From: a virus
Lineage: Duplodnaviria; Heunggongvirae; Uroviricota; Caudoviricetes
Virus record (IMG/VR): IMGVR_UViG_2521172734_000003
Direction: 5' to 3' (one strand)
Length of the DNA: 34,016 nucleotides
The position numbers were made by a program, and so were the translations under genes. Under the pieces are notes generated by a model. It made no database searches and was not told where the DNA came from. It saw only the letters and a program-made list of their open reading frames with translations. Of the stretch, positions 1 through 34,016 are shown piece after piece. How positions within the stretch are numbered: position 1 is the first letter of the stretch; each line of letters begins with the position of its first letter.

Positions 1-1020
1 CTACTTGCTAACCACGAGCGGCAGATCCAGTGTTGGTGTGATTTTTGTTTTACGATCGTAAATCAACACCTGATTTTCTGTTTTATGCCCGCTGAAAATT
101 TGTTTGTCGCGACTGCTGCCTTCGTAATCTGAGATCCCCTTGGCTTTTATGTCGTGAAAATTGCACCCGAACGGAACGCCAACTTTTTGCTCGGCTGAGC
201 GTTTAGCCTGATTCCACCAGTTGTTCAGCGTTTTAGCTATGACTTTCCCGCCTTTGGTTGTATTGATCACATATTCGCATGTACAGGAAGATACATTTCG
301 GGCTAACTGGATCGCTGTACGTAATCGCGGTGACCATTCCTTGATTTGTTTGGTGCCGGTTTTGTTTTGCTCAATGTAGATCCCTTTATCCATAATATCC
401 TGCCATTTCAACTCAAGCACATCACCGAGCCTTGCCGCACAGAGATAGGAAATCTCCATTGCAATGCGTAACTGTGGAATTGCTTCCGCATATATCGCTG
501 CATACTGTTCATCGGTGATGTAAACAGTGCGGGCTTTAAGAGAGAATTTTCTGACTCCTTTACATGGGTTATTCTTCACGTATCCACGCTCATATCCCCA
601 CCCGTATACTCGACTCAGGCTTGCCAGTTCATGATTTGCCTGGGTCTTGCTCTCAAGCCCTCGTTTATCCATGAAAATTCTTACCTGCTCAGTTTTGACA
701 TTATCAGCAAGCACTTTTCCGAATACCATCAGCAACGCCTTCTGATGTTGTCGATAATCTTTTTGGGTTCGGGGGGCCAGTTCTGTAAATGCAGGGGAGT
801 CCATAAACATGTGCCATAATTTAGCTACGGTCATTATGTTGTGGAGTTTTGCTTTTTCCAGTTCATAATTTTGCCAGACTTTAGCTACGCTGGTTTTCCG
901 CACTCTTCCTAGCCCTATAGTTCTTGTACTTCCTTCTGGTTTCCACACGTAACTGTAACCATTCGATCTAACCCGCGGTGGCAGTACATTATCTTTTTTA
1001 TTTTTTCTTGGTCTTCCCAT
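1..1020 (-). CDS. int: Tyrosine-type site-specific integrase (lambda Int family); complete ORF, stop at 1-3
   Basis: 339-aa ORF on minus strand; N-terminal basic arm-binding region and C-terminal catalytic region with conserved H..GH..Y context (FHDIKAKG, GHKTENQVLIY); position at prophage end with overlapping excisionase gene upstream. Call from recalled family features, no search run. Confidence 0.88.
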   Translation of the reverse strand: MGRPRKNKKDNVLPPRVRSNGYSYVWKPEGSTRTIGLGRVRKTSVAKVWQNYELEKAKLHNIMTVAKLWHMFMDSPAFTELAPRTQKDYRQHQKALLMVFGKVLADNVKTEQVRIFMDKRGLESKTQANHELASLSRVYGWGYERGYVKNNPCKGVRKFSLKARTVYITDEQYAAIYAEAIPQLRIAMEISYLCAARLGDVLELKWQDIMDKGIYIEQNKTGTKQIKEWSPRLRTAIQLARNVSSCTCEYVINTTKGGKVIAKTLNNWWNQAKRSAEQKVGVPFGCNFHDIKAKGISDYEGSSRDKQIFSGHKTENQVLIYDRKTKITPTLDLPLVVSK

Positions 1021-1240
1021 TGTTCAGCGCCTCAAAATCGGGTTCAGCAGAAACCAGTTCAGATGTTTTTGGCATCGTTGTCAGTCCGTGTGGAATATCC
1101 CTGCGTAGAACTATTGGTTCGTTTTTAGGACCGATTACAAATGGGATGCCGTGCAGTCTTAACTGGTGTTGCTGTTTTGTGTATCGCTCGTATTTCGTGA
1201 TCTCTTTAATCTCTGCTGGAGATAGAGTTAATTCGTACAT
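998..1240 (-). CDS. xis: Excisionase-like small DNA-binding protein (putative Xis)
   Basis: 80-aa ORF immediately upstream of int and overlapping its start by 23 nt, the usual xis-int arrangement; basic C-terminus. Family assignment is by position and size only. Confidence 0.55.
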   Translation of the reverse strand: MYELTLSPAEIKEITKYERYTKQQHQLRLHGIPFVIGPKNEPIVLRRDIPHGLTTMPKTSELVSAEPDFEALNNGKTKKK

Positions 1241-1307
1241 GTGGTCACGTGCCTTTACAGCATGACCGCCGCCACTATAGCTGGTGGGCGGCGATATGGG
1301 TTGAACA

Positions 1308-3779
1308 TTAAAAATCAGCCTGACTCGGGATCAGTTTTTGCCAGATAGCTGAAACGTATTTTGCCTGATAACGGGCGTCATCAAGTGCATTATGGCGCTC
1401 ACCTTCGAATGGGGTAGCAGTTCTGGCATCGAAGTCTATGGCTTTCCCCAGCTCAACGATTGTGCGTACATCGCGATCGTTGTAGTAACGCCACGGGCAG
1501 GGGATCCCCTGCCGTTCGTATGAACGGCGCAAAATCGTGTTGTCGAAGTTGGCTCCATTTCCCCAGACCTGAACAAAAAACTCACCGGAGTTTTCGTCGA
1601 TAAATTCCCGCAATTGTAACAGTGCATCATCTAACGGGATTTCATCGGTCATAATGGCAGACTGCGCTTCACGTGATTGCTTCAGCCACCTTTTAATGAC
1701 GTCACGATCAATGACTCCGCCAGCAGTTTCCAGATCGATAGTCTTACTAAATTCCGGTCCCATATCTCCGGTTTGCGGATCGAAAAATATTGCACCTATT
1801 GAGATAATCGGGGCATCAGGATTTTTTCCCATGGTTTCAAGGTCGATCATTAGATGGTCACACGTCCTGCTGGTGGATGTGATTTCTTGATGACCGTTCA
1901 CCTTAATTGAGTGATCTGCCGTCTCGCCAGTTTCATTATCGCTGGCGTGATCCTGAGCGCTGCCAGCATTCTCCTTGTGTGGATGTTCAGCGCCTTCCAT
2001 TTCCTTCGGATCATTTTCCTGAACTTCAACCTGATTCTCTTCATCGAATGTTTCCTGGTATGTTGCGTCACCCATCACCGCGCCACAATCAGGGCAGTTG
2101 CCGCCACCGCTTTGACCGCAGGCGGTGCAGACTTTTTCCGGTTCCTGTTGCGCTACTGGCTCAGGTTGTTTCGTTTCTGGCTCGTTTTGTTGCGTATTTG
2201 GGCTGTTTTGTTCCGCTTTCTGGTCGTTCTGTTCCGATTCTTGCTGGTTCTGGTTTACAGAATCGCGGGTTTCAATCCCCTTTACCCATTTCGGATCATT
2301 CGGGTCGCTAATCCCTGCAACAAATTCTCCGCGAGAGGCAGCAAGCAACTTATCGGCGTCAGGCTGGCTGATATTGGCTGCCTGCATAATTTTGTTTACT
2401 TCGTCAGCGGTAACTTTTACCGGCTCTGGTTGTGCGGTCGTGTCAGATGCACCAGTATTTTGTTGTGAACCTGAGTACGTGCCGTTTTTACGTGCGAAGT
2501 ATTCCTCTTTTGTGATTTCCGTAGCTCCCAAGGCTAGTGCTTTTTCCAGACCAGAAAGTTTGTTTGCGCGACCGTATTTTTCGCCATCCTTGTCGGTGAA
2601 GAGGAAGTAGAACGGCCCCTCACGCTCTACAGATGGTTCGACTTCCACTTTGCATTCGGTTTTTTCGTTGCCCGGAATTGCCGTTTCCACTGCATCAGTT
2701 TCTGGTACTGGCGACGAGAGAGTATCAGTTGCGCTCTGATTTCTTCCTTCATCTTCAAACACGCCCTTTGTAGTCAGGTATTCAGTAATGTATTTGTTCA
2801 GTGCCACAGGGTCTTTGTGAATGTCGATCGGACGTTCACGGACAAGGCCAAAAATAGTCTGGCGGTCGTAGCGAAGGGCATCAGGCTGTTTGCGCATTGA
2901 TGCCGAGATACGCTTCCAGTCTTCGCGGTCGTTGTCGATAACTTCATTTTTTGCCCAGCGATGGATGCTGCCGTCAATGTTTCCGGCATCCACATCACCA
3001 GGCCAGAGAGCGTAGGCCAGTTCGTCATCCAGTGTTTTCCATGTCTGCTTGTATTCGCGATGAATGGCAGCAATGACCGGGCTGATTTTTCCTGTTGAAT
3101 TTTCAGTGTGCTGTTGATTGGTTCTGGCGCGGGCGAGATCAACAACAGACGTGTATTTTCCGGTTTCCTTGCGTTCACCTTCGCGACGTTTTTTCCAGAT
3201 GCGCATCTCTGCCTGAATTTCGGGCCATTTGGCACCAGGCTTACATTTATGCTTAACCCACCCGATGGCATGCAGCTTAAGCTCCGGATACATGGCGTTA
3301 ACATCTGGCATTTTCATCAACGCTTCAACGATATGTCCGTCGAATGTTGCCATGTCTTCCTGCAACAATTCCTGTGCGCTAATAACCATATCAACGGTGA
3401 TGTTTTCACATGTGTCGAACTTAACCATGACAGCGTTCTGTACTTCAGGGGCCAGCTTGTCAAAAGTGACGTTCATCGGATCGGATTCAGTCTCAACCGG
3501 GACAAAGGAAGCAGACTCCTCATCCCAGCGGTTTTCCTGCATATATTCAGCATCCCAGGAATCGAGGGCAGGGCGGGGTATACCGGGTTTATCCTCGCAA
3601 ACAAGAAATTTATAAGCGCAGTCCTGAGCAGCCGGATAATGTTCCAGGAATTGCCAGTGAAATTTTGCGCGGGCGCGACGTTCATCACCGGCTTCAATGG
3701 CAGTGGCTACAGCGACGGCACCTTCTTCCTTTATTGCCTGTTCGTCCGGAATGGCGGCGCAAATAAAGACTTTACTCAT
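1308..3779 (-). CDS. Large early-left protein with internal Cys4 zinc ribbon and C-terminal DEDDh-type 3'-5' exonuclease domain (often annotated exodeoxyribonuclease VIII-like in E. coli prophages)
   Basis: 823-aa ORF; C-terminal DLETMG...NGANFD...HNALDDARY matches the DnaQ-like Exo I/II/III motifs; CTACGQSGGGNCPDCG zinc ribbon; a Q/E/N/P-rich low-complexity linker precedes it. No adjacent annealase (RecT/Bet) gene. Confidence 0.65.
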   Translation of the reverse strand: MSKVFICAAIPDEQAIKEEGAVAVATAIEAGDERRARAKFHWQFLEHYPAAQDCAYKFLVCEDKPGIPRPALDSWDAEYMQENRWDEESASFVPVETESDPMNVTFDKLAPEVQNAVMVKFDTCENITVDMVISAQELLQEDMATFDGHIVEALMKMPDVNAMYPELKLHAIGWVKHKCKPGAKWPEIQAEMRIWKKRREGERKETGKYTSVVDLARARTNQQHTENSTGKISPVIAAIHREYKQTWKTLDDELAYALWPGDVDAGNIDGSIHRWAKNEVIDNDREDWKRISASMRKQPDALRYDRQTIFGLVRERPIDIHKDPVALNKYITEYLTTKGVFEDEGRNQSATDTLSSPVPETDAVETAIPGNEKTECKVEVEPSVEREGPFYFLFTDKDGEKYGRANKLSGLEKALALGATEITKEEYFARKNGTYSGSQQNTGASDTTAQPEPVKVTADEVNKIMQAANISQPDADKLLAASRGEFVAGISDPNDPKWVKGIETRDSVNQNQQESEQNDQKAEQNSPNTQQNEPETKQPEPVAQQEPEKVCTACGQSGGGNCPDCGAVMGDATYQETFDEENQVEVQENDPKEMEGAEHPHKENAGSAQDHASDNETGETADHSIKVNGHQEITSTSRTCDHLMIDLETMGKNPDAPIISIGAIFFDPQTGDMGPEFSKTIDLETAGGVIDRDVIKRWLKQSREAQSAIMTDEIPLDDALLQLREFIDENSGEFFVQVWGNGANFDNTILRRSYERQGIPCPWRYYNDRDVRTIVELGKAIDFDARTATPFEGERHNALDDARYQAKYVSAIWQKLIPSQADF

Positions 3780-3870
3780 TTTTTTTACCTCATGACAGAT
3801 TTAAGGATGAACAAATCCCTGCCATTGCTGGCATATAAGAATGAAACCGGATATTTATTACGGAACTGTT

Positions 3871-4062
3871 TTAAAGACCTGCCGGGATTTCGATATTATC
3901 CTGGTGAATAACTTTATCGACCGGGTAACAGTTACCGGGAATTTTCTGTTCGGTTGCTGCAGTCATACACTCCTGCATTGTCCTGTGAACACTGACTGCA
4001 ATATCAACTGGCTCTCCGGAAACAAGAAAAACTGTCAGAACAAGCGCAAATGCAGAATTCAT
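3871..4062 (-). CDS. ydfD: YdfD-like small protein (Qin prophage lysis-associated protein)
   Basis: 63-aa product MNSAFALVLTVFLVSGEPVDIAVSVHRTMQECMTAATEQKIPGNCYPVDKVIHQDNIEIPAGL starting at the internal Met of the 81-aa ORF; start overlaps dicB stop in an ATGA arrangement; matches my recollection of E. coli YdfD almost residue for residue. Confidence 0.8.
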   Translation of the reverse strand: MNSAFALVLTVFLVSGEPVDIAVSVHRTMQECMTAATEQKIPGNCYPVDKVIHQDNIEIPAGL

Positions 4063-4247
4063 TGTGCACATCCTTTTGGCATCAGACGTAAACGAGCCAG
4101 CATTGAAACAATGCATATTTTATTTAATAGCTCCCGTTCTTGTTTTCTCTTGTTAATGGCATCTTCAGTAAATACAGGGTTACTGATAGTGACACCAATT
4201 TCAAAACAACCTTCAGACGTATTAACGTTTGGTAATAACGTTTCCAT
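4059..4247 (-). CDS. dicB: Cell-division inhibitor DicB
   Basis: 62-aa product METLLPNVNTSEGCFEIGVTISNPVFTEDAINKRKQERELLNKICIVSMLARLRLMPKGCAQ from the internal Met of the 97-aa ORF; matches recalled Qin-prophage DicB; dicF lies immediately upstream as in K-12. Confidence 0.85.
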   Translation of the reverse strand: METLLPNVNTSEGCFEIGVTISNPVFTEDAINKRKQERELLNKICIVSMLARLRLMPKGCAQ

Positions 4248-4416
4248 TATCGCGTCCTCAACAATGAATTTTGTGATGCGGTGCCTGGTGCCTCCAGGTG
4301 ACGTTAACCAGTTAACAATTAACGCCGGATACAGAGAATCCACCCATAACACTGTTTTTGGTTTTAACTGTTCCGCGTGCGCTCAGCCGCATTCACCGCA
4401 TCACAAAATTCACTTT

Positions 4417-4474
4417 AAAAAGGGCGGCAGAGCAGTCACGGAGTAAAACTGATACCGCCAAACGTCACCAGAAA
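4417..4474 (-). ncRNA. dicF: DicF small regulatory RNA (ftsZ-targeting antisense sRNA) with its intrinsic terminator
   Basis: Reverse complement of 4417-4474 reads TTTCTGGTGACGTTTGGCGGTATCAGTTTTACTCCGTGACTGCTCTGCCGCCCTTTTT, which matches the DicF sequence as I recall it; located between ydfC and dicB as in Qin. Confidence 0.8.
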
Positions 4475-4786
4475 ATTGATAACAGAGGGCGTTGCAGCGG
4501 GGTTGTCACTTAAGCGTATGGTCAACCTGACAACCCGGTGTCCTCAACGGGGGAAGGAATAACCCCGCCATACTTACCGCCGCACCATTTCGCGGATTGC
4601 CACAACCGGAAGCGCACGGTCGACGAAAATTTAACGACAGGCTATCTATGAACCAGCTACCTCGCCGTGCGCTTTCGCGTTATGGTCTGACTTTGCAGGG
4701 AAATTTCCTTTCAGTAAACTGTCTGTGCCGGATGCTCACCCGTGGAGAACTCCTTACTTACCAACCTTAGCTTCGTTGGTTAGCTA

Positions 4787-5005
4787 TTAACGCGGGTATG
4801 TAATCATTCTGGCAATGCTTAATGCCGCTGCTTTTTCCAGATTAGTGATATCCTGCTCCAGAGCGGACAGATTTTCAGCCTGCTTAGCCCTGGCTTCATT
4901 GGCCCATTTCAGATCCTGCGCTGCATTAATTTTCTGGTACGTCCACTCATAAAGTTCATCATCGGTATAGTCTGGCGCGATGATGACGGGTTCTCGTTTC
5001 TGCAT
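4787..5005 (-). CDS. ydfC: YdfC-like protein
   Basis: 72-aa ORF MQKREPVIIAPDYTDDELYEW... in the position and with the size of Qin ydfC. Confidence 0.7.
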   Translation of the reverse strand: MQKREPVIIAPDYTDDELYEWTYQKINAAQDLKWANEARAKQAENLSALEQDITNLEKAAALSIARMITYPR

Positions 5006-5034
5006 ACTGATTCCTCGCGGTGCTGTTTCGCTTA

Positions 5035-5163
5035 TCAGCCGTTAGATTTTGCCGAACTGGAAAGCGCCTGTTTAAATTCGTTGAAGCTGAGAGCTTCTTC
5101 GCCTTCGGCAAGACCTTCGAAGTATTCTTCGTAAGCCTTTTCCATGATTGTGTCGAAATCCAT
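5035..5163 (-). CDS. ydfB: YdfB-like small acidic protein (42 aa)
   Basis: Not in the ORF track (<60 aa). Reverse strand reads ATG GAT TTC GAC ... GGC TGA = MDFDTIMEKAYEEYFEGLAEGEEALSFNEFKQALSSSAKSNG; matches recalled YdfB; sits between ydfA and ydfC. Confidence 0.7.
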   Translation of the reverse strand: MDFDTIMEKAYEEYFEGLAEGEEALSFNEFKQALSSSAKSNG

Positions 5164-5164
5164 A

Positions 5165-5320
5165 TCACTCACCTGAGTTTCTTTCCAGCCAGCGACGGGC
5201 ACCATTTTCGGTTTTAAACGTTTTGCTTTTGGTATACGTCATCGCGGTGAACGTACCGTCCTGGTTGGGGAACACGCCACATACCAGAGATTCGCTGTTG
5301 CCAAGATCGATAGTATCCAT
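5165..5320 (-). CDS. ydfA: YdfA-like small protein (51 aa)
   Basis: Internal Met of the 78-aa ORF (MDTIDLGNSESLVCGVFPNQDGTFTAMTYTKSKTFKTENGARRWLERNSGE) preceded by a GAGGT Shine-Dalgarno; first gene of the dicB operon. Confidence 0.65.
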   Translation of the reverse strand: MDTIDLGNSESLVCGVFPNQDGTFTAMTYTKSKTFKTENGARRWLERNSGE

Positions 5321-5495
5321 GCTGACCTCATTTCCCCTTAACGCCGGGGTAGCGGAACAAAAACCTGCTGCATAGTTATTAAAGTTGAACCCTGCCGTCA
5401 TGTTCTTACGCCTCGGGCTGGCTACTTAACCCCTGACCACTGCCTGGTAACTCGAAGTATTGCCCTGCATTCTGTGGGGCGGGGTGGGTGGCAGG

Positions 5496-5546
5496 TATAT
5501 AATGTACTTTGTGTTCATTGTTGTAAAGTACATTTAGTACATTTTG
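5496..5546 (-). promoter_or_regulatory. Left operator/promoter region (OL/PL-like) for the dicB early-left operon
   Basis: Three copies of the heptamer ATGTACT/AGTACAT (5502-5508, 5527-5533, 5536-5542) in an AT-rich stretch between the repressor gene and ydfA; the same heptamer recurs twice in the right operator region. Confidence 0.4.
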
Positions 5547-5617
5547 TGTGTAAAAAAATGAGATGGGATAAAGTGAAGCACAAACCCGGAGGAAGGCGCT
5601 ACCGGATTTATGCTGGT

Positions 5618-6037
5618 TTAAGAGGCTTTTTGTTTTTTCTTTCGTGCTAACTCTTCGTAAATTGCATTGTACTTCTGTTTTTTCTCTTCAAGAGTTTTTA
5701 AAAGTTCATCTGTCTCACTGTCAGGGAGCTCGTCCAGAAGGTCAATGATGATTTTTTGTCTTGGATTTAACTCCTGATAGAAACGTACCTGTCCACTTTC
5801 TTCTGTATCCTCTCCCAAAAGATAGGTTGGTGTTGTTCCTATTAGTGTTGCTAATTCCCTTAATTTCTCCCGGCGAGGAATTGTTTCGCCATTAAACCAT
5901 TTGCTAACCGCTTTTGGTGTTAATTTCATTCGACGGGCAATTTCTGCCTGCCTTCCATGTTGTTCATAACCAGCGTTTTCACAGGCTAGCGCAAGCCTAC
6001 TGGCGAACTCTTTACGCGCTTTATCTTCATGAACCAT
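5618..6037 (-). CDS. Prophage repressor, XRE-family HTH (DicA/RacR-like CI analogue)
   Basis: 139-aa ORF with N-terminal HTH (QAEIARRMKLTPKAVSKWFNGETIP) and C-terminal region resembling recalled DicA (IIIDLLDELPDSETDELL vs ELLELFNALPESEQDTQL); divergent from a Cro-like gene. Confidence 0.75.
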   Translation of the reverse strand: MVHEDKARKEFASRLALACENAGYEQHGRQAEIARRMKLTPKAVSKWFNGETIPRREKLRELATLIGTTPTYLLGEDTEESGQVRFYQELNPRQKIIIDLLDELPDSETDELLKTLEEKKQKYNAIYEELARKKKQKAS

Positions 6038-6055
6038 AAGTTCAATGATATTCGC

Positions 6056-6095
6056 TCTTGAATGTACTGTCAGTTCTGTTATAGCATGTACTCAA
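6056..6095 (+). promoter_or_regulatory. Right operator/promoter region (OR/PR-like): -35 TTGAAT (6058-6063), 16-bp spacer, -10 TATAGC (6080-6085), flanked by two ATGTACT operator heptamers
   Basis: Heptamers at 6062-6068 (overlapping -35) and 6086-6092 (just after -10) in the 79-bp gap between repressor and cro-like gene. Confidence 0.45.
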
Positions 6096-6116
6096 AGTTC
6101 ACATTGTGAGGGTGAT

Positions 6117-6371
6117 ATGAACCAGAAAACACTTGAAGATGTAATCAAAACTGTTCGCGTTGCTGTTGTGGCCGACGTTTGTGGTGTCAGCCAAAGAGCA
6201 ATCTATAAATGGATGGATAACGGAAAATTGCCTCGCACAGAATATACCGGCGAAACAAATTACGCTGAAAAAATCGCTCTTGCATCAAACGGATTATTTT
6301 CTGCCGATGCAATTTTAACTATTGGCAGGAATAAAACTACTACGAAAAAGCTGATGGGAGTTGATTCATGA
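6117..6371 (+). CDS. Cro/YdaS-like HTH regulator (84 aa)
   Basis: Start at internal Met with GAGGGTGAT Shine-Dalgarno; HTH VCGVSQRAIYKWMDNGKLP; divergent from repressor; stop overlaps next gene start (ATGA). Confidence 0.7.
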   Translation: MNQKTLEDVIKTVRVAVVADVCGVSQRAIYKWMDNGKLPRTEYTGETNYAEKIALASNGLFSADAILTIGRNKTTTKKLMGVDS

Positions 6372-6793
6372 AAATCAAGCATGAACACATCCGCATGGCG
6401 ATGAATGCCTGGGCGCATCCGGACGGCGAAAAAGTACCGGCTGCGAAAATTACCAAAGCGTATTTCGAGCTGGGAATGACGTTCCCGGAACTGTATGACG
6501 ACAGCCATCCGGAAGCCCTGGCCCGTAATACCCAGAAAATTTTCCGCTGGGTGGAGAAGGACACCCCTGATGCTGTTGAAAAAATTCAGGCGCTGTTACC
6601 GGCGATCGAAAAGGCGATGCCGCCTTTGCTGGTGGCCCGTATGCGCAGCCACAGTTCTGAATATTACCGTGAGATCGTCGAACGGAGGGATCGGCTGGTG
6701 AAGGATGTCGATGATTTTGTTGCGTCAGCGGTTGTTTTGTATGACCAGATGAATCGCGGCGGCCCGGCAGGGAATGCTGTGGTGATGCACTAA
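6368..6793 (+). CDS. YdaT-like protein in the cII position (141 aa)
   Basis: Size and position match the Rac racR / ydaS-ydaT arrangement; family assignment is from position and size only. Confidence 0.5.
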   Translation: MKIKHEHIRMAMNAWAHPDGEKVPAAKITKAYFELGMTFPELYDDSHPEALARNTQKIFRWVEKDTPDAVEKIQALLPAIEKAMPPLLVARMRSHSSEYYREIVERRDRLVKDVDDFVASAVVLYDQMNRGGPAGNAVVMH

Positions 6794-6815
6794 AAGCACG
6801 GTGTTCGGGGGTTTT

Positions 6816-7778
6816 ATGAGCAGCAAGCTTCATGGTCTTGTCTGGGAAGGGTGCGCCTTCACCGGCATGATCTTATCCAGGGTGGCGGTTATGGCCCGTC
6901 TTGCAGACTACAGCAATGACGAGGGCGTGTCATGGCCTGCCATTGAAACTATCCGGCGTCAGATCGGTGCAAGAAGTGAATCCACAGTGAAATCGGCTAT
7001 TGCAGAACTGGCGAAAGAGGGCTGGCTGACGAAGGAAGAGCGTAAGGTCGGTGGGCGTAATGTAAGCAATATCTATCGGCTTAATGTGGAAAAACTCGAA
7101 GCAGCTGCGGCGGCGGCGCGTGAGTCATATAAACCGAAAAGAAAAATTAGCCCGGCAAAAAATGACCCGTTAACAGTTGACCCGTCAAATATTGACCCCT
7201 CAACGGTTGACCCGTCAAATTTTGATGGATCAACTGTTGATAAAAAACTGCCGATTAGGGGGCCGATGATTGACCCCGATCCGTCAGTATTAAAACCTGA
7301 TCCGTCAGATAAAAGATCTTCTTGTCCGGACGCTTCGCAACCGGACCCGCAGACGGCTGAACAGGATTTTTTAACCCGACACCCTGACGCGGTTGTGTTC
7401 AGTGCGAAAAAACGCCAGTGGGGAAGTCAGGAAGATTTGGTGTGCGCACAGTGGATCTGGGGACGAATCGTGAGTCTTTACGAGCAGGCGGCCAGCTATG
7501 ATGGCGAGATCACTAGACCGAAAGAACCCAACTGGACAGCATGGGCCAATGACGTTCGCACAATGCGGATGCTGGATGGCAGAACTCACAGACAAATTTG
7601 TGAAATGTTTGGGCGTCTCCAGCGGGATTCGTTCTGGGTAAAAAACATCATGAGTCCGGCAAAACTCCGGGAAAAATGGGATGAACTGGTTATCCGCCTG
7701 GGGCGTTCGCCTGCGCAGCGTTGCGTGAATCACATTTCTGAACCGGACACTGAAATTCCGCCGGGCTTCAGGGGGTAA
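6816..7778 (+). CDS. Replication initiation protein, lambda O-like with N-terminal HTH (start could also be 6801)
   Basis: HTH segment SWPAIETIRRQIGARSESTVKSAIAELAKEGWL typical of phage replication initiators; gene contains iteron-like DNA repeats as the lambda O gene contains ori. Confidence 0.65.
   Translation: MSSKLHGLVWEGCAFTGMILSRVAVMARLADYSNDEGVSWPAIETIRRQIGARSESTVKSAIAELAKEGWLTKEERKVGGRNVSNIYRLNVEKLEAAAAAARESYKPKRKISPAKNDPLTVDPSNIDPSTVDPSNFDGSTVDKKLPIRGPMIDPDPSVLKPDPSDKRSSCPDASQPDPQTAEQDFLTRHPDAVVFSAKKRQWGSQEDLVCAQWIWGRIVSLYEQAASYDGEITRPKEPNWTAWANDVRTMRMLDGRTHRQICEMFGRLQRDSFWVKNIMSPAKLREKWDELVIRLGRSPAQRCVNHISEPDTEIPPGFRG
7160..7310. repeat. Iteron-like direct/inverted repeats (TTGACCCGTCAA variants) inside the O-like gene; candidate replication origin
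   Basis: AGTTGACCCGTCAAAT, ATTGACCCCTCAACGG, GTTGACCCGTCAAATT, TTGATGGATCAACTGTTGAT, ATTGACCCCGATCCGTCAG, CCTGATCCGTCAGAT in about 150 bp; encoded peptide repeats DPSNIDPSTVDPSNFDGSTVD. Confidence 0.5.
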
Positions 7779-7818
7779 GTGTTAATTTCTGGTCATGAGG
7801 TAATTTTCAGGAGGGCTT

Positions 7819-8241
7819 GTGGCAAAAGTTTTTACACAAGAAGAGCGGGAAAAAATTAAAGGGCAGGTTCTTGAACTCGTACGCCAGAGTGGGCGTGAGA
7901 CGTTACGACAACTGGAAGCTAAAACTGGGGCAACAAGATATCTGATGAGCGTTCTGGCCAGAGAGCTGGTTGCCAGTGGCGATGTATACAACTCTGGTTA
8001 CGGGTTATTCCCGTCTGAGCAGGCGCGCAAGGACTGGCAAAACGCCCGCAAAAAACTCTCAAGGGCAAAGCTGAAGAAACCATCTGTGGTTGATCCGGAC
8101 CTTATCTGGCTATTACCAGACGGCGAAATACGCCGCTACGACAGGCGTCAGAACATAATCTGTCGCGAGTGCCGGAAGAGCGAAGTTATGCAGCGCATAT
8201 TGTCGTTTTATCAGGGTAATTTTCAGGAGGTAGCGCAGTGA
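7819..8241 (+). CDS. Hypothetical protein (140 aa), GTG start
   Basis: ORF preceded by GGTAATTTTCAGGAGG; stop overlaps next gene start. Confidence 0.55.
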   Translation: MAKVFTQEEREKIKGQVLELVRQSGRETLRQLEAKTGATRYLMSVLARELVASGDVYNSGYGLFPSEQARKDWQNARKKLSRAKLKKPSVVDPDLIWLLPDGEIRRYDRRQNIICRECRKSEVMQRILSFYQGNFQEVAQ

Positions 8242-8726
8242 GTGCACCGGCAACCATTCTTGATATGTGCTGTGGCAGCCGCATGTTCTGGTTCGATAAG
8301 AATGACGACCGGGCGATATTTAGCGATATCAGAAAGGAAGAGCACACATTATGTGATGGACGAAGACTGATAATTAGCCCTGACCTGATAGCAGATTTTC
8401 GTGCATTACCATTTGCAGACGCATCGTTTCCGGTTGTTGTATTCGACCCTCCGCATCTTGAGCGTGTTGGTGATAACGCCTGGATGGGAAAGAAATATGG
8501 ACGGCTGAATAAAGATACCTGGCGTGATGATTTGCGGCAGGGATTTAAAGAAGCTTTTCGTGTGTTGTGGCCACATGGCGTTCTGATTTTTAAATGGAAT
8601 GAAACGCAAATATCTGTCCGCCAGATATTGGCACTAACCGACGCGAAACCAATCATCAGCCAGCGCACCGGTAAGAACGATAAAACACATTGGATTATTT
8701 TTGTGAAGGAGGCGACCAGTGGGTAA
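8238..8726 (+). CDS. Small SAM-dependent methyltransferase-like protein (162 aa) with DPPH variant of motif IV
   Basis: Motif I-like LDMCCGSRMF and VVFDPPHL (DPPY-like) motif; GTG start 7 nt after a GGAGG SD; translationally coupled to flanking genes. Confidence 0.6.
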   Translation: MSAPATILDMCCGSRMFWFDKNDDRAIFSDIRKEEHTLCDGRRLIISPDLIADFRALPFADASFPVVVFDPPHLERVGDNAWMGKKYGRLNKDTWRDDLRQGFKEAFRVLWPHGVLIFKWNETQISVRQILALTDAKPIISQRTGKNDKTHWIIFVKEATSG

Positions 8727-8973
8727 ATCAAAATGCCAGGTTTATGGCAACAAGATAGAACCGTGTACGACCCTGGCAAAATCCCTTGAGCATGATGCTG
8801 AATACACGACGCGAAAAGGTCTGCTGATATACAAAATCTGGAATGAGAGTTTAACTCGCGGACCTGATTTGGTGATGTTGCGTTCCGGTGAATTTTCTAA
8901 ATTACCAGTTCGGGTTTCATTTTGCCCGTTCTGTGGTGAAAGTCTGAAAACGTGGGAGAACAGAAATGAATGA
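8719..8973 (+). CDS. Small Cys4 zinc-ribbon protein (84 aa)
   Basis: C-x10-C ... C-x2-C (CQVYGNKIEPC ... CPFC); overlapping starts/stops with neighbours. Confidence 0.5.
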   Translation: MGKSKCQVYGNKIEPCTTLAKSLEHDAEYTTRKGLLIYKIWNESLTRGPDLVMLRSGEFSKLPVRVSFCPFCGESLKTWENRNE

Positions 8974-9271
8974 AATTAAAGAAATACCAGTAGTACGTGA
9001 TGAATATGGCTGCTGGACGCATCCTGAATATGAAAAATTCTGTGATGGTAGAGAATATATTTCAACGGAAGAGTTTAACGCATGGATGGAGGAAAATAAT
9101 CTTCAATGGACCATCAGAACTATGGATGAAGATGATTTTAATCTGGACGCAGATGGTCCCGATATTGCCTCCTGGAAACCGGAGCGCCCGGAAGGTGAAG
9201 GCTGGTTCATTGGTTCCATTCATGACACTGAAGATGGTCCTGTTTGTGTATGGCTGAGAAATAAGGCTTAA
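8966..9271 (+). CDS. Hypothetical acidic protein (101 aa)
   Basis: ORF with overlapping start; no recognised motif. Confidence 0.5.
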   Translation: MNEIKEIPVVRDEYGCWTHPEYEKFCDGREYISTEEFNAWMEENNLQWTIRTMDEDDFNLDADGPDIASWKPERPEGEGWFIGSIHDTEDGPVCVWLRNKA

Positions 9272-9625
9272 GCATAAAGGCGATAAACCACCTGACAACA
9301 AAACACTGAAAATTTAAATCAGAAGTGATTTTTATTAAATCCTTAACCAGGAGGGATTTCTGTACCCTCAGAACATCAGGAGGCCGCCCGGAAGGGCGGT
9401 AATGAATGGTCACATTATTCAGAAAAAAATATCCGCGAAAGAGTAGAACAACAGAATTCCTGTTTCTCATTCTGTTTGTCGTGTTGATGATACCGATATC
9501 CCCGTTAATCCTAGTCTGGATAATCGGAAAAATAATTGAGCCAGTTATTGAATTGTATAACGACGTGGTATGGGCGTCATTCAACACACTGCACAATAAA
9601 ATTAATCCGTATAAGGAAAACTGAT

Positions 9626-9889
9626 ATGGCAACTTTGACAAAAAAAGAACGGGCATGGTTGAACGAATTACAGGAAATTCTTGATCGCTGTCCATCACCG
9701 AAAAAAATTGGCTTTTACACCATTGGCGATAAAAGCATTTACCTGTATGACCTACGCCGCATGGATGAAATCATGGAGGCTCTTGATAATCGTTCGTCGA
9801 TGGATTGGTGTGTTGCTGTTCATGATATGAATGCAGGGTTTGATGAAAAGATTTTGTTCCCCTCATCAGTTGAAAGCACTGCGGGTTAA
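9626..9889 (+). CDS. Hypothetical protein (87 aa; internal Met start MATLTKKERAWLNEL)
   Basis: AAGGAAAA SD 5 nt upstream of ATG 9626; the longer 117-aa reading extends into an AT-rich gap and is less likely. Confidence 0.5.
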   Translation: MATLTKKERAWLNELQEILDRCPSPKKIGFYTIGDKSIYLYDLRRMDEIMEALDNRSSMDWCVAVHDMNAGFDEKILFPSSVESTAG

Positions 9890-9899
9890 GGAGTAACAC

Positions 9900-10802
9900 A
9901 TGACCACTATTACCAAAGAACGTATTGAATTGTTCATTAAAAATCCGCTTGAAAACGGGCTTACCCGTGGTGAACAAATGGAACTGGCACGGATTGCGCT
10001 GGCATCGCTGGAAGCAGATCCAGTTAAACGAGTTAACTCAGATCAGATGCGCCGAGTCTGCTTAGAAGCTAATCGCCATTTAGATAAATATGACGCGATG
10101 GCGAAAGAGGTAAATAAGTTGCTTGGACGCATCGCCCCGCCAGCGCCGGTAGTGCCGGAAGAAGCAACTCCGGAAAACGTAGAAATGCTCTCTGGCTATG
10201 TTTCCACGTACAAATTAACCGATAGCGAGCGCGATATTGCTGCCGAAATATGGAACGCCTGCCGCACCGCCATGCTTCAGTCCGGAAACTTTCGGGAAAG
10301 CAAGAATTCGTCAACCAATAATTTTCGGGAAATCCCGGAAGCGTCAACCAGCTCTCCGGTAACTCCGGCTCTTCTGCCTGGTGGTTTCACCATTGAGGAG
10401 GCGAAGGAATTACATGAAGACCTGGTACGCAGCCACATAAGCAAGGCCTTAAGTGGCGAAAAGATGAAAAAGAAAGATCGCGATGCTGATTTGCGCTGGA
10501 TTCATGGCGTTATAGTTCAGGCAGCGTGGTTTGTAAAAGCATCACTGGAGCAGAATGCACTATCGGGCAACTATCCGGTAACTCCGGATAGTTGGATAAG
10601 CTGTAGTGAGCGAATGCCGGATACCAAAACAGCCGTTCTTGTTGCCAGGGAGTTTGACAGGAAAGGTGACTGGCGAATGAAATGGGCGACTTACATCCCG
10701 GGTCATCCTGACGCTAATGATGGGTGGATAATACCTGGTGCGTCGTGGATACCATCACACTGGATGCCTCTACCAGAACCGCCGCAGGAGGTGCGCCAAT
10801 GA
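9900..10802 (+). CDS. Phage protein with C-terminal DUF551-like Trp/Pro-rich domain (300 aa)
   Basis: C-terminal WISCSERMPDTKTAVLV...GWIIPGASWIPSHWMPLPEPP resembles DUF551 as I recall it; good SD (AAGGAG). Confidence 0.55.
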   Translation: MTTITKERIELFIKNPLENGLTRGEQMELARIALASLEADPVKRVNSDQMRRVCLEANRHLDKYDAMAKEVNKLLGRIAPPAPVVPEEATPENVEMLSGYVSTYKLTDSERDIAAEIWNACRTAMLQSGNFRESKNSSTNNFREIPEASTSSPVTPALLPGGFTIEEAKELHEDLVRSHISKALSGEKMKKKDRDADLRWIHGVIVQAAWFVKASLEQNALSGNYPVTPDSWISCSERMPDTKTAVLVAREFDRKGDWRMKWATYIPGHPDANDGWIIPGASWIPSHWMPLPEPPQEVRQ

Positions 10803-10882
10803 ACTGGCCTGAAGCATTTGCAATTACAGGCGTTGCTATGGCTATAGCTTTTTTAGTATATGTTATTTGTCGGTGGGGGTAA
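10799..10882 (+). CDS. Small hydrophobic peptide (27 aa) MNWPEAFAITGVAMAIAFLVYVICRWG
   Basis: Not in ORF track; ATG overlaps the upstream stop (ATGA); single predicted TM helix. Could be non-coding. Confidence 0.35.
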   Translation: MNWPEAFAITGVAMAIAFLVYVICRWG

Positions 10883-10917
10883 AAACGTTCGCCGGGATTA
10901 ACACCAAAGGAGGGAAT

Positions 10918-11022
10918 ATGTCGGATGATATATCACTGGCAATGGAAGGTGCGCTGGCTGTTGTTGCTGTTGTGGGCGTTTACTGCCTGGTTGTGTTTTT
11001 GATGGATCGACTAGGGAACTGA
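10918..11022 (+). CDS. Small hydrophobic peptide (34 aa) MSDDISLAMEGALAVVAVVGVYCLVVFLMDRLGN
   Basis: Not in ORF track; AAGGAGGG Shine-Dalgarno 6 nt upstream of ATG; single TM helix; followed by a 22-bp perfect palindrome. Confidence 0.45.
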   Translation: MSDDISLAMEGALAVVAVVGVYCLVVFLMDRLGN

Positions 11023-11268
11023 ATTCATTACGATATGGGAATTCCCATATCGGGTAAAAACGGTTTGCGGTAAAGCGAGAGTTAAGTAGAATTGCAGCGG
11101 GTGCTTGAGGCTATCTGTCTCAGGCATGAACACCAAAAGGCAGATAGAGAAAAGCCCCAGTTAACATTACGCGTCCTGCAAGACGCTTAACATTAATCTG
11201 AGGCCCAATCTATGTCTCACAAATGTAGGTTAGCCTCTTACGTGCCGAAAGGCAAGGAGAAGCAGGCT

Positions 11269-11424
11269 ATGAAGCAGCAAAAGGCGATGTTAATCGCCCT
11301 GATCGTCATCTGTTTAACCGTCATAGTGACGGCACTGGTAACGAGGAAAGACCTCTGCGAGGTACGAATCCGAACCGGCCAGACGGAGGTCGCTGTCTTC
11401 ACAGCTTACGAACCTGAGGAGTAA
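11269..11424 (+). CDS. hok: Hok/Gef-family type I toxin (51 aa, HokD/RelF-like)
   Basis: MKQQKAMLIALIVICLTVIVTALVTRKDLCEVRIRTGQTEVAVFTAYEPEE from the internal Met of the 70-aa ORF; matches recalled HokD; the in-frame upstream extension is probably leader/mok-like, not Hok. Confidence 0.85.
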   Translation: MKQQKAMLIALIVICLTVIVTALVTRKDLCEVRIRTGQTEVAVFTAYEPEE

Positions 11425-11491
11425 GAGACCAGGCGGGGGAGAATCCCTCGCCACCTCTGATGTGTCAGGCATCCTCAACGCACCCGCACTT

Positions 11492-11517
11492 AACCCGCTT
11501 CGGCGGGTTTTGTTTTT
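11492..11517 (+). terminator. Rho-independent terminator downstream of hok
   Basis: AACCCGC-TTCG-GCGGGTT perfect 7-bp stem followed by TTGTTTTT. Confidence 0.7.
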
Positions 11518-11589
11518 CCTGGCATTCTGGTTTACAATTCGCACACCAGCCTGAACAACTGGCACCTGCTGCGCCAGCAGAGACAACCG

Positions 11590-11868
11590 ATGGCGCACGA
11601 TACCAAATTACACAATTCTGATGATTCTGCCGTCTTTGCCAGCAGGCACGGGCGGCGTTCCCGCGCTTTCAAATCTGACTGGTTCCAGCATCCCCCATGC
11701 ACTGAAGAACAGGCCGAGTGGCTAATTCAGTGCTACCGCAGACACGGATACGAGATTAAGAAAGCCCTCAGCCTCGATTATCGTCACTGGATAATCTCCG
11801 TCAGGCTTCCTTACTCCGAACGACCACCGCGTCCGTCCCGCACATTCCAGCAACGCATCTGGAGGTAA
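11590..11868 (+). CDS. Hypothetical protein (92 aa), in the position of Qin rem
   Basis: ORF between hok and the DUF968 gene, as rem is in Qin; identity not verified. Confidence 0.45.
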   Translation: MAHDTKLHNSDDSAVFASRHGRRSRAFKSDWFQHPPCTEEQAEWLIQCYRRHGYEIKKALSLDYRHWIISVRLPYSERPPRPSRTFQQRIWR

Positions 11869-11869
11869 C

Positions 11870-12928
11870 GTGCGGGTATTACTTCGACCTGTTCTGGTAC
11901 CGGAACTCGGGCTGGTGATCGTTAAGCCGGGCCGTGAATCCATGCCGGTATTCCACAATACCCGGGTACTGGTGGAGCCGGAACCGAAAAGCATGCGTAA
12001 TCTGCCGTCCGGGGTCGTTCCTGCCGCTCGCCAGCCGCTGGTGGAAGACAAAACATTGCTGCCGTTTTTCAGTAACGCACGGGTGATTCGTGCTGCTGGT
12101 GGTGCTGGTGCATTGTCTGACTGGTTACTGCGCCATGTTAAATCCTGCCAGTGGCCACACGGCGATTATCACCACAGTGAAACCGTCATTCACCGTTATG
12201 GTACCGGCGCAATGGTGTTGTGCTGGCACTGCGACAACCAGCTGCGTGACCAGACATCCGAATCACTCGGGCAACTTGCTCATCAAAACCTGTCAGCATG
12301 GATGATTGACGTCATCGGTCACGCAATAAGCGGTACGCAGGAGCGTGAATTATCTCTGGCTGAATTATCCTGGTGGGCGGTCCGCAATCAGGTGGCGGAC
12401 GCGCTACCGGAAGCGGTATTACGTCGTTCGCTGGGGTTGCGTGCGGAAAAAATTCGCTCTGTGTACAGTGAAAGCGACATCATACCGGGAGAGCAGACCG
12501 CCACCAGCATACTGAAACAGCGCACAAAAAATCTTGCGCCGCTGCCTCACGCCCACCAGCAACAGAACCCACCACAGGAAAAGACGGTGGTCAGCATTGC
12601 CGTTGATCCCGAGTCACCGGCTCAGTATCTCCAGCGCCAGAAATCACAACGGGAAGAGATGCCTGTATACACGCGCTGGGTAAAAACGCAGAAATGCATG
12701 ACGTGTGGCAATCAGGCAGATGATCCGCATCACATCATTGGTCATGGACTGGGAGGGATGGGAACAAAGGCTGATGATTTGTTTGTTATTCCGCTGTGCC
12801 GTAAATGCCATAGCGAACTACACGCCGGGGTAAAAGATTTTGAAGAAAAACACGGCAGCCAGCTGTTGTTGCTGATTCGTTTTTTAATGCACGCGAGAAA
12901 TTCGGGTGTTCTGAAGTGGAAAGCATAA
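11870..12928 (+). CDS. DUF968-family protein with C-terminal HNH-like Cys/His cluster (YdfU-like)
   Basis: C-terminal CMTCGNQADDPHHIIGHGLGGMGTKADDLFVIPLCRKCHSELH; size and position match Qin ydfU. Confidence 0.65.
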   Translation: MRVLLRPVLVPELGLVIVKPGRESMPVFHNTRVLVEPEPKSMRNLPSGVVPAARQPLVEDKTLLPFFSNARVIRAAGGAGALSDWLLRHVKSCQWPHGDYHHSETVIHRYGTGAMVLCWHCDNQLRDQTSESLGQLAHQNLSAWMIDVIGHAISGTQERELSLAELSWWAVRNQVADALPEAVLRRSLGLRAEKIRSVYSESDIIPGEQTATSILKQRTKNLAPLPHAHQQQNPPQEKTVVSIAVDPESPAQYLQRQKSQREEMPVYTRWVKTQKCMTCGNQADDPHHIIGHGLGGMGTKADDLFVIPLCRKCHSELHAGVKDFEEKHGSQLLLLIRFLMHARNSGVLKWKA

Positions 12929-13309
12929 ATGACTGAACGCATAGAATTTGTTTTGCCTTACCCGCCAACGGTGAACACTTACTGGCGTCGTCGTGGAAGC
13001 ACATATTTTGTATCAAAAGCCGGGGAGCGTTATCGCCGGGCAGTGGCGCTTATTGTTCGCCAGCAGCGGCTGAAATTAAGCCTGTCCGGAAGGTTGGCAA
13101 TAAAAATTATTGCAGAACCACCGGATAAGCGCCGCCGTGACCTGGACAATATCCTGAAAGCACCGCTGGATGCGCTGACGCATGCGGGAGTGTTAATGGA
13201 CGATGAGCAGTTTGATGAAATCAATATCGTTCGTGGTCAGCCAGTATCTGGTGGACGTCTGGGGGTGAAGATTTACCCCATAATGCATGAAGAGCAGGTC
13301 AAAAAATGA
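12929..13309 (+). CDS. rusA: Holliday-junction resolvase RusA
   Basis: 126 aa; PYPPTVNTYWRRRG...PDKRRRDLDNILKAPLDALTHAGVLMDDEQ resembles recalled RusA (PWPPSNNRYYR...[30 protein letters not shown]). Confidence 0.85.
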   Translation: MTERIEFVLPYPPTVNTYWRRRGSTYFVSKAGERYRRAVALIVRQQRLKLSLSGRLAIKIIAEPPDKRRRDLDNILKAPLDALTHAGVLMDDEQFDEINIVRGQPVSGGRLGVKIYPIMHEEQVKK

Positions 13310-14127
13310 AACTGGAAGATTTACCGAAATACTACTCCCCAAAATCCCCTGGTCTGACCGATGCATCGGCCTCAACGTCAAAAGATGCGCTGAGTATCAC
13401 TGATGTGATGGCCGCGCAGGGCATGACACAGAATCGGGCTGAGATGGGTTTTTCTGCGTTCCTGGGGAAAATGGGCATCAGTATGAATGACAGGGCGCGG
13501 GCAACAGAATTACTGGCAGATTATGCACTCAGTCGGTGCGATCGTGTGGCGGCGTTGAGAAAACTTCCGGCAGAAATAAAACCGGTAGTGATGCGCATTA
13601 TGGCTTCGTACGCTTTTGAGGATTATGCCCGCAGCGCAGCGAGTAAAAAGCAGTGCCCCTGTTGCCGAGGGGAAAAATTTATTGAAGGCGAAGTTTTTAC
13701 AAACAAGGTTCAGTATCCGGATGGCAAGCCGCCAGTATGGGCAAAGTGTACGAAAGGTGTGTATCCGTCTTACTGGGAAGAATGGAAAAAAATTCGGGAG
13801 GTGGTGAAAGTTTCTTGTCCTGAATGTAAAGGGAAGGGGGAGATTTCCACTGCCTGTAAAGACTGCCGTGGGCGTGGTGTTGCCATTCATCGTGAAGAGT
13901 CGGTAAAACGTGGTATGCCTGTTATCAGAGACTGCCAGCGTTGTGGTGGTCGTGGCTGTGAAAGACTACCATCAACGGAGGCATTTAATGCCATACGCAA
14001 AGTGACGAGTGCTATCACGCTTGATACGTGGAAAAAATCAGTGAAACGCTTTTACGATACGTTGGTGGTTCGGTTTGACATTGAAGAGGCATGGGCGGAG
14101 CGGCAGTTAAAGAGGGTAACGCGATAG
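13306..14127 (+). CDS. Late-gene antiterminator Q-like protein with four CxxC zinc-binding pairs
   Basis: 273 aa; CPCC, CPEC, CKDC, CQRC clusters; immediately upstream of a lambda-PR'-like promoter. Confidence 0.7.
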   Translation: MKLEDLPKYYSPKSPGLTDASASTSKDALSITDVMAAQGMTQNRAEMGFSAFLGKMGISMNDRARATELLADYALSRCDRVAALRKLPAEIKPVVMRIMASYAFEDYARSAASKKQCPCCRGEKFIEGEVFTNKVQYPDGKPPVWAKCTKGVYPSYWEEWKKIREVVKVSCPECKGKGEISTACKDCRGRGVAIHREESVKRGMPVIRDCQRCGGRGCERLPSTEAFNAIRKVTSAITLDTWKKSVKRFYDTLVVRFDIEEAWAERQLKRVTR

Positions 14128-14132
14128 TGTTG

Positions 14133-14160
14133 TTGATTTTTCCCGAATCTGTGGTAAATT
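14133..14160 (+). promoter_or_regulatory. Late promoter PR'-like (-35 TTGATT, -10 TAAATT with TG extension) with downstream qut/pause region
   Basis: GGTAAATTTGCTCTAACGATGGGCG closely resembles lambda PR' as I recall it (GGTAAATTTGACTCAACGATGGG). Confidence 0.65.
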
Positions 14161-14209
14161 TGCTCTAACGATGGGCGTTTTATGCCTGACGTTAGAAGAT
14201 TTTTTACAC

Positions 14210-14231
14210 CCCGCCGCCTGGCGGGTTTTTT
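14210..14231 (+). terminator. Rho-independent terminator (tR'-like) downstream of PR'
   Basis: CCCGCC-GCCT-GGCGGG followed by TTTTTT. Confidence 0.7.
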
Positions 14232-14353
14232 ATGACTGAAATCGCGTCAGTACAGTAAACGCGCTGGTGGCGGTGAATACCTGTCTTTCAGCTTGCTGGC
14301 TTTTTCGACAAGAGTTATTGGTGTGTCACGTTAACCGGAAAAGGGAAAAAGAC

Positions 14354-14710
14354 ATGCTAAAACAGCAGGATATGACAGAAACCGCCAGAGTGGTGTTTAA
14401 TGAATTAAGCGTTTTCCGAACCGGCGACAGTCGGGGAGATAGCGCAGAATACTTACCTTTCACGCGAACGCTGCCAGTTAATACTGACCCAGCTGGTTAT
14501 GGCGGGTCTGGCAGACTATCAGTTCGGTTGTTACAGACGCCTTCCGCAGTGAAGGCTTTTTTATTTGTGGTAAATGGGCGGCTGGTGGGTGTTAGGGGCA
14601 CCCACCAGCCATCTGCTCATGCGTTGGGTTCACAAGCAAACCTCAGGCCCACTGCTTTGCGCAAAAGCAGAATGAGCCTATCAGAGACAGGCTTAATGAT
14701 CCATGCTTAA
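14354..14710 (+). CDS. Doubtful hypothetical ORF (118 aa) upstream of the methyltransferase
   Basis: AAGGGA SD and stop overlapping the MTase start argue for coding; an internal terminator-like hairpin (14539-14566) and a 10-bp stem-loop (14584-14612) argue against. Confidence 0.3.
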   Translation: MLKQQDMTETARVVFNELSVFRTGDSRGDSAEYLPFTRTLPVNTDPAGYGGSGRLSVRLLQTPSAVKAFLFVVNGRLVGVRGTHQPSAHALGSQANLRPTALRKSRMSLSETGLMIHA

Positions 14711-15752
14711 TACTGTAAAAATATCCAGTTGTGAGTTAATCAACGCCGACTGCCTGGAATTTATCCGGTCGTTACCCGAAAATTCTGTTGACCTGATAGT
14801 CACGGACCCGCCGTACTTTAAAGTGAAGCCTGAGGGCTGGGATAACCAGTGGAAGGGCGACGATGATTACCTGAAGTGGCTGGACCAGTGTCTGGCGCAG
14901 TTCTGGCGGGTGCTGAAACCTGCCGGAAGTCTTTACCTGTTCTGTGGTCATCGCCTGGCATCTGATATCGAAATCATGATGCGTGAACGCTTCAGTGTGC
15001 TGAACCATATTATCTGGGCGAAGCCGTCCGGACGCTGGAACGGATGCAACAAGGAAAGCCTGCGGGCGTATTTCCCCGCCACAGAGCGCATTCTGTTCGC
15101 GGAACATTATCAGGGGCCGTATCGTCCGAAAGATGCCGGGTATGCGGCGAAGGGCAGTGCACTGAAACAGCATGTGATGGCCCCGCTGATTTCTTACTTT
15201 CGTGATGCGCGCGCGGCCCTGGGGATAACGGCAAAACAGATTGCAGATGCCACAGGAAAGAAAAACATGGTGTCGCACTGGTTCAGTGCCAGTCAGTGGC
15301 AGCTACCGAACGAAAGCGATTATCTGAAATTACAGTCGCTGTTTGCCCGGGTGGCAGAAGAGAAACATCAGCGCGGTGAACTGGAAAAGCCCCACCACCA
15401 GCTGGTGGATACGTATACGTCACTGAACCGGCAGTATGTGGAGCTGCAGAGTGAATATAAGCATCTGCGGCGGTATTTTGGTGTGACGGCGCAGGTGCCG
15501 TACACGGATGTGTGGACACATAAACCGGTGCAGTTCTATCCCGGGAAACATCCGTGCGAAAAACCGGCAGAAATGCTGCAGCAGATAATCAGCGCAAGCA
15601 GTCGTCCGGGTGACCTGGTTGCAGATTTTTTTATGGGCTCAGGTTCAACGGTAAAAGCTGCACTGGCGCTCGGGCGTCGTGCGATTGGCGTTGAACTGGA
15701 GACCGGACGTTTTGAGCAGACAGTCAGGGAAGTTCAGGATTTAATCGTTTGA
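14703..15752 (+). CDS. DNA N6-adenine (N4/N6 class) methyltransferase, orphan
   Basis: 349 aa; motif IV DPPY (VTDPPYF) near N-terminus and motif I-like FMGSGST near C-terminus; no adjacent restriction endonuclease gene. Confidence 0.8.
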   Translation: MLNTVKISSCELINADCLEFIRSLPENSVDLIVTDPPYFKVKPEGWDNQWKGDDDYLKWLDQCLAQFWRVLKPAGSLYLFCGHRLASDIEIMMRERFSVLNHIIWAKPSGRWNGCNKESLRAYFPATERILFAEHYQGPYRPKDAGYAAKGSALKQHVMAPLISYFRDARAALGITAKQIADATGKKNMVSHWFSASQWQLPNESDYLKLQSLFARVAEEKHQRGELEKPHHQLVDTYTSLNRQYVELQSEYKHLRRYFGVTAQVPYTDVWTHKPVQFYPGKHPCEKPAEMLQQIISASSRPGDLVADFFMGSGSTVKAALALGRRAIGVELETGRFEQTVREVQDLIV

Positions 15753-15801
15753 AACGGATGAGATTGCAGAATTAATTACGCACCATTATTATTCTGCTTC
15801 C

Positions 15802-15877
15802 GGCCCTTTAGCTCAGTGGTGAGAGCGAGCGACTCATAATCGCCAGGTCGCTGGTTCAAATCCAGCAAGGGCCACCA
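15802..15877 (+). tRNA. tRNA, anticodon CAT (Ile2/lysidine-type, ileZ-like; Met not excluded)
   Basis: Hand-folded cloverleaf: acceptor GGCCCTT/AAGGGCC, D-arm GCTC-AGTGGTGA-GAGC, anticodon loop CTCATAA, T-arm GCTGG-TTCAAAT-CCAGC, 3' CCA encoded. Confidence 0.8.
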
Positions 15878-15884
15878 TCACATA

Positions 15885-15961
15885 CCGCCATTAGCTCATC
15901 AGGAAAGAGCGCCAGCCTTCGAAGCTGGCTGCGCGGGGTTCAAGTCCCCGATGGCGGTCCA
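15885..15961 (+). tRNA. tRNA-Arg, anticodon TCG (argN-like)
   Basis: Acceptor CCGCCAT/ATGGCGG, anticodon stem CCAGC/GCTGG with loop CTTCGAA, T-arm CGGGG-TTCAAGT-CCCCG, CCA encoded. Confidence 0.75.
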
Positions 15962-15974
15962 TTATCTGCATCAT

Positions 15975-16051
15975 GCGTTGTTAGCTCAGCCGGACAGAGC
16001 AATTGCCTTCTAAGCAATCGGTCACTGGTTCGAATCCAGTACAACGCGCCA
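15975..16051 (+). tRNA. tRNA-Arg, anticodon TCT (argO/argU-like)
   Basis: Acceptor GCGTTGT/ACAACGC, D-arm GCTCAGCCGGACAGAGC, anticodon loop CTTCTAA, T-arm CTGG-TTCGAAT-CCAG, CCA encoded; closely resembles recalled argU. Confidence 0.85.
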
Positions 16052-16065
16052 CACTTATTTTCCCT

Positions 16066-16091
16066 GGCTCGCTTTTGCGGGCCTTTTTTTT
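16066..16091 (+). terminator. Rho-independent terminator after the tRNA cluster
   Basis: GGCTCGC-TTTT-GCGGGCC (one mismatch) followed by TTTTTTTT. Confidence 0.6.
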
Positions 16092-16539
16092 AAATGTCTC
16101 ACAATTCAGACGGTTGACAGTTGTCTGGTTTGCGGGGAGTTTGTTAAAAGAAACTGGCATGGTGAATCCCCCTGTGCGGAGGGGCAATCAGCGAGTAGGT
16201 ATATGGGATAATCGCGGATTCAGGTGCTGGTACTGAATTCACCGGGAGGCACCCGGCACCATGCAATGGCACATAGCGCCACTCTCCAGCCCCTCTCCGG
16301 AGGGGCTTTCTTATGGACAAAAAAATCCCGCGCAGGGAGACGCGGGCGGCAAGGAATAAACAACAAAACGTGAAGTAATATTTCAGCTGGCGAATAATAT
16401 CCGACAGTAATCACTCTGCGCAATAGCGCGGCCTTTTCGTATTGCGGGCTATTGTCTCTCTTCTGCCATTGTCCTGTAGCTTCCGGACTTCAGCCCGCTC
16501 CTCATTTTACTCACAATATTATCCCGGCCGGGAGGATTC

Positions 16540-18402
16540 ATGGCATTTAAACACTATGATGTTGTCAGGGCGGTATCGCCGTCAGACCTTGCTGATGCAC
16601 TTGCTCAAAAAATTCGTGAAGGATGGCAACCATACGGCGGGCCGTTTTCTTCGTATACGGATGATGGCGCAGCACTTATTCAGGCGATTGTCGCAGAAGG
16701 TGATGTGGTCGTCAGTGGTGCAACTGAGCCGGAGTGGTACTACGTCATCGTACTGGCCGGGCAGTCTAATGCCATGGCTTACGGTGAAGGGCTTCCGCTT
16801 CCGGATTCATACGATGCGCCCCATCCGCGCATTAAGCAACTGGCCCGTCGTAACACAGTAACTCCCGGTGGTGAAGTATGCGTATTTAACGACATCATTC
16901 CTGCTGACCATTGTCTGCATGATGTTCAGGATATGAGTACGATTAACCATCCCCGGGCTGACCTGAGCAAAGGGCAGTACGGCTGTGTCGGACAGGGCTT
17001 ACATATTGCCAAAAAACTGCTTCCGTATATCCCTAATAATGCGGGGATCCTGCTGGTACCATGCTGTCGTGGTGGTTCGGCATTCACCCAGGGCACGGAG
17101 GGGACATTCAGCGAGTCCACGGGGGCCAGTCAGGATTCGGCTCGCTGGGGAGTGGGTAAGCCGTTATATCAGGATCTGCTTTTCCGCACGAAGGCAGCAT
17201 TGCAGAAAAACCCGAAAAACGTTTTGCTGGCGATATGCTGGATGCAGGGGGAATTCGATATGAAGAATGCCAGTTACGCCCAGCAGCCAGCAGCATTTCT
17301 TGCAATGGTACAGCAGTTCCGTGCTGACCTTGCCGGGCTGGCGGCGCAGTGTCACGGTGGAAGTCCGGCATCAGTCCCCTGGATTTGTGGCGACACGACA
17401 TACGCGTGGAAACAAGAACACGGTACACAATATGAAGTGGTATATGGTGCATATAAAGGTAAAGAATCCCAGCAGATTTATTTTGTTCCCTTTATGACCG
17501 ATGGTAGCGGAGTTAATACACCGACAAACAACCCGTCAGAAGATCCTGATATTGCCGGGTCTGGTTATTACGGTTCGGCATCCCGAACGAACAAAAACTG
17601 GGTATCATCAAATCGCCCGACGCATTTCAGCTCATGGGCGCGTCGTGGCATTATTCCCGATCGTATGGCAACTGCTATTCTGAACGTAGCCGGTCGCACC
17701 TTAGCCTTCATTAGTGGTAAGGCACCGGAAATCAAACCCTCGCCCGGCGGCGACACGCCATCGGGGCCGTCTGAAGATGCATCCGTACGCACAATCTCCC
17801 TGTTGCCGACAGCCGGAGATGCTGCTGCGCAGGGCTGGAGCATTAAGAATGGCGGAATTCAGTTGTCAGATGGTGTATTTAAGATCACCAAGCAGAGCAA
17901 TAAAGCCTGGTCCCTGACGCGCCCGGTGGATGACGCAGTCTCCCTGCTGACACGGGGTGGCAGACTGAGCTGTAAGTTTCGACTGTCAGGCGCACTGACC
18001 AACAACCAGTTCGGTCTGGGAATTTATCTGTATACCGATGTAGCGTTACCTGACGTCGTGGCGATGACCGGGACTGGTAACCCGTTCCTGATGTCGTTCT
18101 TCACCCAGACCACAGACGGCAAACTGAATCTGATGCATCACAAGAAAGCCGGAAACACAAAGTTGGGCGAGTTCGGGAATTACAGTAACGACTGGCAGAC
18201 GCTGGAGCTGGTGTTCACCGCCGGCAGTGCCACGGTTACTCCGAAACTGAATGGAGTGGCTGGCCCGGCATTCCAGGTCATAAAAGACAGTCTGACAGTG
18301 GGACTAAATGCACTGACGCTGACGGATATTACCAAAAATGCAGCGTATGGCGTTGAGATAGAAAGTCTGGTGCTGGAGATAAATGCACCGGCATCATCAT
18401 AA
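16540..18402 (+). CDS. nanS-p: Prophage-encoded sialate 9-O-acetylesterase NanS-p (N-terminal DUF1737 plus SGNH/SASA esterase domain)
   Basis: 620 aa; starts [12 protein letters not shown]; GQSNAMAYG catalytic-serine motif; GGGAGG SD; located between tRNAs and lysis genes as in Stx-phage late regions. Confidence 0.8.
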
Positions 18403-18551
18403 AAAGTGAGCCAGTCAAATGGAAGGTATCGTTAAACTCACCGGTAGTGTCAGTGGGTCGTCTGAGACGCCTGCATGAGTTATCAGAGCCATCAGTACTT
18501 AACTGGTGGCTTTTTTATTGTTGTCAGCTTCCGGATAACGGGAGACGGGGT

Positions 18552-18767
18552 ATGTACCAGATGGAAAAAATCACAACAGGTGTGTCATACACCACGTCAG
18601 CGGTGGGAACGGGCTACTGGTTCCTGCAGTTGCTGGACAGGGTTTCCCCGTCTCAGTGGGCGGCAATAGGCGTGCTGGGGAGTCTGCTGTTTGGGCTGCT
18701 GACATATCTGACTAACCTGTATTTCAAAATCAGAGAGGACCGTCGTAAGGCGGCGCGGGGGGAGTAA
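18552..18767 (+). CDS. S: Class II holin / pinholin (S21-like) with dual-start motif MYQM (antiholin from 18552, holin from 18561)
   Basis: 71-aa product [71 protein letters not shown] matches the recalled S21 family; pairs with a SAR endolysin. Confidence 0.85.
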
Positions 18768-18771
18768 AGCG

Positions 18772-19578
18772 ATGAAGAAAAAATACGAACTGGGTGTTAA
18801 AGGGATAAATAATTATCCGGATAAGATTACTGTTACTGTGGCACTGGAAATTGGTGGGTATCCGTCACTGTTGTTGCCAGATGTGGCGATTAGTCTTGAC
18901 CGTACTGAAGGTGCCACGCTGGAGTTTTACGAAGCTGAGGCGAAAAAGCAGGCGAAGCAGTTTTTCATGGATGTTGCTGCCGGGTTATGTGAAGGGAACG
19001 AACCGTTGCCGGAAAAGCGCCCCATAATTTTAGAGGCGCAGGATGTGTTGATAACCTACAAAGGAAAGCTACCGGGAAGAATTACTGGTTCTCTGAAGAT
19101 GCCGCCGTCAACACTGCGGTCAGAAAAAGAGGCGTCTTGTCTGCAGTCTGAGTACTCCATTACGGTTAAAAGTGCCGGAGAGGAAGGAAATAAACGTTAT
19201 TTTATTGCGTCTGCACCTGATAAAGATCAGGAATGGGAGTGTAACCGGCCATCCTTTGTTGTATACGGAGATGGCGGGAAAATAACCATCTCAGAAAATG
19301 GGAAATTAACACCGCCATCGCACCAGCATAGTGAGGCGCTCATTGAATTTGCCATTGATTACCTGAAGAACAATAAAAAGCAGGGGCTGATGAAGCGCAT
19401 TGGTCGTTGCATGGGATATCTGCAGGTAGCAGCTGAGATTGAAATGATGGCCAGTGGTGCTGACAATGATGCAGTTGTGCTGGAGGCTCTTCTGCGTGAT
19501 TTTGATAATACGCCCTTTAAGAAAGCACCTGTTGACTGGATGCAGCCGGGGATGACTTATCTGAAAGGGCGTATATAA
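18772..19578 (+). CDS. Hypothetical soluble protein (268 aa) inserted between holin and endolysin
   Basis: ORF starting 5 nt after the holin stop; no TM segment, no motif I recognise. Confidence 0.6.
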   Translation: MKKKYELGVKGINNYPDKITVTVALEIGGYPSLLLPDVAISLDRTEGATLEFYEAEAKKQAKQFFMDVAAGLCEGNEPLPEKRPIILEAQDVLITYKGKLPGRITGSLKMPPSTLRSEKEASCLQSEYSITVKSAGEEGNKRYFIASAPDKDQEWECNRPSFVVYGDGGKITISENGKLTPPSHQHSEALIEFAIDYLKNNKKQGLMKRIGRCMGYLQVAAEIEMMASGADNDAVVLEALLRDFDNTPFKKAPVDWMQPGMTYLKGRI

Positions 19579-19587
19579 GGTGGCTCG

Positions 19588-19902
19588 TTATCTGTTGCTG
19601 GATAATCGACTGAAGATGCGTTCTTTTTGTGTTTTTGCGTAATGATTGTCCCACTCACAATCAAGGTAGCTTAATTCTTCATTCAACCAGTTATTTATAT
19701 TGGTCTTAATACGCATAAGCATGGGCTGTGTTAATGCTCTGGCGATAATGCCGAGAGTCACAGGTGTGAGATGTCCATACGGCTCAGCCTGAATGGATTT
19801 TACTGCATCGTGTTCTTGTGGGAGGAGTAAGAGGCACTCTGATTTTACCCGCTCATTTATGGCTTGCAGGCATAAATCATAATTATGTTGATCGTTATGC
19901 AT
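19588..19902 (-). CDS. Hypothetical protein (104 aa), convergent with the 268-aa gene, own upstream region
   Basis: Minus-strand ORF with GAGGA SD; 24-bp inverted repeat CTGAAATtgtcagatatATTTCAG (19916-19939) immediately upstream. Confidence 0.5.
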   Translation of the reverse strand: MHNDQHNYDLCLQAINERVKSECLLLLPQEHDAVKSIQAEPYGHLTPVTLGIIARALTQPMLMRIKTNINNWLNEELSYLDCEWDNHYAKTQKERIFSRLSSNR

Positions 19903-20030
19903 GGTTAATCCTCTACTGAAATTGTCAGATATATTTCAGCCATCAGGAAAAACGCCAGTGTCCTACCGCTGGCGGGCTGAAGATTTAACATATCCAGGGA
20001 TTCGGAACCGATAAATCCTGATAAATATCC

Positions 20031-20564
20031 ATGAACACCAAAATCAAATATGGCCTGTCGGCTGCCGTTCTGGCGTTGATTGCCATCGGTGCGCCTGCGC
20101 CTGATATTCTCGACCAGTTTCTGGATGAAAAAGAAGGTAACCACACAACGGCATACCGTGATGGTGCGGGTATCTGGACCATCTGCCGCGGTGCCACAAT
20201 GGTGGATGGTAAACCTGTTATTCCGGGCATGAAACTGTCGAAGGAAAAATGCGACCAGGTTAATGCCATTGAACGGGATAAGGCGCTGGCATGGGTGGAG
20301 CGCAATATTAAAGTTCCACTGACCGAACCACAGAAAGCGGGTATAGCGTCATTCTGTCCCTATAACATTGGCCCCGGTAAGTGTTTCCCGTCGACGTTTT
20401 ATAAGCGGCTGAATGCTGGTGACCGCAGGGGAGCGTGTGAGGCGATTCGCTGGTGGATTAAGGACGGTGGCAGAGACTGCCGTATCCGCTCAAATAACTG
20501 TTATGGTCAGGTATCCCGTCGTGACCAGGAGAGCGCGCTGGCGTGCTGGGGAATCGACAGATAA
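20031..20564 (+). CDS. R: SAR endolysin, T4-lysozyme-like muramidase (GH24) with N-terminal signal-anchor-release domain
   Basis: N-terminal KYGLSAAVLALIAIGAPA weakly hydrophobic segment; catalytic E-x8-D-x5-T (EGNHTTAYRDGAGIWTICRG); resembles recalled R21/P1 Lyz. Confidence 0.85.
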   Translation: MNTKIKYGLSAAVLALIAIGAPAPDILDQFLDEKEGNHTTAYRDGAGIWTICRGATMVDGKPVIPGMKLSKEKCDQVNAIERDKALAWVERNIKVPLTEPQKAGIASFCPYNIGPGKCFPSTFYKRLNAGDRRGACEAIRWWIKDGGRDCRIRSNNCYGQVSRRDQESALACWGIDR

Positions 20565-20658
20565 GCAGAATATTTTGCTGAAAAATAAGGCATGGCCACG
20601 CGGGCGGATAACACGAAATCCTGCGAACTGGCGAAACGTAAGTGAATAAAAGTAAAAA

Positions 20659-20693
20659 CCCCGTTTGTTGGCAGCAAGCGGGGTTTTGTTTTT
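20659..20693 (+). terminator. Terminator-like hairpin downstream of R
   Basis: CCCCG-(15 nt)-CGGGG followed by TTTTGTTTTT; long loop, so strength uncertain. Confidence 0.45.
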
Positions 20694-20719
20694 ATGGCAG
20701 TAAGCTATGGGAGGCTGCC

Positions 20720-20854
20720 TTGATTGATTTTAGCAAACTGATTAGGGAGTTGCGACTCATGATTAGTCAATTACCAAACTGGAAATTTTTGCTGGTCTGG
20801 AGCATCCCTTTTTTATGGGTAGTATCCCAGTTAATTGTGGCAATTAAGGGGTAG
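20720..20854 (+). CDS. Small hydrophobic ORF 1 (44 aa from TTG 20720, or 31 aa from ATG 20759): ...MISQLPNWKFLLVWSIPFLWVVSQLIVAIKG
   Basis: GGGAGG SD 5 nt upstream of TTG; one predicted TM helix. Confidence 0.4.
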   Translation: MIDFSKLIRELRLMISQLPNWKFLLVWSIPFLWVVSQLIVAIKG

Positions 20855-20856
20855 CT

Positions 20857-20988
20857 ATGTCAGACAAACTCATAACGCCGGCAAAGGTCCTGTGTGTGAT
20901 TGTCGGTATTTCATTTTCACTAATGCTGGTTGCTCTTTTTCTGTCCCTCGCCTGGGTGATGTTGTCTTCGTCGGGGCTGCTGGGGTGA
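20857..20988 (+). CDS. Small hydrophobic ORF 2 (43 aa) MSDKLITPAKVLCVIVGISFSLMLVALFLSLAWVMLSSSGLLG
   Basis: AAGGGG SD 6 nt upstream of ATG; starts 3 nt after ORF 1 stop; one TM helix. Confidence 0.45.
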   Translation: MSDKLITPAKVLCVIVGISFSLMLVALFLSLAWVMLSSSGLLG

Positions 20989-20990
20989 CA

Positions 20991-21107
20991 GTGACTGATG
21001 ACATCAGCAGAGCGCTGGCTTTTGCTATTAAGTGGGTGGCTGTTGGTATTGCTGTGTCTCCGATGCTATATGGGCTGGCAAAACTGGTCATTGCGCTGAA
21101 ATCGTGA
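20991..21107 (+). CDS. Small hydrophobic ORF 3 (about 38 aa, GTG start) ...ISRALAFAIKWVAVGIAVSPMLYGLAKLVIALKS
   Basis: GTG 3 nt after ORF 2 stop; one TM helix; start codon uncertain. Confidence 0.35.
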   Translation: MTDDISRALAFAIKWVAVGIAVSPMLYGLAKLVIALKS

Positions 21108-21118
21108 ACTTTAAAAAG

Positions 21119-21205
21119 ATGAGTGCTGAACTTATTCGGGCAATGGCATTTGCCATTCGTATTGTGGCCATTGCTGTTCTGGTCTGGGCAATCCGTTGGT
21201 GGTGA
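21119..21205 (+). CDS. Small hydrophobic ORF 4 (28 aa) [28 protein letters not shown]
   Basis: Stop TGA ends 1 nt before the Rz ATG; poor SD, so least certain of the four. Confidence 0.3.
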
Positions 21206-21206
21206 T

Positions 21207-21674
21207 ATGAACCGTGTTCTGTGTGTGGTGATTATTGTCATGCTGGTGGCCTGTGGTGCGCTTAGTCTGGGGCTGAATCATTACCGTGATAACGCCATTA
21301 CCTACAAAGCCCAGCGCGACAAAAATGTCAGAGAACTGAAGCTGGCGAACGCGGCAATTACTGACATGCAGATGCGTCAGCGTGATGTTGCTGCGCTCGA
21401 TGCAAAATACTCGAGGGAATTAGCCGATGCGAGAGCTGAAAATGAAACTCTTCGCGCTGACGTTGCCGCTGGTCGTAAGCGCCTGCGTATCAACGCCACC
21501 TGTCCAGGTCCCGTGCGTGAAGCCACCGGCACCGCCCGCGTGGATAATGCAACCGGCCCCCGACTGGCAGACACCGCTGAACGGGATTATTTCACCCTCA
21601 GAGAGCGGCTGATGACGATGCACAAGCAACTGGAAGGGGCGCAGGAATATATCCGTACTCAGTGCCTGAAATAA
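21207..21674 (+). CDS. Rz: Spanin inner-membrane subunit Rz (i-spanin)
   Basis: 155 aa; N-terminal TM helix then coiled-coil periplasmic domain; Rz1 embedded in +1 frame. Confidence 0.85.
21442..21612 (+). CDS. Rz1: Spanin outer-membrane lipoprotein subunit Rz1 (o-spanin), embedded within Rz
   Basis: [15 protein letters not shown] lipobox followed by a Pro-rich mature region; entirely inside the Rz reading frame. Confidence 0.8.
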
Positions 21675-21920
21675 GTTTTGTTGATGCGCCGTATCGTCGC
21701 TGTATTCCCTCATTAACAGAGACCGCAGCCCGACAGGGAGACTCCTCTGCGCGAGTGTGCGGGGATAATCAAAAACGATACACACCGGGGTTTACCGCGT
21801 TAACGGAGCGCGGCGTTGTCCCCTCATAGTCGCCTGTCCGGTGCGATGGTGGAAGAAATCGGACTACATTGAAAATGATAACCATTATCGTTTTTGCGGG
21901 TCCTCCTGGTGGGGTGGGCC

Positions 21921-21950
21921 TGAACACGGGGCGGACGGCGCGGGAAAAGG
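21921..21950. other. Putative cohesive end site cosN (lambda-like GGGCGG... core), with cosB-like region extending to about 22120
   Basis: ACGGGGCGGACGGCGCGGG resembles recalled lambda ACGGGGCGGCGACCTCGCGGG; downstream TAACTTGTTGTTTTTAATG resembles lambda TAACTTAATGTTTTTA; located between Rz and Nu1. Confidence 0.5.
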
Positions 21951-22126
21951 CGCATTTTTGTGATTTTATCGTCATCATCATCATTAGCGTAACTTGTTGT
22001 TTTTAATGTGTTTAGCATTAAAAAGATGATGATTGTGGTTGATTTTTGTTCGACATCTTTATATGGCGGCATTTCTTTACAAAAAAAGAGCCACTTTTGT
22101 TCAGCGGTTTATGTGGAGGGATGTGA

Positions 22127-22603
22127 ATGGACGGCGAGCTGAAAAATATGAAGTTAAATATTAATCAACTGGCAGCCATTTCAGGTCTGCACCGGCAGAC
22201 TGTTGCCGCCAGAATGGCGGATGTTCCTCTTGCACCAGGTAGTAATGAAAAGAAAAAAATGTATCTCCTGACGGATTTGATTATTTCGTTGCTGGAAAAA
22301 CCACCGGCTTCCGAAGATGAAGAGATGAACCCACATGATCGGAAGGCATGGTATCAGTCCGAGCGCGAGCGTCTTAAATTTCAGCATGAAACTGTTCAGC
22401 TTGTGCCAGTCAGTGATGTCAGGCGGTCCTTTTCTGTCGTGGTGAAAGCGATAGTTCAGGTACTGGAAACCTGGCCTGACCGGCTGGAGAGGGACAGGGG
22501 GTGGACCGCATCACAACTGAATGAAGTACAGATTGTGGTTGATGAGATCCGCGATACACTGGAAAAGGCAGTCATTGACTGTTGTGATGAGGCCGATATG
22601 TGA
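22127..22603 (+). CDS. Terminase small subunit (Nu1-like, N-terminal HTH)
   Basis: 158 aa; NINQLAAISGLHRQTV resembles lambda Nu1 NKKQLADIFGASIRTI; GGAGGG SD; overlaps large-subunit start. Confidence 0.75.
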   Translation: MDGELKNMKLNINQLAAISGLHRQTVAARMADVPLAPGSNEKKKMYLLTDLIISLLEKPPASEDEEMNPHDRKAWYQSERERLKFQHETVQLVPVSDVRRSFSVVVKAIVQVLETWPDRLERDRGWTASQLNEVQIVVDEIRDTLEKAVIDCCDEADM

Positions 22604-24723
22604 ATCAGGTGAACGAGAGCCATAGCCGCGCATCCGATATCTGGCGCGAAGTGGCCTCGCTGTTTCGCCCACCCAGCCGGTTACCAGTAGCGGAAGCCAT
22701 CAGGCGTTATATGCGGGTACCACGGGGAGCCAATACTTCCGGTCCGTGGGAGTCATCGCTGACGCCCTATATGATTGACCCCATTAATACATTATCAGCC
22801 CGTGAATATGACGCGGTGGTGTTTGTGGGACCTGCGCGAACCGGGAAAACCGAAGGGCTGATTGATGGCTGGATTGTGTACGGCATCATCTGTGATCCGG
22901 CGGATATGCTGGTGGTGCAGATGACTGAGACGAAGGCGCGTGAGCATTCCAGAACGCGTCTTTCCAGAACGTTTCGCCACAGTCCGGAGGTCAGCAAGCG
23001 CCTCAGTCCTTCCCGTAATGACAACAACGTCCACGATAAAATGTTTCTTGACGGCTCCTTCCTGAAGATTGGCTGGCCGTCGATCACTGTATTTTCTTCT
23101 TCGGATTACCGTCGTGTGGCGCTGACGGATTATGACCGTTTCCCTGAAAACGTGGACGGGGAAGGGGATGCCTTCACCCTGGCATCAAAGCGTACCACCA
23201 CCTTTATGTCCTCGGGGATGACCTTGGTCGAGAGTTCGCCGGGGCGGGATATCACTGACACCAAATGGCGCTGTGGCGGCGCACATGAGGCACCGCCAAC
23301 AACGGGGATCCTGTCACTGTATAACCGGGGAGACCGCCGCCGGTGGTACTGGCCGTGTCCGCACTGCGGGGAATATTTTCAGCCGGTGATGGATAACATG
23401 ACCGGATACCGGAATAACCCGGATTTTGTGGCTGCCGGTCAGGCTGCCCGTCTGATGTGTCCGCATTGTCGCGGGCTGATTGCCCCTGAGCAGAAACGCG
23501 AACTGAATAACAAAGGGATCTGGCTTCGTGAAGGTGAACGGGCGGTGGCGGACGGCAGTATCACCGGAACACCACGAAATTCCAGGATTGCGTCATTCTG
23601 GATGGAGGGGCCGGCTGCGGCGTTTCAGACCTGGGAACAACTGATTTTTAAACTGCTGGCGGCAGAAGAAGAGTATGAGCGAACCGGCAGTGAAGAGACC
23701 CTGAAAGCGGTGGTGAACACCGATATCGGACGCCCCTATCTGCCCCGTTCAGCCACGGAACAGCGTAAAAGTGAACTGCTTGAACAGCGTGCCGAGCCGT
23801 TTCCCCGGCGATCTGTGCCGGATGGTGTGCGTTTTATTGAGGCAACGGTTGATGTACAGGGCGGTAAAAATCGCCGTTTTGTTGTGCAGATCACCGGATA
23901 CGGAGAGCAGGGGGAACGCTGGATTGTTGATCGCTATAACATCCGGCATTCACTGCGCTGCAGTCCCAACGGTGAAAGTCTGCCGGTTGATCCGGCGGCA
24001 TATCCGGAGGACTGGGATTTGTTGCTGACGGATGTGTTCCATAAAACATGGCCGCTGGCTTCTGATCCGGATGTGCGCATGCGTCTGATGGCCATGGCGG
24101 TGGATACGGGAGGGGAAGCCGGGGTGACAGATAACGCCTATCGTTTCTGGCGTCGTTGCCGGAGTGACGGACTGGGCAACAGGGTGTTTCTGTTCAAGGG
24201 GGATGGACTTCGCCGTGACAGGCTGATTAACCGTACCTTCCCGGATAATACCGGCAGAAGTGCCCGCCGTGCCAGAGCCAGTGGCGATGTCGCGCTGTGG
24301 CTGGTTCAGACGGATGCGTTTAAGGACCGTGTAAATAATGCCCTGTGGCGTGACACACCAGGGCCGAACTATATCCACTTTCCCGACTGGCTGGGGCGAT
24401 GGTTTTACGATGAGCTGACCTATGAAGAGCGCGGCAGTGACGGAAAATGGCGAAAACCGGGCAGGGGAGCTAACGAGGCGTTTGACCTGCTGGTTTATGC
24501 GGATGCGCTTGCCGTTCTGCATGGTTACGAAAAGATCCGCTGGCCCTCCGCACCGGACTGGGCACAGCGGGAAACGTGGCTCGTCTTCCCGCAGGAGCGT
24601 TCTGGTGAAACGGTATCCCCGGAACTGACGGCCGGGGCAGAAAAACGCCGTCGCCGGAAGAAAAAACTGCGGACGGAGCGTGCGGAAGATAATCCATGGA
24701 TAACATCAGGAGGCTGGTTGTGA
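22600..24723 (+). CDS. Terminase large subunit (GpA family)
   Basis: 707 aa, GTG start overlapping Nu1 stop; Walker A-like VFVGPARTGKT; lambda gene order Nu1-A-W-B. Confidence 0.85.
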   Translation: MNQVNESHSRASDIWREVASLFRPPSRLPVAEAIRRYMRVPRGANTSGPWESSLTPYMIDPINTLSAREYDAVVFVGPARTGKTEGLIDGWIVYGIICDPADMLVVQMTETKAREHSRTRLSRTFRHSPEVSKRLSPSRNDNNVHDKMFLDGSFLKIGWPSITVFSSSDYRRVALTDYDRFPENVDGEGDAFTLASKRTTTFMSSGMTLVESSPGRDITDTKWRCGGAHEAPPTTGILSLYNRGDRRRWYWPCPHCGEYFQPVMDNMTGYRNNPDFVAAGQAARLMCPHCRGLIAPEQKRELNNKGIWLREGERAVADGSITGTPRNSRIASFWMEGPAAAFQTWEQLIFKLLAAEEEYERTGSEETLKAVVNTDIGRPYLPRSATEQRKSELLEQRAEPFPRRSVPDGVRFIEATVDVQGGKNRRFVVQITGYGEQGERWIVDRYNIRHSLRCSPNGESLPVDPAAYPEDWDLLLTDVFHKTWPLASDPDVRMRLMAMAVDTGGEAGVTDNAYRFWRRCRSDGLGNRVFLFKGDGLRRDRLINRTFPDNTGRSARRARASGDVALWLVQTDAFKDRVNNALWRDTPGPNYIHFPDWLGRWFYDELTYEERGSDGKWRKPGRGANEAFDLLVYADALAVLHGYEKIRWPSAPDWAQRETWLVFPQERSGETVSPELTAGAEKRRRRKKKLRTERAEDNPWITSGGWL

Positions 24724-24932
24724 GCACAGAAGAAGCCAGAGAAATGATACAGCGGTACCGTGAAGCGGAAATGGCCGTACTGGAGGGGAAATCTGTCACC
24801 TTCAACGGACAGCAACTGACGCTGGAAAGCCTTTCTCAGATCCGCGCCGGACGTCAGGAGTGGGAACGCAGGCTTGCCGCGATGGTGAGCCGCAGGCGGG
24901 GAAAACCAGGATTTAAACTGGCGAGGTTTTAA
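24720..24932 (+). CDS. Head-tail connector protein gpW-like (70 aa from GTG 24720; track ATG 24696 also possible)
   Basis: AGGAGG SD 6 nt upstream of GTG 24720; C-terminus ...RRRGKPGFKLARF resembles lambda W ...RRRGPAGFYV. Confidence 0.65.
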   Translation: MSTEEAREMIQRYREAEMAVLEGKSVTFNGQQLTLESLSQIRAGRQEWERRLAAMVSRRRGKPGFKLARF

Positions 24933-26434
24933 TGGCAATTATTGATGATGTGATAGGCGTGTTTTCCCCCGGCTGGAAAGCAGCCAGACTGCGTTCAAGG
25001 GCGTTAATCATGGCCTATGAGGCGGTGAAACCGACCCGGACACATAAAGCCCGGCGGGAAAATCGCTCTGCTGATCAGCTCAGTAAATACGGTGCGGTTT
25101 CCCTGCGGGAGCAGGCCCGTTTTCTGGATATCAATCATGACCTGGTGATTGGTGTGTTTGACAAGCTGGAAGAGCGGGTGATTGGTGCCAGGGGAATTAT
25201 TGTGGAGCCTCAGCCATTACGAAAAAACGGGGAAATGGCGGCAGAGCTGGCTGCGGATATCCGCCGGTTGTGGGCTGAGTGGTCCGTGAGTCCGGATGTG
25301 ACAGGGCAGTATACCCGTCCCGTGCTTGAACGTTTACTGCTGCGGACCTGGCTGCGGGATGGTGAAGTGTTTGCGCAGATGGTCAGTGGTGCGGGAAACG
25401 GTCTGGAACGGACGGCGGGAGTGCCATTCTGGCTTGAGGCGATGGAGCCGGATTTTGTTCCCATGCGCACTGATGAATCCGCCGGACTGAATCAGGGGGT
25501 TTTTCTTGATGAGTGGGGAAGGCCGAAAAAATATCTGGTTTATAAAAATTATCCGGTCAGCGGCCGGCAGAGTGATACGAAAGAAATCGCTGCCGGAAAA
25601 ATGATCCACCTGAAGTTCACTCGTCGTCTGCATCAGACGAGAGGCTCATCCATGTTATCGGGGGTGCTGATGCGGATTAGTGCCCTTAAGGAGTATGAGG
25701 ATGCGGAACTCACTGCGGCGCGTATTGCCGCGGCGCTGGGACTGTATATCCGTAAAGGTGACGGGCAGGACTATGAAGAGCCGGGGATCAAAGAAACCGA
25801 CCGGGAAGTCCATATCACCCCGGGTATTATTTATGACGATTTGCGCAAGGGCGAGGATATCGGCATGGTCAAATCAGACCGTCCCAATCCCAACCTTGAA
25901 ACTTTCCGCAACGGCCAGTTGCGTGCAGTGGCAGCGGGCAGTCGTCTGAGTTTTTCCAGTGCGGCGCGTAACTATAACGGCACCTACAGTGCCCAGCGGC
26001 AGGAGCTGGTCGAGTCCACGGATGGTTACCTGATCCTGCAGGACTGTTTTATTGGCGCGGTAACCCGTCCGGTGTACCGGACATGGCTGAATATGGTGGT
26101 TGCGGCAGGTCTGCTGAAAATTCCGGCGGATGTGGAGATGAAAACGCTATATAACGCGACGTATTCCGGTCCGGTGATGCCGTGGATCGACCCGGTTAAG
26201 GAAGCTGAAGCCTGGAGAATTCAGATCCGGGGTGGTGCAGCGACAGAATCTGACTGGGTGCGTGCCGGCGGGCGCAATCCGGATGAGGTCAAACGTCGCC
26301 GCAAGGCTGAAATTGATGAAAACAGCAGACTGGGGCTGGTCTTTGATACTGACCCCGTCAACGACAAAGGAGGCAACAGTGCCGGAACTGAACAACAGCG
26401 TCAGCAGGCCACCGACAGCCAGCATGAAGAATAA
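24932..26434 (+). CDS. Portal protein (lambda gpB family)
   Basis: 500 aa immediately after W with overlapping stop/start (TAATGG); position between terminase/W and the protease-capsid gene. Confidence 0.75.
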   Translation: MAIIDDVIGVFSPGWKAARLRSRALIMAYEAVKPTRTHKARRENRSADQLSKYGAVSLREQARFLDINHDLVIGVFDKLEERVIGARGIIVEPQPLRKNGEMAAELAADIRRLWAEWSVSPDVTGQYTRPVLERLLLRTWLRDGEVFAQMVSGAGNGLERTAGVPFWLEAMEPDFVPMRTDESAGLNQGVFLDEWGRPKKYLVYKNYPVSGRQSDTKEIAAGKMIHLKFTRRLHQTRGSSMLSGVLMRISALKEYEDAELTAARIAAALGLYIRKGDGQDYEEPGIKETDREVHITPGIIYDDLRKGEDIGMVKSDRPNPNLETFRNGQLRAVAAGSRLSFSSAARNYNGTYSAQRQELVESTDGYLILQDCFIGAVTRPVYRTWLNMVVAAGLLKIPADVEMKTLYNATYSGPVMPWIDPVKEAEAWRIQIRGGAATESDWVRAGGRNPDEVKRRRKAEIDENSRLGLVFDTDPVNDKGGNSAGTEQQRQQATDSQHEE

Positions 26435-28403
26435 ATCCTGGTTCAGGATGCAGGCGGGTGGTCAGGGTGAGGCGGATATTTATATTTATGACGAGATTGG
26501 TTTCTGGGGAGTTACCGCGAAGCAGTTTGTCAGCGATATGAATGCCCTGGGTGATATCACCCACATTAATCTCCACATCAACTCACCGGGTGGCGATGTC
26601 TTTGAAGGCATCGCCATTTTTAATGCCCTGAAAAATCACGGTGCGGCCATTACCGTGTATGTGGATGGCGTTGCCGCCTCGATGGCATCCCTGATTGCGA
26701 TGGCCGGTGACACGGTCATTATGCCGGAAAATGCCTTCATGATGATCCATAAACCCTGGGGGATCAGCGGTGGTGATGCGGAGAAAATGCGCACTTATGC
26801 CGAACGTCTGGACAAACTTGAGTCGGTTATGGTGCCGGTATATGCGCAGAAAACCGGAAAAACTACCGATGAAATTGCCGCCATGCTGGCGGATGAGACC
26901 TGGATGTCCGGTGCCGAGTGTCTGGCACACGGATTTGCAGACCAGGTGACGCCAGCCGTTAAGGCAATGGCATGTATTCAGTCAAAACGTACAGAGGAAT
27001 TTAAAAAGATGCCGGAATCCATCCGAAATATGATCACGCAGCCATACAACAGTGCCCCGCGTGATACCACAGTGACAATCCCTGCACCGGCGGTAACAGA
27101 ACCATCACCGGTACCGGCAGTGTCTGATGAGGCGACCATTCGCGCCCGCGTTATGGCAGAACAGAAAGCCCGCATGTCAGGCATTAACGATCTGTTTGCC
27201 ATGTTCGGCGGTCGCTATCAGACGCTTCAGGCACAGTGCGTGGCTGATCCTGACTGTTCGCTGGAAATGGCCCGTGAACGTCTGCTGAATGAAATGGGCA
27301 AGGAGTCCTCGCCGACCAACAAAAATACACCGGCTCATATTTATGCCGGAAACGGCAATTTTGTGGGGGACGGGATCCGCCAGGCGATGCTGGCCCGTGC
27401 CGGATTTGAAAATGTCGAGAAGGATAACGCCTATAACGGGATGACCCTGCGTGAATGGGCTCGCATGTCACTGACGGAGCGCGGTATTGGGGTGGCCAGT
27501 TATAACCCCATGCAGATGGTCGGGCTGGCGCTGACGCACAGCACCTCTGATTTTGGCAATATTCTGCTGGATGTGTCGAACAAGGGGCTGATCCAGGGCT
27601 GGGAGGAATCAGAAGAAACCTTCCAGAAGTGGACCCGTAAGGGACGCCTGTCAGACTTCAAAACAGCGTATCGCGTGGGGATGGGCGGTTTTGGTTCTCT
27701 GCGCCAGGTTCGTGAGGGGGCGGAGTATAAATACATCACCACCTCAGATCGCAAGGAGACCATTGCACTGGCCACTTACGGGGAGATTTTCTCCATCACC
27801 CGCCAGGCCATTATCAATGATGATCTGAATATGCTGGTGGACGTGCCGATGAAGATGGGGCGTGCGGCGAAGGCAACGATTGGTGACCTGGTTTACAAGG
27901 TGCTGACGGATAACCCGAAACTGTCAGACGGTAAGGCGCTGTTCCATGCCGATCACAAAAATATTGCCACCGGTGGGATTTCCGTTTCCGGACTGGATGC
28001 GGCCCGTCAGATGATGCGCCTGCAGAAAGAAGGCGATCGCGCCCTGAATATCCGTCCGGCCTTTATGCTGGTACCGGTGGCACTGGAGACGGTGGCGAAC
28101 CAGACCATCAAATCGGCCAGTGTGAAAGGGGCGGATGCAAACGCCGGTGTCATTAACCCCATCCAGAACTTTGCTGAGGTGATTGCAGAAGCGCGTCTTG
28201 ATGCGGCAGATCCGAAAACCTGGTATCTGGCGGCGGCACAGGGCACTGACACCATTGAAGTGGCCTGGCTGGATGGTGTGGACACGCCATACATTGATCA
28301 GCAGGATGGTTTCACCACTGACGGCATTGCCACAAAAATCCGTATTGATGCCGGAGTGGCACCACTTGACTGGCGCGGGCTGGTGCGTTCGTCGGTGGCC
28401 TGA
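26379..28403 (+). CDS. Fused prohead protease (ClpP/S49-like) - scaffold - major capsid protein
   Basis: GTG 26379 with AAAGGAGG SD 5 nt upstream (the track's 26232 start would overlap the portal by 200 nt); N-terminal ClpP-like GPGGDVFEGIAIFNAL; long C-terminal region in the major-capsid position. Confidence 0.65.
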   Translation: MPELNNSVSRPPTASMKNKSWFRMQAGGQGEADIYIYDEIGFWGVTAKQFVSDMNALGDITHINLHINSPGGDVFEGIAIFNALKNHGAAITVYVDGVAASMASLIAMAGDTVIMPENAFMMIHKPWGISGGDAEKMRTYAERLDKLESVMVPVYAQKTGKTTDEIAAMLADETWMSGAECLAHGFADQVTPAVKAMACIQSKRTEEFKKMPESIRNMITQPYNSAPRDTTVTIPAPAVTEPSPVPAVSDEATIRARVMAEQKARMSGINDLFAMFGGRYQTLQAQCVADPDCSLEMARERLLNEMGKESSPTNKNTPAHIYAGNGNFVGDGIRQAMLARAGFENVEKDNAYNGMTLREWARMSLTERGIGVASYNPMQMVGLALTHSTSDFGNILLDVSNKGLIQGWEESEETFQKWTRKGRLSDFKTAYRVGMGGFGSLRQVREGAEYKYITTSDRKETIALATYGEIFSITRQAIINDDLNMLVDVPMKMGRAAKATIGDLVYKVLTDNPKLSDGKALFHADHKNIATGGISVSGLDAARQMMRLQKEGDRALNIRPAFMLVPVALETVANQTIKSASVKGADANAGVINPIQNFAEVIAEARLDAADPKTWYLAAAQGTDTIEVAWLDGVDTPYIDQQDGFTTDGIATKIRIDAGVAPLDWRGLVRSSVA

Positions 28404-28490
28404 TAACCGAGTTATCACAATCACTGCCCGAAAGGGCTTTTTTTATGCCTGAAAAACAGCCCCACAGGGGCTGTCCGGAGAAACAGCATT

Positions 28491-28817
28491 ATGGCGAAAA
28501 ATTTTGTACAGGACGGTACCACCATTGAACTGGTGAATGCCGGAGATCAGACCATCCTGAGCGGTGCTGCGGTGGTGGTCGGCAGTATGGTGGCCGTGGC
28601 CATTACCGATATTCCTGCCGGTGATGCCGGTGACGGTTTTGCCGAAGGCGTGTTCCTTCTGCCCAAACAGTCTGCTGACGACATTCAGTCCGGCGCGGTG
28701 GTTTATCTGAAGGACGGGGTTGTGCAGCTGGCTGCAGAGGGTGCGGTGGCCGCGGGGGTAGCCTGGGAAAATGCTCCTGCAAACAGCGCCACTGTGGCGG
28801 TAAAAATCAATGTCTGA
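28491..28817 (+). CDS. Small head-associated protein (DUF2190-like, possible decoration protein)
   Basis: 108 aa, Ala/Gly/Val-rich, immediately downstream of the capsid gene; preceded by a strong hairpin (28458-28476). Confidence 0.4.
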   Translation: MAKNFVQDGTTIELVNAGDQTILSGAAVVVGSMVAVAITDIPAGDAGDGFAEGVFLLPKQSADDIQSGAVVYLKDGVVQLAAEGAVAAGVAWENAPANSATVAVKINV

Positions 28818-29091
28818 TCTGTTTACGCGAATGTGTTGCCGGATGGACGGGGCGACCGTTCGGGTGATGGGCAAACAGGCGGAGATTAACGGCGTCGTGT
28901 ATGACGTGATGCCGGAGGAAGAGTCCGCGGAGATGGGGGCGCTTTCGGGCAGCCAGTTGTCACTGGTGGTGTTTTCAGCCCGGTACCGTCCGGCCCGTCA
29001 TGATGTTGTTGTGTTTGCGGGGCGCACACTGACGGTGACCCGTTATGACACGTACAACGGTAAACCCCGGATTTTTGTCGAACAGGAATGA
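28810..29091 (+). CDS. Head-tail joining protein (gpFII-like)
   Basis: 93 aa; pattern resembles lambda FII (GVVYDVMPEEES...QLSLVVFSARYRPARHDVVVFAGRTLTV vs GVFDDPENIS...PSLFVRTDEVRQLRRGDTLTIG). Confidence 0.5.
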   Translation: MSDLFTRMCCRMDGATVRVMGKQAEINGVVYDVMPEEESAEMGALSGSQLSLVVFSARYRPARHDVVVFAGRTLTVTRYDTYNGKPRIFVEQE

Positions 29092-29717
29092 GTATGGCAA
29101 TAAAAGGTCTGGCGCAGGCCATGAAAAATCTGGATGCAATTGACCGCCGTGCCGTTCCCCGGGCTGCCGCCACGACACTTAACCGTGTGGCGGAGTCCAT
29201 CATCGCGAAAACGGCCTCTTCGGTTGCCAGGGAGCTGGCGGTTCCGCGCCGTCTCATCCGTGAGCGTATCCGCCTGCAACGGGCCAGCGCAGACAGGGTT
29301 TATGCGAAGGTCATCATCAACACCGGTAATCTGCCCGCCATAAAACTGGGGACGGCCAGCGTGCGGCTTTCCCGCAGAAAGCGACGAAAGAAAGGCGAGC
29401 GTTCGGTCACGAAAGGGGGCGGCAGTGTGCTGATTGTGGGGAAAAGACGGATCCCGGACGCCTTTATCACCCGGCTGGCTAACGGACGCTGGCATGTGAT
29501 GCAGCGTATGCCGTGGGCACCATCGTCCACCGGTGCTGACAGCAAAGGGAGGCCGAAACGCCACCGTCTGCCGATTGAAGTGGTGAAAATTCCGACTGCC
29601 GGACCGCTGGCAGAAACCTTTGAACGTGAACGGGACCGGATGTACCGGGAAAAATTACCGGCGCAGATGATGAAAGCCATGACGCATCAGTTACGCCTGG
29701 TGCTGAAAAGAAAATGA
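29088..29717 (+). CDS. Tail completion protein (gpZ-like)
   Basis: 209 aa basic protein between FII-like and U, as in lambda. Confidence 0.6.
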   Translation: MSMAIKGLAQAMKNLDAIDRRAVPRAAATTLNRVAESIIAKTASSVARELAVPRRLIRERIRLQRASADRVYAKVIINTGNLPAIKLGTASVRLSRRKRRKKGERSVTKGGGSVLIVGKRRIPDAFITRLANGRWHVMQRMPWAPSSTGADSKGRPKRHRLPIEVVKIPTAGPLAETFERERDRMYREKLPAQMMKAMTHQLRLVLKRK

Positions 29718-29729
29718 CAGGGAGGGTGT

Positions 29730-30128
29730 ATGAAACACCGTGAAATACGGACGGCAGTTCTGTCTGCCCTGAAAGACAATATTTCTGAGCGGGTGAGCTG
29801 GTTTGACGGCCGCCCGGTTTTTATTGATGAACAGGAACTGCCTGCTGTTGCTGTTTACCTGACTGATGCGTCTGCTGCTGACGAGTTCGTTGATGAGGGG
29901 ACCTGGGAGGCGACACTGCATATTGAAGTTTTTCTCAGGGCAAAAGAACCGGACTCGGCACTGGATATGTGGATGGAAGAGAAAATCCTTCCTGCGCTGG
30001 AGGCGGTTCCCGGCCTCAGTGCGTTACTGCTGAAGATGAATCTTCAGGGGTATGACTACCGCCGGGATGATGAGTTTATGATGTGGGGATCGGCAGATCT
30101 CCTGTGGAAAATTACCTACGAGATGTGA
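29730..30128 (+). CDS. U: Tail terminator protein gpU
   Basis: 132 aa; near-collinear with recalled lambda U (MKHTELRAAVLDAL...GYDYRRDD...ITYEM). Confidence 0.9.
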
Positions 30129-30135
30129 GGACGAT

Positions 30136-30882
30136 ATGGCAATACCAAATCCTCTTGAGCCGGTGAAAGGTTCCGGCACCACACTATGGGTGTACACCGG
30201 CAAGGATGATGCTTATGCCAACCCGTTGTCAGATGATGGCTGGCAGCGACTGGCTAAGGTGAAGGATCTGACGCCGGGCGAGATGACGGCTGAATCCTAC
30301 GATGATAACTACCTGGATGATGAAGACGCGGACTGGACCGCGACCGGGCAGGGACAGAAATCTGCAGGTGATACCAGTTTTACGCTGGCCTGGAAACCGG
30401 GAGAGGAAGGCCAGAAAGGGCTTATAGGCTGGTTTGAAAGCGGCGATGTCCGGGCCTATAAAATCCGTTTTCCGAATGGCATGGTGGATGTGTTTCGTGG
30501 CTGGGTCAGCAGTATCGGTAAGGCCGTGACGGCGAAAGAAGTGATCACCCGCACGGTGAAAGTCACTAACGTGGGTAAACCTTCTGTAGCGGAAGAACGC
30601 AGCAAAATTACGCCGGTCACTGCAATTAAGGTAACGCCGACAGGTACGGTTGAAAAAGGGAAAACAACCACCCTGACCGTTACTGTGGAACCGGAAAATG
30701 CAACGGATAAGACATTCAGGGCGATTTCCGCCGATCCATCAAAAGCCACCATTAGCGTGAAAGATATGACGATTACTGTGACGGGGGTTAAGGATGGAAA
30801 AGTCAGCATCCCTGTGATTTCCGGTAATGGTCAGTTTGCTGCGGTGGCTGAAATTACCGTTAATAATGTGCCGGGTGGCTAA
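30136..30882 (+). CDS. V: Major tail protein gpV with C-terminal Ig-like domain
   Basis: 248 aa; long identical runs with recalled lambda V ([71 protein letters not shown]). Confidence 0.9.
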
Positions 30883-30900
30883 AGAGCTGAGAGATAAGCG

Positions 30901-31332
30901 ATGTTCCTGAAAACAGAACAATTTGAATATAACGGTGTATCCGTCACGCTTTCTGAGCTGTCTGCGCTGCAGCGTATTGAGCATCTTGCCCTCCTGAAAC
31001 GGCGGGCAGAAGAGGCTGAAGCCAGCGGCAACCTGCAGGTGAGTGTGGAAGATCTTGTCAGAACCGGCGCGTTTCTGGTGGCGATGTCCCTGTGGCATAA
31101 CCATCCACAGAAAACGCAGTCACCGTCAATGAATGAGGCCGTGATGAAGATAGAGCAGGAAGTGCTCACCACCTGGCCTGCCGATGCCATTGCCCGGGCG
31201 GAAGACGTGGTGTTGTGCCTGTCCGGGATGATCGAAGCTGTTCGTCCGGATACTGATATTACTGAAGTGGCGAAAAATAACACGCTGACTGATGATGATT
31301 TTTCTGCGGGAAAGTCTTCGACGGTGAGCTGA
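30901..31332 (+). CDS. G: Tail assembly chaperone gpG
   Basis: 143 aa; MFLKTE.FE.NGV.VTLSELSALQRIEHLAL.KR...TGAFLVAMSLWHNHPQKTQ matches recalled lambda G; slippery heptamer GGGAAAG near the 3' end. Confidence 0.9.
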   Translation: MFLKTEQFEYNGVSVTLSELSALQRIEHLALLKRRAEEAEASGNLQVSVEDLVRTGAFLVAMSLWHNHPQKTQSPSMNEAVMKIEQEVLTTWPADAIARAEDVVLCLSGMIEAVRPDTDITEVAKNNTLTDDDFSAGKSSTVS

Positions 31333-31763
31333 ACTTTGCCCTCAGACTGGCGCGTGAGATGGGGAGACCCGACTGGCGCGCCATGCTTGCCGGGATGACA
31401 TCCACCGAATATGCCGACTGGCACCGTTTTTACCGCACGCATTATTTTCAGGATACCCAGCTGGATATGCATTTTTCCGGGCTGACGTACGCTGTACTTA
31501 GCCTGTTTTTTTGCGATCCCGATATGCATCCCTCTGATTTCAGTCTGCTGGCACCCCGACGTGATGATGAGCAGACGGAGATGCCGGATGAGGACGATAT
31601 GCTGATGCGGAAAGCGGCAGGTCTTTCTGGTGGTGTCCGCTTTGGGGCTGACGGGAAGGAAATCGTTATGGTCAGTGATGACATGCGGAGCAGTACAGAG
31701 GATGAAGCCATGCTGATGATGGTGTCTGAGGGAATTCCAGGAGGTGTACGCTATGGCGGGTAA
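31313..31763 (+). CDS. T: gpT domain, expressed as G-T fusion by programmed -1 frameshift at GGGAAAG (31308-31314)
   Basis: Slippery G GGA AAG in X XXY YYZ register relative to the G frame; the -1 frame continues open to 31763 and encodes the ORF listed at 31359-31763. Confidence 0.8.
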
Positions 31764-34016
31764 TTTTGCCGATCTGACAGCTGTTCTTACACTGGATTCA
31801 ACCCGTTTTTCTGAAGAGGCTGCACGGGTAAAGAAAGAACTGGGTGAAACCAGTGACCTTGCGGATTTGATGGCCGGGCGTGTCAGCCAGTCTTTTAAGA
31901 AACAGGCCGCTGCTGTTGAGCAGGGGCTGAGCCGTCAGGCGCTGGCTGCACAAAAAGCCGGGATTTCCGTCGGGCAGTATAAAGCGGCCATGCGAACCCT
32001 GCCCGCACAGTTTACGGATATCGCCACGCAGCTTGCCGGTGGTCAGAATCCCTGGCTGATCCTGCTGCAACAGGGCGGTCAGGTGAAGGACTCCTTCGGC
32101 GGGATGATCCCCATGTTCAGGGGGCTTGCCGGTGCGATCACCCTGCCGATGGTCGGGGTCACCTCGCTGGCGGTGGCGACAGGTGCGCTGGTGTACGCCT
32201 GGTACCAGGGAGATTCCACGCTTTCAGCGTTTAATAAAACCCTGGTTCTTTCCGGTAATCAGTCCGGACTGACTGCCGATCGTATGCTGACTCTCTCAAG
32301 AGCCGGGCAGGCAGCAGGGCTGACGTTTAACCAGGCGAGAGAGTCACTGGCAGCCCTGGTGAATGCCGGTGTGCGTGGTGGTGAACAGTTTGATGCCATC
32401 AACCAGAGTGTCGCGCGTTTTGCGTCTGCATCCGGTGTGGAGGTGGATAAAGTCGCTGAAGCCTTCGGGAAGCTGACCACTGACCCGACGTCGGGACTGA
32501 TGGCGATGGCGCGCCAGTTCCGTAACGTGACGGCAGAGCAGATTGCGTATGTTGCACAGCTGCAGCGTTCCGGAGACGAGGCCGGGGCATTGCAGGCGGC
32601 GAACGATATCGCCACGAAAGGCTTTGATGAGCAGACCCGTCGCCTGAAAGAAAACATGGGAACACTGGAGACCTGGGCGGATAAAACAGGGAAGGCATTC
32701 AAATCGATGTGGGATGCCATTCTGGATATCGGTCGTCCTGAATCCTCAGCGGATATGCTCGTCAGTGCGCAGAAGGCATTTGATGAGGCGGATAAAAAAT
32801 GGCAGTGGTACCAGAGCCGGAGCCAGCGCCGGGGAAAGACCTCCTCTTTTCGTGCCATCCTTCAGGGCGCATGGGATGACCGGGAAAATGCCCGTCTGGG
32901 TCTGGCAGCGGCCACGCTGCAGTCGGATATGGAAAAAGCCGGTGAACTGGCGGCAAGGGACCGGGCTGAGCGTGAGGCGTCACAGCTGAAGTATACCGGA
33001 GAGGCGCAGAAGGCGTATGAGCGCCTGCTGACGCCACTGGAGAAATATACCGCCCGGCAGGAAGAGCTGAATAAGGCCCTGAAAGACGGGAAAATCCTGC
33101 AGGCGGATTACAACACGCTGATGGCGTCGGCAAAAAAGGATTATGAGTCGACGCAGAAAAAGCCGTCCGGTGTGAAGGTGTCTGCCGGTGAGCGCCAGGA
33201 AGACCAGGCGCATGCAGCCCTGCTGGCGCTTGAAACTGAGCTCAGGACGCTGGAGAAGCACAGCGGTGCGAATGAAAAAATCAGCCAGCAGCGCCGTGAT
33301 TTATGGAAAGCGGAAAATCAGTATGTGGTCCTGAAAGAGGCCGCCACGAAACGGCAGTTATCTGAGCAGGAAAAATCCCTGCTGGCTCATGAGAAAGAGA
33401 CGCTGGAGTACAAACGCCAGCTGGCTGAGCTGGGAGACAAGATTGAACACCAGAAGCGGCTGAATGAGCTGGCACAGCAGGCGGCGCGGTTTGAACAGCA
33501 GCAAAGCGCGAAGCAGGCGGCAATCAGCGCAAAAAGCCCGCGGCCTCACCGACCGTCAGGCGCAGCGGGAGTCGGAAGAGCAGCGCCTTCGTGAGGTGTA
33601 CGGTGATAATCCGGCTGCGCTGGCGAAGGCCACATCGGCACTGAAGAACACCTGGTCTGCGGAGGAGCAGCTTCGTGGAAGCTGGATGGCCGGGATGAAG
33701 TCCGGCTGGGGCGAGTGGGCGGAAAGTGCGACGGACAGTTTTTCGCAGGTTAAAAAACGCGGCCACGCAGACCTTTGATGGTATTGCACAGAATATGGCG
33801 GCGATGCTGACCGGCAGTGAACAGAACTGGCGCAGCTTCACCCGTTCCGTGCTGTCCATGATGACAGAAATTCTGCTTAAGCAGGCAATGGTGGGGATTG
33901 TCGGGAGTATCGGCAGCGCCATTGGCGGGGCTGTTGGTGGCGGCGCATCCGCGTCAGGCGGTACAGCCATTCAGGCCGCTGCGGCGAAATTCCATTTTGC
34001 AACCGGAGGATTTACG
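31753..34016 (+). CDS. H: Tail tape measure protein gpH homologue, 3'-partial at window end; reading frame interrupted twice (+1 shifts near 33537 and 33755)
   Basis: Long identical stretches with recalled lambda H; tape-measure-like sequence continues across three frames (31744-33594, 33464-33778, 33771 onward). ATG 31753 is 9 nt after an AGGAGG SD. Confidence 0.7.

What the first reader, a model, noticed from the sequence alone, without database searches (positions are those of the whole stretch)
10799..11424. Hok toxin preceded by two further small hydrophobic peptides
A HokD-like 51-aa toxin gene (11269-11424) lies in the nin-like region, without the relBE genes that precede hokD in K-12. 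Immediately upstream are two unannotated single-TM peptides (27 aa at 10799-10882, ATGA-coupled to the preceding gene; 34 aa at 10918-11022 with an AAGGAGGG SD). Three small membrane peptides in about 600 bp suggests a toxin cluster. A Sok-like antisense RNA would be expected on the minus strand across about 11180-11290 but cannot be called by eye.
Basis: partly seen in the sequence, partly recalled or inferred. Interest (0 to 1): 0.5.

Follow-up and report, generated by a model that had tools for sequence, protein, structure and literature searches.

The report
Prophage hok/sok plus two micro-genes
This stretch of a lambda-like E. coli prophage holds a complete, already well-known Hok/Sok toxin-antitoxin module, preceded by two real but uncharacterised tiny membrane-protein genes that show no sign of being further toxins.

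Summary
The 51-aa ORF (11269-11424) is identical to K-12 HokD. It sits in a complete hok/mok/sok locus (about 11065-11518): a weak promoter, a leader matching Rfam RF01794 at 120 bits, an in-frame 70-aa mok, a 5'-3' tac-fbi lock, a terminator, and a minus-strand Sok gene at 11150-11220. This is an allele of hokW-sokW, which has been shown experimentally to be a type I TA system.

Both upstream peptides are real genes:
- **27-aa ORF:** it belongs to a conserved, almost never annotated family (M-x-WPEAF...RWG). Its ATG always overlaps the stop (ATGA) of whatever gene precedes it. It occurs with and without hok. pN/pS is 0.27.
- **34-aa ORF:** it is annotated in RefSeq as a hypothetical protein. 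It was reported as the translated gene XECs145 in EHEC Sakai and is heavily ribosome-covered in uninduced cells. A 29-aa sister type has Ribo-RET support in BL21.

Neither peptide has a detectable antisense RNA or a sequestered ribosome-binding site, so the "toxin cluster" reading is not supported. One question stays open: the 34/29-aa family almost always lies directly upstream of hok.

The parts
9900..10802 (+). DUF551-domain gene (300 aa). Its C-terminal codons (PQEV) supply the SD for the next ORF. Given as context.
   Evidence: Pfam PF04448, E=9.8e-20; ORF list
10787..10791 (+). GGAGG Shine-Dalgarno for the 27-aa ORF, 7 nt before its ATG
   Evidence: Read from the sequence. An equivalent GAGGTG or AAGGTG sits before every homologue.
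10799..10882 (+). 27-aa single-TM micro-ORF (MNWPEAFAITGVAMAIAFLVYVICRWG), with its ATG overlapping the upstream gene's stop as ATGA. Member of the 'WPEAF' family.
   Evidence: At least 476 relatives in viral contigs. All 19 peptide variants recovered are ATGA-coupled, behind different upstream genes. pN/pS is 0.27 in frame against 0.98 and 1.76 in the shifted frames.
10877..10887 (+). Left copy of the 11-bp direct repeat GGGTAAAAACG that flanks the 34-aa cassette
   Evidence: the repeat finder family D6. 933W has a single copy and lacks the cassette.
10907..10914 (+). AAGGAGGG Shine-Dalgarno of the 34-aa ORF
   Evidence: Sequence; mostly unpaired in the minimum-free-energy fold
10918..11022 (+). 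34-aa single-TM ORF (MSDDISLAMEGALAVVAVVGVYCLVVFLMDRLGN). Corresponds to RefSeq WP_001278454.1, ECs_5710 and XECs145.
   Evidence: Annotated in RefSeq. RIBOseq RCV 4.35 and coverage 0.99 in EHEC Sakai. Within-type pN/pS is about 0.15-0.3. The 29-aa sister type has Ribo-RET support in BL21.
11031..11052 (.). Perfect 22-bp palindrome CGATATGGGAATTCCCATATCG between the 34-aa ORF and the hok promoter. Function unknown.
   Evidence: the repeat finder I5. Unique in the window, with 0 expected by chance. Forms a 9-bp hairpin in the fold. Also present upstream of hok in loci without the 34-aa ORF.
11052..11062 (+). Right copy of the direct repeat GGGTAAAAACG. This is the left boundary of the shared hok module.
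   Evidence: Homology with most E. coli hok loci starts at window 11052-11082.
11065..11092 (+). Weak hok promoter: TTGCGG, 16 nt, TAGAAT. Transcription is inferred to start at 11099.
   Evidence: Permissive hexamer scan, 8 of 12 matches. Position 1 of the Rfam model falls at 11099.
11099..11518 (+). Full-length hok mRNA: leader, mok/hok, fbi and terminator
   Evidence: Rfam RF01794, 120.1 bits against a gathering score of 59, over 11099-11274. Fold z = -7.7. 93% identical to the 933W hokW locus.
11099..11110 (+). tac element (GGGUGCUUGAGG) at the 5' end of the mRNA
   Evidence: Pairs with 11473-11485 in the minimum-free-energy fold of the full-length RNA. Pairs with AAGCCCC (ucb) in the Rfam consensus structure.
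11150..11220 (-). Sok antisense RNA (about 71 nt): a 14-nt single-stranded 5' tail, a long hairpin, then UUUUC
   Evidence: Maps onto the sokW annotated in 933W. Fold -29.2 kcal/mol, z = -4.9.
11227..11255 (-). Sok promoter: -35 TTGCCT (11255-11250), 17 nt, -10 TAACCT (11232-11227)
   Evidence: Read from the sequence. Identical to 933W. Conserved in 123 of 152 distinct hok loci. The sokW promoter has been tested by mutation (PMC8621323).
11212..11424 (+). mok reading frame (70 aa, in frame with hok, as in mokW and mokC)
   Evidence: ORF list. 933W annotation of mokW. An in-frame 70-aa mok is present in 128 of 152 distinct loci.
11269..11424 (+). hok toxin gene (51 aa), identical to K-12 HokD
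   Evidence: Pfam PF01848, E=1.2e-23. PHROG 251, E=2.8e-33. 51/51 identity.
11473..11485 (+). fbi element (CCUCAACGCACCC), which pairs with tac
   Evidence: Minimum-free-energy fold
11492..11518 (+). Intrinsic terminator of the hok mRNA (AACCCGC-TTCG-GCGGGTT followed by a T run)
   Evidence: Terminator scan

Best explanation
The interval holds three independent elements, not one toxin cluster.

**1. A complete hok/mok/sok type I toxin-antitoxin locus.**
- The hok mRNA is made from a weak promoter.
- It is held inert by pairing between its 5' tac element and its 3' fbi element.
- By analogy with R1 hok, 3' trimming frees the 5' end. The RNA then refolds, so that mok, and through it hok, can be translated.
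- The abundant, unstable 71-nt Sok RNA pairs with the mok start region and blocks translation.
- When Sok decays, for example after prophage induction, Hok is made and damages the inner membrane. This was shown for hokW-sokW.

**2. A 27-codon micro-gene of the 'WPEAF' family.** It is translated by termination-reinitiation (ATGA overlap) from the DUF551 gene. It is therefore expressed together with the phage early operon and gives a single-pass inner-membrane peptide.

**3. A 34-codon cassette led by its own SD.** It is bounded by an 11-bp direct repeat and behaves like a phage 'moron'. It is transcribed and efficiently translated in the uninduced lysogen and gives a second single-pass peptide.

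Both peptides most likely act as non-lethal small membrane proteins that bind some larger membrane component. Their targets are unknown.

**Shown here:** the anatomy, conservation, coding selection and family membership.
**Shown by others:** translation of the 34-aa family, and the function of hokW-sokW.
**Inferred:** the mRNA processing and refolding steps, the membrane location, and the non-toxic role of the peptides.
For: **hok locus**
- Pfam and PHROG hits.
- Identity to HokD.
- Full-length Rfam sok/hok-leader hit, 120 bits.
- tac-fbi pairing, with fold z = -7.7.
- Terminator.
- Sok RNA shape.
- Sok promoter identical to 933W and conserved in 123 of 152 distinct loci; in-frame mok in 128 of 152.
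- 933W annotates mokW, hokW and sokW at the homologous places.
- hokW-sokW has been shown to be a type I TA that aids lysis after induction (PMC8621323).

**27-aa ORF**
- At about 70% DNA identity the 933W copy keeps the same length, the SD and the ATGA overlap, although it follows a different upstream gene.
- The same holds in BP-4795, P1-like SJ46 and the lytic phage Av-05, all without hok.
- At least 476 viral-contig relatives.
- pN/pS is 0.27 in frame, against 0.98 and 1.76 out of frame.

**34-aa ORF**
- RefSeq CDS.
- XECs145 RIBOseq: RCV 4.35 in LB and 1.14 in BHI, coverage 0.99.
- A start-codon ATG to GTG change keeps a valid start.
- The sister type (29 aa, 50% identical) keeps an SD built from a different sequence. 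It has a conserved TTG...CATATT promoter-like motif and a Ribo-RET start-site signal in BL21.
- Within-type pN/pS is 0.15-0.3.
- The cassette is absent from 933W exactly between the two GGGTAAAAACG repeats.
Against: - No transcript or protein data exist for this particular window.
- The Sakai RIBOseq reads may multi-map among several prophage copies.
- The BL21 start-site signal is small (13 counts).
- No sigma-70-like promoter was found upstream of the type-1 34-aa ORF, so the source of its expression in lysogens is unexplained.
- The 27-aa ORF has no direct translation evidence. It falls below the 93-nt cut-off of the Sakai study.
- 'Non-toxic' is inferred from ribosome occupancy in growing cells, not tested.
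- The near-constant adjacency of the 34/29-aa family to hok is not explained by a simple independent-moron model.
Confidence: 0.75

Rival explanations
1. Toxin cluster. One or both upstream peptides are additional type I (Hok-, Ibs- or Sho-like) membrane toxins, each held in check by its own antisense RNA.
For: - Both are short, single-TM and hydrophobic, with GRAVY 1.2-1.3.
- They lie next to a bona fide type I toxin.
- Two minus-strand promoter-like sites overlap them: TTGCCA-16-CATATT at 10942-10915 and TTTACC-17-TATACT at 10883-10855.
Against: - Two promoter-like sites are no more than shuffled sequence gives (mean 1.0, sd 1.0).
- Neither site is followed by a terminator.
- A transcript from the 10942-10915 site would start just upstream of the SD of the 34-aa ORF and so would not cover it.
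- No Rfam match other than sok, even at E<=1.
- The SD of the 34-aa ORF is open.
- The ORF is among the better-translated novel genes in growing Sakai cells.
- The 27-aa ORF is translationally coupled to a 300-aa gene, which is not a type I architecture.
- Synonymous sites vary along both ORFs, which is not expected under an overlapping antisense gene.
Confidence: 0.08
2. Hok-associated partner. The 34/29-aa family is a functional third component of many hok loci. It could be a membrane peptide that modulates or antagonises Hok. Alternatively, it could be an upstream cistron whose transcription reads into hok and alters hok mRNA folding.
For: - Two subtypes only 50% identical, with between-type pS of 0.6-0.8, both end just upstream of the hok promoter. 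The distance from the stop codon to the hok +1 is 42 or 76 nt.
- Type-1 copies sit 75-76 nt upstream of the hok +1 in 76 of the 77 viral loci long enough to judge.
- 10 of 10 assembly contexts show hok next.
- Most type-2 copies do too, including BL21.
- The type-2 promoter-like motif has no terminator before hok.
Against: - Among 80 loci with an identical Hok, only about 25-30 carry the family, so hok works without it. The experimentally studied hokW has none.
- A type-2 copy stands alone between queH and a DUF1971 gene in 43 E. coli genomes.
- The sample is phylogenetically non-independent.
- Adjacency may simply reflect shared descent of one recombining module.
Confidence: 0.15
3. The two small ORFs are chance open frames in a spacer and are not genes.
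For: - There is no Pfam, NCBIfam, PHROG or PADLOC family for either.
- The 27-aa ORF is almost never annotated.
Against: - Frame-specific purifying selection.
- ORF length, SD and ATGA coupling are preserved at about 70% DNA identity.
- Ribosome-profiling support exists for both subtypes of the 34-aa family.
Confidence: 0.02

Closest known systems
hokW-mokW-sokW of Stx phages 933W and Sp5 (type I TA; Plunkett annotation AF125520; Takada et al. 2021, PMC8621323)
   Same: - 93% DNA identity over 11055-11495.
- Same promoter, tac, mok frame, Sok promoter hexamers, fbi and terminator.
- Also prophage-borne.
   Different: - The C-terminal residues of Hok differ (TAYEPEE here, VDYESEK in HokW).
- The single-stranded 5' tail of Sok differs at about 7 of 19 positions.
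- Here the locus lies in the nin region and carries the extra 34-aa cassette. In 933W it lies near attR, directly after the 27-aa ORF.
hokD (relF) of the K-12 Qin cryptic prophage
   Same: - Identical 51-aa toxin.
- Same downstream neighbourhood: a DUF968 (ydfU) gene and the Q antiterminator.
   Different: - K-12 retains homology only from window 11255 onward.
- In K-12 the leader, the mok start and Sok are replaced by relBE.
- The window copy is the intact form.
hok/sok of plasmid R1 (the paradigm)
   Same: - Same architecture as captured by Rfam RF01794.
- tac-fbi closure.
- Sok with a 5' tail plus a hairpin.
   Different: - The paper reports HokW as 44% identical to R1 Hok (PMC8621323).
- mok is in frame with hok here. 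From my own recollection it is out of frame in R1; an out-of-frame 68-aa mok is also seen in L079-type loci.
XECs145 / ECs_5710 (Hücker et al. 2017, PMC5597208) and Entero67K cluster Escherichia_98807 (PMC11188072)
   Same: - XECs145 is the 34-aa ORF with one substitution (V16I), in the same DUF551, 27-aa, 34-aa, hok block of Sakai prophage Sp6.
- Escherichia_98807 is the 29-aa sister type lying upstream of hokD in BL21.
   Different: - Those catalogues list the ORFs as translated or conserved but give them no function.
- In what I read, they do not note the link to hok.
- XECs145 was called with a longer, probably wrong, upstream start.
Characterised small single-TM proteins of E. coli and its phages (for example MgtS, AcrZ, CydX, and phage morons in general)
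   Same: - Size and a single hydrophobic helix.
- Strong SD or translational coupling.
- Expression in growing cells.
   Different: - No sequence similarity to any of them.
- No partner protein is known.
- This is a resemblance in kind only.

Membership tests
hok/sok type I toxin-antitoxin (Hok/Gef, Rfam RF01794) | A toxin ORF of about 50 aa with the Hok/Gef domain | tested here: met
   PF01848, E=1.2e-23 and 82.9 bits against a cut-off of 22. PHROG 251, E=2.8e-33. 51/51 identity to K-12 HokD.
hok/sok type I toxin-antitoxin (Hok/Gef, Rfam RF01794) | A structured 5' leader (tac/ucb stem, Sok target hairpin) that fits the family covariance model | tested here: met
   RF01794, 120.1 bits against a gathering score of 59, model positions 1-157 of 157, at 11099-11274
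hok/sok type I toxin-antitoxin (Hok/Gef, Rfam RF01794) | An overlapping mok reading frame that starts in the Sok target region | tested here: met
   70-aa ORF at 11212-11424 in frame with hok, as in mokW. Present in 128 of 152 distinct loci. Whether hok translation needs it cannot be tested here.
hok/sok type I toxin-antitoxin (Hok/Gef, Rfam RF01794) | Long-range pairing between 5' tac and 3' fbi that closes the full-length mRNA | tested here: met
   11099-11110 pairs with 11473-11485 in the minimum-free-energy fold. z = -7.7, with 0 of 100 shuffles folding as well. A crude 3' truncation did not cleanly show the refolded state.
hok/sok type I toxin-antitoxin (Hok/Gef, Rfam RF01794) | A cis-encoded antisense Sok gene with its own promoter and terminator hairpin | tested here: met
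   TTGCCT-17-TAACCT at 11255-11227. The 71-nt RNA from 11220 to 11150 has a 14-nt tail, a hairpin and UUUUC. It is collinear with the annotated sokW. The simple consensus scanner did not call the promoter, because its -10 matches only 3 of 6.
hok/sok type I toxin-antitoxin (Hok/Gef, Rfam RF01794) | Toxicity of Hok and neutralisation by Sok | not testable with these tools
   Shown for the 93%-identical hokW-sokW (PMC8621323). Not tested for this allele.
Type I toxins (as proposed for the 27-aa and 34-aa peptides) | A small hydrophobic membrane peptide | tested here: met
   One TM-competent segment in each peptide
Type I toxins (as proposed for the 27-aa and 34-aa peptides) | A dedicated antisense or base-pairing RNA antitoxin | tested here: not met
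   No RNA family hit other than sok at E<=1. Minus-strand promoter-like sites are not above shuffled expectation and lack terminators. Synonymous sites vary freely. A novel, unmodelled sRNA cannot be excluded without RNA-seq.
Type I toxins (as proposed for the 27-aa and 34-aa peptides) | Translation silenced during normal growth (sequestered SD, low ribosome load) | tested here: not met
   The SD of the 34-aa ORF is open in the fold. XECs145 has RCV 4.35 and coverage 0.99 in LB. The 27-aa ORF is ATGA-coupled to a normal gene.
Type I toxins (as proposed for the 27-aa and 34-aa peptides) | Growth arrest or killing on expression | not testable with these tools
   Needs inducible expression
Phage 'moron' (autonomous accessory cassette expressed from the prophage), for the 34-aa ORF | Present or absent as a discrete block between otherwise collinear relatives | tested here: met
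   933W goes from the 27-aa ORF straight to the hok promoter. The block 10888-11062 is bounded by GGGTAAAAACG repeats.
Phage 'moron' (autonomous accessory cassette expressed from the prophage), for the 34-aa ORF | Its own promoter and terminator | tested here: inconclusive
   Type 2 has a conserved TTG...CATATT motif about 35 nt upstream of its GTG. No promoter was found for type 1 in the window. The palindrome after the ORF lacks a U tract.
Phage 'moron' (autonomous accessory cassette expressed from the prophage), for the 34-aa ORF | Expressed in the uninduced lysogen | tested here: met
   From the literature, not from this window: RNA RPKM 79-121 and ribosome RPKM 150-346 in uninduced Sakai. 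Multi-mapping between prophage copies is a caveat.

The most novel reading that the evidence does not exclude
The 34/29-aa peptide family is a previously unrecognised third, protein-level component of many prophage hok loci. It would be a lysogen-expressed inner-membrane peptide that tunes or counteracts Hok, or whose transcription reads into and regulates hok. On that reading, part of the hok family would be three-component rather than a purely RNA-controlled system.
Probability: 0.12. Interest if true: 0.6.

Novelty: new member of a known kind. Interest (0 to 1): 0.3.

Why it matters
The hok/mok/sok part adds nothing new. It is an intact allele of a textbook system that has already been validated in a sister phage.

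The modest value lies in the two micro-genes.
- The 27-aa 'WPEAF' ORF is a widespread coupled cistron under selection. It is missing from the annotation of every phage genome I inspected.
- The 34/29-aa family is translated in lysogens, extremely common in E. coli, and almost always wedged against the hok promoter.

If that adjacency is functional, it would change how prophage hok loci are understood. If it is not, these are two more entries for the small-membrane-protein catalogue and for annotation pipelines.

Tried and rejected
I worked around this with alignments (A1-A3).
- The genome-contig scan with the 34/29-aa alignment found no confirmed relative among species representatives.
- The same scan with the 27-aa alignment gave only Escherichia and Shigella, plus tiny contigs that are probably contaminants.
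- phmmer of the 34-aa peptide against 1.84 billion representatives gave 7 hits, all near-identical, so there are no distant relatives.
- Pfam, NCBIfam, PHROGs and PADLOC hold no family for either peptide, for the longer alternative-start versions, or for the 29-aa type.
- The consensus promoter scan found neither the hok nor the Sok promoter. I located both by homology and with a permissive scan.
- No plus-strand promoter was found for the type-1 34-aa ORF.
- Folding a 3'-truncated hok mRNA did not cleanly reproduce the tac-ucb refolded state, because the cut point is a guess. I relied on the Rfam consensus structure instead.
- The idea that the 92-aa ORF at 11590-11868 is Rem was rejected: there is no similarity.
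- The CFT073 small-protein preprint gives no sequences and no held supplements, so I could not link it to these ORFs.
- I considered an integron-cassette or MITE reading of the repeat-flanked 34-aa block and dropped it, because there is no attC-like core or terminal inverted repeats.
Full report
**Observation**

- The 27-aa ORF (10799-10882) starts with an ATG that overlaps the TGA of a 300-aa DUF551 gene (9900-10802; Pfam E=9.8e-20). A GGAGG sits 7 nt upstream.
- The 34-aa ORF (10918-11022) follows AAGGAGGG.
- The 51-aa ORF (11269-11424) is a Hok/Gef protein (PF01848, E=1.2e-23; PHROG 251). It is identical, 51 of 51, to K-12 HokD.
- Each peptide has one TM-competent segment.

The surroundings are a lambdoid nin-type region. 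A repressor/Cro pair, YdaT, a replisome organiser, and the DUF977, DUF4014 and DUF551 genes lie upstream. A 92-aa ORF, DUF968, RusA and Q lie downstream.

**The hok locus is complete and already known**
- Rfam's sok/hok-leader model matches 11099-11274 end to end, at 120 bits against a gathering score of 59.
- The full-length RNA 11099-11518 folds with z = -7.7. Its first 12 nt (GGGUGCUUGAGG, tac) pair with 11473-11485 (fbi), just before an intrinsic terminator at 11492-11509.
- A 70-aa mok frame (11212-11424) runs in frame into hok, as annotated for mokW in phage 933W.
- The window is 93% identical to the 933W hokW locus over 11055-11495.
- By alignment, the annotated sokW maps to window 11150-11220 on the minus strand.
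- The sokW promoter hexamers are TTGCCT, 17 nt, TAACCT (11255-11227). They are identical in the window and are conserved in 123 of 152 distinct hok loci that I collected.
- The predicted Sok RNA has a 14-nt free 5' tail, a long hairpin and UUUUC.
- hokW-sokW has been shown to be a type I TA. Its antitoxin action depends partly on RNase III and Hfq. After mitomycin C its Sok disappears, Hok appears, and lysis and phage release improve (PMC8621323).
- K-12 hokD shares homology only from window 11255 onward, with relBE in place of the leader.
The RNA lies at 11150-11220, and only its promoter reaches 11255.

**The 27-aa ORF is a real, conserved, nearly unannotated micro-gene**
- 933W has a 27-aa homologue (MTWPEAFANVGTVMAVVLVVYSICRWR) at about 70% DNA identity. 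It is again ATGA-overlapped, but behind a different gene (L0139), and it lies directly before the hokW promoter.
- Further homologues, all ATGA-coupled and preceded by a GAGGTG-like SD, occur without any hok: in BP-4795 (before DUF4222, xis and int), in the P1-like Salmonella phage SJ46, and in the lytic phage Av-05.
- A viral-contig scan confirmed at least 476 relatives.
- The 84 copies I examined give 19 peptide variants.
- Against the window copy, diverged members show pS of 0.6-0.8 but pN of 0.16-0.24. The pooled pN/pS is 0.27 in frame, against 0.98 and 1.76 in the shifted frames. Variable sites by codon position number 10, 11 and 21.
- The ORF is unannotated in every phage record I inspected. 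The big protein collection holds it from only three contigs.
- It matches no Pfam, NCBIfam, PHROG or PADLOC family.
- Among species-representative genomes, credible hits are confined to Escherichia and Shigella.
- It travels with the end of the 'ea/DUF551' accessory operon, not with hok.

**The 34-aa ORF is also real, and it is not unannotated**
- RefSeq calls it WP_001278454.1, or ECs_5710 in Sakai.
- The exact protein is indexed in 8485 blocks of the assembly collection.
- In Hücker et al. 2017 its V16I variant is 'XECs145', in the same DUF551, 27-aa, 34-aa, hok block of Sakai prophage Sp6. The values are:

| Condition | RNA RPKM | Ribosome RPKM | RCV | Coverage |
|---|---|---|---|---|
| LB | 79 | 346 | 4.35 | 0.99 |
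| BHI control | 121 | 150 | 1.14 | 0.84 |
| BHI stress | 73.3 | 1.1 | 0.01 | 0.37 |

  (multi-mapping between prophage copies is a caveat.)
- A second subtype, 50% identical, is a 29-aa ORF: M-LVLKCALAIAAVMAIYCLVIVLM[DN]HLSD. It starts at a conserved GTG behind GGGAGG or CAGGAG. A TTG...CATATT promoter-like motif is invariant across otherwise diverged flanks.
- That exact GTG-start ORF is listed with a Ribo-RET start-site signal in BL21: 13 start-site (TIS) counts and 38 footprint (RPF) counts. Its cluster, Escherichia_98807, has dN/dS of 0.46 (PMC11188072). In BL21 it also sits just upstream of hokD.
- Within-subtype pN/pS is about 0.15-0.3.
- An ATG to GTG change at the start codon in one lineage keeps a valid start.
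- phmmer against 1.84 billion representatives finds only near-identical proteins, so the family is narrow.

**Architecture of the spacer**
- The 34-aa block is flanked by an 11-bp direct repeat, GGGTAAAAACG (10877 and 11052).
- 933W has a single copy of the repeat and no block. The cassette is therefore a discrete insertion or deletion.
- A perfect 22-bp palindrome (11031-11052) lies between the ORF and the hok promoter. It is unique in the window, and it recurs upstream of hok in loci that lack the ORF.
- In O55:H7 strains the ORF is tandemly duplicated. The second copy starts with TTG and has no SD.

**Is this a toxin cluster?** The evidence says no.
- No RNA family other than sok is detected, even at E<=1.
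- The two minus-strand promoter-like sites are no more than shuffled sequence gives, and neither is followed by a terminator.
- The SD of the 34-aa ORF is unpaired in the fold.
- The ORF is well translated in growing cells.
- The 27-aa ORF is a coupled downstream cistron.
- Hok does not need either peptide. Among 80 viral loci encoding the identical Hok, 7 carry type 1, roughly 18-25 carry type 2 or remnants of it, about 16 have only the 27-aa ORF, and the rest have other contexts. The experimentally studied hokW has no 34-aa ORF.

**What remains unexplained**
- The 34/29-aa family is almost always immediately upstream of hok. The distance from its stop codon to the hok +1 is 76 nt in type 1 and 42 nt in type 2.
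- The one exception is a stand-alone type-2 copy between queH and a DUF1971 gene, present in 43 E. coli genomes. There, homology with hok-bearing alleles ends 11 nt after the stop codon.
- This could be shared descent of a recombining module, or a functional link. I give the functional reading about 0.12-0.15.

**Verdict**
- The hok part is already known.
- The peptides are genuine small membrane-protein genes of unknown function. One of them has already been catalogued by ribosome profiling.
- Interest is modest.

Noticed in passing
window 11031-11052: A perfect 22-bp palindrome, CGATATGGGAATTCCCATATCG, containing an EcoRI site. It lies between the 34-aa ORF and the hok -35 and is unique in the window. 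The same palindrome sits upstream of hok in loci that lack the 34-aa ORF (L270, L331). It has no U tract, so it is not an obvious terminator. It could be a protein-binding or RNA-processing site.
   Followed up: partly
window 10877-10887 and 11052-11062: An 11-bp direct repeat, GGGTAAAAACG, brackets the 34-aa cassette. 933W has one copy and no cassette. This suggests either insertion with target duplication or deletion mediated by the repeat.
   Followed up: partly
L003 (E. coli O55:H7 RM12579) 1719-1823 and 1826-1930: The 34-aa ORF is tandemly duplicated with a 107-bp period. The second copy starts with TTG and has lost the SD, yet PGAP annotates both copies as the same protein.
   Followed up: partly
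L207 1213-1302 (E. coli chromosome, between queH and a DUF1971 gene): A stand-alone copy of the 29-aa type-2 ORF, with its conserved promoter-like leader but no hok. It is unannotated and present in 43 complete E. coli genomes. In other strains the same locus carries the ORF plus hok (L194), or only the last ~35 nt of the ORF plus hok (L259).
   Followed up: partly
L254 463-642 (viral contig IMGVR_UViG_2531839584_000011): A 59-aa ORF with two predicted TM segments ends 90 nt upstream of the hok +1 in 15 of the 80 sampled hok loci. It matches no Pfam family. By my count, about 58 of the 80 hok loci have some small hydrophobic ORF ending within about 100 nt upstream of the hok promoter. The sample is not phylogenetically independent.
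   Followed up: partly
L079 1859-2170: A second hok regulatory type encodes the identical Hok protein. Its mok is out of frame (68 aa), its Sok-target hairpin is 21 nt shorter, and its Sok -10 is closer to consensus (TAATCT). This probably defines a separate Sok specificity group.
   Followed up: no
window 11590-11868: A 92-aa ORF (PHROG 1212, unknown function) occupies the position that rem holds next to hokD in K-12, but it has no similarity to Rem. Some relatives carry both genes (L349).
   Followed up: partly
window 10724-10882; L001 2295-2765: The frame of the 27-aa ORF stays open back to a GTG at 10724, overlapping the end of the DUF551 gene. The annotated start of 933W L0139 uses the equivalent GTG. 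That start is probably an annotation artefact, with the real start an ATG overlapping the stop of L0140.
   Followed up: no
L339 1544-1627 (Sakai prophage Sp6): The Sakai copy of the 27-aa ORF has an Asp in the middle of the hydrophobic segment (MIWPEAFAITGVAIAIDFLVYVICRWG). This copy may be decaying.
   Followed up: no
window 4422-4473 (-), 15802-16048 (+), 16128-16318 (+): A DicF sRNA (76.7 bits), three tRNA genes, and an STnc100 sRNA (138 bits). Together they mark this as a Qin/Stx-phage-like lambdoid prophage. I did not check whether a toxin gene follows the tRNAs.
   Followed up: no

Follow-up and report, generated by a model that had tools for sequence, protein, structure and literature searches.

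The window analysed here, a stretch of 34,016 nt from a caudoviricete genome, carries in order along its + strand a Q gene, a DNA methyltransferase gene, three tRNA genes (15802-16051), a spacer, a nanS-p gene and the lysis genes. The elements that the original prediction had named in this layout are all present, PR' as a candidate. The 273-aa product of the first gene (13306-14127, + strand) is a Q-type late antiterminator, matching PHROG 127/25523 ('anti-termination protein Q-like') and Pfam PF03589 (Antiterm, E 9e-51), and is 95.6% identical to the 'antitermination protein' of enteroaggregative E. coli 55989. Downstream on the same strand, a candidate PR' was recognized by eye at 14133-14160 (TTGATT at 14133-14138, 16 nt, then TG-n-TAAATT at 14152-14160), followed by a tR'-like intrinsic terminator located by a terminator scan (stem 14210-14225, T-run to 14232); a consensus sigma-70 scan called neither PR' nor a promoter for the STnc100 gene described below. 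A Q gene (PF03589) with a terminator (14210-14225) shortly after it is the setting by which a lambdoid moron site is recognized. Homology to the Stx2a phage 1447 begins exactly at 14210, and the N6/N4 DNA methyltransferase gene that follows (14703-15752, + strand; Pfam PF01555, E 2e-44; PHROG DNA methyltransferase) is 99.9% identical to the 55989 copy and 93% to the Stx2a phage 'DNA methylase'. In lambdoid phages, Q-modified polymerase starting at PR' ignores the terminators of the late operon. By this established biology, RNA polymerase leaving PR' after induction and modified by Q would pass tR' and every other terminator of the stretch, and this read-through would allow expression of the methyltransferase, the tRNAs, nanS-p and the lysis and morphogenesis genes.

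Exactly three tRNAs were found by ARAGORN, all on the + strand, with Rfam tRNA scores of 58-72 bits. The first (15802-15877, 72.5 bits) bears a CAT anticodon and is predicted to be a tRNA-Ile2 of the ileZ type; its homologues are annotated as tRNA-Ile by RefSeq/PGAP in 55989 and in an ST131-type genome, and as ileZ1 ('anticodon: cat') in O157:H7 Sakai. Its acceptor stem carries C4-G69 and C5-G68, which we take to be TilS determinants, and the tRNA would be expected to read AUA after lysidine modification. The second, tRNA-Arg(TCG) of the argN type (15885-15961, 58 bits), is annotated argN or argN1 in Stx2a phage 1447 and Sakai prophage Sp4, and the third, tRNA-Arg(TCT) of the argO type (15975-16051, 70.1 bits), has counterparts annotated argO or argO1. 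An intrinsic terminator identified in the scan closes the cluster (16066-16091, + strand; stem 16066-16083, T8 at 16084-16091) and is conserved in Stx2a phage 1447 and in Nil3.

In Shiga-toxin phages the toxin genes lie beyond these tRNAs, and the original prediction had taken the 448 bp between the tRNAs and nanS-p (16092-16539) as the corresponding, now empty slot. This proved mistaken. The 93% match between the window and Stx2a phage 1447 that spans 14210-16092 stops 51 bp before stxA and picks up again at 16095, 42 bp past stxB. Since Stx2 phage homology reaches 16092 and restarts at 16095, the vacant position is a single point at 16092-16095, and the 448-bp spacer is the normal stxB-to-nanS-p intergenic region, found also in Stx phages downstream of stxB. 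This unoccupied cargo, or moron, point is defined by junction sequences and by BLAST breakpoints, which in window coordinates fall at 16092/16095 against phage 1447 and at 16063/16087 against ST131. The same point is filled by stx2AB (1.33 kb) in Stx2 phages and by a 642-bp DUF3927 insert in ST131. Searches for toxin genes left no trace of stxA or stxB: tblastn of Stx2A and Stx2B against the window gave chance matches only (best E 0.37-0.96), as did a word-7 blastn of the 1.33-kb stx2 cassette, none of them in the spacer. The window thus lacks the stxA and stxB pair that defines a Shiga-toxin-converting phage.

The spacer itself had been described as non-coding and rich in hairpins. The hairpins were confirmed (10 terminator-like sites in a scan of 13900-16800, against 2.9 +/- 1.8 in shuffles, with five of them within 16052-16539) and no credible protein ORF was found in the spacer, but it encodes two known small RNAs. 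Directly past the cargo point lies a conserved block on the + strand, TGTCTCACAATTCAG..GTTGACAGTTGTCTG (16095-16127), near-invariant in eight aligned copies whatever precedes it, which is presumed to be the promoter region of the sRNA gene that follows. Three promoter assignments were considered and set aside: the invariant TTGACA at 16114-16119 as a -35 element is not followed at 16-18 nt by an acceptable -10; TG-n-TAAAAG at 16142-16150 as a -10 element lies too far from that TTGACA; and a sigma-54-type GG-N10-GC, checked by eye on the prompting of a Salmonella ChIP-exo report, is not conserved among copies. The gene itself (16128-16318, + strand) belongs to the STnc100 family and represents the EcOnc05 allele. 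It matches Rfam RF02076 over the whole model (1-206 of 206) with 138 bits against a gathering score of 47 (E 1e-30), and the hairpin to which the original prediction had drawn attention (16288-16307) is its terminator. With northern probes taken from the supplement of Tree et al. 2014 (PMC4104026), the EcOnc05 probe matches 35/35 at 16186-16220 as the reverse complement and the EcOnc06 probe 34/35, and the Sakai Hfq peak projects onto 16189-16297. RNAalifold on seven copies yielded 38 pairs, four with compensatory double changes, the core helices being invariant. STnc100 is the first element past the cargo in all loci examined, whether Stx2a, Stx1c, DUF3927-bearing or empty.

Convergent with this gene, on the - strand, is a second predicted Hfq-binding RNA, EcOnc08/EcOnc21, placed at about 16320-16483 with a 5' end possibly beyond 16540. 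The EcOnc08/21/42 probe equals the window's + strand at 16393-16427 (35/35), and the Hfq peaks of Sakai Sp4, when projected onto the window, cover 16321-16393 and 16399-16483. The EcOnc05 and EcOnc08-21 probes both match in the expected strand sense, and the sRNA pair is colinear with Sakai Sp4. The scan assigns this RNA an intrinsic terminator at 16346-16327, with a U-run to 16320, whose hairpin the Stx1c and Sp5 alleles retain with another sequence. In Sakai both RNAs are bound by Hfq (Hfq-CRAC) and seen on northern blots, EcOnc08/21 at about 271 nt; the same study reported insertion of moron CDSs downstream of PR', with convergent sRNAs separating the moron from a conserved phage ORF in Sp3, 4, 5, 9, 10, 11, 15 and 17 (Tree et al. 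2014, PMC4104026). Expression and Hfq binding of the two RNAs in the present prophage are carried over by analogy from that 98%-identical DNA. Since the RNAs are made there in uninduced lysogens and are Hfq-bound, they would be lysogen-expressed riboregulators with promoters of their own.

Two other readings of the spacer were weighed against this one. That it is a mere stack of terminators or insulators, punctuating the late operon and yielding no separate RNA in the source strain, would account for the five terminator-like hairpins, for the failure to call a consensus promoter for either sRNA, and for a fold of the - strand at 16318-16420 whose stability, the terminator apart, does not exceed that of shuffles (z = -0.95). 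It is nevertheless very improbable given that the STnc100 match is full length and includes non-terminator helices with compensatory changes, that the Sakai DNA yields northern-visible, Hfq-crosslinked RNAs from both strands, and that sequence conservation reaches well past the hairpins. More improbable still is that the spacer codes for one or more small proteins, such as the - strand ORFs that have been annotated there. It does contain ORFs of 21-77 aa; PHANOTATE places three short - strand ORFs in phage phi296, and PGAP a partial 'hypothetical protein' pseudogene in 55989 and ST131. Yet PGAP itself does not treat its call as a complete gene (the flag reads incomplete or pseudo), the ORFs lie over tRNA or STnc100 helices, and conservation tracks the RNA helices, with indels in the variable hairpin that are not codon-phased.

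AsxR and AgvB (RF02703/RF02702) are recognized as - strand RNAs of 51-60 nt, just past an STnc100-type sRNA, in which about 42 nt at the 3' side are conserved. EcOnc08/21 fits them in position and orientation, yet the isolated region gave no Rfam match at E<=10, where the identical test on Sp5 gave AsxR with 88 bits, and the AsxR, AgvB and EcOnc03 sequences have no match in the window with 5 mismatches allowed. The sole sigma-70-like site on the - strand (16546-16518) predicts a transcript of about 190 nt, against the roughly 271 nt of the Sakai northern. The RNA would end at 16320 and extend back toward nanS-p, probably covering the 5' untranslated region of that gene; if it is about 271 nt long, it would start within nanS-p and be antisense to the ribosome-binding site and start codon (16530-16542). 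We tentatively raise the possibility that, at the Sakai length, EcOnc08/21 acts as a cis-antisense brake silencing the esterase in lysogens, or represents a new class of sRNA sponge in the AsxR/AgvB position; either proposal is speculative.

The nanS-p-type gene (16540-18402, + strand) encodes a 620-aa prophage sialate O-acetylesterase matching PHROG 143 over its full length and carrying all three NanS-p Pfam domains above cut-offs (N-terminal DUF1737, SASA, C-terminal DUF6645). It is 99.6% identical to the 55989 gene, and homologues are annotated as NanS, 9-O-acetyl-N-acetylneuraminic acid deacetylase or SASA family esterase; esterase activity on 5-N-acetyl-9-O-acetyl neuraminic acid is putative by this homology. 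The lysis genes follow on the + strand: a class II holin (18552-18767; PHROG, and RefSeq annotation projected at 100% identity), an endolysin (20031-20564; PHROG and projected RefSeq annotation) and Rz (21207-21674; RefSeq annotation projected at 100% identity). Two extra ORFs, among them a DUF1327/YdfR-like one (18772-19578, + strand; Pfam DUF1327), intervene between holin and endolysin, so that the genes run S - x - x - R - ... - Rz. A search of the nanS-p-to-holin gap (18403-18551) for a PasA/PasC/Esr41-like RNA gave only noise.

This succession of tRNA(CAT), tRNA-Arg(TCG) and tRNA-Arg(TCT) with downstream nanS-p and holin/endolysin/Rz genes is colinear with Sakai Sp4, Stx2_95 and 55989. 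Sp4, a stx-negative lambda-like prophage of O157:H7, has the same elements in the same order and orientation, also toxin-free (ileZ1-argN1-argO1, EcOnc05, EcOnc08-EcOnc21, ECs_1088). Over the stretch that runs from tRNA-Arg(TCT) through to the start codon of the esterase gene it is 98% identical to the window, 626 aligned bases showing 10 mismatches and 7 gap positions. The two esterase genes share about 87% overall identity, and the upstream parts differ: where the window has the 273-aa Q and the methyltransferase, Sp4 encodes a 123-aa Q, a CAAX protease and an AraC-family regulator. In the prophage adjoining yccA in 55989 (NC_011748) the late region from methyltransferase to tail is 99.6-100% identical, and the two share the tRNA trio, the empty cargo point and lambda-like, siphovirus-type tail genes; unlike the window, that prophage has an IS1 insertion, and its immunity and replication region is unrelated, with no match for the repressor, cro or replication genes. 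The ST131-type genome NZ_CP103557 is 97% identical over Q, methyltransferase, tRNA-Ile, tRNA-Arg(TCT), STnc100 and nanS-p, but its cargo point holds the 642-bp insert with a DUF3927 gene, iraM (- strand) replaces the EcOnc08/21 region and the middle tRNA-Arg(TCG) was not detected. Among Stx2a phages, Stx2_95 (LC567838), VT2-Sakai/Sp5 (NC_000902) and Stx2a_1447 (AP012536) share the methyltransferase, tRNA trio and terminator with the window (93%), and likewise have an STnc100-family sRNA directly after the cargo, then nanS-p and the lysis genes. They differ in the 1.33-kb stx2AB cassette at the point equal to 16092-16095 and in their STnc100 allele, EcOnc27, which is 70-86% identical to that of the window; in Sp5 the - strand partner is AsxR, which the window lacks.

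Overall, we consider it highly probable (roughly 0.9) that 15802-16539 is the standard late-promoter-proximal moron-site module of a lambdoid E. coli prophage in which the protein-cargo position is unoccupied, the module consisting of ileZ-argN-argO and their terminator, the empty point at 16092-16095 and a convergent pair of Hfq-binding sRNAs, leading into nanS-p. The original description of the layout as Stx-phage-like holds insofar as homology with the Stx-phage late-regulatory region is genuine, but it reverses the polarity, because among the states counted the junction is most often toxin-free: it occurs uninterrupted in 1020 of 5426 complete E. coli genomes, against stx2 at that position in 599 and stx1 in 349. 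Stx phages are lambdoid phages with stx in a general cargo site; in them, stxAB with its own promoter is a self-contained cassette inserted after the tRNA terminator and ahead of the STnc100 module, and the prophage studied here belongs to the commoner toxin-free state of the shared backbone.

A toxin-loss derivative, one of the two options in the original prediction, would imply an ancestor with stxAB at the site flanked by the tRNAs and STnc100, removed since then through a clean deletion or through recombination with a toxin-free prophage. Colinearity of the window with Stx2_95 (MTase-tRNAs-[stx2AB]-spacer-nanS-p) is perfect on either side of the cassette, whose sharp boundaries are compatible with homologous exchange via conserved flanks, and repeated stx loss at such loci is one possible explanation raised in a recent preprint. 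Against this, stx remnants are absent at both DNA and protein level (blastn and tblastn of the window), the flanks are closest to toxin-free Sp4 and 55989 (98-100% identity), against 84-93% to Stx phages for both together and only 93% (left) and 70-87% (right) taken one by one, and the identical junction sequence is common to Nil3, Sp4 and the 1020 genomes. The stx2 cassette of phage 1447 has a 5-bp ATCTG at each of its edges, which was examined as a deletion signature and discounted, since alignment ends are freely placeable and all Stx2 copies share one event. Nothing supports a loss, no toxin appears demonstrably ever to have been present here, and we regard this history as unlikely.

The components of the module are already known: the tRNA trio upstream of stx, nanS-p downstream, the post-PR' moron site and convergent sRNA pairs have all been published, and the toxin-free module was annotated with the Sakai genome as part of Sp4. 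Its bearing is chiefly on annotation. A tRNA-to-nanS-p stretch should not be taken by annotators or scanners as an empty toxin slot, nor is a 'Stx-phage' tRNA/nanS-p context evidence for a former toxin, and automated, protein-centred annotation misses the two sRNA genes or mislabels them as pseudo-ORFs. A related arrangement has been reported from enteropathogenic E. coli, where PasD sRNAs, described as structural homologues of STnc100 with a different sequence and seed region, lie directly upstream of a prophage sialate esterase gene (Zhu, Shabalina and Storz 2026 preprint). Lastly, the three tRNAs are expected to decode AUA, CGA/CGG and AGA/AGG, and had been supposed to supply rare codons. 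Counted on the projected RefSeq gene set (an earlier count on a greedy ORF set was noisy), the prophage uses these codons 2-7x as often as core genes, in keeping with such a role, but late genes do not stand out in this respect, early genes being enriched at least as strongly.

The late region of the window follows the order of the original prediction. ARAGORN, run on all 34 kb, found three tRNA genes, exactly where a trio had been placed (CAT, 15802-15877; Arg-TCG, 15885-15961; Arg-TCT, 15975-16051; Rfam scores 58-72 bits), and gene calls match each of the proposed neighbors Q, methyltransferase, nanS-p, S, R and Rz: a 273-aa Q antiterminator (13306-14127, PF03589), an N6/N4 DNA methyltransferase (14703-15752), a 620-aa esterase of NanS-p architecture, DUF1737 + SASA + DUF6645 (16540-18402), a class II holin (18552-18767), an endolysin (20031-20564) and Rz (21207-21674). 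A tR'-like terminator lies at 14210-14225. A candidate PR' (TTGATT-16-TG-n-TAAATT, 14133-14160) was picked out by eye only, and is absent from the calls of a consensus scan. The tRNA cluster is closed by a terminator (stem 16066-16083, T8 to 16091). Terminator-like sites numbered 10 in a 2.9-kb scan, versus 2.9 +/- 1.8 in shuffles, and half of them fall between the tRNAs and nanS-p (16052-16539), including the hairpin at 16288-16307 that the original prediction cited as an example.

The predicted absence of toxin genes also held: tblastn of Stx2A and Stx2B against the window gave chance matches only, all outside the spacer, and no match came from a sensitive blastn search with the stx2 cassette. 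The original observation is thus confirmed as a whole. The 448-bp spacer had been taken for the emptied toxin slot of a Stx-phage-like late region, a view that comparison with toxin-bearing phages revises. Stx2a phage 1447 (AP012536) is 93% identical over window 14210-16092, where the match stops 51 bp short of the start codon of stxA, and it restarts at 16095, 42 bp past the stxB stop. Phage Stx2_95 (LC567838) keeps the window's gene order to the left and right of the toxin genes (methyltransferase, tRNA trio, stx2AB, a spacer-like stretch, nanS-p), and its stretch following stx2AB is 84-87% identical to the entire window 16095-16539. The toxin position therefore corresponds to a point at 16092-16095, directly 3' of the tRNA-cluster terminator, and what was read as a slot is the usual intergenic region separating stxB from nanS-p. 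The homology with late regions of Stx phages thus stands, together with an exact vacant point, while the empty slot does not. Homology to phage 1447 starts exactly at window 14210, marking a mosaic boundary that falls on the tR'-like terminator; farther upstream, Q and the PR' region are of another type than those of that phage.

The spacer encodes an sRNA on the plus strand, STnc100 (RF02076, 16128-16318), matched by Rfam at full length (138 bits; gathering score 47), and terminated by the very hairpin at 16288-16307. In every related locus fetched, STnc100 is the first element past the cargo, the moron gene or genes at this site: it lies 75 nt after stx2B in Stx2a phages (cargo stx2AB), a distance also reported previously (PMC12370729), occurs as two tandem copies after stx1B in a Stx1c phage (cargo stx1AB), directly follows a DUF3927 gene in ST131, and directly follows the tRNAs in the cargo-free phi296, Nil3 and the window. 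When eight copies are aligned, their core is invariant and the upstream block at 16095-16127 is conserved; cargo-specific sequence ends just 5' of this block. The consensus structure computed from seven copies contains 38 base pairs, of which four show compensatory double changes. STnc100 overlaps the Hfq-binding sRNA EcOnc27/sRNA103 (PMC12711010), and PasD, upstream of a prophage esterase gene, is related to it (bioRxiv 10.64898/2026.05.13.724894). In the Stx1c phage, phiSTEC1589-Stx1c, the tandem full-length copies lie at 3398-3609 and 3671-3884 of that locus (139 and 198 bits), and the interval from Q to the toxin genes contains neither a methyltransferase gene nor the tRNA trio.

Northern probe sequences from the supplement of Tree et al. 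2014 (PMC4104026) identify these elements further. The probe for EcOnc05 matches window 16186-16220 exactly, as its reverse complement, and that for EcOnc06 matches at 34 of 35 positions. The EcOnc08/21/42 probe has the plus-strand sequence of 16393-16427 and therefore detects an RNA of the minus strand. A strong intrinsic terminator on that strand (16346-16327, U-run to 16320) adjoins the STnc100 terminator. In VT2-Sakai (Sp5, NC_000902) the equivalent position is occupied by AsxR, convergent with STnc100; the window sequence is neither AsxR nor AgvB, which rules out both as its minus-strand element. The size of EcOnc08/21 in Sakai northerns, about 271 nt, would put its 5' end inside nanS-p, and the sole sigma-70-like site on the minus strand (16546-16518) predicts an RNA of about 190 nt; under either size it lies antisense to the leader of nanS-p. 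Within 16320-16590 (-), it extends towards, and possibly over, the nanS-p RBS and start codon (16530-16542), and would include the GU-rich stretch GUUUUGUUGUUUAUU.

In Sakai, EcOnc05, EcOnc08 and EcOnc21 are carried by the toxin-free lambda-like prophage Sp4, in the order ileZ1-argN1-argO1, EcOnc05 (+), EcOnc08 and EcOnc21 (-), ECs_1088. Between tRNA-Arg(TCT) and the start codon of the esterase gene, 10 mismatches separate Sp4 from the window over 626 aligned bases, with 7 gap positions in addition, and the published Sakai Hfq peaks project to 16189-16297 (+), 16321-16393 (-) and 16399-16483 (-). Insertion of moron genes 3' of PR', and pairs of convergent sRNAs between moron and conserved phage ORF in Sp3, 4, 5, 9, 10, 11, 15 and 17, have been reported (Tree et al. 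2014, PMC4104026; review PMC7873438); the entire arrangement is already described in the literature. For this near-identical Sakai DNA both sRNAs are made in uninduced lysogens and bound by Hfq (PMC4104026), and by analogy EcOnc05 and EcOnc08/21 would be expressed and Hfq-bound in the prophage of the window. After induction, as lambdoid biology suggests, Q-modified polymerase from PR' would transcribe past tR' and past the terminators of the tRNA cluster and the sRNAs, allowing expression of nanS-p and of the lysis and morphogenesis genes.

Among 5426 complete E. coli genomes, the uninterrupted tRNA/STnc100 junction occurs in 1020, and tRNA and STnc100 no more than about 670 bp apart (including a 642-bp DUF3927 insert typical of ST131) in 1750; the stx2-occupied version was found in 599 and stx1 followed by STnc100 in 349. 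The toxin-free state is, if anything, under-represented, because the collection is rich in toxin-producing strains. The prophage beside yccA in enteroaggregative strain 55989 (NC_011748) has a late region 99.6-100% identical to that of the window, with tail genes of the lambda-like siphovirus type and an early region that is Qin-like (DicF, hokD/sok, DUF968, RusA), but differs in its immunity and replication modules, which is typical lambdoid mosaicism. That an ancestor once carried stxAB and lost it cleanly, as the original prediction allowed, is very improbable: the window holds no stx remnants, both flanks have their closest relatives among toxin-free prophages (98-100% identity), whereas Stx phages reach 93% (left) and 70-87% (right), and the identical junction is common to Nil3, Sp4 and one-fifth of complete genomes. 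Nothing in the sequence favors loss. Window 5400-8240 and 9280-11260 (immunity/replication) lack a counterpart in the 55989 prophage (repressor, cro, ydaT and replication genes have no match), and an IS1 of that prophage is absent from the window. An ST131 locus (NZ_CP103557) presents the same module with two variable cargo slots (3091-3732 and 3954-4583 of that locus): the stx position is taken by the 642-bp insert, which carries a DUF3927 gene of 43 aa, and the EcOnc08/21 region is replaced by the anti-adaptor gene iraM, on the minus strand. Its middle tRNA-Arg(TCG) was found by neither Rfam nor RefSeq.

The tRNAs had been proposed to supply rare codons. Frequencies per 1000 codons (ATA, AGA, AGG, CGA, CGG) were 2.4, 1.1, 0.6, 2.3 and 3.2 in 33 core genes of strain 55989; 4.8, 5.2, 5.4, 3.7 and 15.4 in late genes of the window; 11.2, 8.3, 3.7, 6.2 and 8.3 in its early genes; and 36.9, 14.8, 4.9, 4.9 and 7.4 in stx2AB, the most extreme user (ATA odds ratio 16). 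Late genes are enriched (odds ratios: AGA+AGG 6.5, CGA+CGG 3.5, ATA 2.0), and these figures are compatible with the proposal; early genes are enriched at least equally, and ATA shows no enrichment in morphogenesis genes (p = 0.43). Rare-codon enrichment thus characterizes the prophage as a whole rather than its late genes.

The window opens precisely with the stop codon of a gene for a tyrosine integrase (1-1020, -) and its far end lies inside the tape-measure gene, indicating one prophage, from int to tail genes, without host flank. Its early region is Qin-like, with DicF (Rfam, 76.7 bits) at 4422-4473 (-), the sok antitoxin RNA (Rfam, 120 bits) at 11099-11274 (+) and hokD at 11269-11424. A 65-aa hypothetical ORF of 55989 maps to 14354-14552 and is not intact there (199 nt versus 198, not a multiple of three), probably through a frameshift artefact or as a pseudogene; a 147-aa GTG ORF (14267-14710) instead runs into the methyltransferase start. 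The holin-endolysin interval holds two extra ORFs. Residues 1-100 of a 268-aa ORF (18772-19578) match DUF1327 (YdfR family), the homologous position in 55989 is a truncated YdfR pseudogene in RefSeq, and the ORF may have arisen by fusion or by a frameshift. It is followed by a 104-aa minus-strand ORF (19588-19902) matching no Pfam family.

Follow-up and report, generated by a model that had tools for sequence, protein, structure and literature searches.

The window, by which we mean the whole 34,016-nt stretch of DNA that was analysed, belongs to a stx-negative, Stx-phage-like lambdoid prophage of E. coli. Within it, two open reading frames lie between the gene for a P21-type holin (S) and the gene for a SAR lysozyme (R), and both the ORF listing and the raw sequence agree with the coordinates and strands that an earlier note on this DNA had given for them (Table 1). 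The flanking genes have the hallmarks of a P21-type pinholin/SAR-endolysin cassette: the holin belongs to the S21 family and carries the dual-start motif MYQM, and the lysozyme has a weakly hydrophobic SAR-like segment at its N-terminus (residues 9-27, with a KD19 peak of 1.88 at residue 9) together with the catalytic motif E-8-D-5-T (EGNHTTAYRDGAGIWT). The ORF downstream of the lysozyme is identified as Rz by Pfam. The first of the two intervening genes encodes a protein of 268 aa; it starts 4 nt after the stop codon of S and has a GGAG Shine-Dalgarno sequence 7 nt 5' of its ATG. The second, encoding 104 aa, has a GAGGA Shine-Dalgarno sequence 6 nt 5' of its ATG, and the convergent stops of the two genes are 9 nt apart. 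The GC content of the 104-aa gene (41.0%) and of the 268-aa gene (46.3%) contrasts with that of S (54.6%) and R (53.0%). Both proteins are soluble, as had been proposed for the 268-aa one: no transmembrane segments were found in either one, nor a signal sequence in the 268-aa protein. A search of Rfam over positions 18300-20800 gave no match.

Table 1. Genes, protein modules and sequence elements of the S-R interval and its borders (positions are those of the window).
Feature	Coordinates	Strand	Remarks
Holin S, S21-type class II (pinholin type), 71 aa	18552..18767	+	PF04971, E 9e-33; phrog_9876/phrog_20; left border of slot
YdfR-family gene, 268 aa, ATG start	18772..19578	+	longest ORF possible there
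Module M1 (aa 1-118)	18772..19125	+	DUF1327/YdfR core (aa 1-~75), beta3-alpha fold, with conserved extension; PF07041; AF2
Linker and short module M4 (aa 119-153, YSITVKSAGEEGNKRYFIASAPDKDQ)	19126..19230	+	predicted disordered; recombination zone of the mosaic family
Module M5 (aa 154-268 and stop)	19231..19578	+	conserved orphan C-terminal domain; three short strands and three helices
104-aa gene, ATG start	19588..19902	-	longest ORF possible there; WP_000551290.1; phrog_1853
Intergenic region, 104-aa gene / R	19903..20030	.	divergent
GAGGA Shine-Dalgarno of 104-aa gene	19909-19913	-	
Inverted repeat	19916-19939		7-bp arms, 10-nt loop
Hairpin CGCCAG-N10-CTGGCG with U-run	19948-19974	-	conserved
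Promoter-like TTTATC-17-TATGTT	20015-19987	-	weak, 7/12 match
SAR-type lysozyme R, 177 aa	20031..20564	+	PF00959, E 2.8e-25; phrog_7 endolysin; right border of slot

Neither protein had been thought to contain a recognisable motif, and for the 268-aa protein this view has to be abandoned. Its residues 1-100 match the DUF1327/YdfR family (PF07041) with an E-value of 7e-44 and 148.3 bits, against a gathering cutoff of 25; the protein over its whole length matches phrog_1085 (E 9e-160), and residues 1-77 share 45% identity with YdfR from E. coli K-12. The location of the gene is that of a DUF1327 gene, co-oriented between an S21-type class II holin and a lysozyme. The size of the protein is not, since a DUF1327 protein would be expected to be a small single-domain protein of about 100-115 aa, and this one falls instead into the long mosaic subset of phrog_1085. 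Structure prediction with AF2 was poor overall (pLDDT 51.7), with ordered parts at residues 1-69 (three strands and a helix, pLDDT 66-87) and 158-230, and with residues ~70-157 disordered (pLDDT 21-33).

A homology search with the 268-aa protein returned 226 relatives, and the family alignment resolved M1, optional coiled-coil or linker modules, M4 and M5, which come and go between members. As read from this alignment, the YdfR family is modular, its C-terminal modules being shuffled among proteins that range from 103 to 333 aa. At the IMG/VR loci M1 ranges in identity between 64 and 100% even as M5 and the 104-aa gene remain at 100%, which shows recombination within the 268-aa gene. By homology, then, the 268-aa gene belongs to the YdfR/DUF1327 family, as a long member of mosaic build. 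Module M5 itself found no match in Pfam, NCBIfam, PADLOC or PDB sequences and no significant fold match; the weak dsRBD-like Foldseek matches (E 0.75) are non-significant, and would be compatible with docking of the N-domain on RNase E or RNA. Comparison of M5 with six relatives gave dN/dS values of 0.29-0.36, indicative of purifying selection, and M5 also occurs without DUF1327, in proteins of 185-217 aa encoded directly after S (TW14359, Stx2_12E129). Among GTDB species representatives, M5 is found only in Escherichia and Shigella.

The arrangement of the locus had been regarded as a departure from canonical cassettes, in which S would be followed directly by R. This description holds for the 933W-like Stx2a phages TL-2011c and POCJ13, where R starts 4 nt after S, but fails for roughly half of the S21-type cassettes of E. 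coli, in which a DUF1327 gene is present: across 5,426 complete E. coli genomes, S21-type holin DNA was found at 13,375 places (4,273 genomes) and the DUF1327 core at 6,717 places (3,158 genomes). The order holin-YdfR-lysozyme is also seen in the Qin prophage of K-12, in BP-4795 and in Stx1a/Stx2c phages, and among the 434 phage records with this holin a DUF1327 gene is present in 100, M5 in five and the 104-aa gene in four. Depending on the phage or genome, the slot between S and R contains a short YdfR gene alone, a YdfR gene with other small minus-strand ORFs, a long YdfR gene, or an M5 protein gene with or without the 104-aa gene. An identical or near-identical gene pair is present in Stx2-converting phage 86 (orf5/orf6) and in E. 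coli TUM13773, 55989 and O104:H4. Neither a clean insertion scar nor flanking direct repeats were found at the slot, just a partial duplication of the R leader (GGCTGAA-ATTTAA-ATATCC), so that we are dealing with replacement by recombination and not with a clean insertion. The comparison of loci thus bears out the view of the S-R interval as a variable accessory slot, filled in the window by two genes of lower GC content than S and R, and on this comparative evidence the slot is recombinational, an ordinary mosaic arrangement.

The 104-aa protein matches phrog_1853 (E 8e-50) and nothing else among the family searches; there was no match in Pfam, NCBIfam or PADLOC, and PDB sequence and profile searches returned nothing significant. 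Full-length homologs with identities down to ~28-43% were recovered by a HMMER scan of 1.8 billion representatives together with a profile search, and the family signature is W-NEELSYLDC-WD-Y-QK-R-F. No family match was found among GTDB species representatives. Pairwise dN/dS values in the family are 0.14-0.49 wherever dS could be measured, the one exception being a near-identical pair with too few changes. AF2 predicts a confident five-helix bundle (pLDDT 89.9, pTM 0.83), for which no informative structural relative was found. Taken from these comparisons and from the model, the 104-aa ORF is a real protein-coding gene under purifying selection, with a product predicted to be a soluble five-helix bundle.

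About 14% of E. coli genomes have a member of the 104 family beside a SAR endolysin gene. Distant homologs (31-37% identity) occur on DNA that resembles conjugative elements, in the vicinity of TraG_N, an L31 paralogue and an integrase; a 217-aa neighbour of one distant homolog was considered as a relative of M5 and rejected, being a membrane protein. Two further candidates for membership in the 104 family, a 90-aa ORF of NCTC86 and an 86-aa “DUF1823” ORF of PhiR5_1, found no support at 19-22% identity.

The 104-aa gene and R diverge from a short intergenic region (Table 1). On the minus strand, the conserved hairpin with its U-run sits between the weak promoter-like element and the Shine-Dalgarno sequence of the 104-aa gene. 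The block GGATATGTTA is kept across the clades of the 104 family, and a perfect TATAAT is found close by in divergent clades. No sigma-70 match of at least 9/12 was found upstream of the 104-aa gene, and no terminator downstream of it on the minus strand. Independent regulation of this gene had been proposed in the earlier note on the strength of a 24-bp inverted repeat. That repeat is at chance level, with five comparable ones in the 501 bp scanned, and provides no support; what stands of the proposal is that the gene is real and optional, and is probably transcribed on its own. Lambdoid phages carry so-called morons, a concept associated with Hendrix and Juhala, and two properties of a moron are found here, namely flanking genes that are adjacent in related phages and a base composition that differs from that of the neighbours. 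Since the 104-aa gene would be transcribed by itself and against the late transcript, its expression would fall most likely in the lysogen, as for other prophage morons; whether moron-like expression in the lysogen is in fact the case we regard as an evenly poised question.

For the 268-aa protein, a possible activity is suggested by its K-12 relative. In a bacterial two-hybrid assay (BACTH), YdfR from K-12 interacts with residues 1-597 of RNase E, the catalytic half of the enzyme, and YdfR residues 1-72 are enough for this; YdfR pulls down Rne 1-598, with RNA co-purifying, and its overexpression is non-toxic and has little effect on the transcriptome (PMC13232886). The RNase E-binding region is the part conserved in the 268-aa protein, at the 45% identity given above, binding having been shown for the 103-aa K-12 protein only. 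By analogy, the N-domain of the 268-aa protein would most likely have the catalytic half of RNase E as its binding partner, and possibly RNA as well, and the swappable C-terminal module would supply a variable cytoplasmic activity late in infection. With a start 4 nt behind S, the orientation of the late genes and a Shine-Dalgarno sequence of its own, the 268-aa gene is probably expressed from the Q-dependent late transcript, alongside the lysis genes. An RNase E adaptor mechanism for the 268-aa protein is offered here as a tentative possibility.

The fixed place of the gene in the S-R interval, and its probable tandem translation with S, would also suit a lysis accessory, that is, a YdfR-family protein whose target is the holin or the SAR endolysin (in timing, as an antiholin-like factor or in endolysin release) and not RNase E. 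Consistent with such a role, M5 and DUF1327 genes were seen only within lysis cassettes of Escherichia and Shigella, and ydfR has been tied to envelope integrity by a genetic screen cited in PMC13232886. However, the 268-aa protein is soluble, with neither transmembrane segments nor a signal sequence, it has no homology to a known antiholin or lysis regulator, and many functional S21-R cassettes, including those of inducible Stx2a phages, are entirely without a YdfR gene. The existence of so many cassettes without it argues against the 268-aa protein being a lysis effector itself, and we consider an accessory role in lysis unlikely.

In 80 IMG/VR contigs, the 104-family gene is always divergent from R, at a distance of 129-177 nt, wherever the fragment includes R: the small gene keeps to the end of the slot that lies next to R. 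So invariant a place directly 5' of R, in a gene convergent with the late strand, could be taken to mean that the locus acts mainly as RNA, its head-on transcription shielding the lysogen from leaky expression of the SAR endolysin and its protein being secondary; in O157:H7, moreover, the family gene has stayed intact in a decayed cassette in which the holin is truncated by IS3. Against this, the protein is clearly under purifying selection and has a confident predicted fold, its homologs on conjugative-element-like DNA are without a lysis cassette, and no strong promoter was found. An action mainly at the level of RNA therefore seems improbable, and we retain the reading of the 104-aa gene as a protein-coding gene, perhaps of the moron type.

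Phylogenetic distribution speaks to whether the two genes form a unit. They had been described as a two-gene insert, a pair of cargo genes within the late operon, at a locus of the accessory kind in which superinfection exclusion, abortive infection or anti-defence functions are found. Their tight juxtaposition, an arrangement that is constant wherever both are present, their low GC content and the roughly parallel divergence of the 104-aa gene and M5 would be expected of a single two-component system (toxin-antitoxin, abortive infection, exclusion or anti-defence), but the genes assort independently. Among the same 5,426 genomes, M5 is found at 970 places (787 genomes) and the close clade of the 104-aa gene at 132 places (95 genomes). 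A second clade of the 104 family, ~53% identical, of the O157:H7 type and annotated as 90 aa, accounts for 799 places (674 genomes); it is without any YdfR or M5 homolog, and its gene is convergent with S. Most of the M5 carriers examined have R 36 nt after the stop of M5 and no minus-strand gene, and it is at this distance that R starts after the M5-type gene in TW14359, strain 222 and Stx2_95. On the other side of the 104 gene in the 80 IMG/VR contigs there is an M5-type gene in ~52, and S without YdfR or M5 in ~27. The distant 104 homologs on conjugative-element-like DNA have unrelated neighbours. As judged from these distributions, the 268-aa and 104-aa genes are unrelated and inherited independently, and do not constitute a two-gene unit.

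Neither of the signs by which a defence or toxin-antitoxin system could be recognised, a match to PADLOC models and obligate co-occurrence of the genes, was seen: neither protein gave a PADLOC match up to an E-value of 1, and the genes occur apart as described. Overexpression of K-12 YdfR, as noted, is non-toxic (PMC13232886). A joint two-component system is thus very unlikely, and nothing points to defence, abortive infection or exclusion. Two observations had been named beforehand as ones that would count against an accessory locus of this kind. The first, homology of both proteins to ordinary lysis-cassette components such as a YdfR-like protein, was found for the 268-aa protein, whereas the second, universal presence of the pair in the phage lineage, was not.

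PGAP annotation in RefSeq labels the first 336 nt of the 268-aa gene as “YdfR family protein, incomplete, missing C-terminus” and leaves the remainder unannotated (TUM13773, 55989, HUSEC2011). With M5 under purifying selection, this label is an annotation artefact. That one or both ORFs are non-functional, the longer a YdfR pseudogene, as the PGAP call might imply, and the shorter a chance antisense ORF, is scarcely credible given 268 uninterrupted codons, 584 member sequences in the 90%-identity cluster to which a 98%-identical protein of 268 aa belongs, the dN/dS of ~0.3 for M5 and its occurrence in stand-alone proteins, and, for the 104 family, conservation to ~30% identity, dN/dS below 0.5, the GAGGA Shine-Dalgarno sequence and an AF2 pLDDT of 90.

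Taken together, the reality of the genes, their family membership, mosaicism, independent assortment and position can be stated with high confidence. The full explanation, an accessory slot holding two unrelated genes, one for a late YdfR-type RNase E adaptor and the other of the moron type, is in our view moderately probable. The 268-aa gene is, from its homology, a long variant of a known, poorly understood family, and the 104-aa gene a member of an uncharacterised PHROG. A more far-reaching proposal would be that the 104 family represents a new class of lysogen-expressed factors modulating host or phage (for example in anti-defence or exclusion, or as regulators), and/or that YdfR proteins are adaptors which dock C-terminal effectors such as M5 on RNase E; this we consider speculative and rather doubtful. 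Should the expression and binding proposed for the two genes hold, the 268-aa gene would belong to a phage late protein family with an RNase E-binding N-domain, in which C-termini are swapped like interchangeable effectors, and the 104-aa gene would be a widespread orphan kept intact even in decayed lysis cassettes. Both are present in strains or phages of clinical importance (O104:H4, 55989, O157:H7, Stx phage 86). The value of the analysis lies in the correction of a pseudogene annotation, the demonstration of independent assortment, and the definition of two orphan modules that are amenable to experiment, M5 and the 104-aa helical bundle.

The clusters to which the two proteins belong, phrog_1085 for the 268-aa protein and phrog_1853 for the 104-aa protein, are sequence clusters without functional or structural annotation. 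Like a moron of the lambda bor type, the 104-aa gene is small, of low GC content and in opposite orientation, and its flanking genes are direct or near neighbours in related phages. The bor gene of lambda encodes a lipoprotein, lies beyond Rz and has a lysogen promoter that has been demonstrated; the 104-aa product, in contrast, is a predicted cytoplasmic helical bundle, and no convincing promoter or terminator was found for its gene. Phage 86 (AB255436 / NC_008464, gp05-gp06) has the same pair as the window in the same order, with proteins that are 99.6% and 100% identical and S-R DNA that is 97.5% identical. It differs in that stx2 lies upstream and that R and Rz are separated by an Ant gene, whereas the window has no stx and has other small ORFs after R. 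YdfR of the K-12 Qin prophage (P76160) resembles the product of the 268-aa gene in being soluble and in its slot, 4 nt after a class II holin gene and before a lysozyme gene. The K-12 protein, however, comprises 103 aa, while that of the window reaches 268 aa through the addition of a disordered linker, M4 and M5; and K-12 ydfR overlaps the start of rrrQ, whereas in the window a convergent gene and 452 nt precede R.

The R-proximal position, between the 268-aa gene and R, is held by different minus-strand ORFs in other cassettes: a 90-aa ORF in that of NCTC86 (L006) and an 86-aa ORF in that of PhiR5_1 (L005), each showing just about 20% identity to the 104-aa protein. Since these ORFs differ to such an extent, their shared location suggests that small antisense genes have been captured repeatedly at this spot. 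The gap between R and Rz is a second variable slot, with distinct contents in the window, Stx2 phage 86 (L002) and E. coli A34 (L017).

Coordinates of features in the window and in the comparison loci (local numbering)
Feature	Location	Strand	Remarks
90-aa ORF	L006 937-1209	-	R-proximal
86-aa ORF	L005 1171-1431	-	R-proximal
R-Rz gap	window 20565-21122		short ORFs of about 60-70 aa and of 43 aa
R-Rz gap	L002 6060-6629		Ant anti-repressor
R-Rz gap	L017 2642-3028		Panacea-domain protein
O157:H7-type cassette with 104-family gene	L029 1501-3273; L018 2959-3273		L029, E. coli O157:H7 strain 1130
Distant 104-aa protein homologs	L024 980-1297; L025 3001-3300; L026 980-1279
Hairpin CGCCAG-N10-CTGGCG, then UUUUU	window 19948-19974	-	between sole promoter-like site and 104-aa gene Shine-Dalgarno
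Strong terminator-like hairpin with T-run	window 18485-18513	+ (late)	just upstream of S
Strong terminator-like hairpin with T-run	window 20655-20687	+ (late)	between R and Rz
"YdfR family protein, incomplete" pseudogene (PGAP)	L001 6326-6661; L027 and L028 685-1020		NZ_CP128912 (L001), NC_011748 (L027), NZ_HF572917 (L028)
Stx-phage-type tRNA trio, then 488-bp gap	window 15802-16539		CAT anticodon, Arg-TCG, Arg-TCT
nanS-p-type esterase gene	window 16540-18402		starts 488 bp past tRNA trio

The 104 family extends to O157:H7-type cassettes, where its gene is intact, at an identity of at least 99%, in 619 genomes; in strain 1130 an IS3 element truncates the adjoining holin. The annotated product is 90 aa long, and an in-frame ATG lies 14 codons further upstream; a start there would give a 104-aa protein, matching the length of its relatives. 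More distant homologs (31-37% identity) are carried on conjugative-element-like E. coli DNA, with TraG_N, an integrase and a paralogue of ribosomal L31 nearby. In one of these loci (L024) the homolog is preceded by a gene for a 217-aa membrane protein, which was considered as a relative of M5, the C-terminal module of the 268-aa protein, and proved to be unrelated.

The minus-strand hairpin upstream of the 104-aa gene may act as an attenuator or as an insulator. It is kept in the close clade of the family, with a longer stem in loci L003, L011 and L017, and has no counterpart in the divergent clades. Both terminator-like hairpins on the late strand are presumably read through by Q-modified polymerase.

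In three RefSeq records the intact ORF of 268 codons is annotated by the NCBI pipeline PGAP over codons 1-112 only, as a pseudogene, and the part coding for M5 is left without annotation.

Upstream of the lysis genes, the CAT-anticodon tRNA of the trio is assigned to Met by ARAGORN and to Ile by RefSeq in the matching TUM13773 record. Because no stx genes lie between the tRNA trio and the nanS-p-type esterase gene, the window prophage is an stx-negative relative of Stx phages.

What the first reader, a model, noticed from the sequence alone, without database searches (positions are those of the whole stretch)
20659..21205. Cluster of four small hydrophobic ORFs between endolysin and Rz
R and Rz are normally adjacent. 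Here about 640 bp separates them, holding a terminator-like hairpin followed by four consecutive, nearly abutting small ORFs (44/31, 43, about 38 and 28 aa), each a single predicted TM helix, in three frames, the last ending 1 nt before the Rz start codon. Two have good Shine-Dalgarno sequences. Possible roles: extra lysis-timing regulators, small membrane toxins, or remnants of a degraded insert.
Basis: seen in the sequence. Interest (0 to 1): 0.55.

Follow-up and report, generated by a model that had tools for sequence, protein, structure and literature searches.

The report
Small membrane-peptide genes before spanin Rz
The gap between the endolysin and spanin genes of this E. coli prophage holds four real, selection-maintained genes for tiny membrane peptides of unknown function. 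They belong to mobile cassette families that recur at this spot in many enterobacterial phages, including Shiga-toxin phages.

Summary
Window 20565-21206 (identical to E. coli 55989) contains a strong intrinsic-terminator hairpin and four same-strand hydrophobic ORFs in three frames, the last ending 1 nt before Rz. Chance gives about 0.3 such ORFs.

- **They are coding.** Relatives in E. coli, Salmonella, Citrobacter and Cronobacter show codon-structured conservation: dN/dS is about 0.1-0.35 in frame and about 1 or more in shifted frames.
- **They fall into three narrow families of unknown function.** These match PHROGs 6632, 4906 and 1115/3246/4493.
- **ORF3 and ORF4 are paralogs.** Both are N-terminally truncated copies of a 38-62-aa family.
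- **ORF1 is a chimera; ORF2 is full length.**
- **The array is a recombinational stack of cassettes.** The cassettes sit mostly between an endolysin (five enzyme types) and a spanin, and occasionally among tail genes.
- **A hairpin travels with the first cassette.** It is a bidirectional terminator and keeps its structure through compensatory changes. A position-conserved minus-strand promoter-like site predicts a 75-100-nt antisense RNA over the ribosome-binding site. This RNA is untested.

Best reading: late-expressed, toxin-like inner-membrane peptides that modulate lysis. The coding status is shown; the function is inferred. The finding is moderately interesting and is a new variant of a known kind.

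The parts
20031..20564 (+). R: SAR-type phage lysozyme (endolysin), left border of the slot
   Evidence: Pfam PF00959, E = 2.8e-25. RefSeq annotates it as 'lysozyme'.
20565..20653 (+). Conserved 3' untranslated stretch after R. It includes a mini-hairpin, GGAT-AACACGAA-ATCC, at 20606-20621.
   Evidence: Nearly invariant across E. coli variants of the slot, while the sequence just upstream of it varies. It is kept even where the cargo is an antirepressor gene (query 1-86).
20655..20687 (.). Intrinsic-terminator hairpin with an A-run upstream and a T-run downstream, so it is bidirectional
   Evidence: Terminator scan. Folding energy -25.2 kcal/mol, z = -5.5. Among 18 diverse cassettes, 6 of 12 pairs show compensatory changes. 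The hairpin accompanies the first small ORF in 81 of 124 loci, including the tail-gene contexts where one was found (L190, L202-type, L208; none was detected in L188).
20696..20719 (+). ORF1 leader: stem GGCAG/CTGCC with the Shine-Dalgarno GGGAGG (20709-20714) in its loop
   Evidence: Read from the sequence. The complementary stem-loop appears in the fold of the minus strand.
20720..20854 (+). ORF1, 44 aa from TTG (31 aa from ATG 20759). It is a chimera: the N-terminal 26 codons are family F1 (phrog_6632) and the rest is a different TM tail.
   Evidence: phrog_6632, E = 1.8e-13. Homologs in Salmonella phage SPN3UB, CP-1639 and Rac-SA53 start with GTG at the same codon. Family F1 has dN/dS 0.08-0.16, P < 0.001. 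The tail against L018 gives dN/dS 0.14, P < 0.001. The tail also exists as a separate 31-aa ORF whose start overlaps the stop of ant. An internal stop occurs in L004 and a frameshift in L083.
20727..20755 (-). Candidate antisense promoter: -10 TAAAAT (reverse complement of 20727-20732), 17-nt spacer, weak -35 TCGCAA (reverse complement of 20750-20755)
   Evidence: My own consensus scan gave 8 of 12 matches. The same geometry, with better matches (9-10 of 12), is seen in all F3-type cassettes examined. This is a prediction only.
20642..20722 (-). Predicted antisense RNA of about 75 nt, covering the ORF1 start and Shine-Dalgarno and ending at the hairpin and U-run
   Evidence: The fold shows a 5' stem-loop that presents the anti-Shine-Dalgarno CCUCCC, followed by a terminator; -21.9 kcal/mol, z = -3.5. 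No Rfam family matches. Not tested experimentally.
20857..20988 (+). ORF2, 43 aa, full-length member of family F2 (phrog_4906), with Shine-Dalgarno AAGGGG at 20846-20851
   Evidence: phrog_4906, E = 4.5e-21. 219 homologs, found in E. coli, Shigella, Citrobacter and Cronobacter. dN/dS is 0.1-0.35 with P <= 0.005 in divergent pairs, against 0.76 and 1.46 in the shifted frames.
20985..21107 (+). ORF3, 40 aa from GTG 20985 (GTGA overlap with the ORF2 stop). It is a 5'-truncated copy of family F3 and lacks the native ...KYKRILLRLT-MKNGLELKAP N-terminus.
   Evidence: phrog_3246 and phrog_1115, E = 1e-24 to 1e-27. Full-length relatives are 48-60 aa. The junction is seen in alignment A3. dN/dS is 0.08-0.14 against Salmonella, P <= 0.0005. 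ORF3 is frameshifted in phage phiSTEC1589-Stx1c.
21119..21205 (+). ORF4, 28 aa, a short paralog of ORF3 (F3 family, RWW subtype; phrog_4493). Its last codons (RWW, stop) contain the Rz Shine-Dalgarno GGTGGTGA.
   Evidence: phrog_4493, E = 3.8e-6. A profile search links ORF3- and ORF4-type proteins through intermediates. The core against L008 gives dN/dS 0.14, P = 0.001.
21207..21674 (+). Rz i-spanin, right border of the slot, with the embedded Rz1 o-spanin ORF at 21427-21612
   Evidence: PF03245, E = 2e-51. The embedded ORF has the lipobox-like sequence LVVSAC.

Best explanation
**What it is (shown).** The R-Rz spacer is a recombinational stack of small mobile gene cassettes. It encodes members of three narrow enterobacterial-phage families of single-pass membrane peptides:
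- F1 is ORF1, here a chimera.
- F2 is ORF2, full length.
- F3 is ORF3 and ORF4, both N-terminally truncated paralogs.

All four reading frames derive from sequence under purifying selection. All are kept translatable by Shine-Dalgarno sequences or by start/stop coupling. The last one runs into the ribosome-binding site of Rz.

**How it most likely works (inferred).**
- The genes lie in the late operon, co-oriented with it, with no promoter of their own and directly behind an intrinsic terminator.
- They would therefore be made only when Q-antiterminated RNA polymerase reads through, together with holin, endolysin and spanin.
- As very hydrophobic inner-membrane peptides they probably act as accessory, toxin-like lysis factors. 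They would perturb or depolarise the membrane, or bind other lysis transmembrane domains, and so tune when the pinholin fires and the SAR endolysin is released. They also pass ribosomes on to Rz.
- A short antisense RNA, predicted to start inside the first ORF and end at the bidirectional hairpin, would keep the first cassette silent in the lysogen.
For: **Coding status.**
- In-frame against shifted-frame dN/dS: ORF3 0.12 against 0.96 and 4.67; ORF2 0.39 against 0.76 and 1.46.
- Cross-genus pairs: F3 0.08-0.14 and F2 0.1-0.35, with permutation P <= 0.005.
- F1 0.08-0.16.
- ORF1 tail and ORF4 core 0.14.

**Families.**
- PHROG matches.
- Homologs only in Enterobacteriaceae.
- A profile search of 1.84 billion representatives finds just 26 clusters. 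These join ORF3- and ORF4-type proteins.

**Cassette shuffling at ORF boundaries**.

**Position.** In 124 loci the upstream neighbour is one of the following:
- an endolysin of one of five types: PF00959, GH108, M15_4, GH19 and an unassigned type;
- an antirepressor.

The downstream neighbour is usually Rz (53 loci) or a DUF2514 or other spanin-like protein.

**Coupling.**
- GTGA overlap between ORF2 and ORF3.
- 1 nt between ORF4 and Rz.
- ATGA overlaps in relatives.

**Hairpin.** Strong and conserved by compensatory change. It is linked to the first ORF in lysis contexts and in most non-lysis contexts (not detected in L188).

**Antisense promoter-like site.** It sits at a fixed position in every F3 lineage examined, and the Tyr codon inside it is always TAT. 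The predicted RNAs fold as an anti-Shine-Dalgarno stem-loop plus a terminator.

**Foreign composition.** GC is 46% in the spacer, against 53% in R and 55% in Rz.

**Precedent.** hokW-sokW of Stx phage Sp5 is a peptide toxin with an antisense RNA. It brings forward growth arrest and doubles phage release (PMC8621323).
Against: - There are no expression data and no functional data for any member.
- F3 cassettes also occur between tail or baseplate genes and next to a PRD1-type coat gene. They are therefore not strictly lysis-linked.
- The cassettes occur with five endolysin types and several holin types, which argues against one specific lysis partner.
- ORF3 and ORF4 in this window lack the family's N-terminus and have no Shine-Dalgarno. 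The same layout is decaying in one phage. These two copies may be inert.
- The antisense promoter lies in conserved coding sequence, so its conservation could be a by-product. In the window it scores only 8 of 12.
- No Hfq-bound sRNA was reported in the R-Rz gaps of Sakai Sp4 or Sp10.
- There is no similarity to any known toxin, holin, antiholin, releasin or defence protein.
Confidence: 0.4

Rival explanations
1. They are morons in the classical sense: cargo genes that benefit the lysogen. For example, small inner-membrane proteins could block DNA entry of superinfecting phages. They would have no role in lysis, and the R-Rz junction would simply be a tolerated insertion and recombination site.
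For: - The cassettes move as units, and the same slot carries an unrelated antirepressor gene in many Stx phages.
- F3 and F1 cassettes also lie in tail or baseplate regions, and in Rac-SA53 beside the ant region.
- GC content is lower than in the flanks.
- Known moron products such as HK97 gp15 are small membrane exclusion proteins (my own knowledge).
Against: - No plus-strand promoter was found between the hairpin and the ORFs.
- The terminator lies upstream of the ORFs, not downstream.
- The genes are always co-oriented with, and tightly coupled to, late genes. This predicts silence in the lysogen.
- There is no match to PADLOC defence models.
Confidence: 0.25
2. They are stand-alone type I toxin-antitoxin modules: a peptide toxin plus a cis-antisense RNA. 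Their main role would be to stabilise the prophage or to abort infection, and they merely hitch-hike in late operons.
For: - The peptides are small and hydrophobic.
- The bidirectional terminator is always attached at a fixed distance.
- The minus-strand promoter-like site is conserved in position.
- The predicted antisense RNAs have an anti-Shine-Dalgarno loop.
Against: - The toxin has no promoter of its own and depends on late transcription.
- F2 has no hairpin or antisense signal.
- The prophage already carries a canonical hok/sok locus (sok at 11099-11274).
- There are no Pfam or Rfam hits to known type I families.
- The antisense signal may be a by-product of coding conservation.
Confidence: 0.15
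3. In this particular window the array is largely evolutionary debris. ORF2, and perhaps ORF1, are functional. ORF3 and ORF4 are inert truncated leftovers of recombination whose open frames persist only because the arrangement is young.
For: - ORF3 has lost its native start, Shine-Dalgarno and about 20 N-terminal residues at a junction at ACTGATGAC.
- ORF4 lacks the MKNGLE.DAP segment that full-length relatives have.
- Neither has a Shine-Dalgarno.
- In phiSTEC1589-Stx1c, ORF3 is frameshifted and ORF4 is partly deleted.
- ORF1 carries a stop in L004 and a frameshift in L083.
- Copies of the four-ORF layout are nearly identical, so they say little about selection.
Against: - The four-ORF layout is intact in at least 587 complete genomes at 80% coverage or more.
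- The starts are placed for termination-reinitiation: GTGA for ORF3, and 11 nt after the ORF3 stop for ORF4.
- Short 'MSA(E/D)(L/F)IRA...' forms recur with both C-terminal types in other phages. In those cases the short form's start overlaps the stop of an upstream 65-aa ORF (ATGA).
- ORF4 provides the Rz ribosome-binding context.
Confidence: 0.35
4. Their main job is mechanical. Translated spacer ORFs would restore translational coupling into Rz after cargo and a terminator were inserted between R and Rz, which overlap by 4 nt in the ancestral arrangement. The peptide sequences themselves would matter little.
For: - R and Rz overlap in K-12 DLP12 and Qin.
- In every variant, the last small ORF stops 1-12 nt before the Rz start.
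- The RWW-stop codons overlap the Rz Shine-Dalgarno.
Against: - Purifying selection acts on the amino-acid sequence.
- The RWW end, or a variant such as KWW in L190, is kept where no Rz follows.
- The families are kept next to unrelated downstream genes.
Confidence: 0.1

Closest known systems
hokW-sokW type I toxin-antitoxin of Stx2 prophage Sp5 (Hok/Sok family)
   Same: - It is a small hydrophobic inner-membrane peptide encoded in a lambdoid Stx prophage.
- It is held in check by a short cis-encoded antisense RNA.
- It is produced on induction, speeds growth arrest and raises phage release (PMC8621323).
- The cassettes here have a comparable predicted layout: peptide ORF, antisense promoter-like site and terminator.
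   Different: - There is no sequence similarity, and there is no Pfam Hok hit.
- The genes here have no promoter of their own and sit inside the late operon between R and Rz.
- The antisense RNA is only predicted.
- This prophage also carries a separate genuine sok/hok locus elsewhere.
Antiholins and holin modulators (lambda S107, phage 21 S71, P1 LydB, T4 RI)
   Same: - They are small membrane proteins encoded in or beside the lysis cassette that set lysis time.
- F3 has two in-frame starts. The longer form adds a basic N-terminus and the shorter one has its own conserved GAGG Shine-Dalgarno. This recalls dual-start holin/antiholin pairs.
   Different: - These are separate genes placed after the endolysin, not alternative products of the holin gene.
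- There is no homology to any holin family.
- They are found with several unrelated holin and endolysin types.
- The function is untested.
Phage Mu gp25 'releasin' (DUF2730)
   Same: It is an accessory, non-holin membrane-anchored lysis protein encoded within a few genes of a SAR endolysin and the spanins (PMC9239132).
   Different: - gp25 is 99 aa with a 73-aa cytoplasmic domain and N-out topology, and it occurs only in transposable phages.
- The peptides here are 28-62 aa with almost no soluble part.
- There is no DUF2730 match.
Morons of lambdoid phages (for example HK97 gp15, lambda bor and lom)
   Same: - They are extra genes inserted between conserved late genes, with deviating GC content, exchanged as units between phages.
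- Some encode small membrane proteins.
   Different: - Classical morons have their own promoter upstream and a terminator downstream, and are expressed from the prophage.
- Here the terminator is upstream, no promoter was found, and the genes are translationally coupled to late genes.

Membership tests
PHROG families 6632 (ORF1), 4906 (ORF2), 1115/3246/4493 (ORF3, ORF4); all of unknown function | Significant match to the family profile | tested here: met
   E-values: 1.8e-13 (ORF1), 4.5e-21 (ORF2), 1.9e-27 and 1.7e-24 (ORF3), 3.8e-6 (ORF4).
Type I toxin-antitoxin system | Small hydrophobic, membrane-targeted peptide (under about 60 aa) | tested here: met
   Peptides of 28-44 aa with GRAVY 0.9-1.6 and one TM-grade segment each.
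Type I toxin-antitoxin system | Antisense RNA antitoxin that pairs with the toxin mRNA | tested here: inconclusive
   There is a position-conserved minus-strand promoter-like site plus a bidirectional terminator, and the predicted 75-100-nt RNA covers the Shine-Dalgarno and start. There is no transcript evidence, and no Hfq-CRAC peak in the Sakai R-Rz gaps.
Type I toxin-antitoxin system | Homology to a known toxin or antitoxin family (Hok/Sok, Ldr/Rdl, Ibs/Sib, TisB/IstR, ShoB/OhsC, Zor/Orz, DinQ/AgrB) | tested here: not met
   No Pfam, NCBIfam or Rfam match at permissive thresholds.
Type I toxin-antitoxin system | The peptide is toxic when expressed and the RNA neutralises it | not testable with these tools
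   This needs expression experiments.
Holin / antiholin | Membrane protein encoded in the lysis cassette | tested here: met
   The ORFs lie between R and Rz in the late operon.
Holin / antiholin | Membership of a described holin family, or being an alternative translation product of the holin gene | tested here: not met
   No holin Pfam hit. The S21-type holin is a separate gene ending at 18767 (PF04971).
Holin / antiholin | Controls the timing of membrane permeabilisation | not testable with these tools
   This needs lysis curves of deletion and over-expression strains.
Spanin (i-, o- or u-spanin) | A periplasmic domain long enough to span the periplasm, or a lipoprotein signal | tested here: not met
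   The peptides have fewer than 10 residues beyond the TM segment and no lipobox. The real Rz and Rz1 follow at 21207 and 21427.
Moron (Juhala/Hendrix sense) | Extra gene between conserved neighbours, with deviating base composition | tested here: met
   The slot is absent from K-12 DLP12 and Qin, where R and Rz overlap. GC is 46% against 53-55% in the flanks.
Moron (Juhala/Hendrix sense) | Own promoter upstream and terminator downstream; expressed from the prophage | tested here: not met
   No plus-strand promoter-like site lies between the hairpin and the ORFs, and the terminator is upstream. Expression in the lysogen could not be tested.
Releasin (Mu gp25, DUF2730) | DUF2730 domain: an N-terminal TM segment plus a cytoplasmic domain of about 70 aa | tested here: not met
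   No Pfam match, and the peptides are too short.

The most novel reading that the evidence does not exclude
F1 and F3 cassettes would be a previously undescribed class of self-contained genetic module: a bidirectional terminator, a leader hairpin, a peptide ORF ending in RWW, and an antisense promoter embedded in the ORF. It would amount to a type-I-toxin-like unit that has no promoter for the toxin and is armed only by phage late antitermination.

The module would spread between unrelated temperate phages and would act as a portable lysis accelerator or timer. F2 would be a second, spanin-proximal partner. In Stx phages this would be an unrecognised layer of control over the timing of lysis and toxin release.
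Probability: 0.2. Interest if true: 0.7.

Novelty: new variant of a known kind. Interest (0 to 1): 0.5.

Why it matters
- **Prevalence.** The spacer or parts of it occur in 2068 of 5426 complete E. coli genomes and in more than 300 sequenced phages, most of them Stx-converting.
- **No function known.** All its genes are annotated as 'hypothetical', and I found no paper that discusses them.
- **Location.** They sit in the operon that decides when the cell bursts. In Stx phages that operon also governs toxin release.
- **Candidate new lysis proteins.** Three small-peptide families are under purifying selection and recur between endolysin and spanin whatever the enzyme type. That makes them candidates for a missing class of accessory lysis proteins.
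- **Possible regulatory module.** The terminator-linked cassette with a predicted antisense RNA would, if real, be a compact regulatory module of general interest.
- **Value if they turn out to be plain cargo.** The analysis still gives correct gene models, family definitions and an evolutionary account of a recombination hot spot.

Tried and rejected
1. **AgvB/AsxR-type anti-sRNAs.** I suspected the conserved stretch after R plus the hairpin was one of them. Those lie in the Q-S moron site and have different sequences (PMC4104026). Rejected.
2. **Rfam.** No hit in the window region at E <= 1. On six related loci the only hits were STnc100 elsewhere and a sub-threshold 'rimP leader' match over the hairpin, at 36 bits against a cut-off of 47. 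I take the latter as chance.
3. **Protein family libraries.** Pfam, NCBIfam and PADLOC gave nothing for any peptide or for full-length relatives.
4. **K-12 prophages.** Qin and DLP12 have no spacer, so no named K-12 small protein corresponds to these ORFs.
5. **Species-representative genomes.** The scan found one weak hit only.
6. **First two viral-contig scans.** They returned only near-identical copies and were of little use for selection tests.
7. **Sakai small-ORF Ribo-seq paper.** Its supplement contains none of these peptides. The Enterobacteriaceae microproteome preprint does not mention prophage lysis genes.
8. **Hfq-CRAC sRNA list for Sakai.** EcOnc11 and EcOnc12 looked promising because they lie 5 kb from the anti-sRNA on the antisense strand. 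They turn out to lie just after Rz, not in the R-Rz gap. Sp4, which has an ORF4-type cassette, has no peak in its gap.
9. **Fragments of the Rz N-terminal TM segment or of holins.** I considered this origin for the peptides. There were only trivial hydrophobic matches.
10. **RWW ending dictated by the Rz ribosome-binding site.** Rejected, because the motif (or a close variant such as KWW) is kept where no Rz follows.
Full report
**Setting.** The window is a lambdoid prophage. The queried spacer is 100% identical to E. coli 55989 (NC_011748.1 1117251-1117893). The lysis region reads as follows:
- an S21-type holin (PF04971, ending at 18767);
- a DUF1327/YdfR-like ORF;
- a 104-aa ORF on the opposite strand;
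- a SAR-type lysozyme R (20031-20564, PF00959);
- a 642-nt spacer;
- Rz (21207-21674, PF03245), with Rz1 embedded at 21427-21612.

- The hairpin at 20655-20687 has 15 pairs and a T-run. It folds at -25.2 kcal/mol, z = -5.5.
- The four ORFs exist.
  - ORF1: TTG 20720 (or ATG 20759) to 20854.
  - ORF2: 20857-20988.
  - ORF3: GTG 20985 or 20991 to 21107.
  - ORF4: 21119-21205.
- There is 1 nt between the ORF4 stop and the Rz ATG.
- They use three frames, and each has one TM-grade hydrophobic stretch.
- Dinucleotide shuffles give 0.33 such ORFs on average, against 3-4 observed (P about 0.001). The other strand has none.
- ORF1 and ORF2 have good Shine-Dalgarno sequences. ORF3 and ORF4 do not.

It is not.
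- Across loci chosen by DNA similarity, pooled dN/dS is 0.12 for ORF3, against 0.96 and 4.67 in the shifted frames. It is 0.39 for ORF2, against 0.76 and 1.46.
- With relatives from Salmonella, Citrobacter and Cronobacter, the ORF3 family has dN/dS 0.08-0.14 and the ORF2 family 0.1-0.35. Far fewer codons are changed than when the same substitutions are placed at random (P <= 0.005).
- The ORF1 family has dN/dS 0.08-0.16.
- The ORF1 TM tail and the ORF4 core both give 0.14 (P <= 0.001).
- All four match PHROG families of unknown function, and RefSeq already calls three of them hypothetical proteins.
- These tests show that the sequences come from protein-coding families. They cannot show that each copy in this window is still used.

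**Families.**
- *F2 (ORF2)* is a 43-49-aa protein with a nearly invariant N-terminal half, MSDKLITLAKILCVIVGISFSLMLVA, and a variable tail.
- *ORF3 and ORF4 are one family, F3.* A profile search of 1.84 billion representatives found only 26 clusters. These include intermediates such as MKNGLEIDAPVSVELMRAVIFAIKVMAVGAVFVPAMYGIARLILAVRWW.
- *Full-length F3* is 38-62 aa: an optional basic extension (xKYKRILLRLT), then MKNGLExDAP, one TM helix, and a C-terminus ALKS or RWW.
- *ORF3 in the window* has lost everything before ...VTDDISR at a recombination joint. It can start only at a GTG that overlaps the ORF2 stop.
- *ORF4 in the window* is the short 'MSAELIRA...' form.
- *F1 (ORF1)* has homologs in Salmonella phage SPN3UB, CP-1639 and Rac-SA53. 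They start with GTG at the codon of the window's TTG and end in IRWW.
- *The window's ORF1 is a chimera.* It has the F1 N-terminus plus a different TM tail. In antirepressor-bearing relatives that tail is a separate 31-aa ORF whose ATG overlaps the ant stop.
- None of the families matches Pfam, NCBIfam or PADLOC. All named homologs are 'hypothetical' and enterobacterial.

**The slot is a cassette exchange site.**
- Matches in E. coli genomes break at ORF boundaries (query 1-129, 214-424, 296-424, 546-641).
- Fetched variants include:
  - F1-F2-Rz;
  - F3-F2-Rz;
  - F3(RWW)-Rz;
  - a 65-aa ORF, then short F3, then Rz;
  - F1-Rz;
  - ant-F2-Rz;
  - the window's four-ORF form.
- In phage phiSTEC1589-Stx1c the four-ORF form is decaying: ORF3 is frameshifted and ORF4 is deleted.
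- K-12 DLP12 and Qin have no spacer, and R and Rz overlap by 4 nt.
- I surveyed 124 loci. The sample is redundant and was chosen by similarity, so the counts are only indicative.
- In that survey the gene upstream was a GH108 endolysin (40), a SAR lysozyme (33), an antirepressor (25), an unassigned endolysin-like protein (4), an M15 peptidase (2) or GH19 (1).
- The gene downstream was Rz (53), DUF2514 or another spanin-like protein. In GH108 phages it was a 60-aa lipoprotein followed by the terminase small subunit.
- F3 also occurs after a tail-tube gene, between baseplate gpV and the following baseplate-cluster gene (no Pfam match), and beside a PRD1-type coat gene. F1 occurs in Rac-SA53 next to the ant region.
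- The C-terminal RWW is kept in the baseplate contexts, with KWW after the tail-tube gene, where no Rz follows. It is therefore a feature of the proteins, not only of the Rz ribosome-binding site.

**The hairpin belongs to the cassette.**
- A strong hairpin with an A-run before it and a T-run after it precedes the first F1 or F3 ORF in 81 of 124 loci. These include the tail-tube, baseplate and Rac-SA53 contexts; none was detected in L188. The distance to the ORF is fixed.
- Most of the remaining loci are ant-type, with a different hairpin upstream of ant.
- In 18 diverse copies, 6 of 12 stem pairs show compensatory changes.
- Inside the 5' end of every F3 ORF examined there is a minus-strand promoter-like site at the same position: -35 TAGTCA, TGGTCA, TAGACA or TGGACA, an 18-nt spacer, and -10 TATACT or TATAAT (9-10 of 12).
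- F1 cassettes, including the window, have a weaker one: -10 TAAAAT, the reverse complement of 20727-20732.
- The F3 -10 overlaps a Tyr codon that is TAT in about 12 lineages, although neighbouring synonymous sites vary.
- A transcript from this site would be 75-100 nt, would cover the Shine-Dalgarno and start codon, and would end at the hairpin. The predicted RNAs fold into an anti-Shine-Dalgarno stem-loop plus a terminator.
- This is a prediction. The motif lies in conserved coding sequence, no Rfam family matches, and the published Hfq-CRAC list for Sakai has no peak in the R-Rz gaps I could check.

**Most likely mechanism.**
- *Shown:* these are coding families under selection, they are cassette-like and mobile, they prefer the endolysin/spanin junction, they are tightly coupled to neighbours, and an upstream terminator is conserved by structure.
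- *Inferred:* expression only from the Q-antiterminated late transcript, insertion as single-pass inner-membrane peptides, and an accessory toxin-like effect on the membrane or on other lysis TM domains that shifts the time of pinholin firing and SAR-endolysin release. I also infer hand-over of ribosomes to Rz and possible silencing of the first cassette by an antisense RNA in the lysogen.
- hokW-sokW of prophage Sp5 shows that a peptide toxin with an antisense RNA can bring forward growth arrest and double phage release.
- I put about 0.9 on 'real gene families', about 0.35 that ORF3 and ORF4 here are inert leftovers, about 0.3 on the antisense RNA, and about 0.3-0.4 on a lysis-modulating role.
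- The main rival is that they are ordinary cargo for the lysogen, such as exclusion proteins. The lack of a promoter and the upstream terminator argue against this, but the tail-region copies keep it alive.

**Comparison with known systems.** They work most like type I toxins or antiholin-type modulators, but they are members of neither. No homology was found, the antisense RNA is unproven, and they are not products of the holin gene. They are not spanins, having no periplasmic domain or lipobox, and they are not releasins. They fit 'moron' in being extra, compositionally foreign, exchangeable genes, but not in promoter and terminator layout.

**Novelty and verdict.**
- The ORFs are already in databases as hypothetical proteins, and I found no study of them.
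- New here:
  - corrected gene models;
  - the grouping into three families, with ORF3 and ORF4 as truncated paralogs and ORF1 as a chimera;
  - quantitative evidence for selection;
  - the positional rule;
  - the terminator-linked cassette with a candidate antisense RNA.
- It is a new variant of a known kind, and interest is moderate (0.5).

Noticed in passing
window 11099-11274 (+): Rfam sok antitoxin (RF01794, 120 bits). This prophage carries a canonical hok/sok-type locus in its early region, like hokW-sokW of Sp5.
   Followed up: no
window 21748-21796 (-), within 21675-21858: The stretch just after Rz is 95% identical to the Sakai Sp10 region that holds the Hfq-CRAC peak EcOnc11. EcOnc10 and EcOnc12 have almost the same peak score and look like related copies in Sp12 and Sp9. 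This points to an uncharacterised Hfq-bound sRNA antisense to the late operon.
   Followed up: partly
window 4422-4473 (-); 15802-16051 (+); 16128-16318 (+): DicF RNA, three tRNA genes (Met-CAT by ARAGORN, Arg-TCG, Arg-TCT) and the sRNA STnc100 lie in the Q-S moron region.
   Followed up: no
window 20606-20621 (+): The mini-hairpin GGAT-AACACGAA-ATCC in the 3' UTR of R is invariant across E. coli variants and is also present in Salmonella (AACACAAA loop). It shares the 8-mer GATAACAC with the 5' end of the anti-sRNA AgvB. Its meaning is unknown and the match may be chance.
   Followed up: partly
window 18772-19578 (+) and 19588-19902 (-): There is a 268-aa ORF whose first 100 residues are DUF1327/YdfR-like. 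RefSeq calls the region a truncated YdfR pseudogene. A 104-aa hypothetical gene lies on the opposite strand between holin and endolysin. No family match was found for it.
   Followed up: no
L183 3140-3322; L177-L179; about 35 GH108-type loci among L209-L288: In phages with a GH108 endolysin, the lysis block is holin, holin, endolysin, F3, F2 and then a 60-aa lipoprotein (lipobox LVGC). The terminase small subunit or an unrelated small gene follows directly. No Rz-like i-spanin is visible. It is unclear whether these phages lack a canonical spanin.
   Followed up: partly
L003-L280 F3 cassettes (for example L007 1356-1400): F3 genes have two in-frame starts. The upstream ATG or GTG has a strong Shine-Dalgarno and adds a basic extension, KYKRILLRLT. 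The MKNG start has its own invariant GAGG 6 nt upstream. In some lineages the upstream start is lost (ACG in L005). This may be a dual-start arrangement.
   Followed up: partly
L208 2560-2739; L188 3267-3413: Further unrelated-looking small TM ORFs also end in RWW: MTGWRFLMAWSVFLLFGLSSLISATRWW and ...YGVAGWLVISAVRWW. This suggests a wider set of RWW-tailed phage membrane peptides.
   Followed up: no
window 20952 (+): RefSeq's 51-aa model for ORF3 (WP_042004856.1) starts at a CTG codon in this genome. The model seems to be carried over by protein homology rather than supported by a start signal.
   Followed up: partly
L180 1653-1860 (+): The Salmonella prophage that carries an F3-Rz cassette also has STnc100 upstream of its holin, as in the window.
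   Followed up: no
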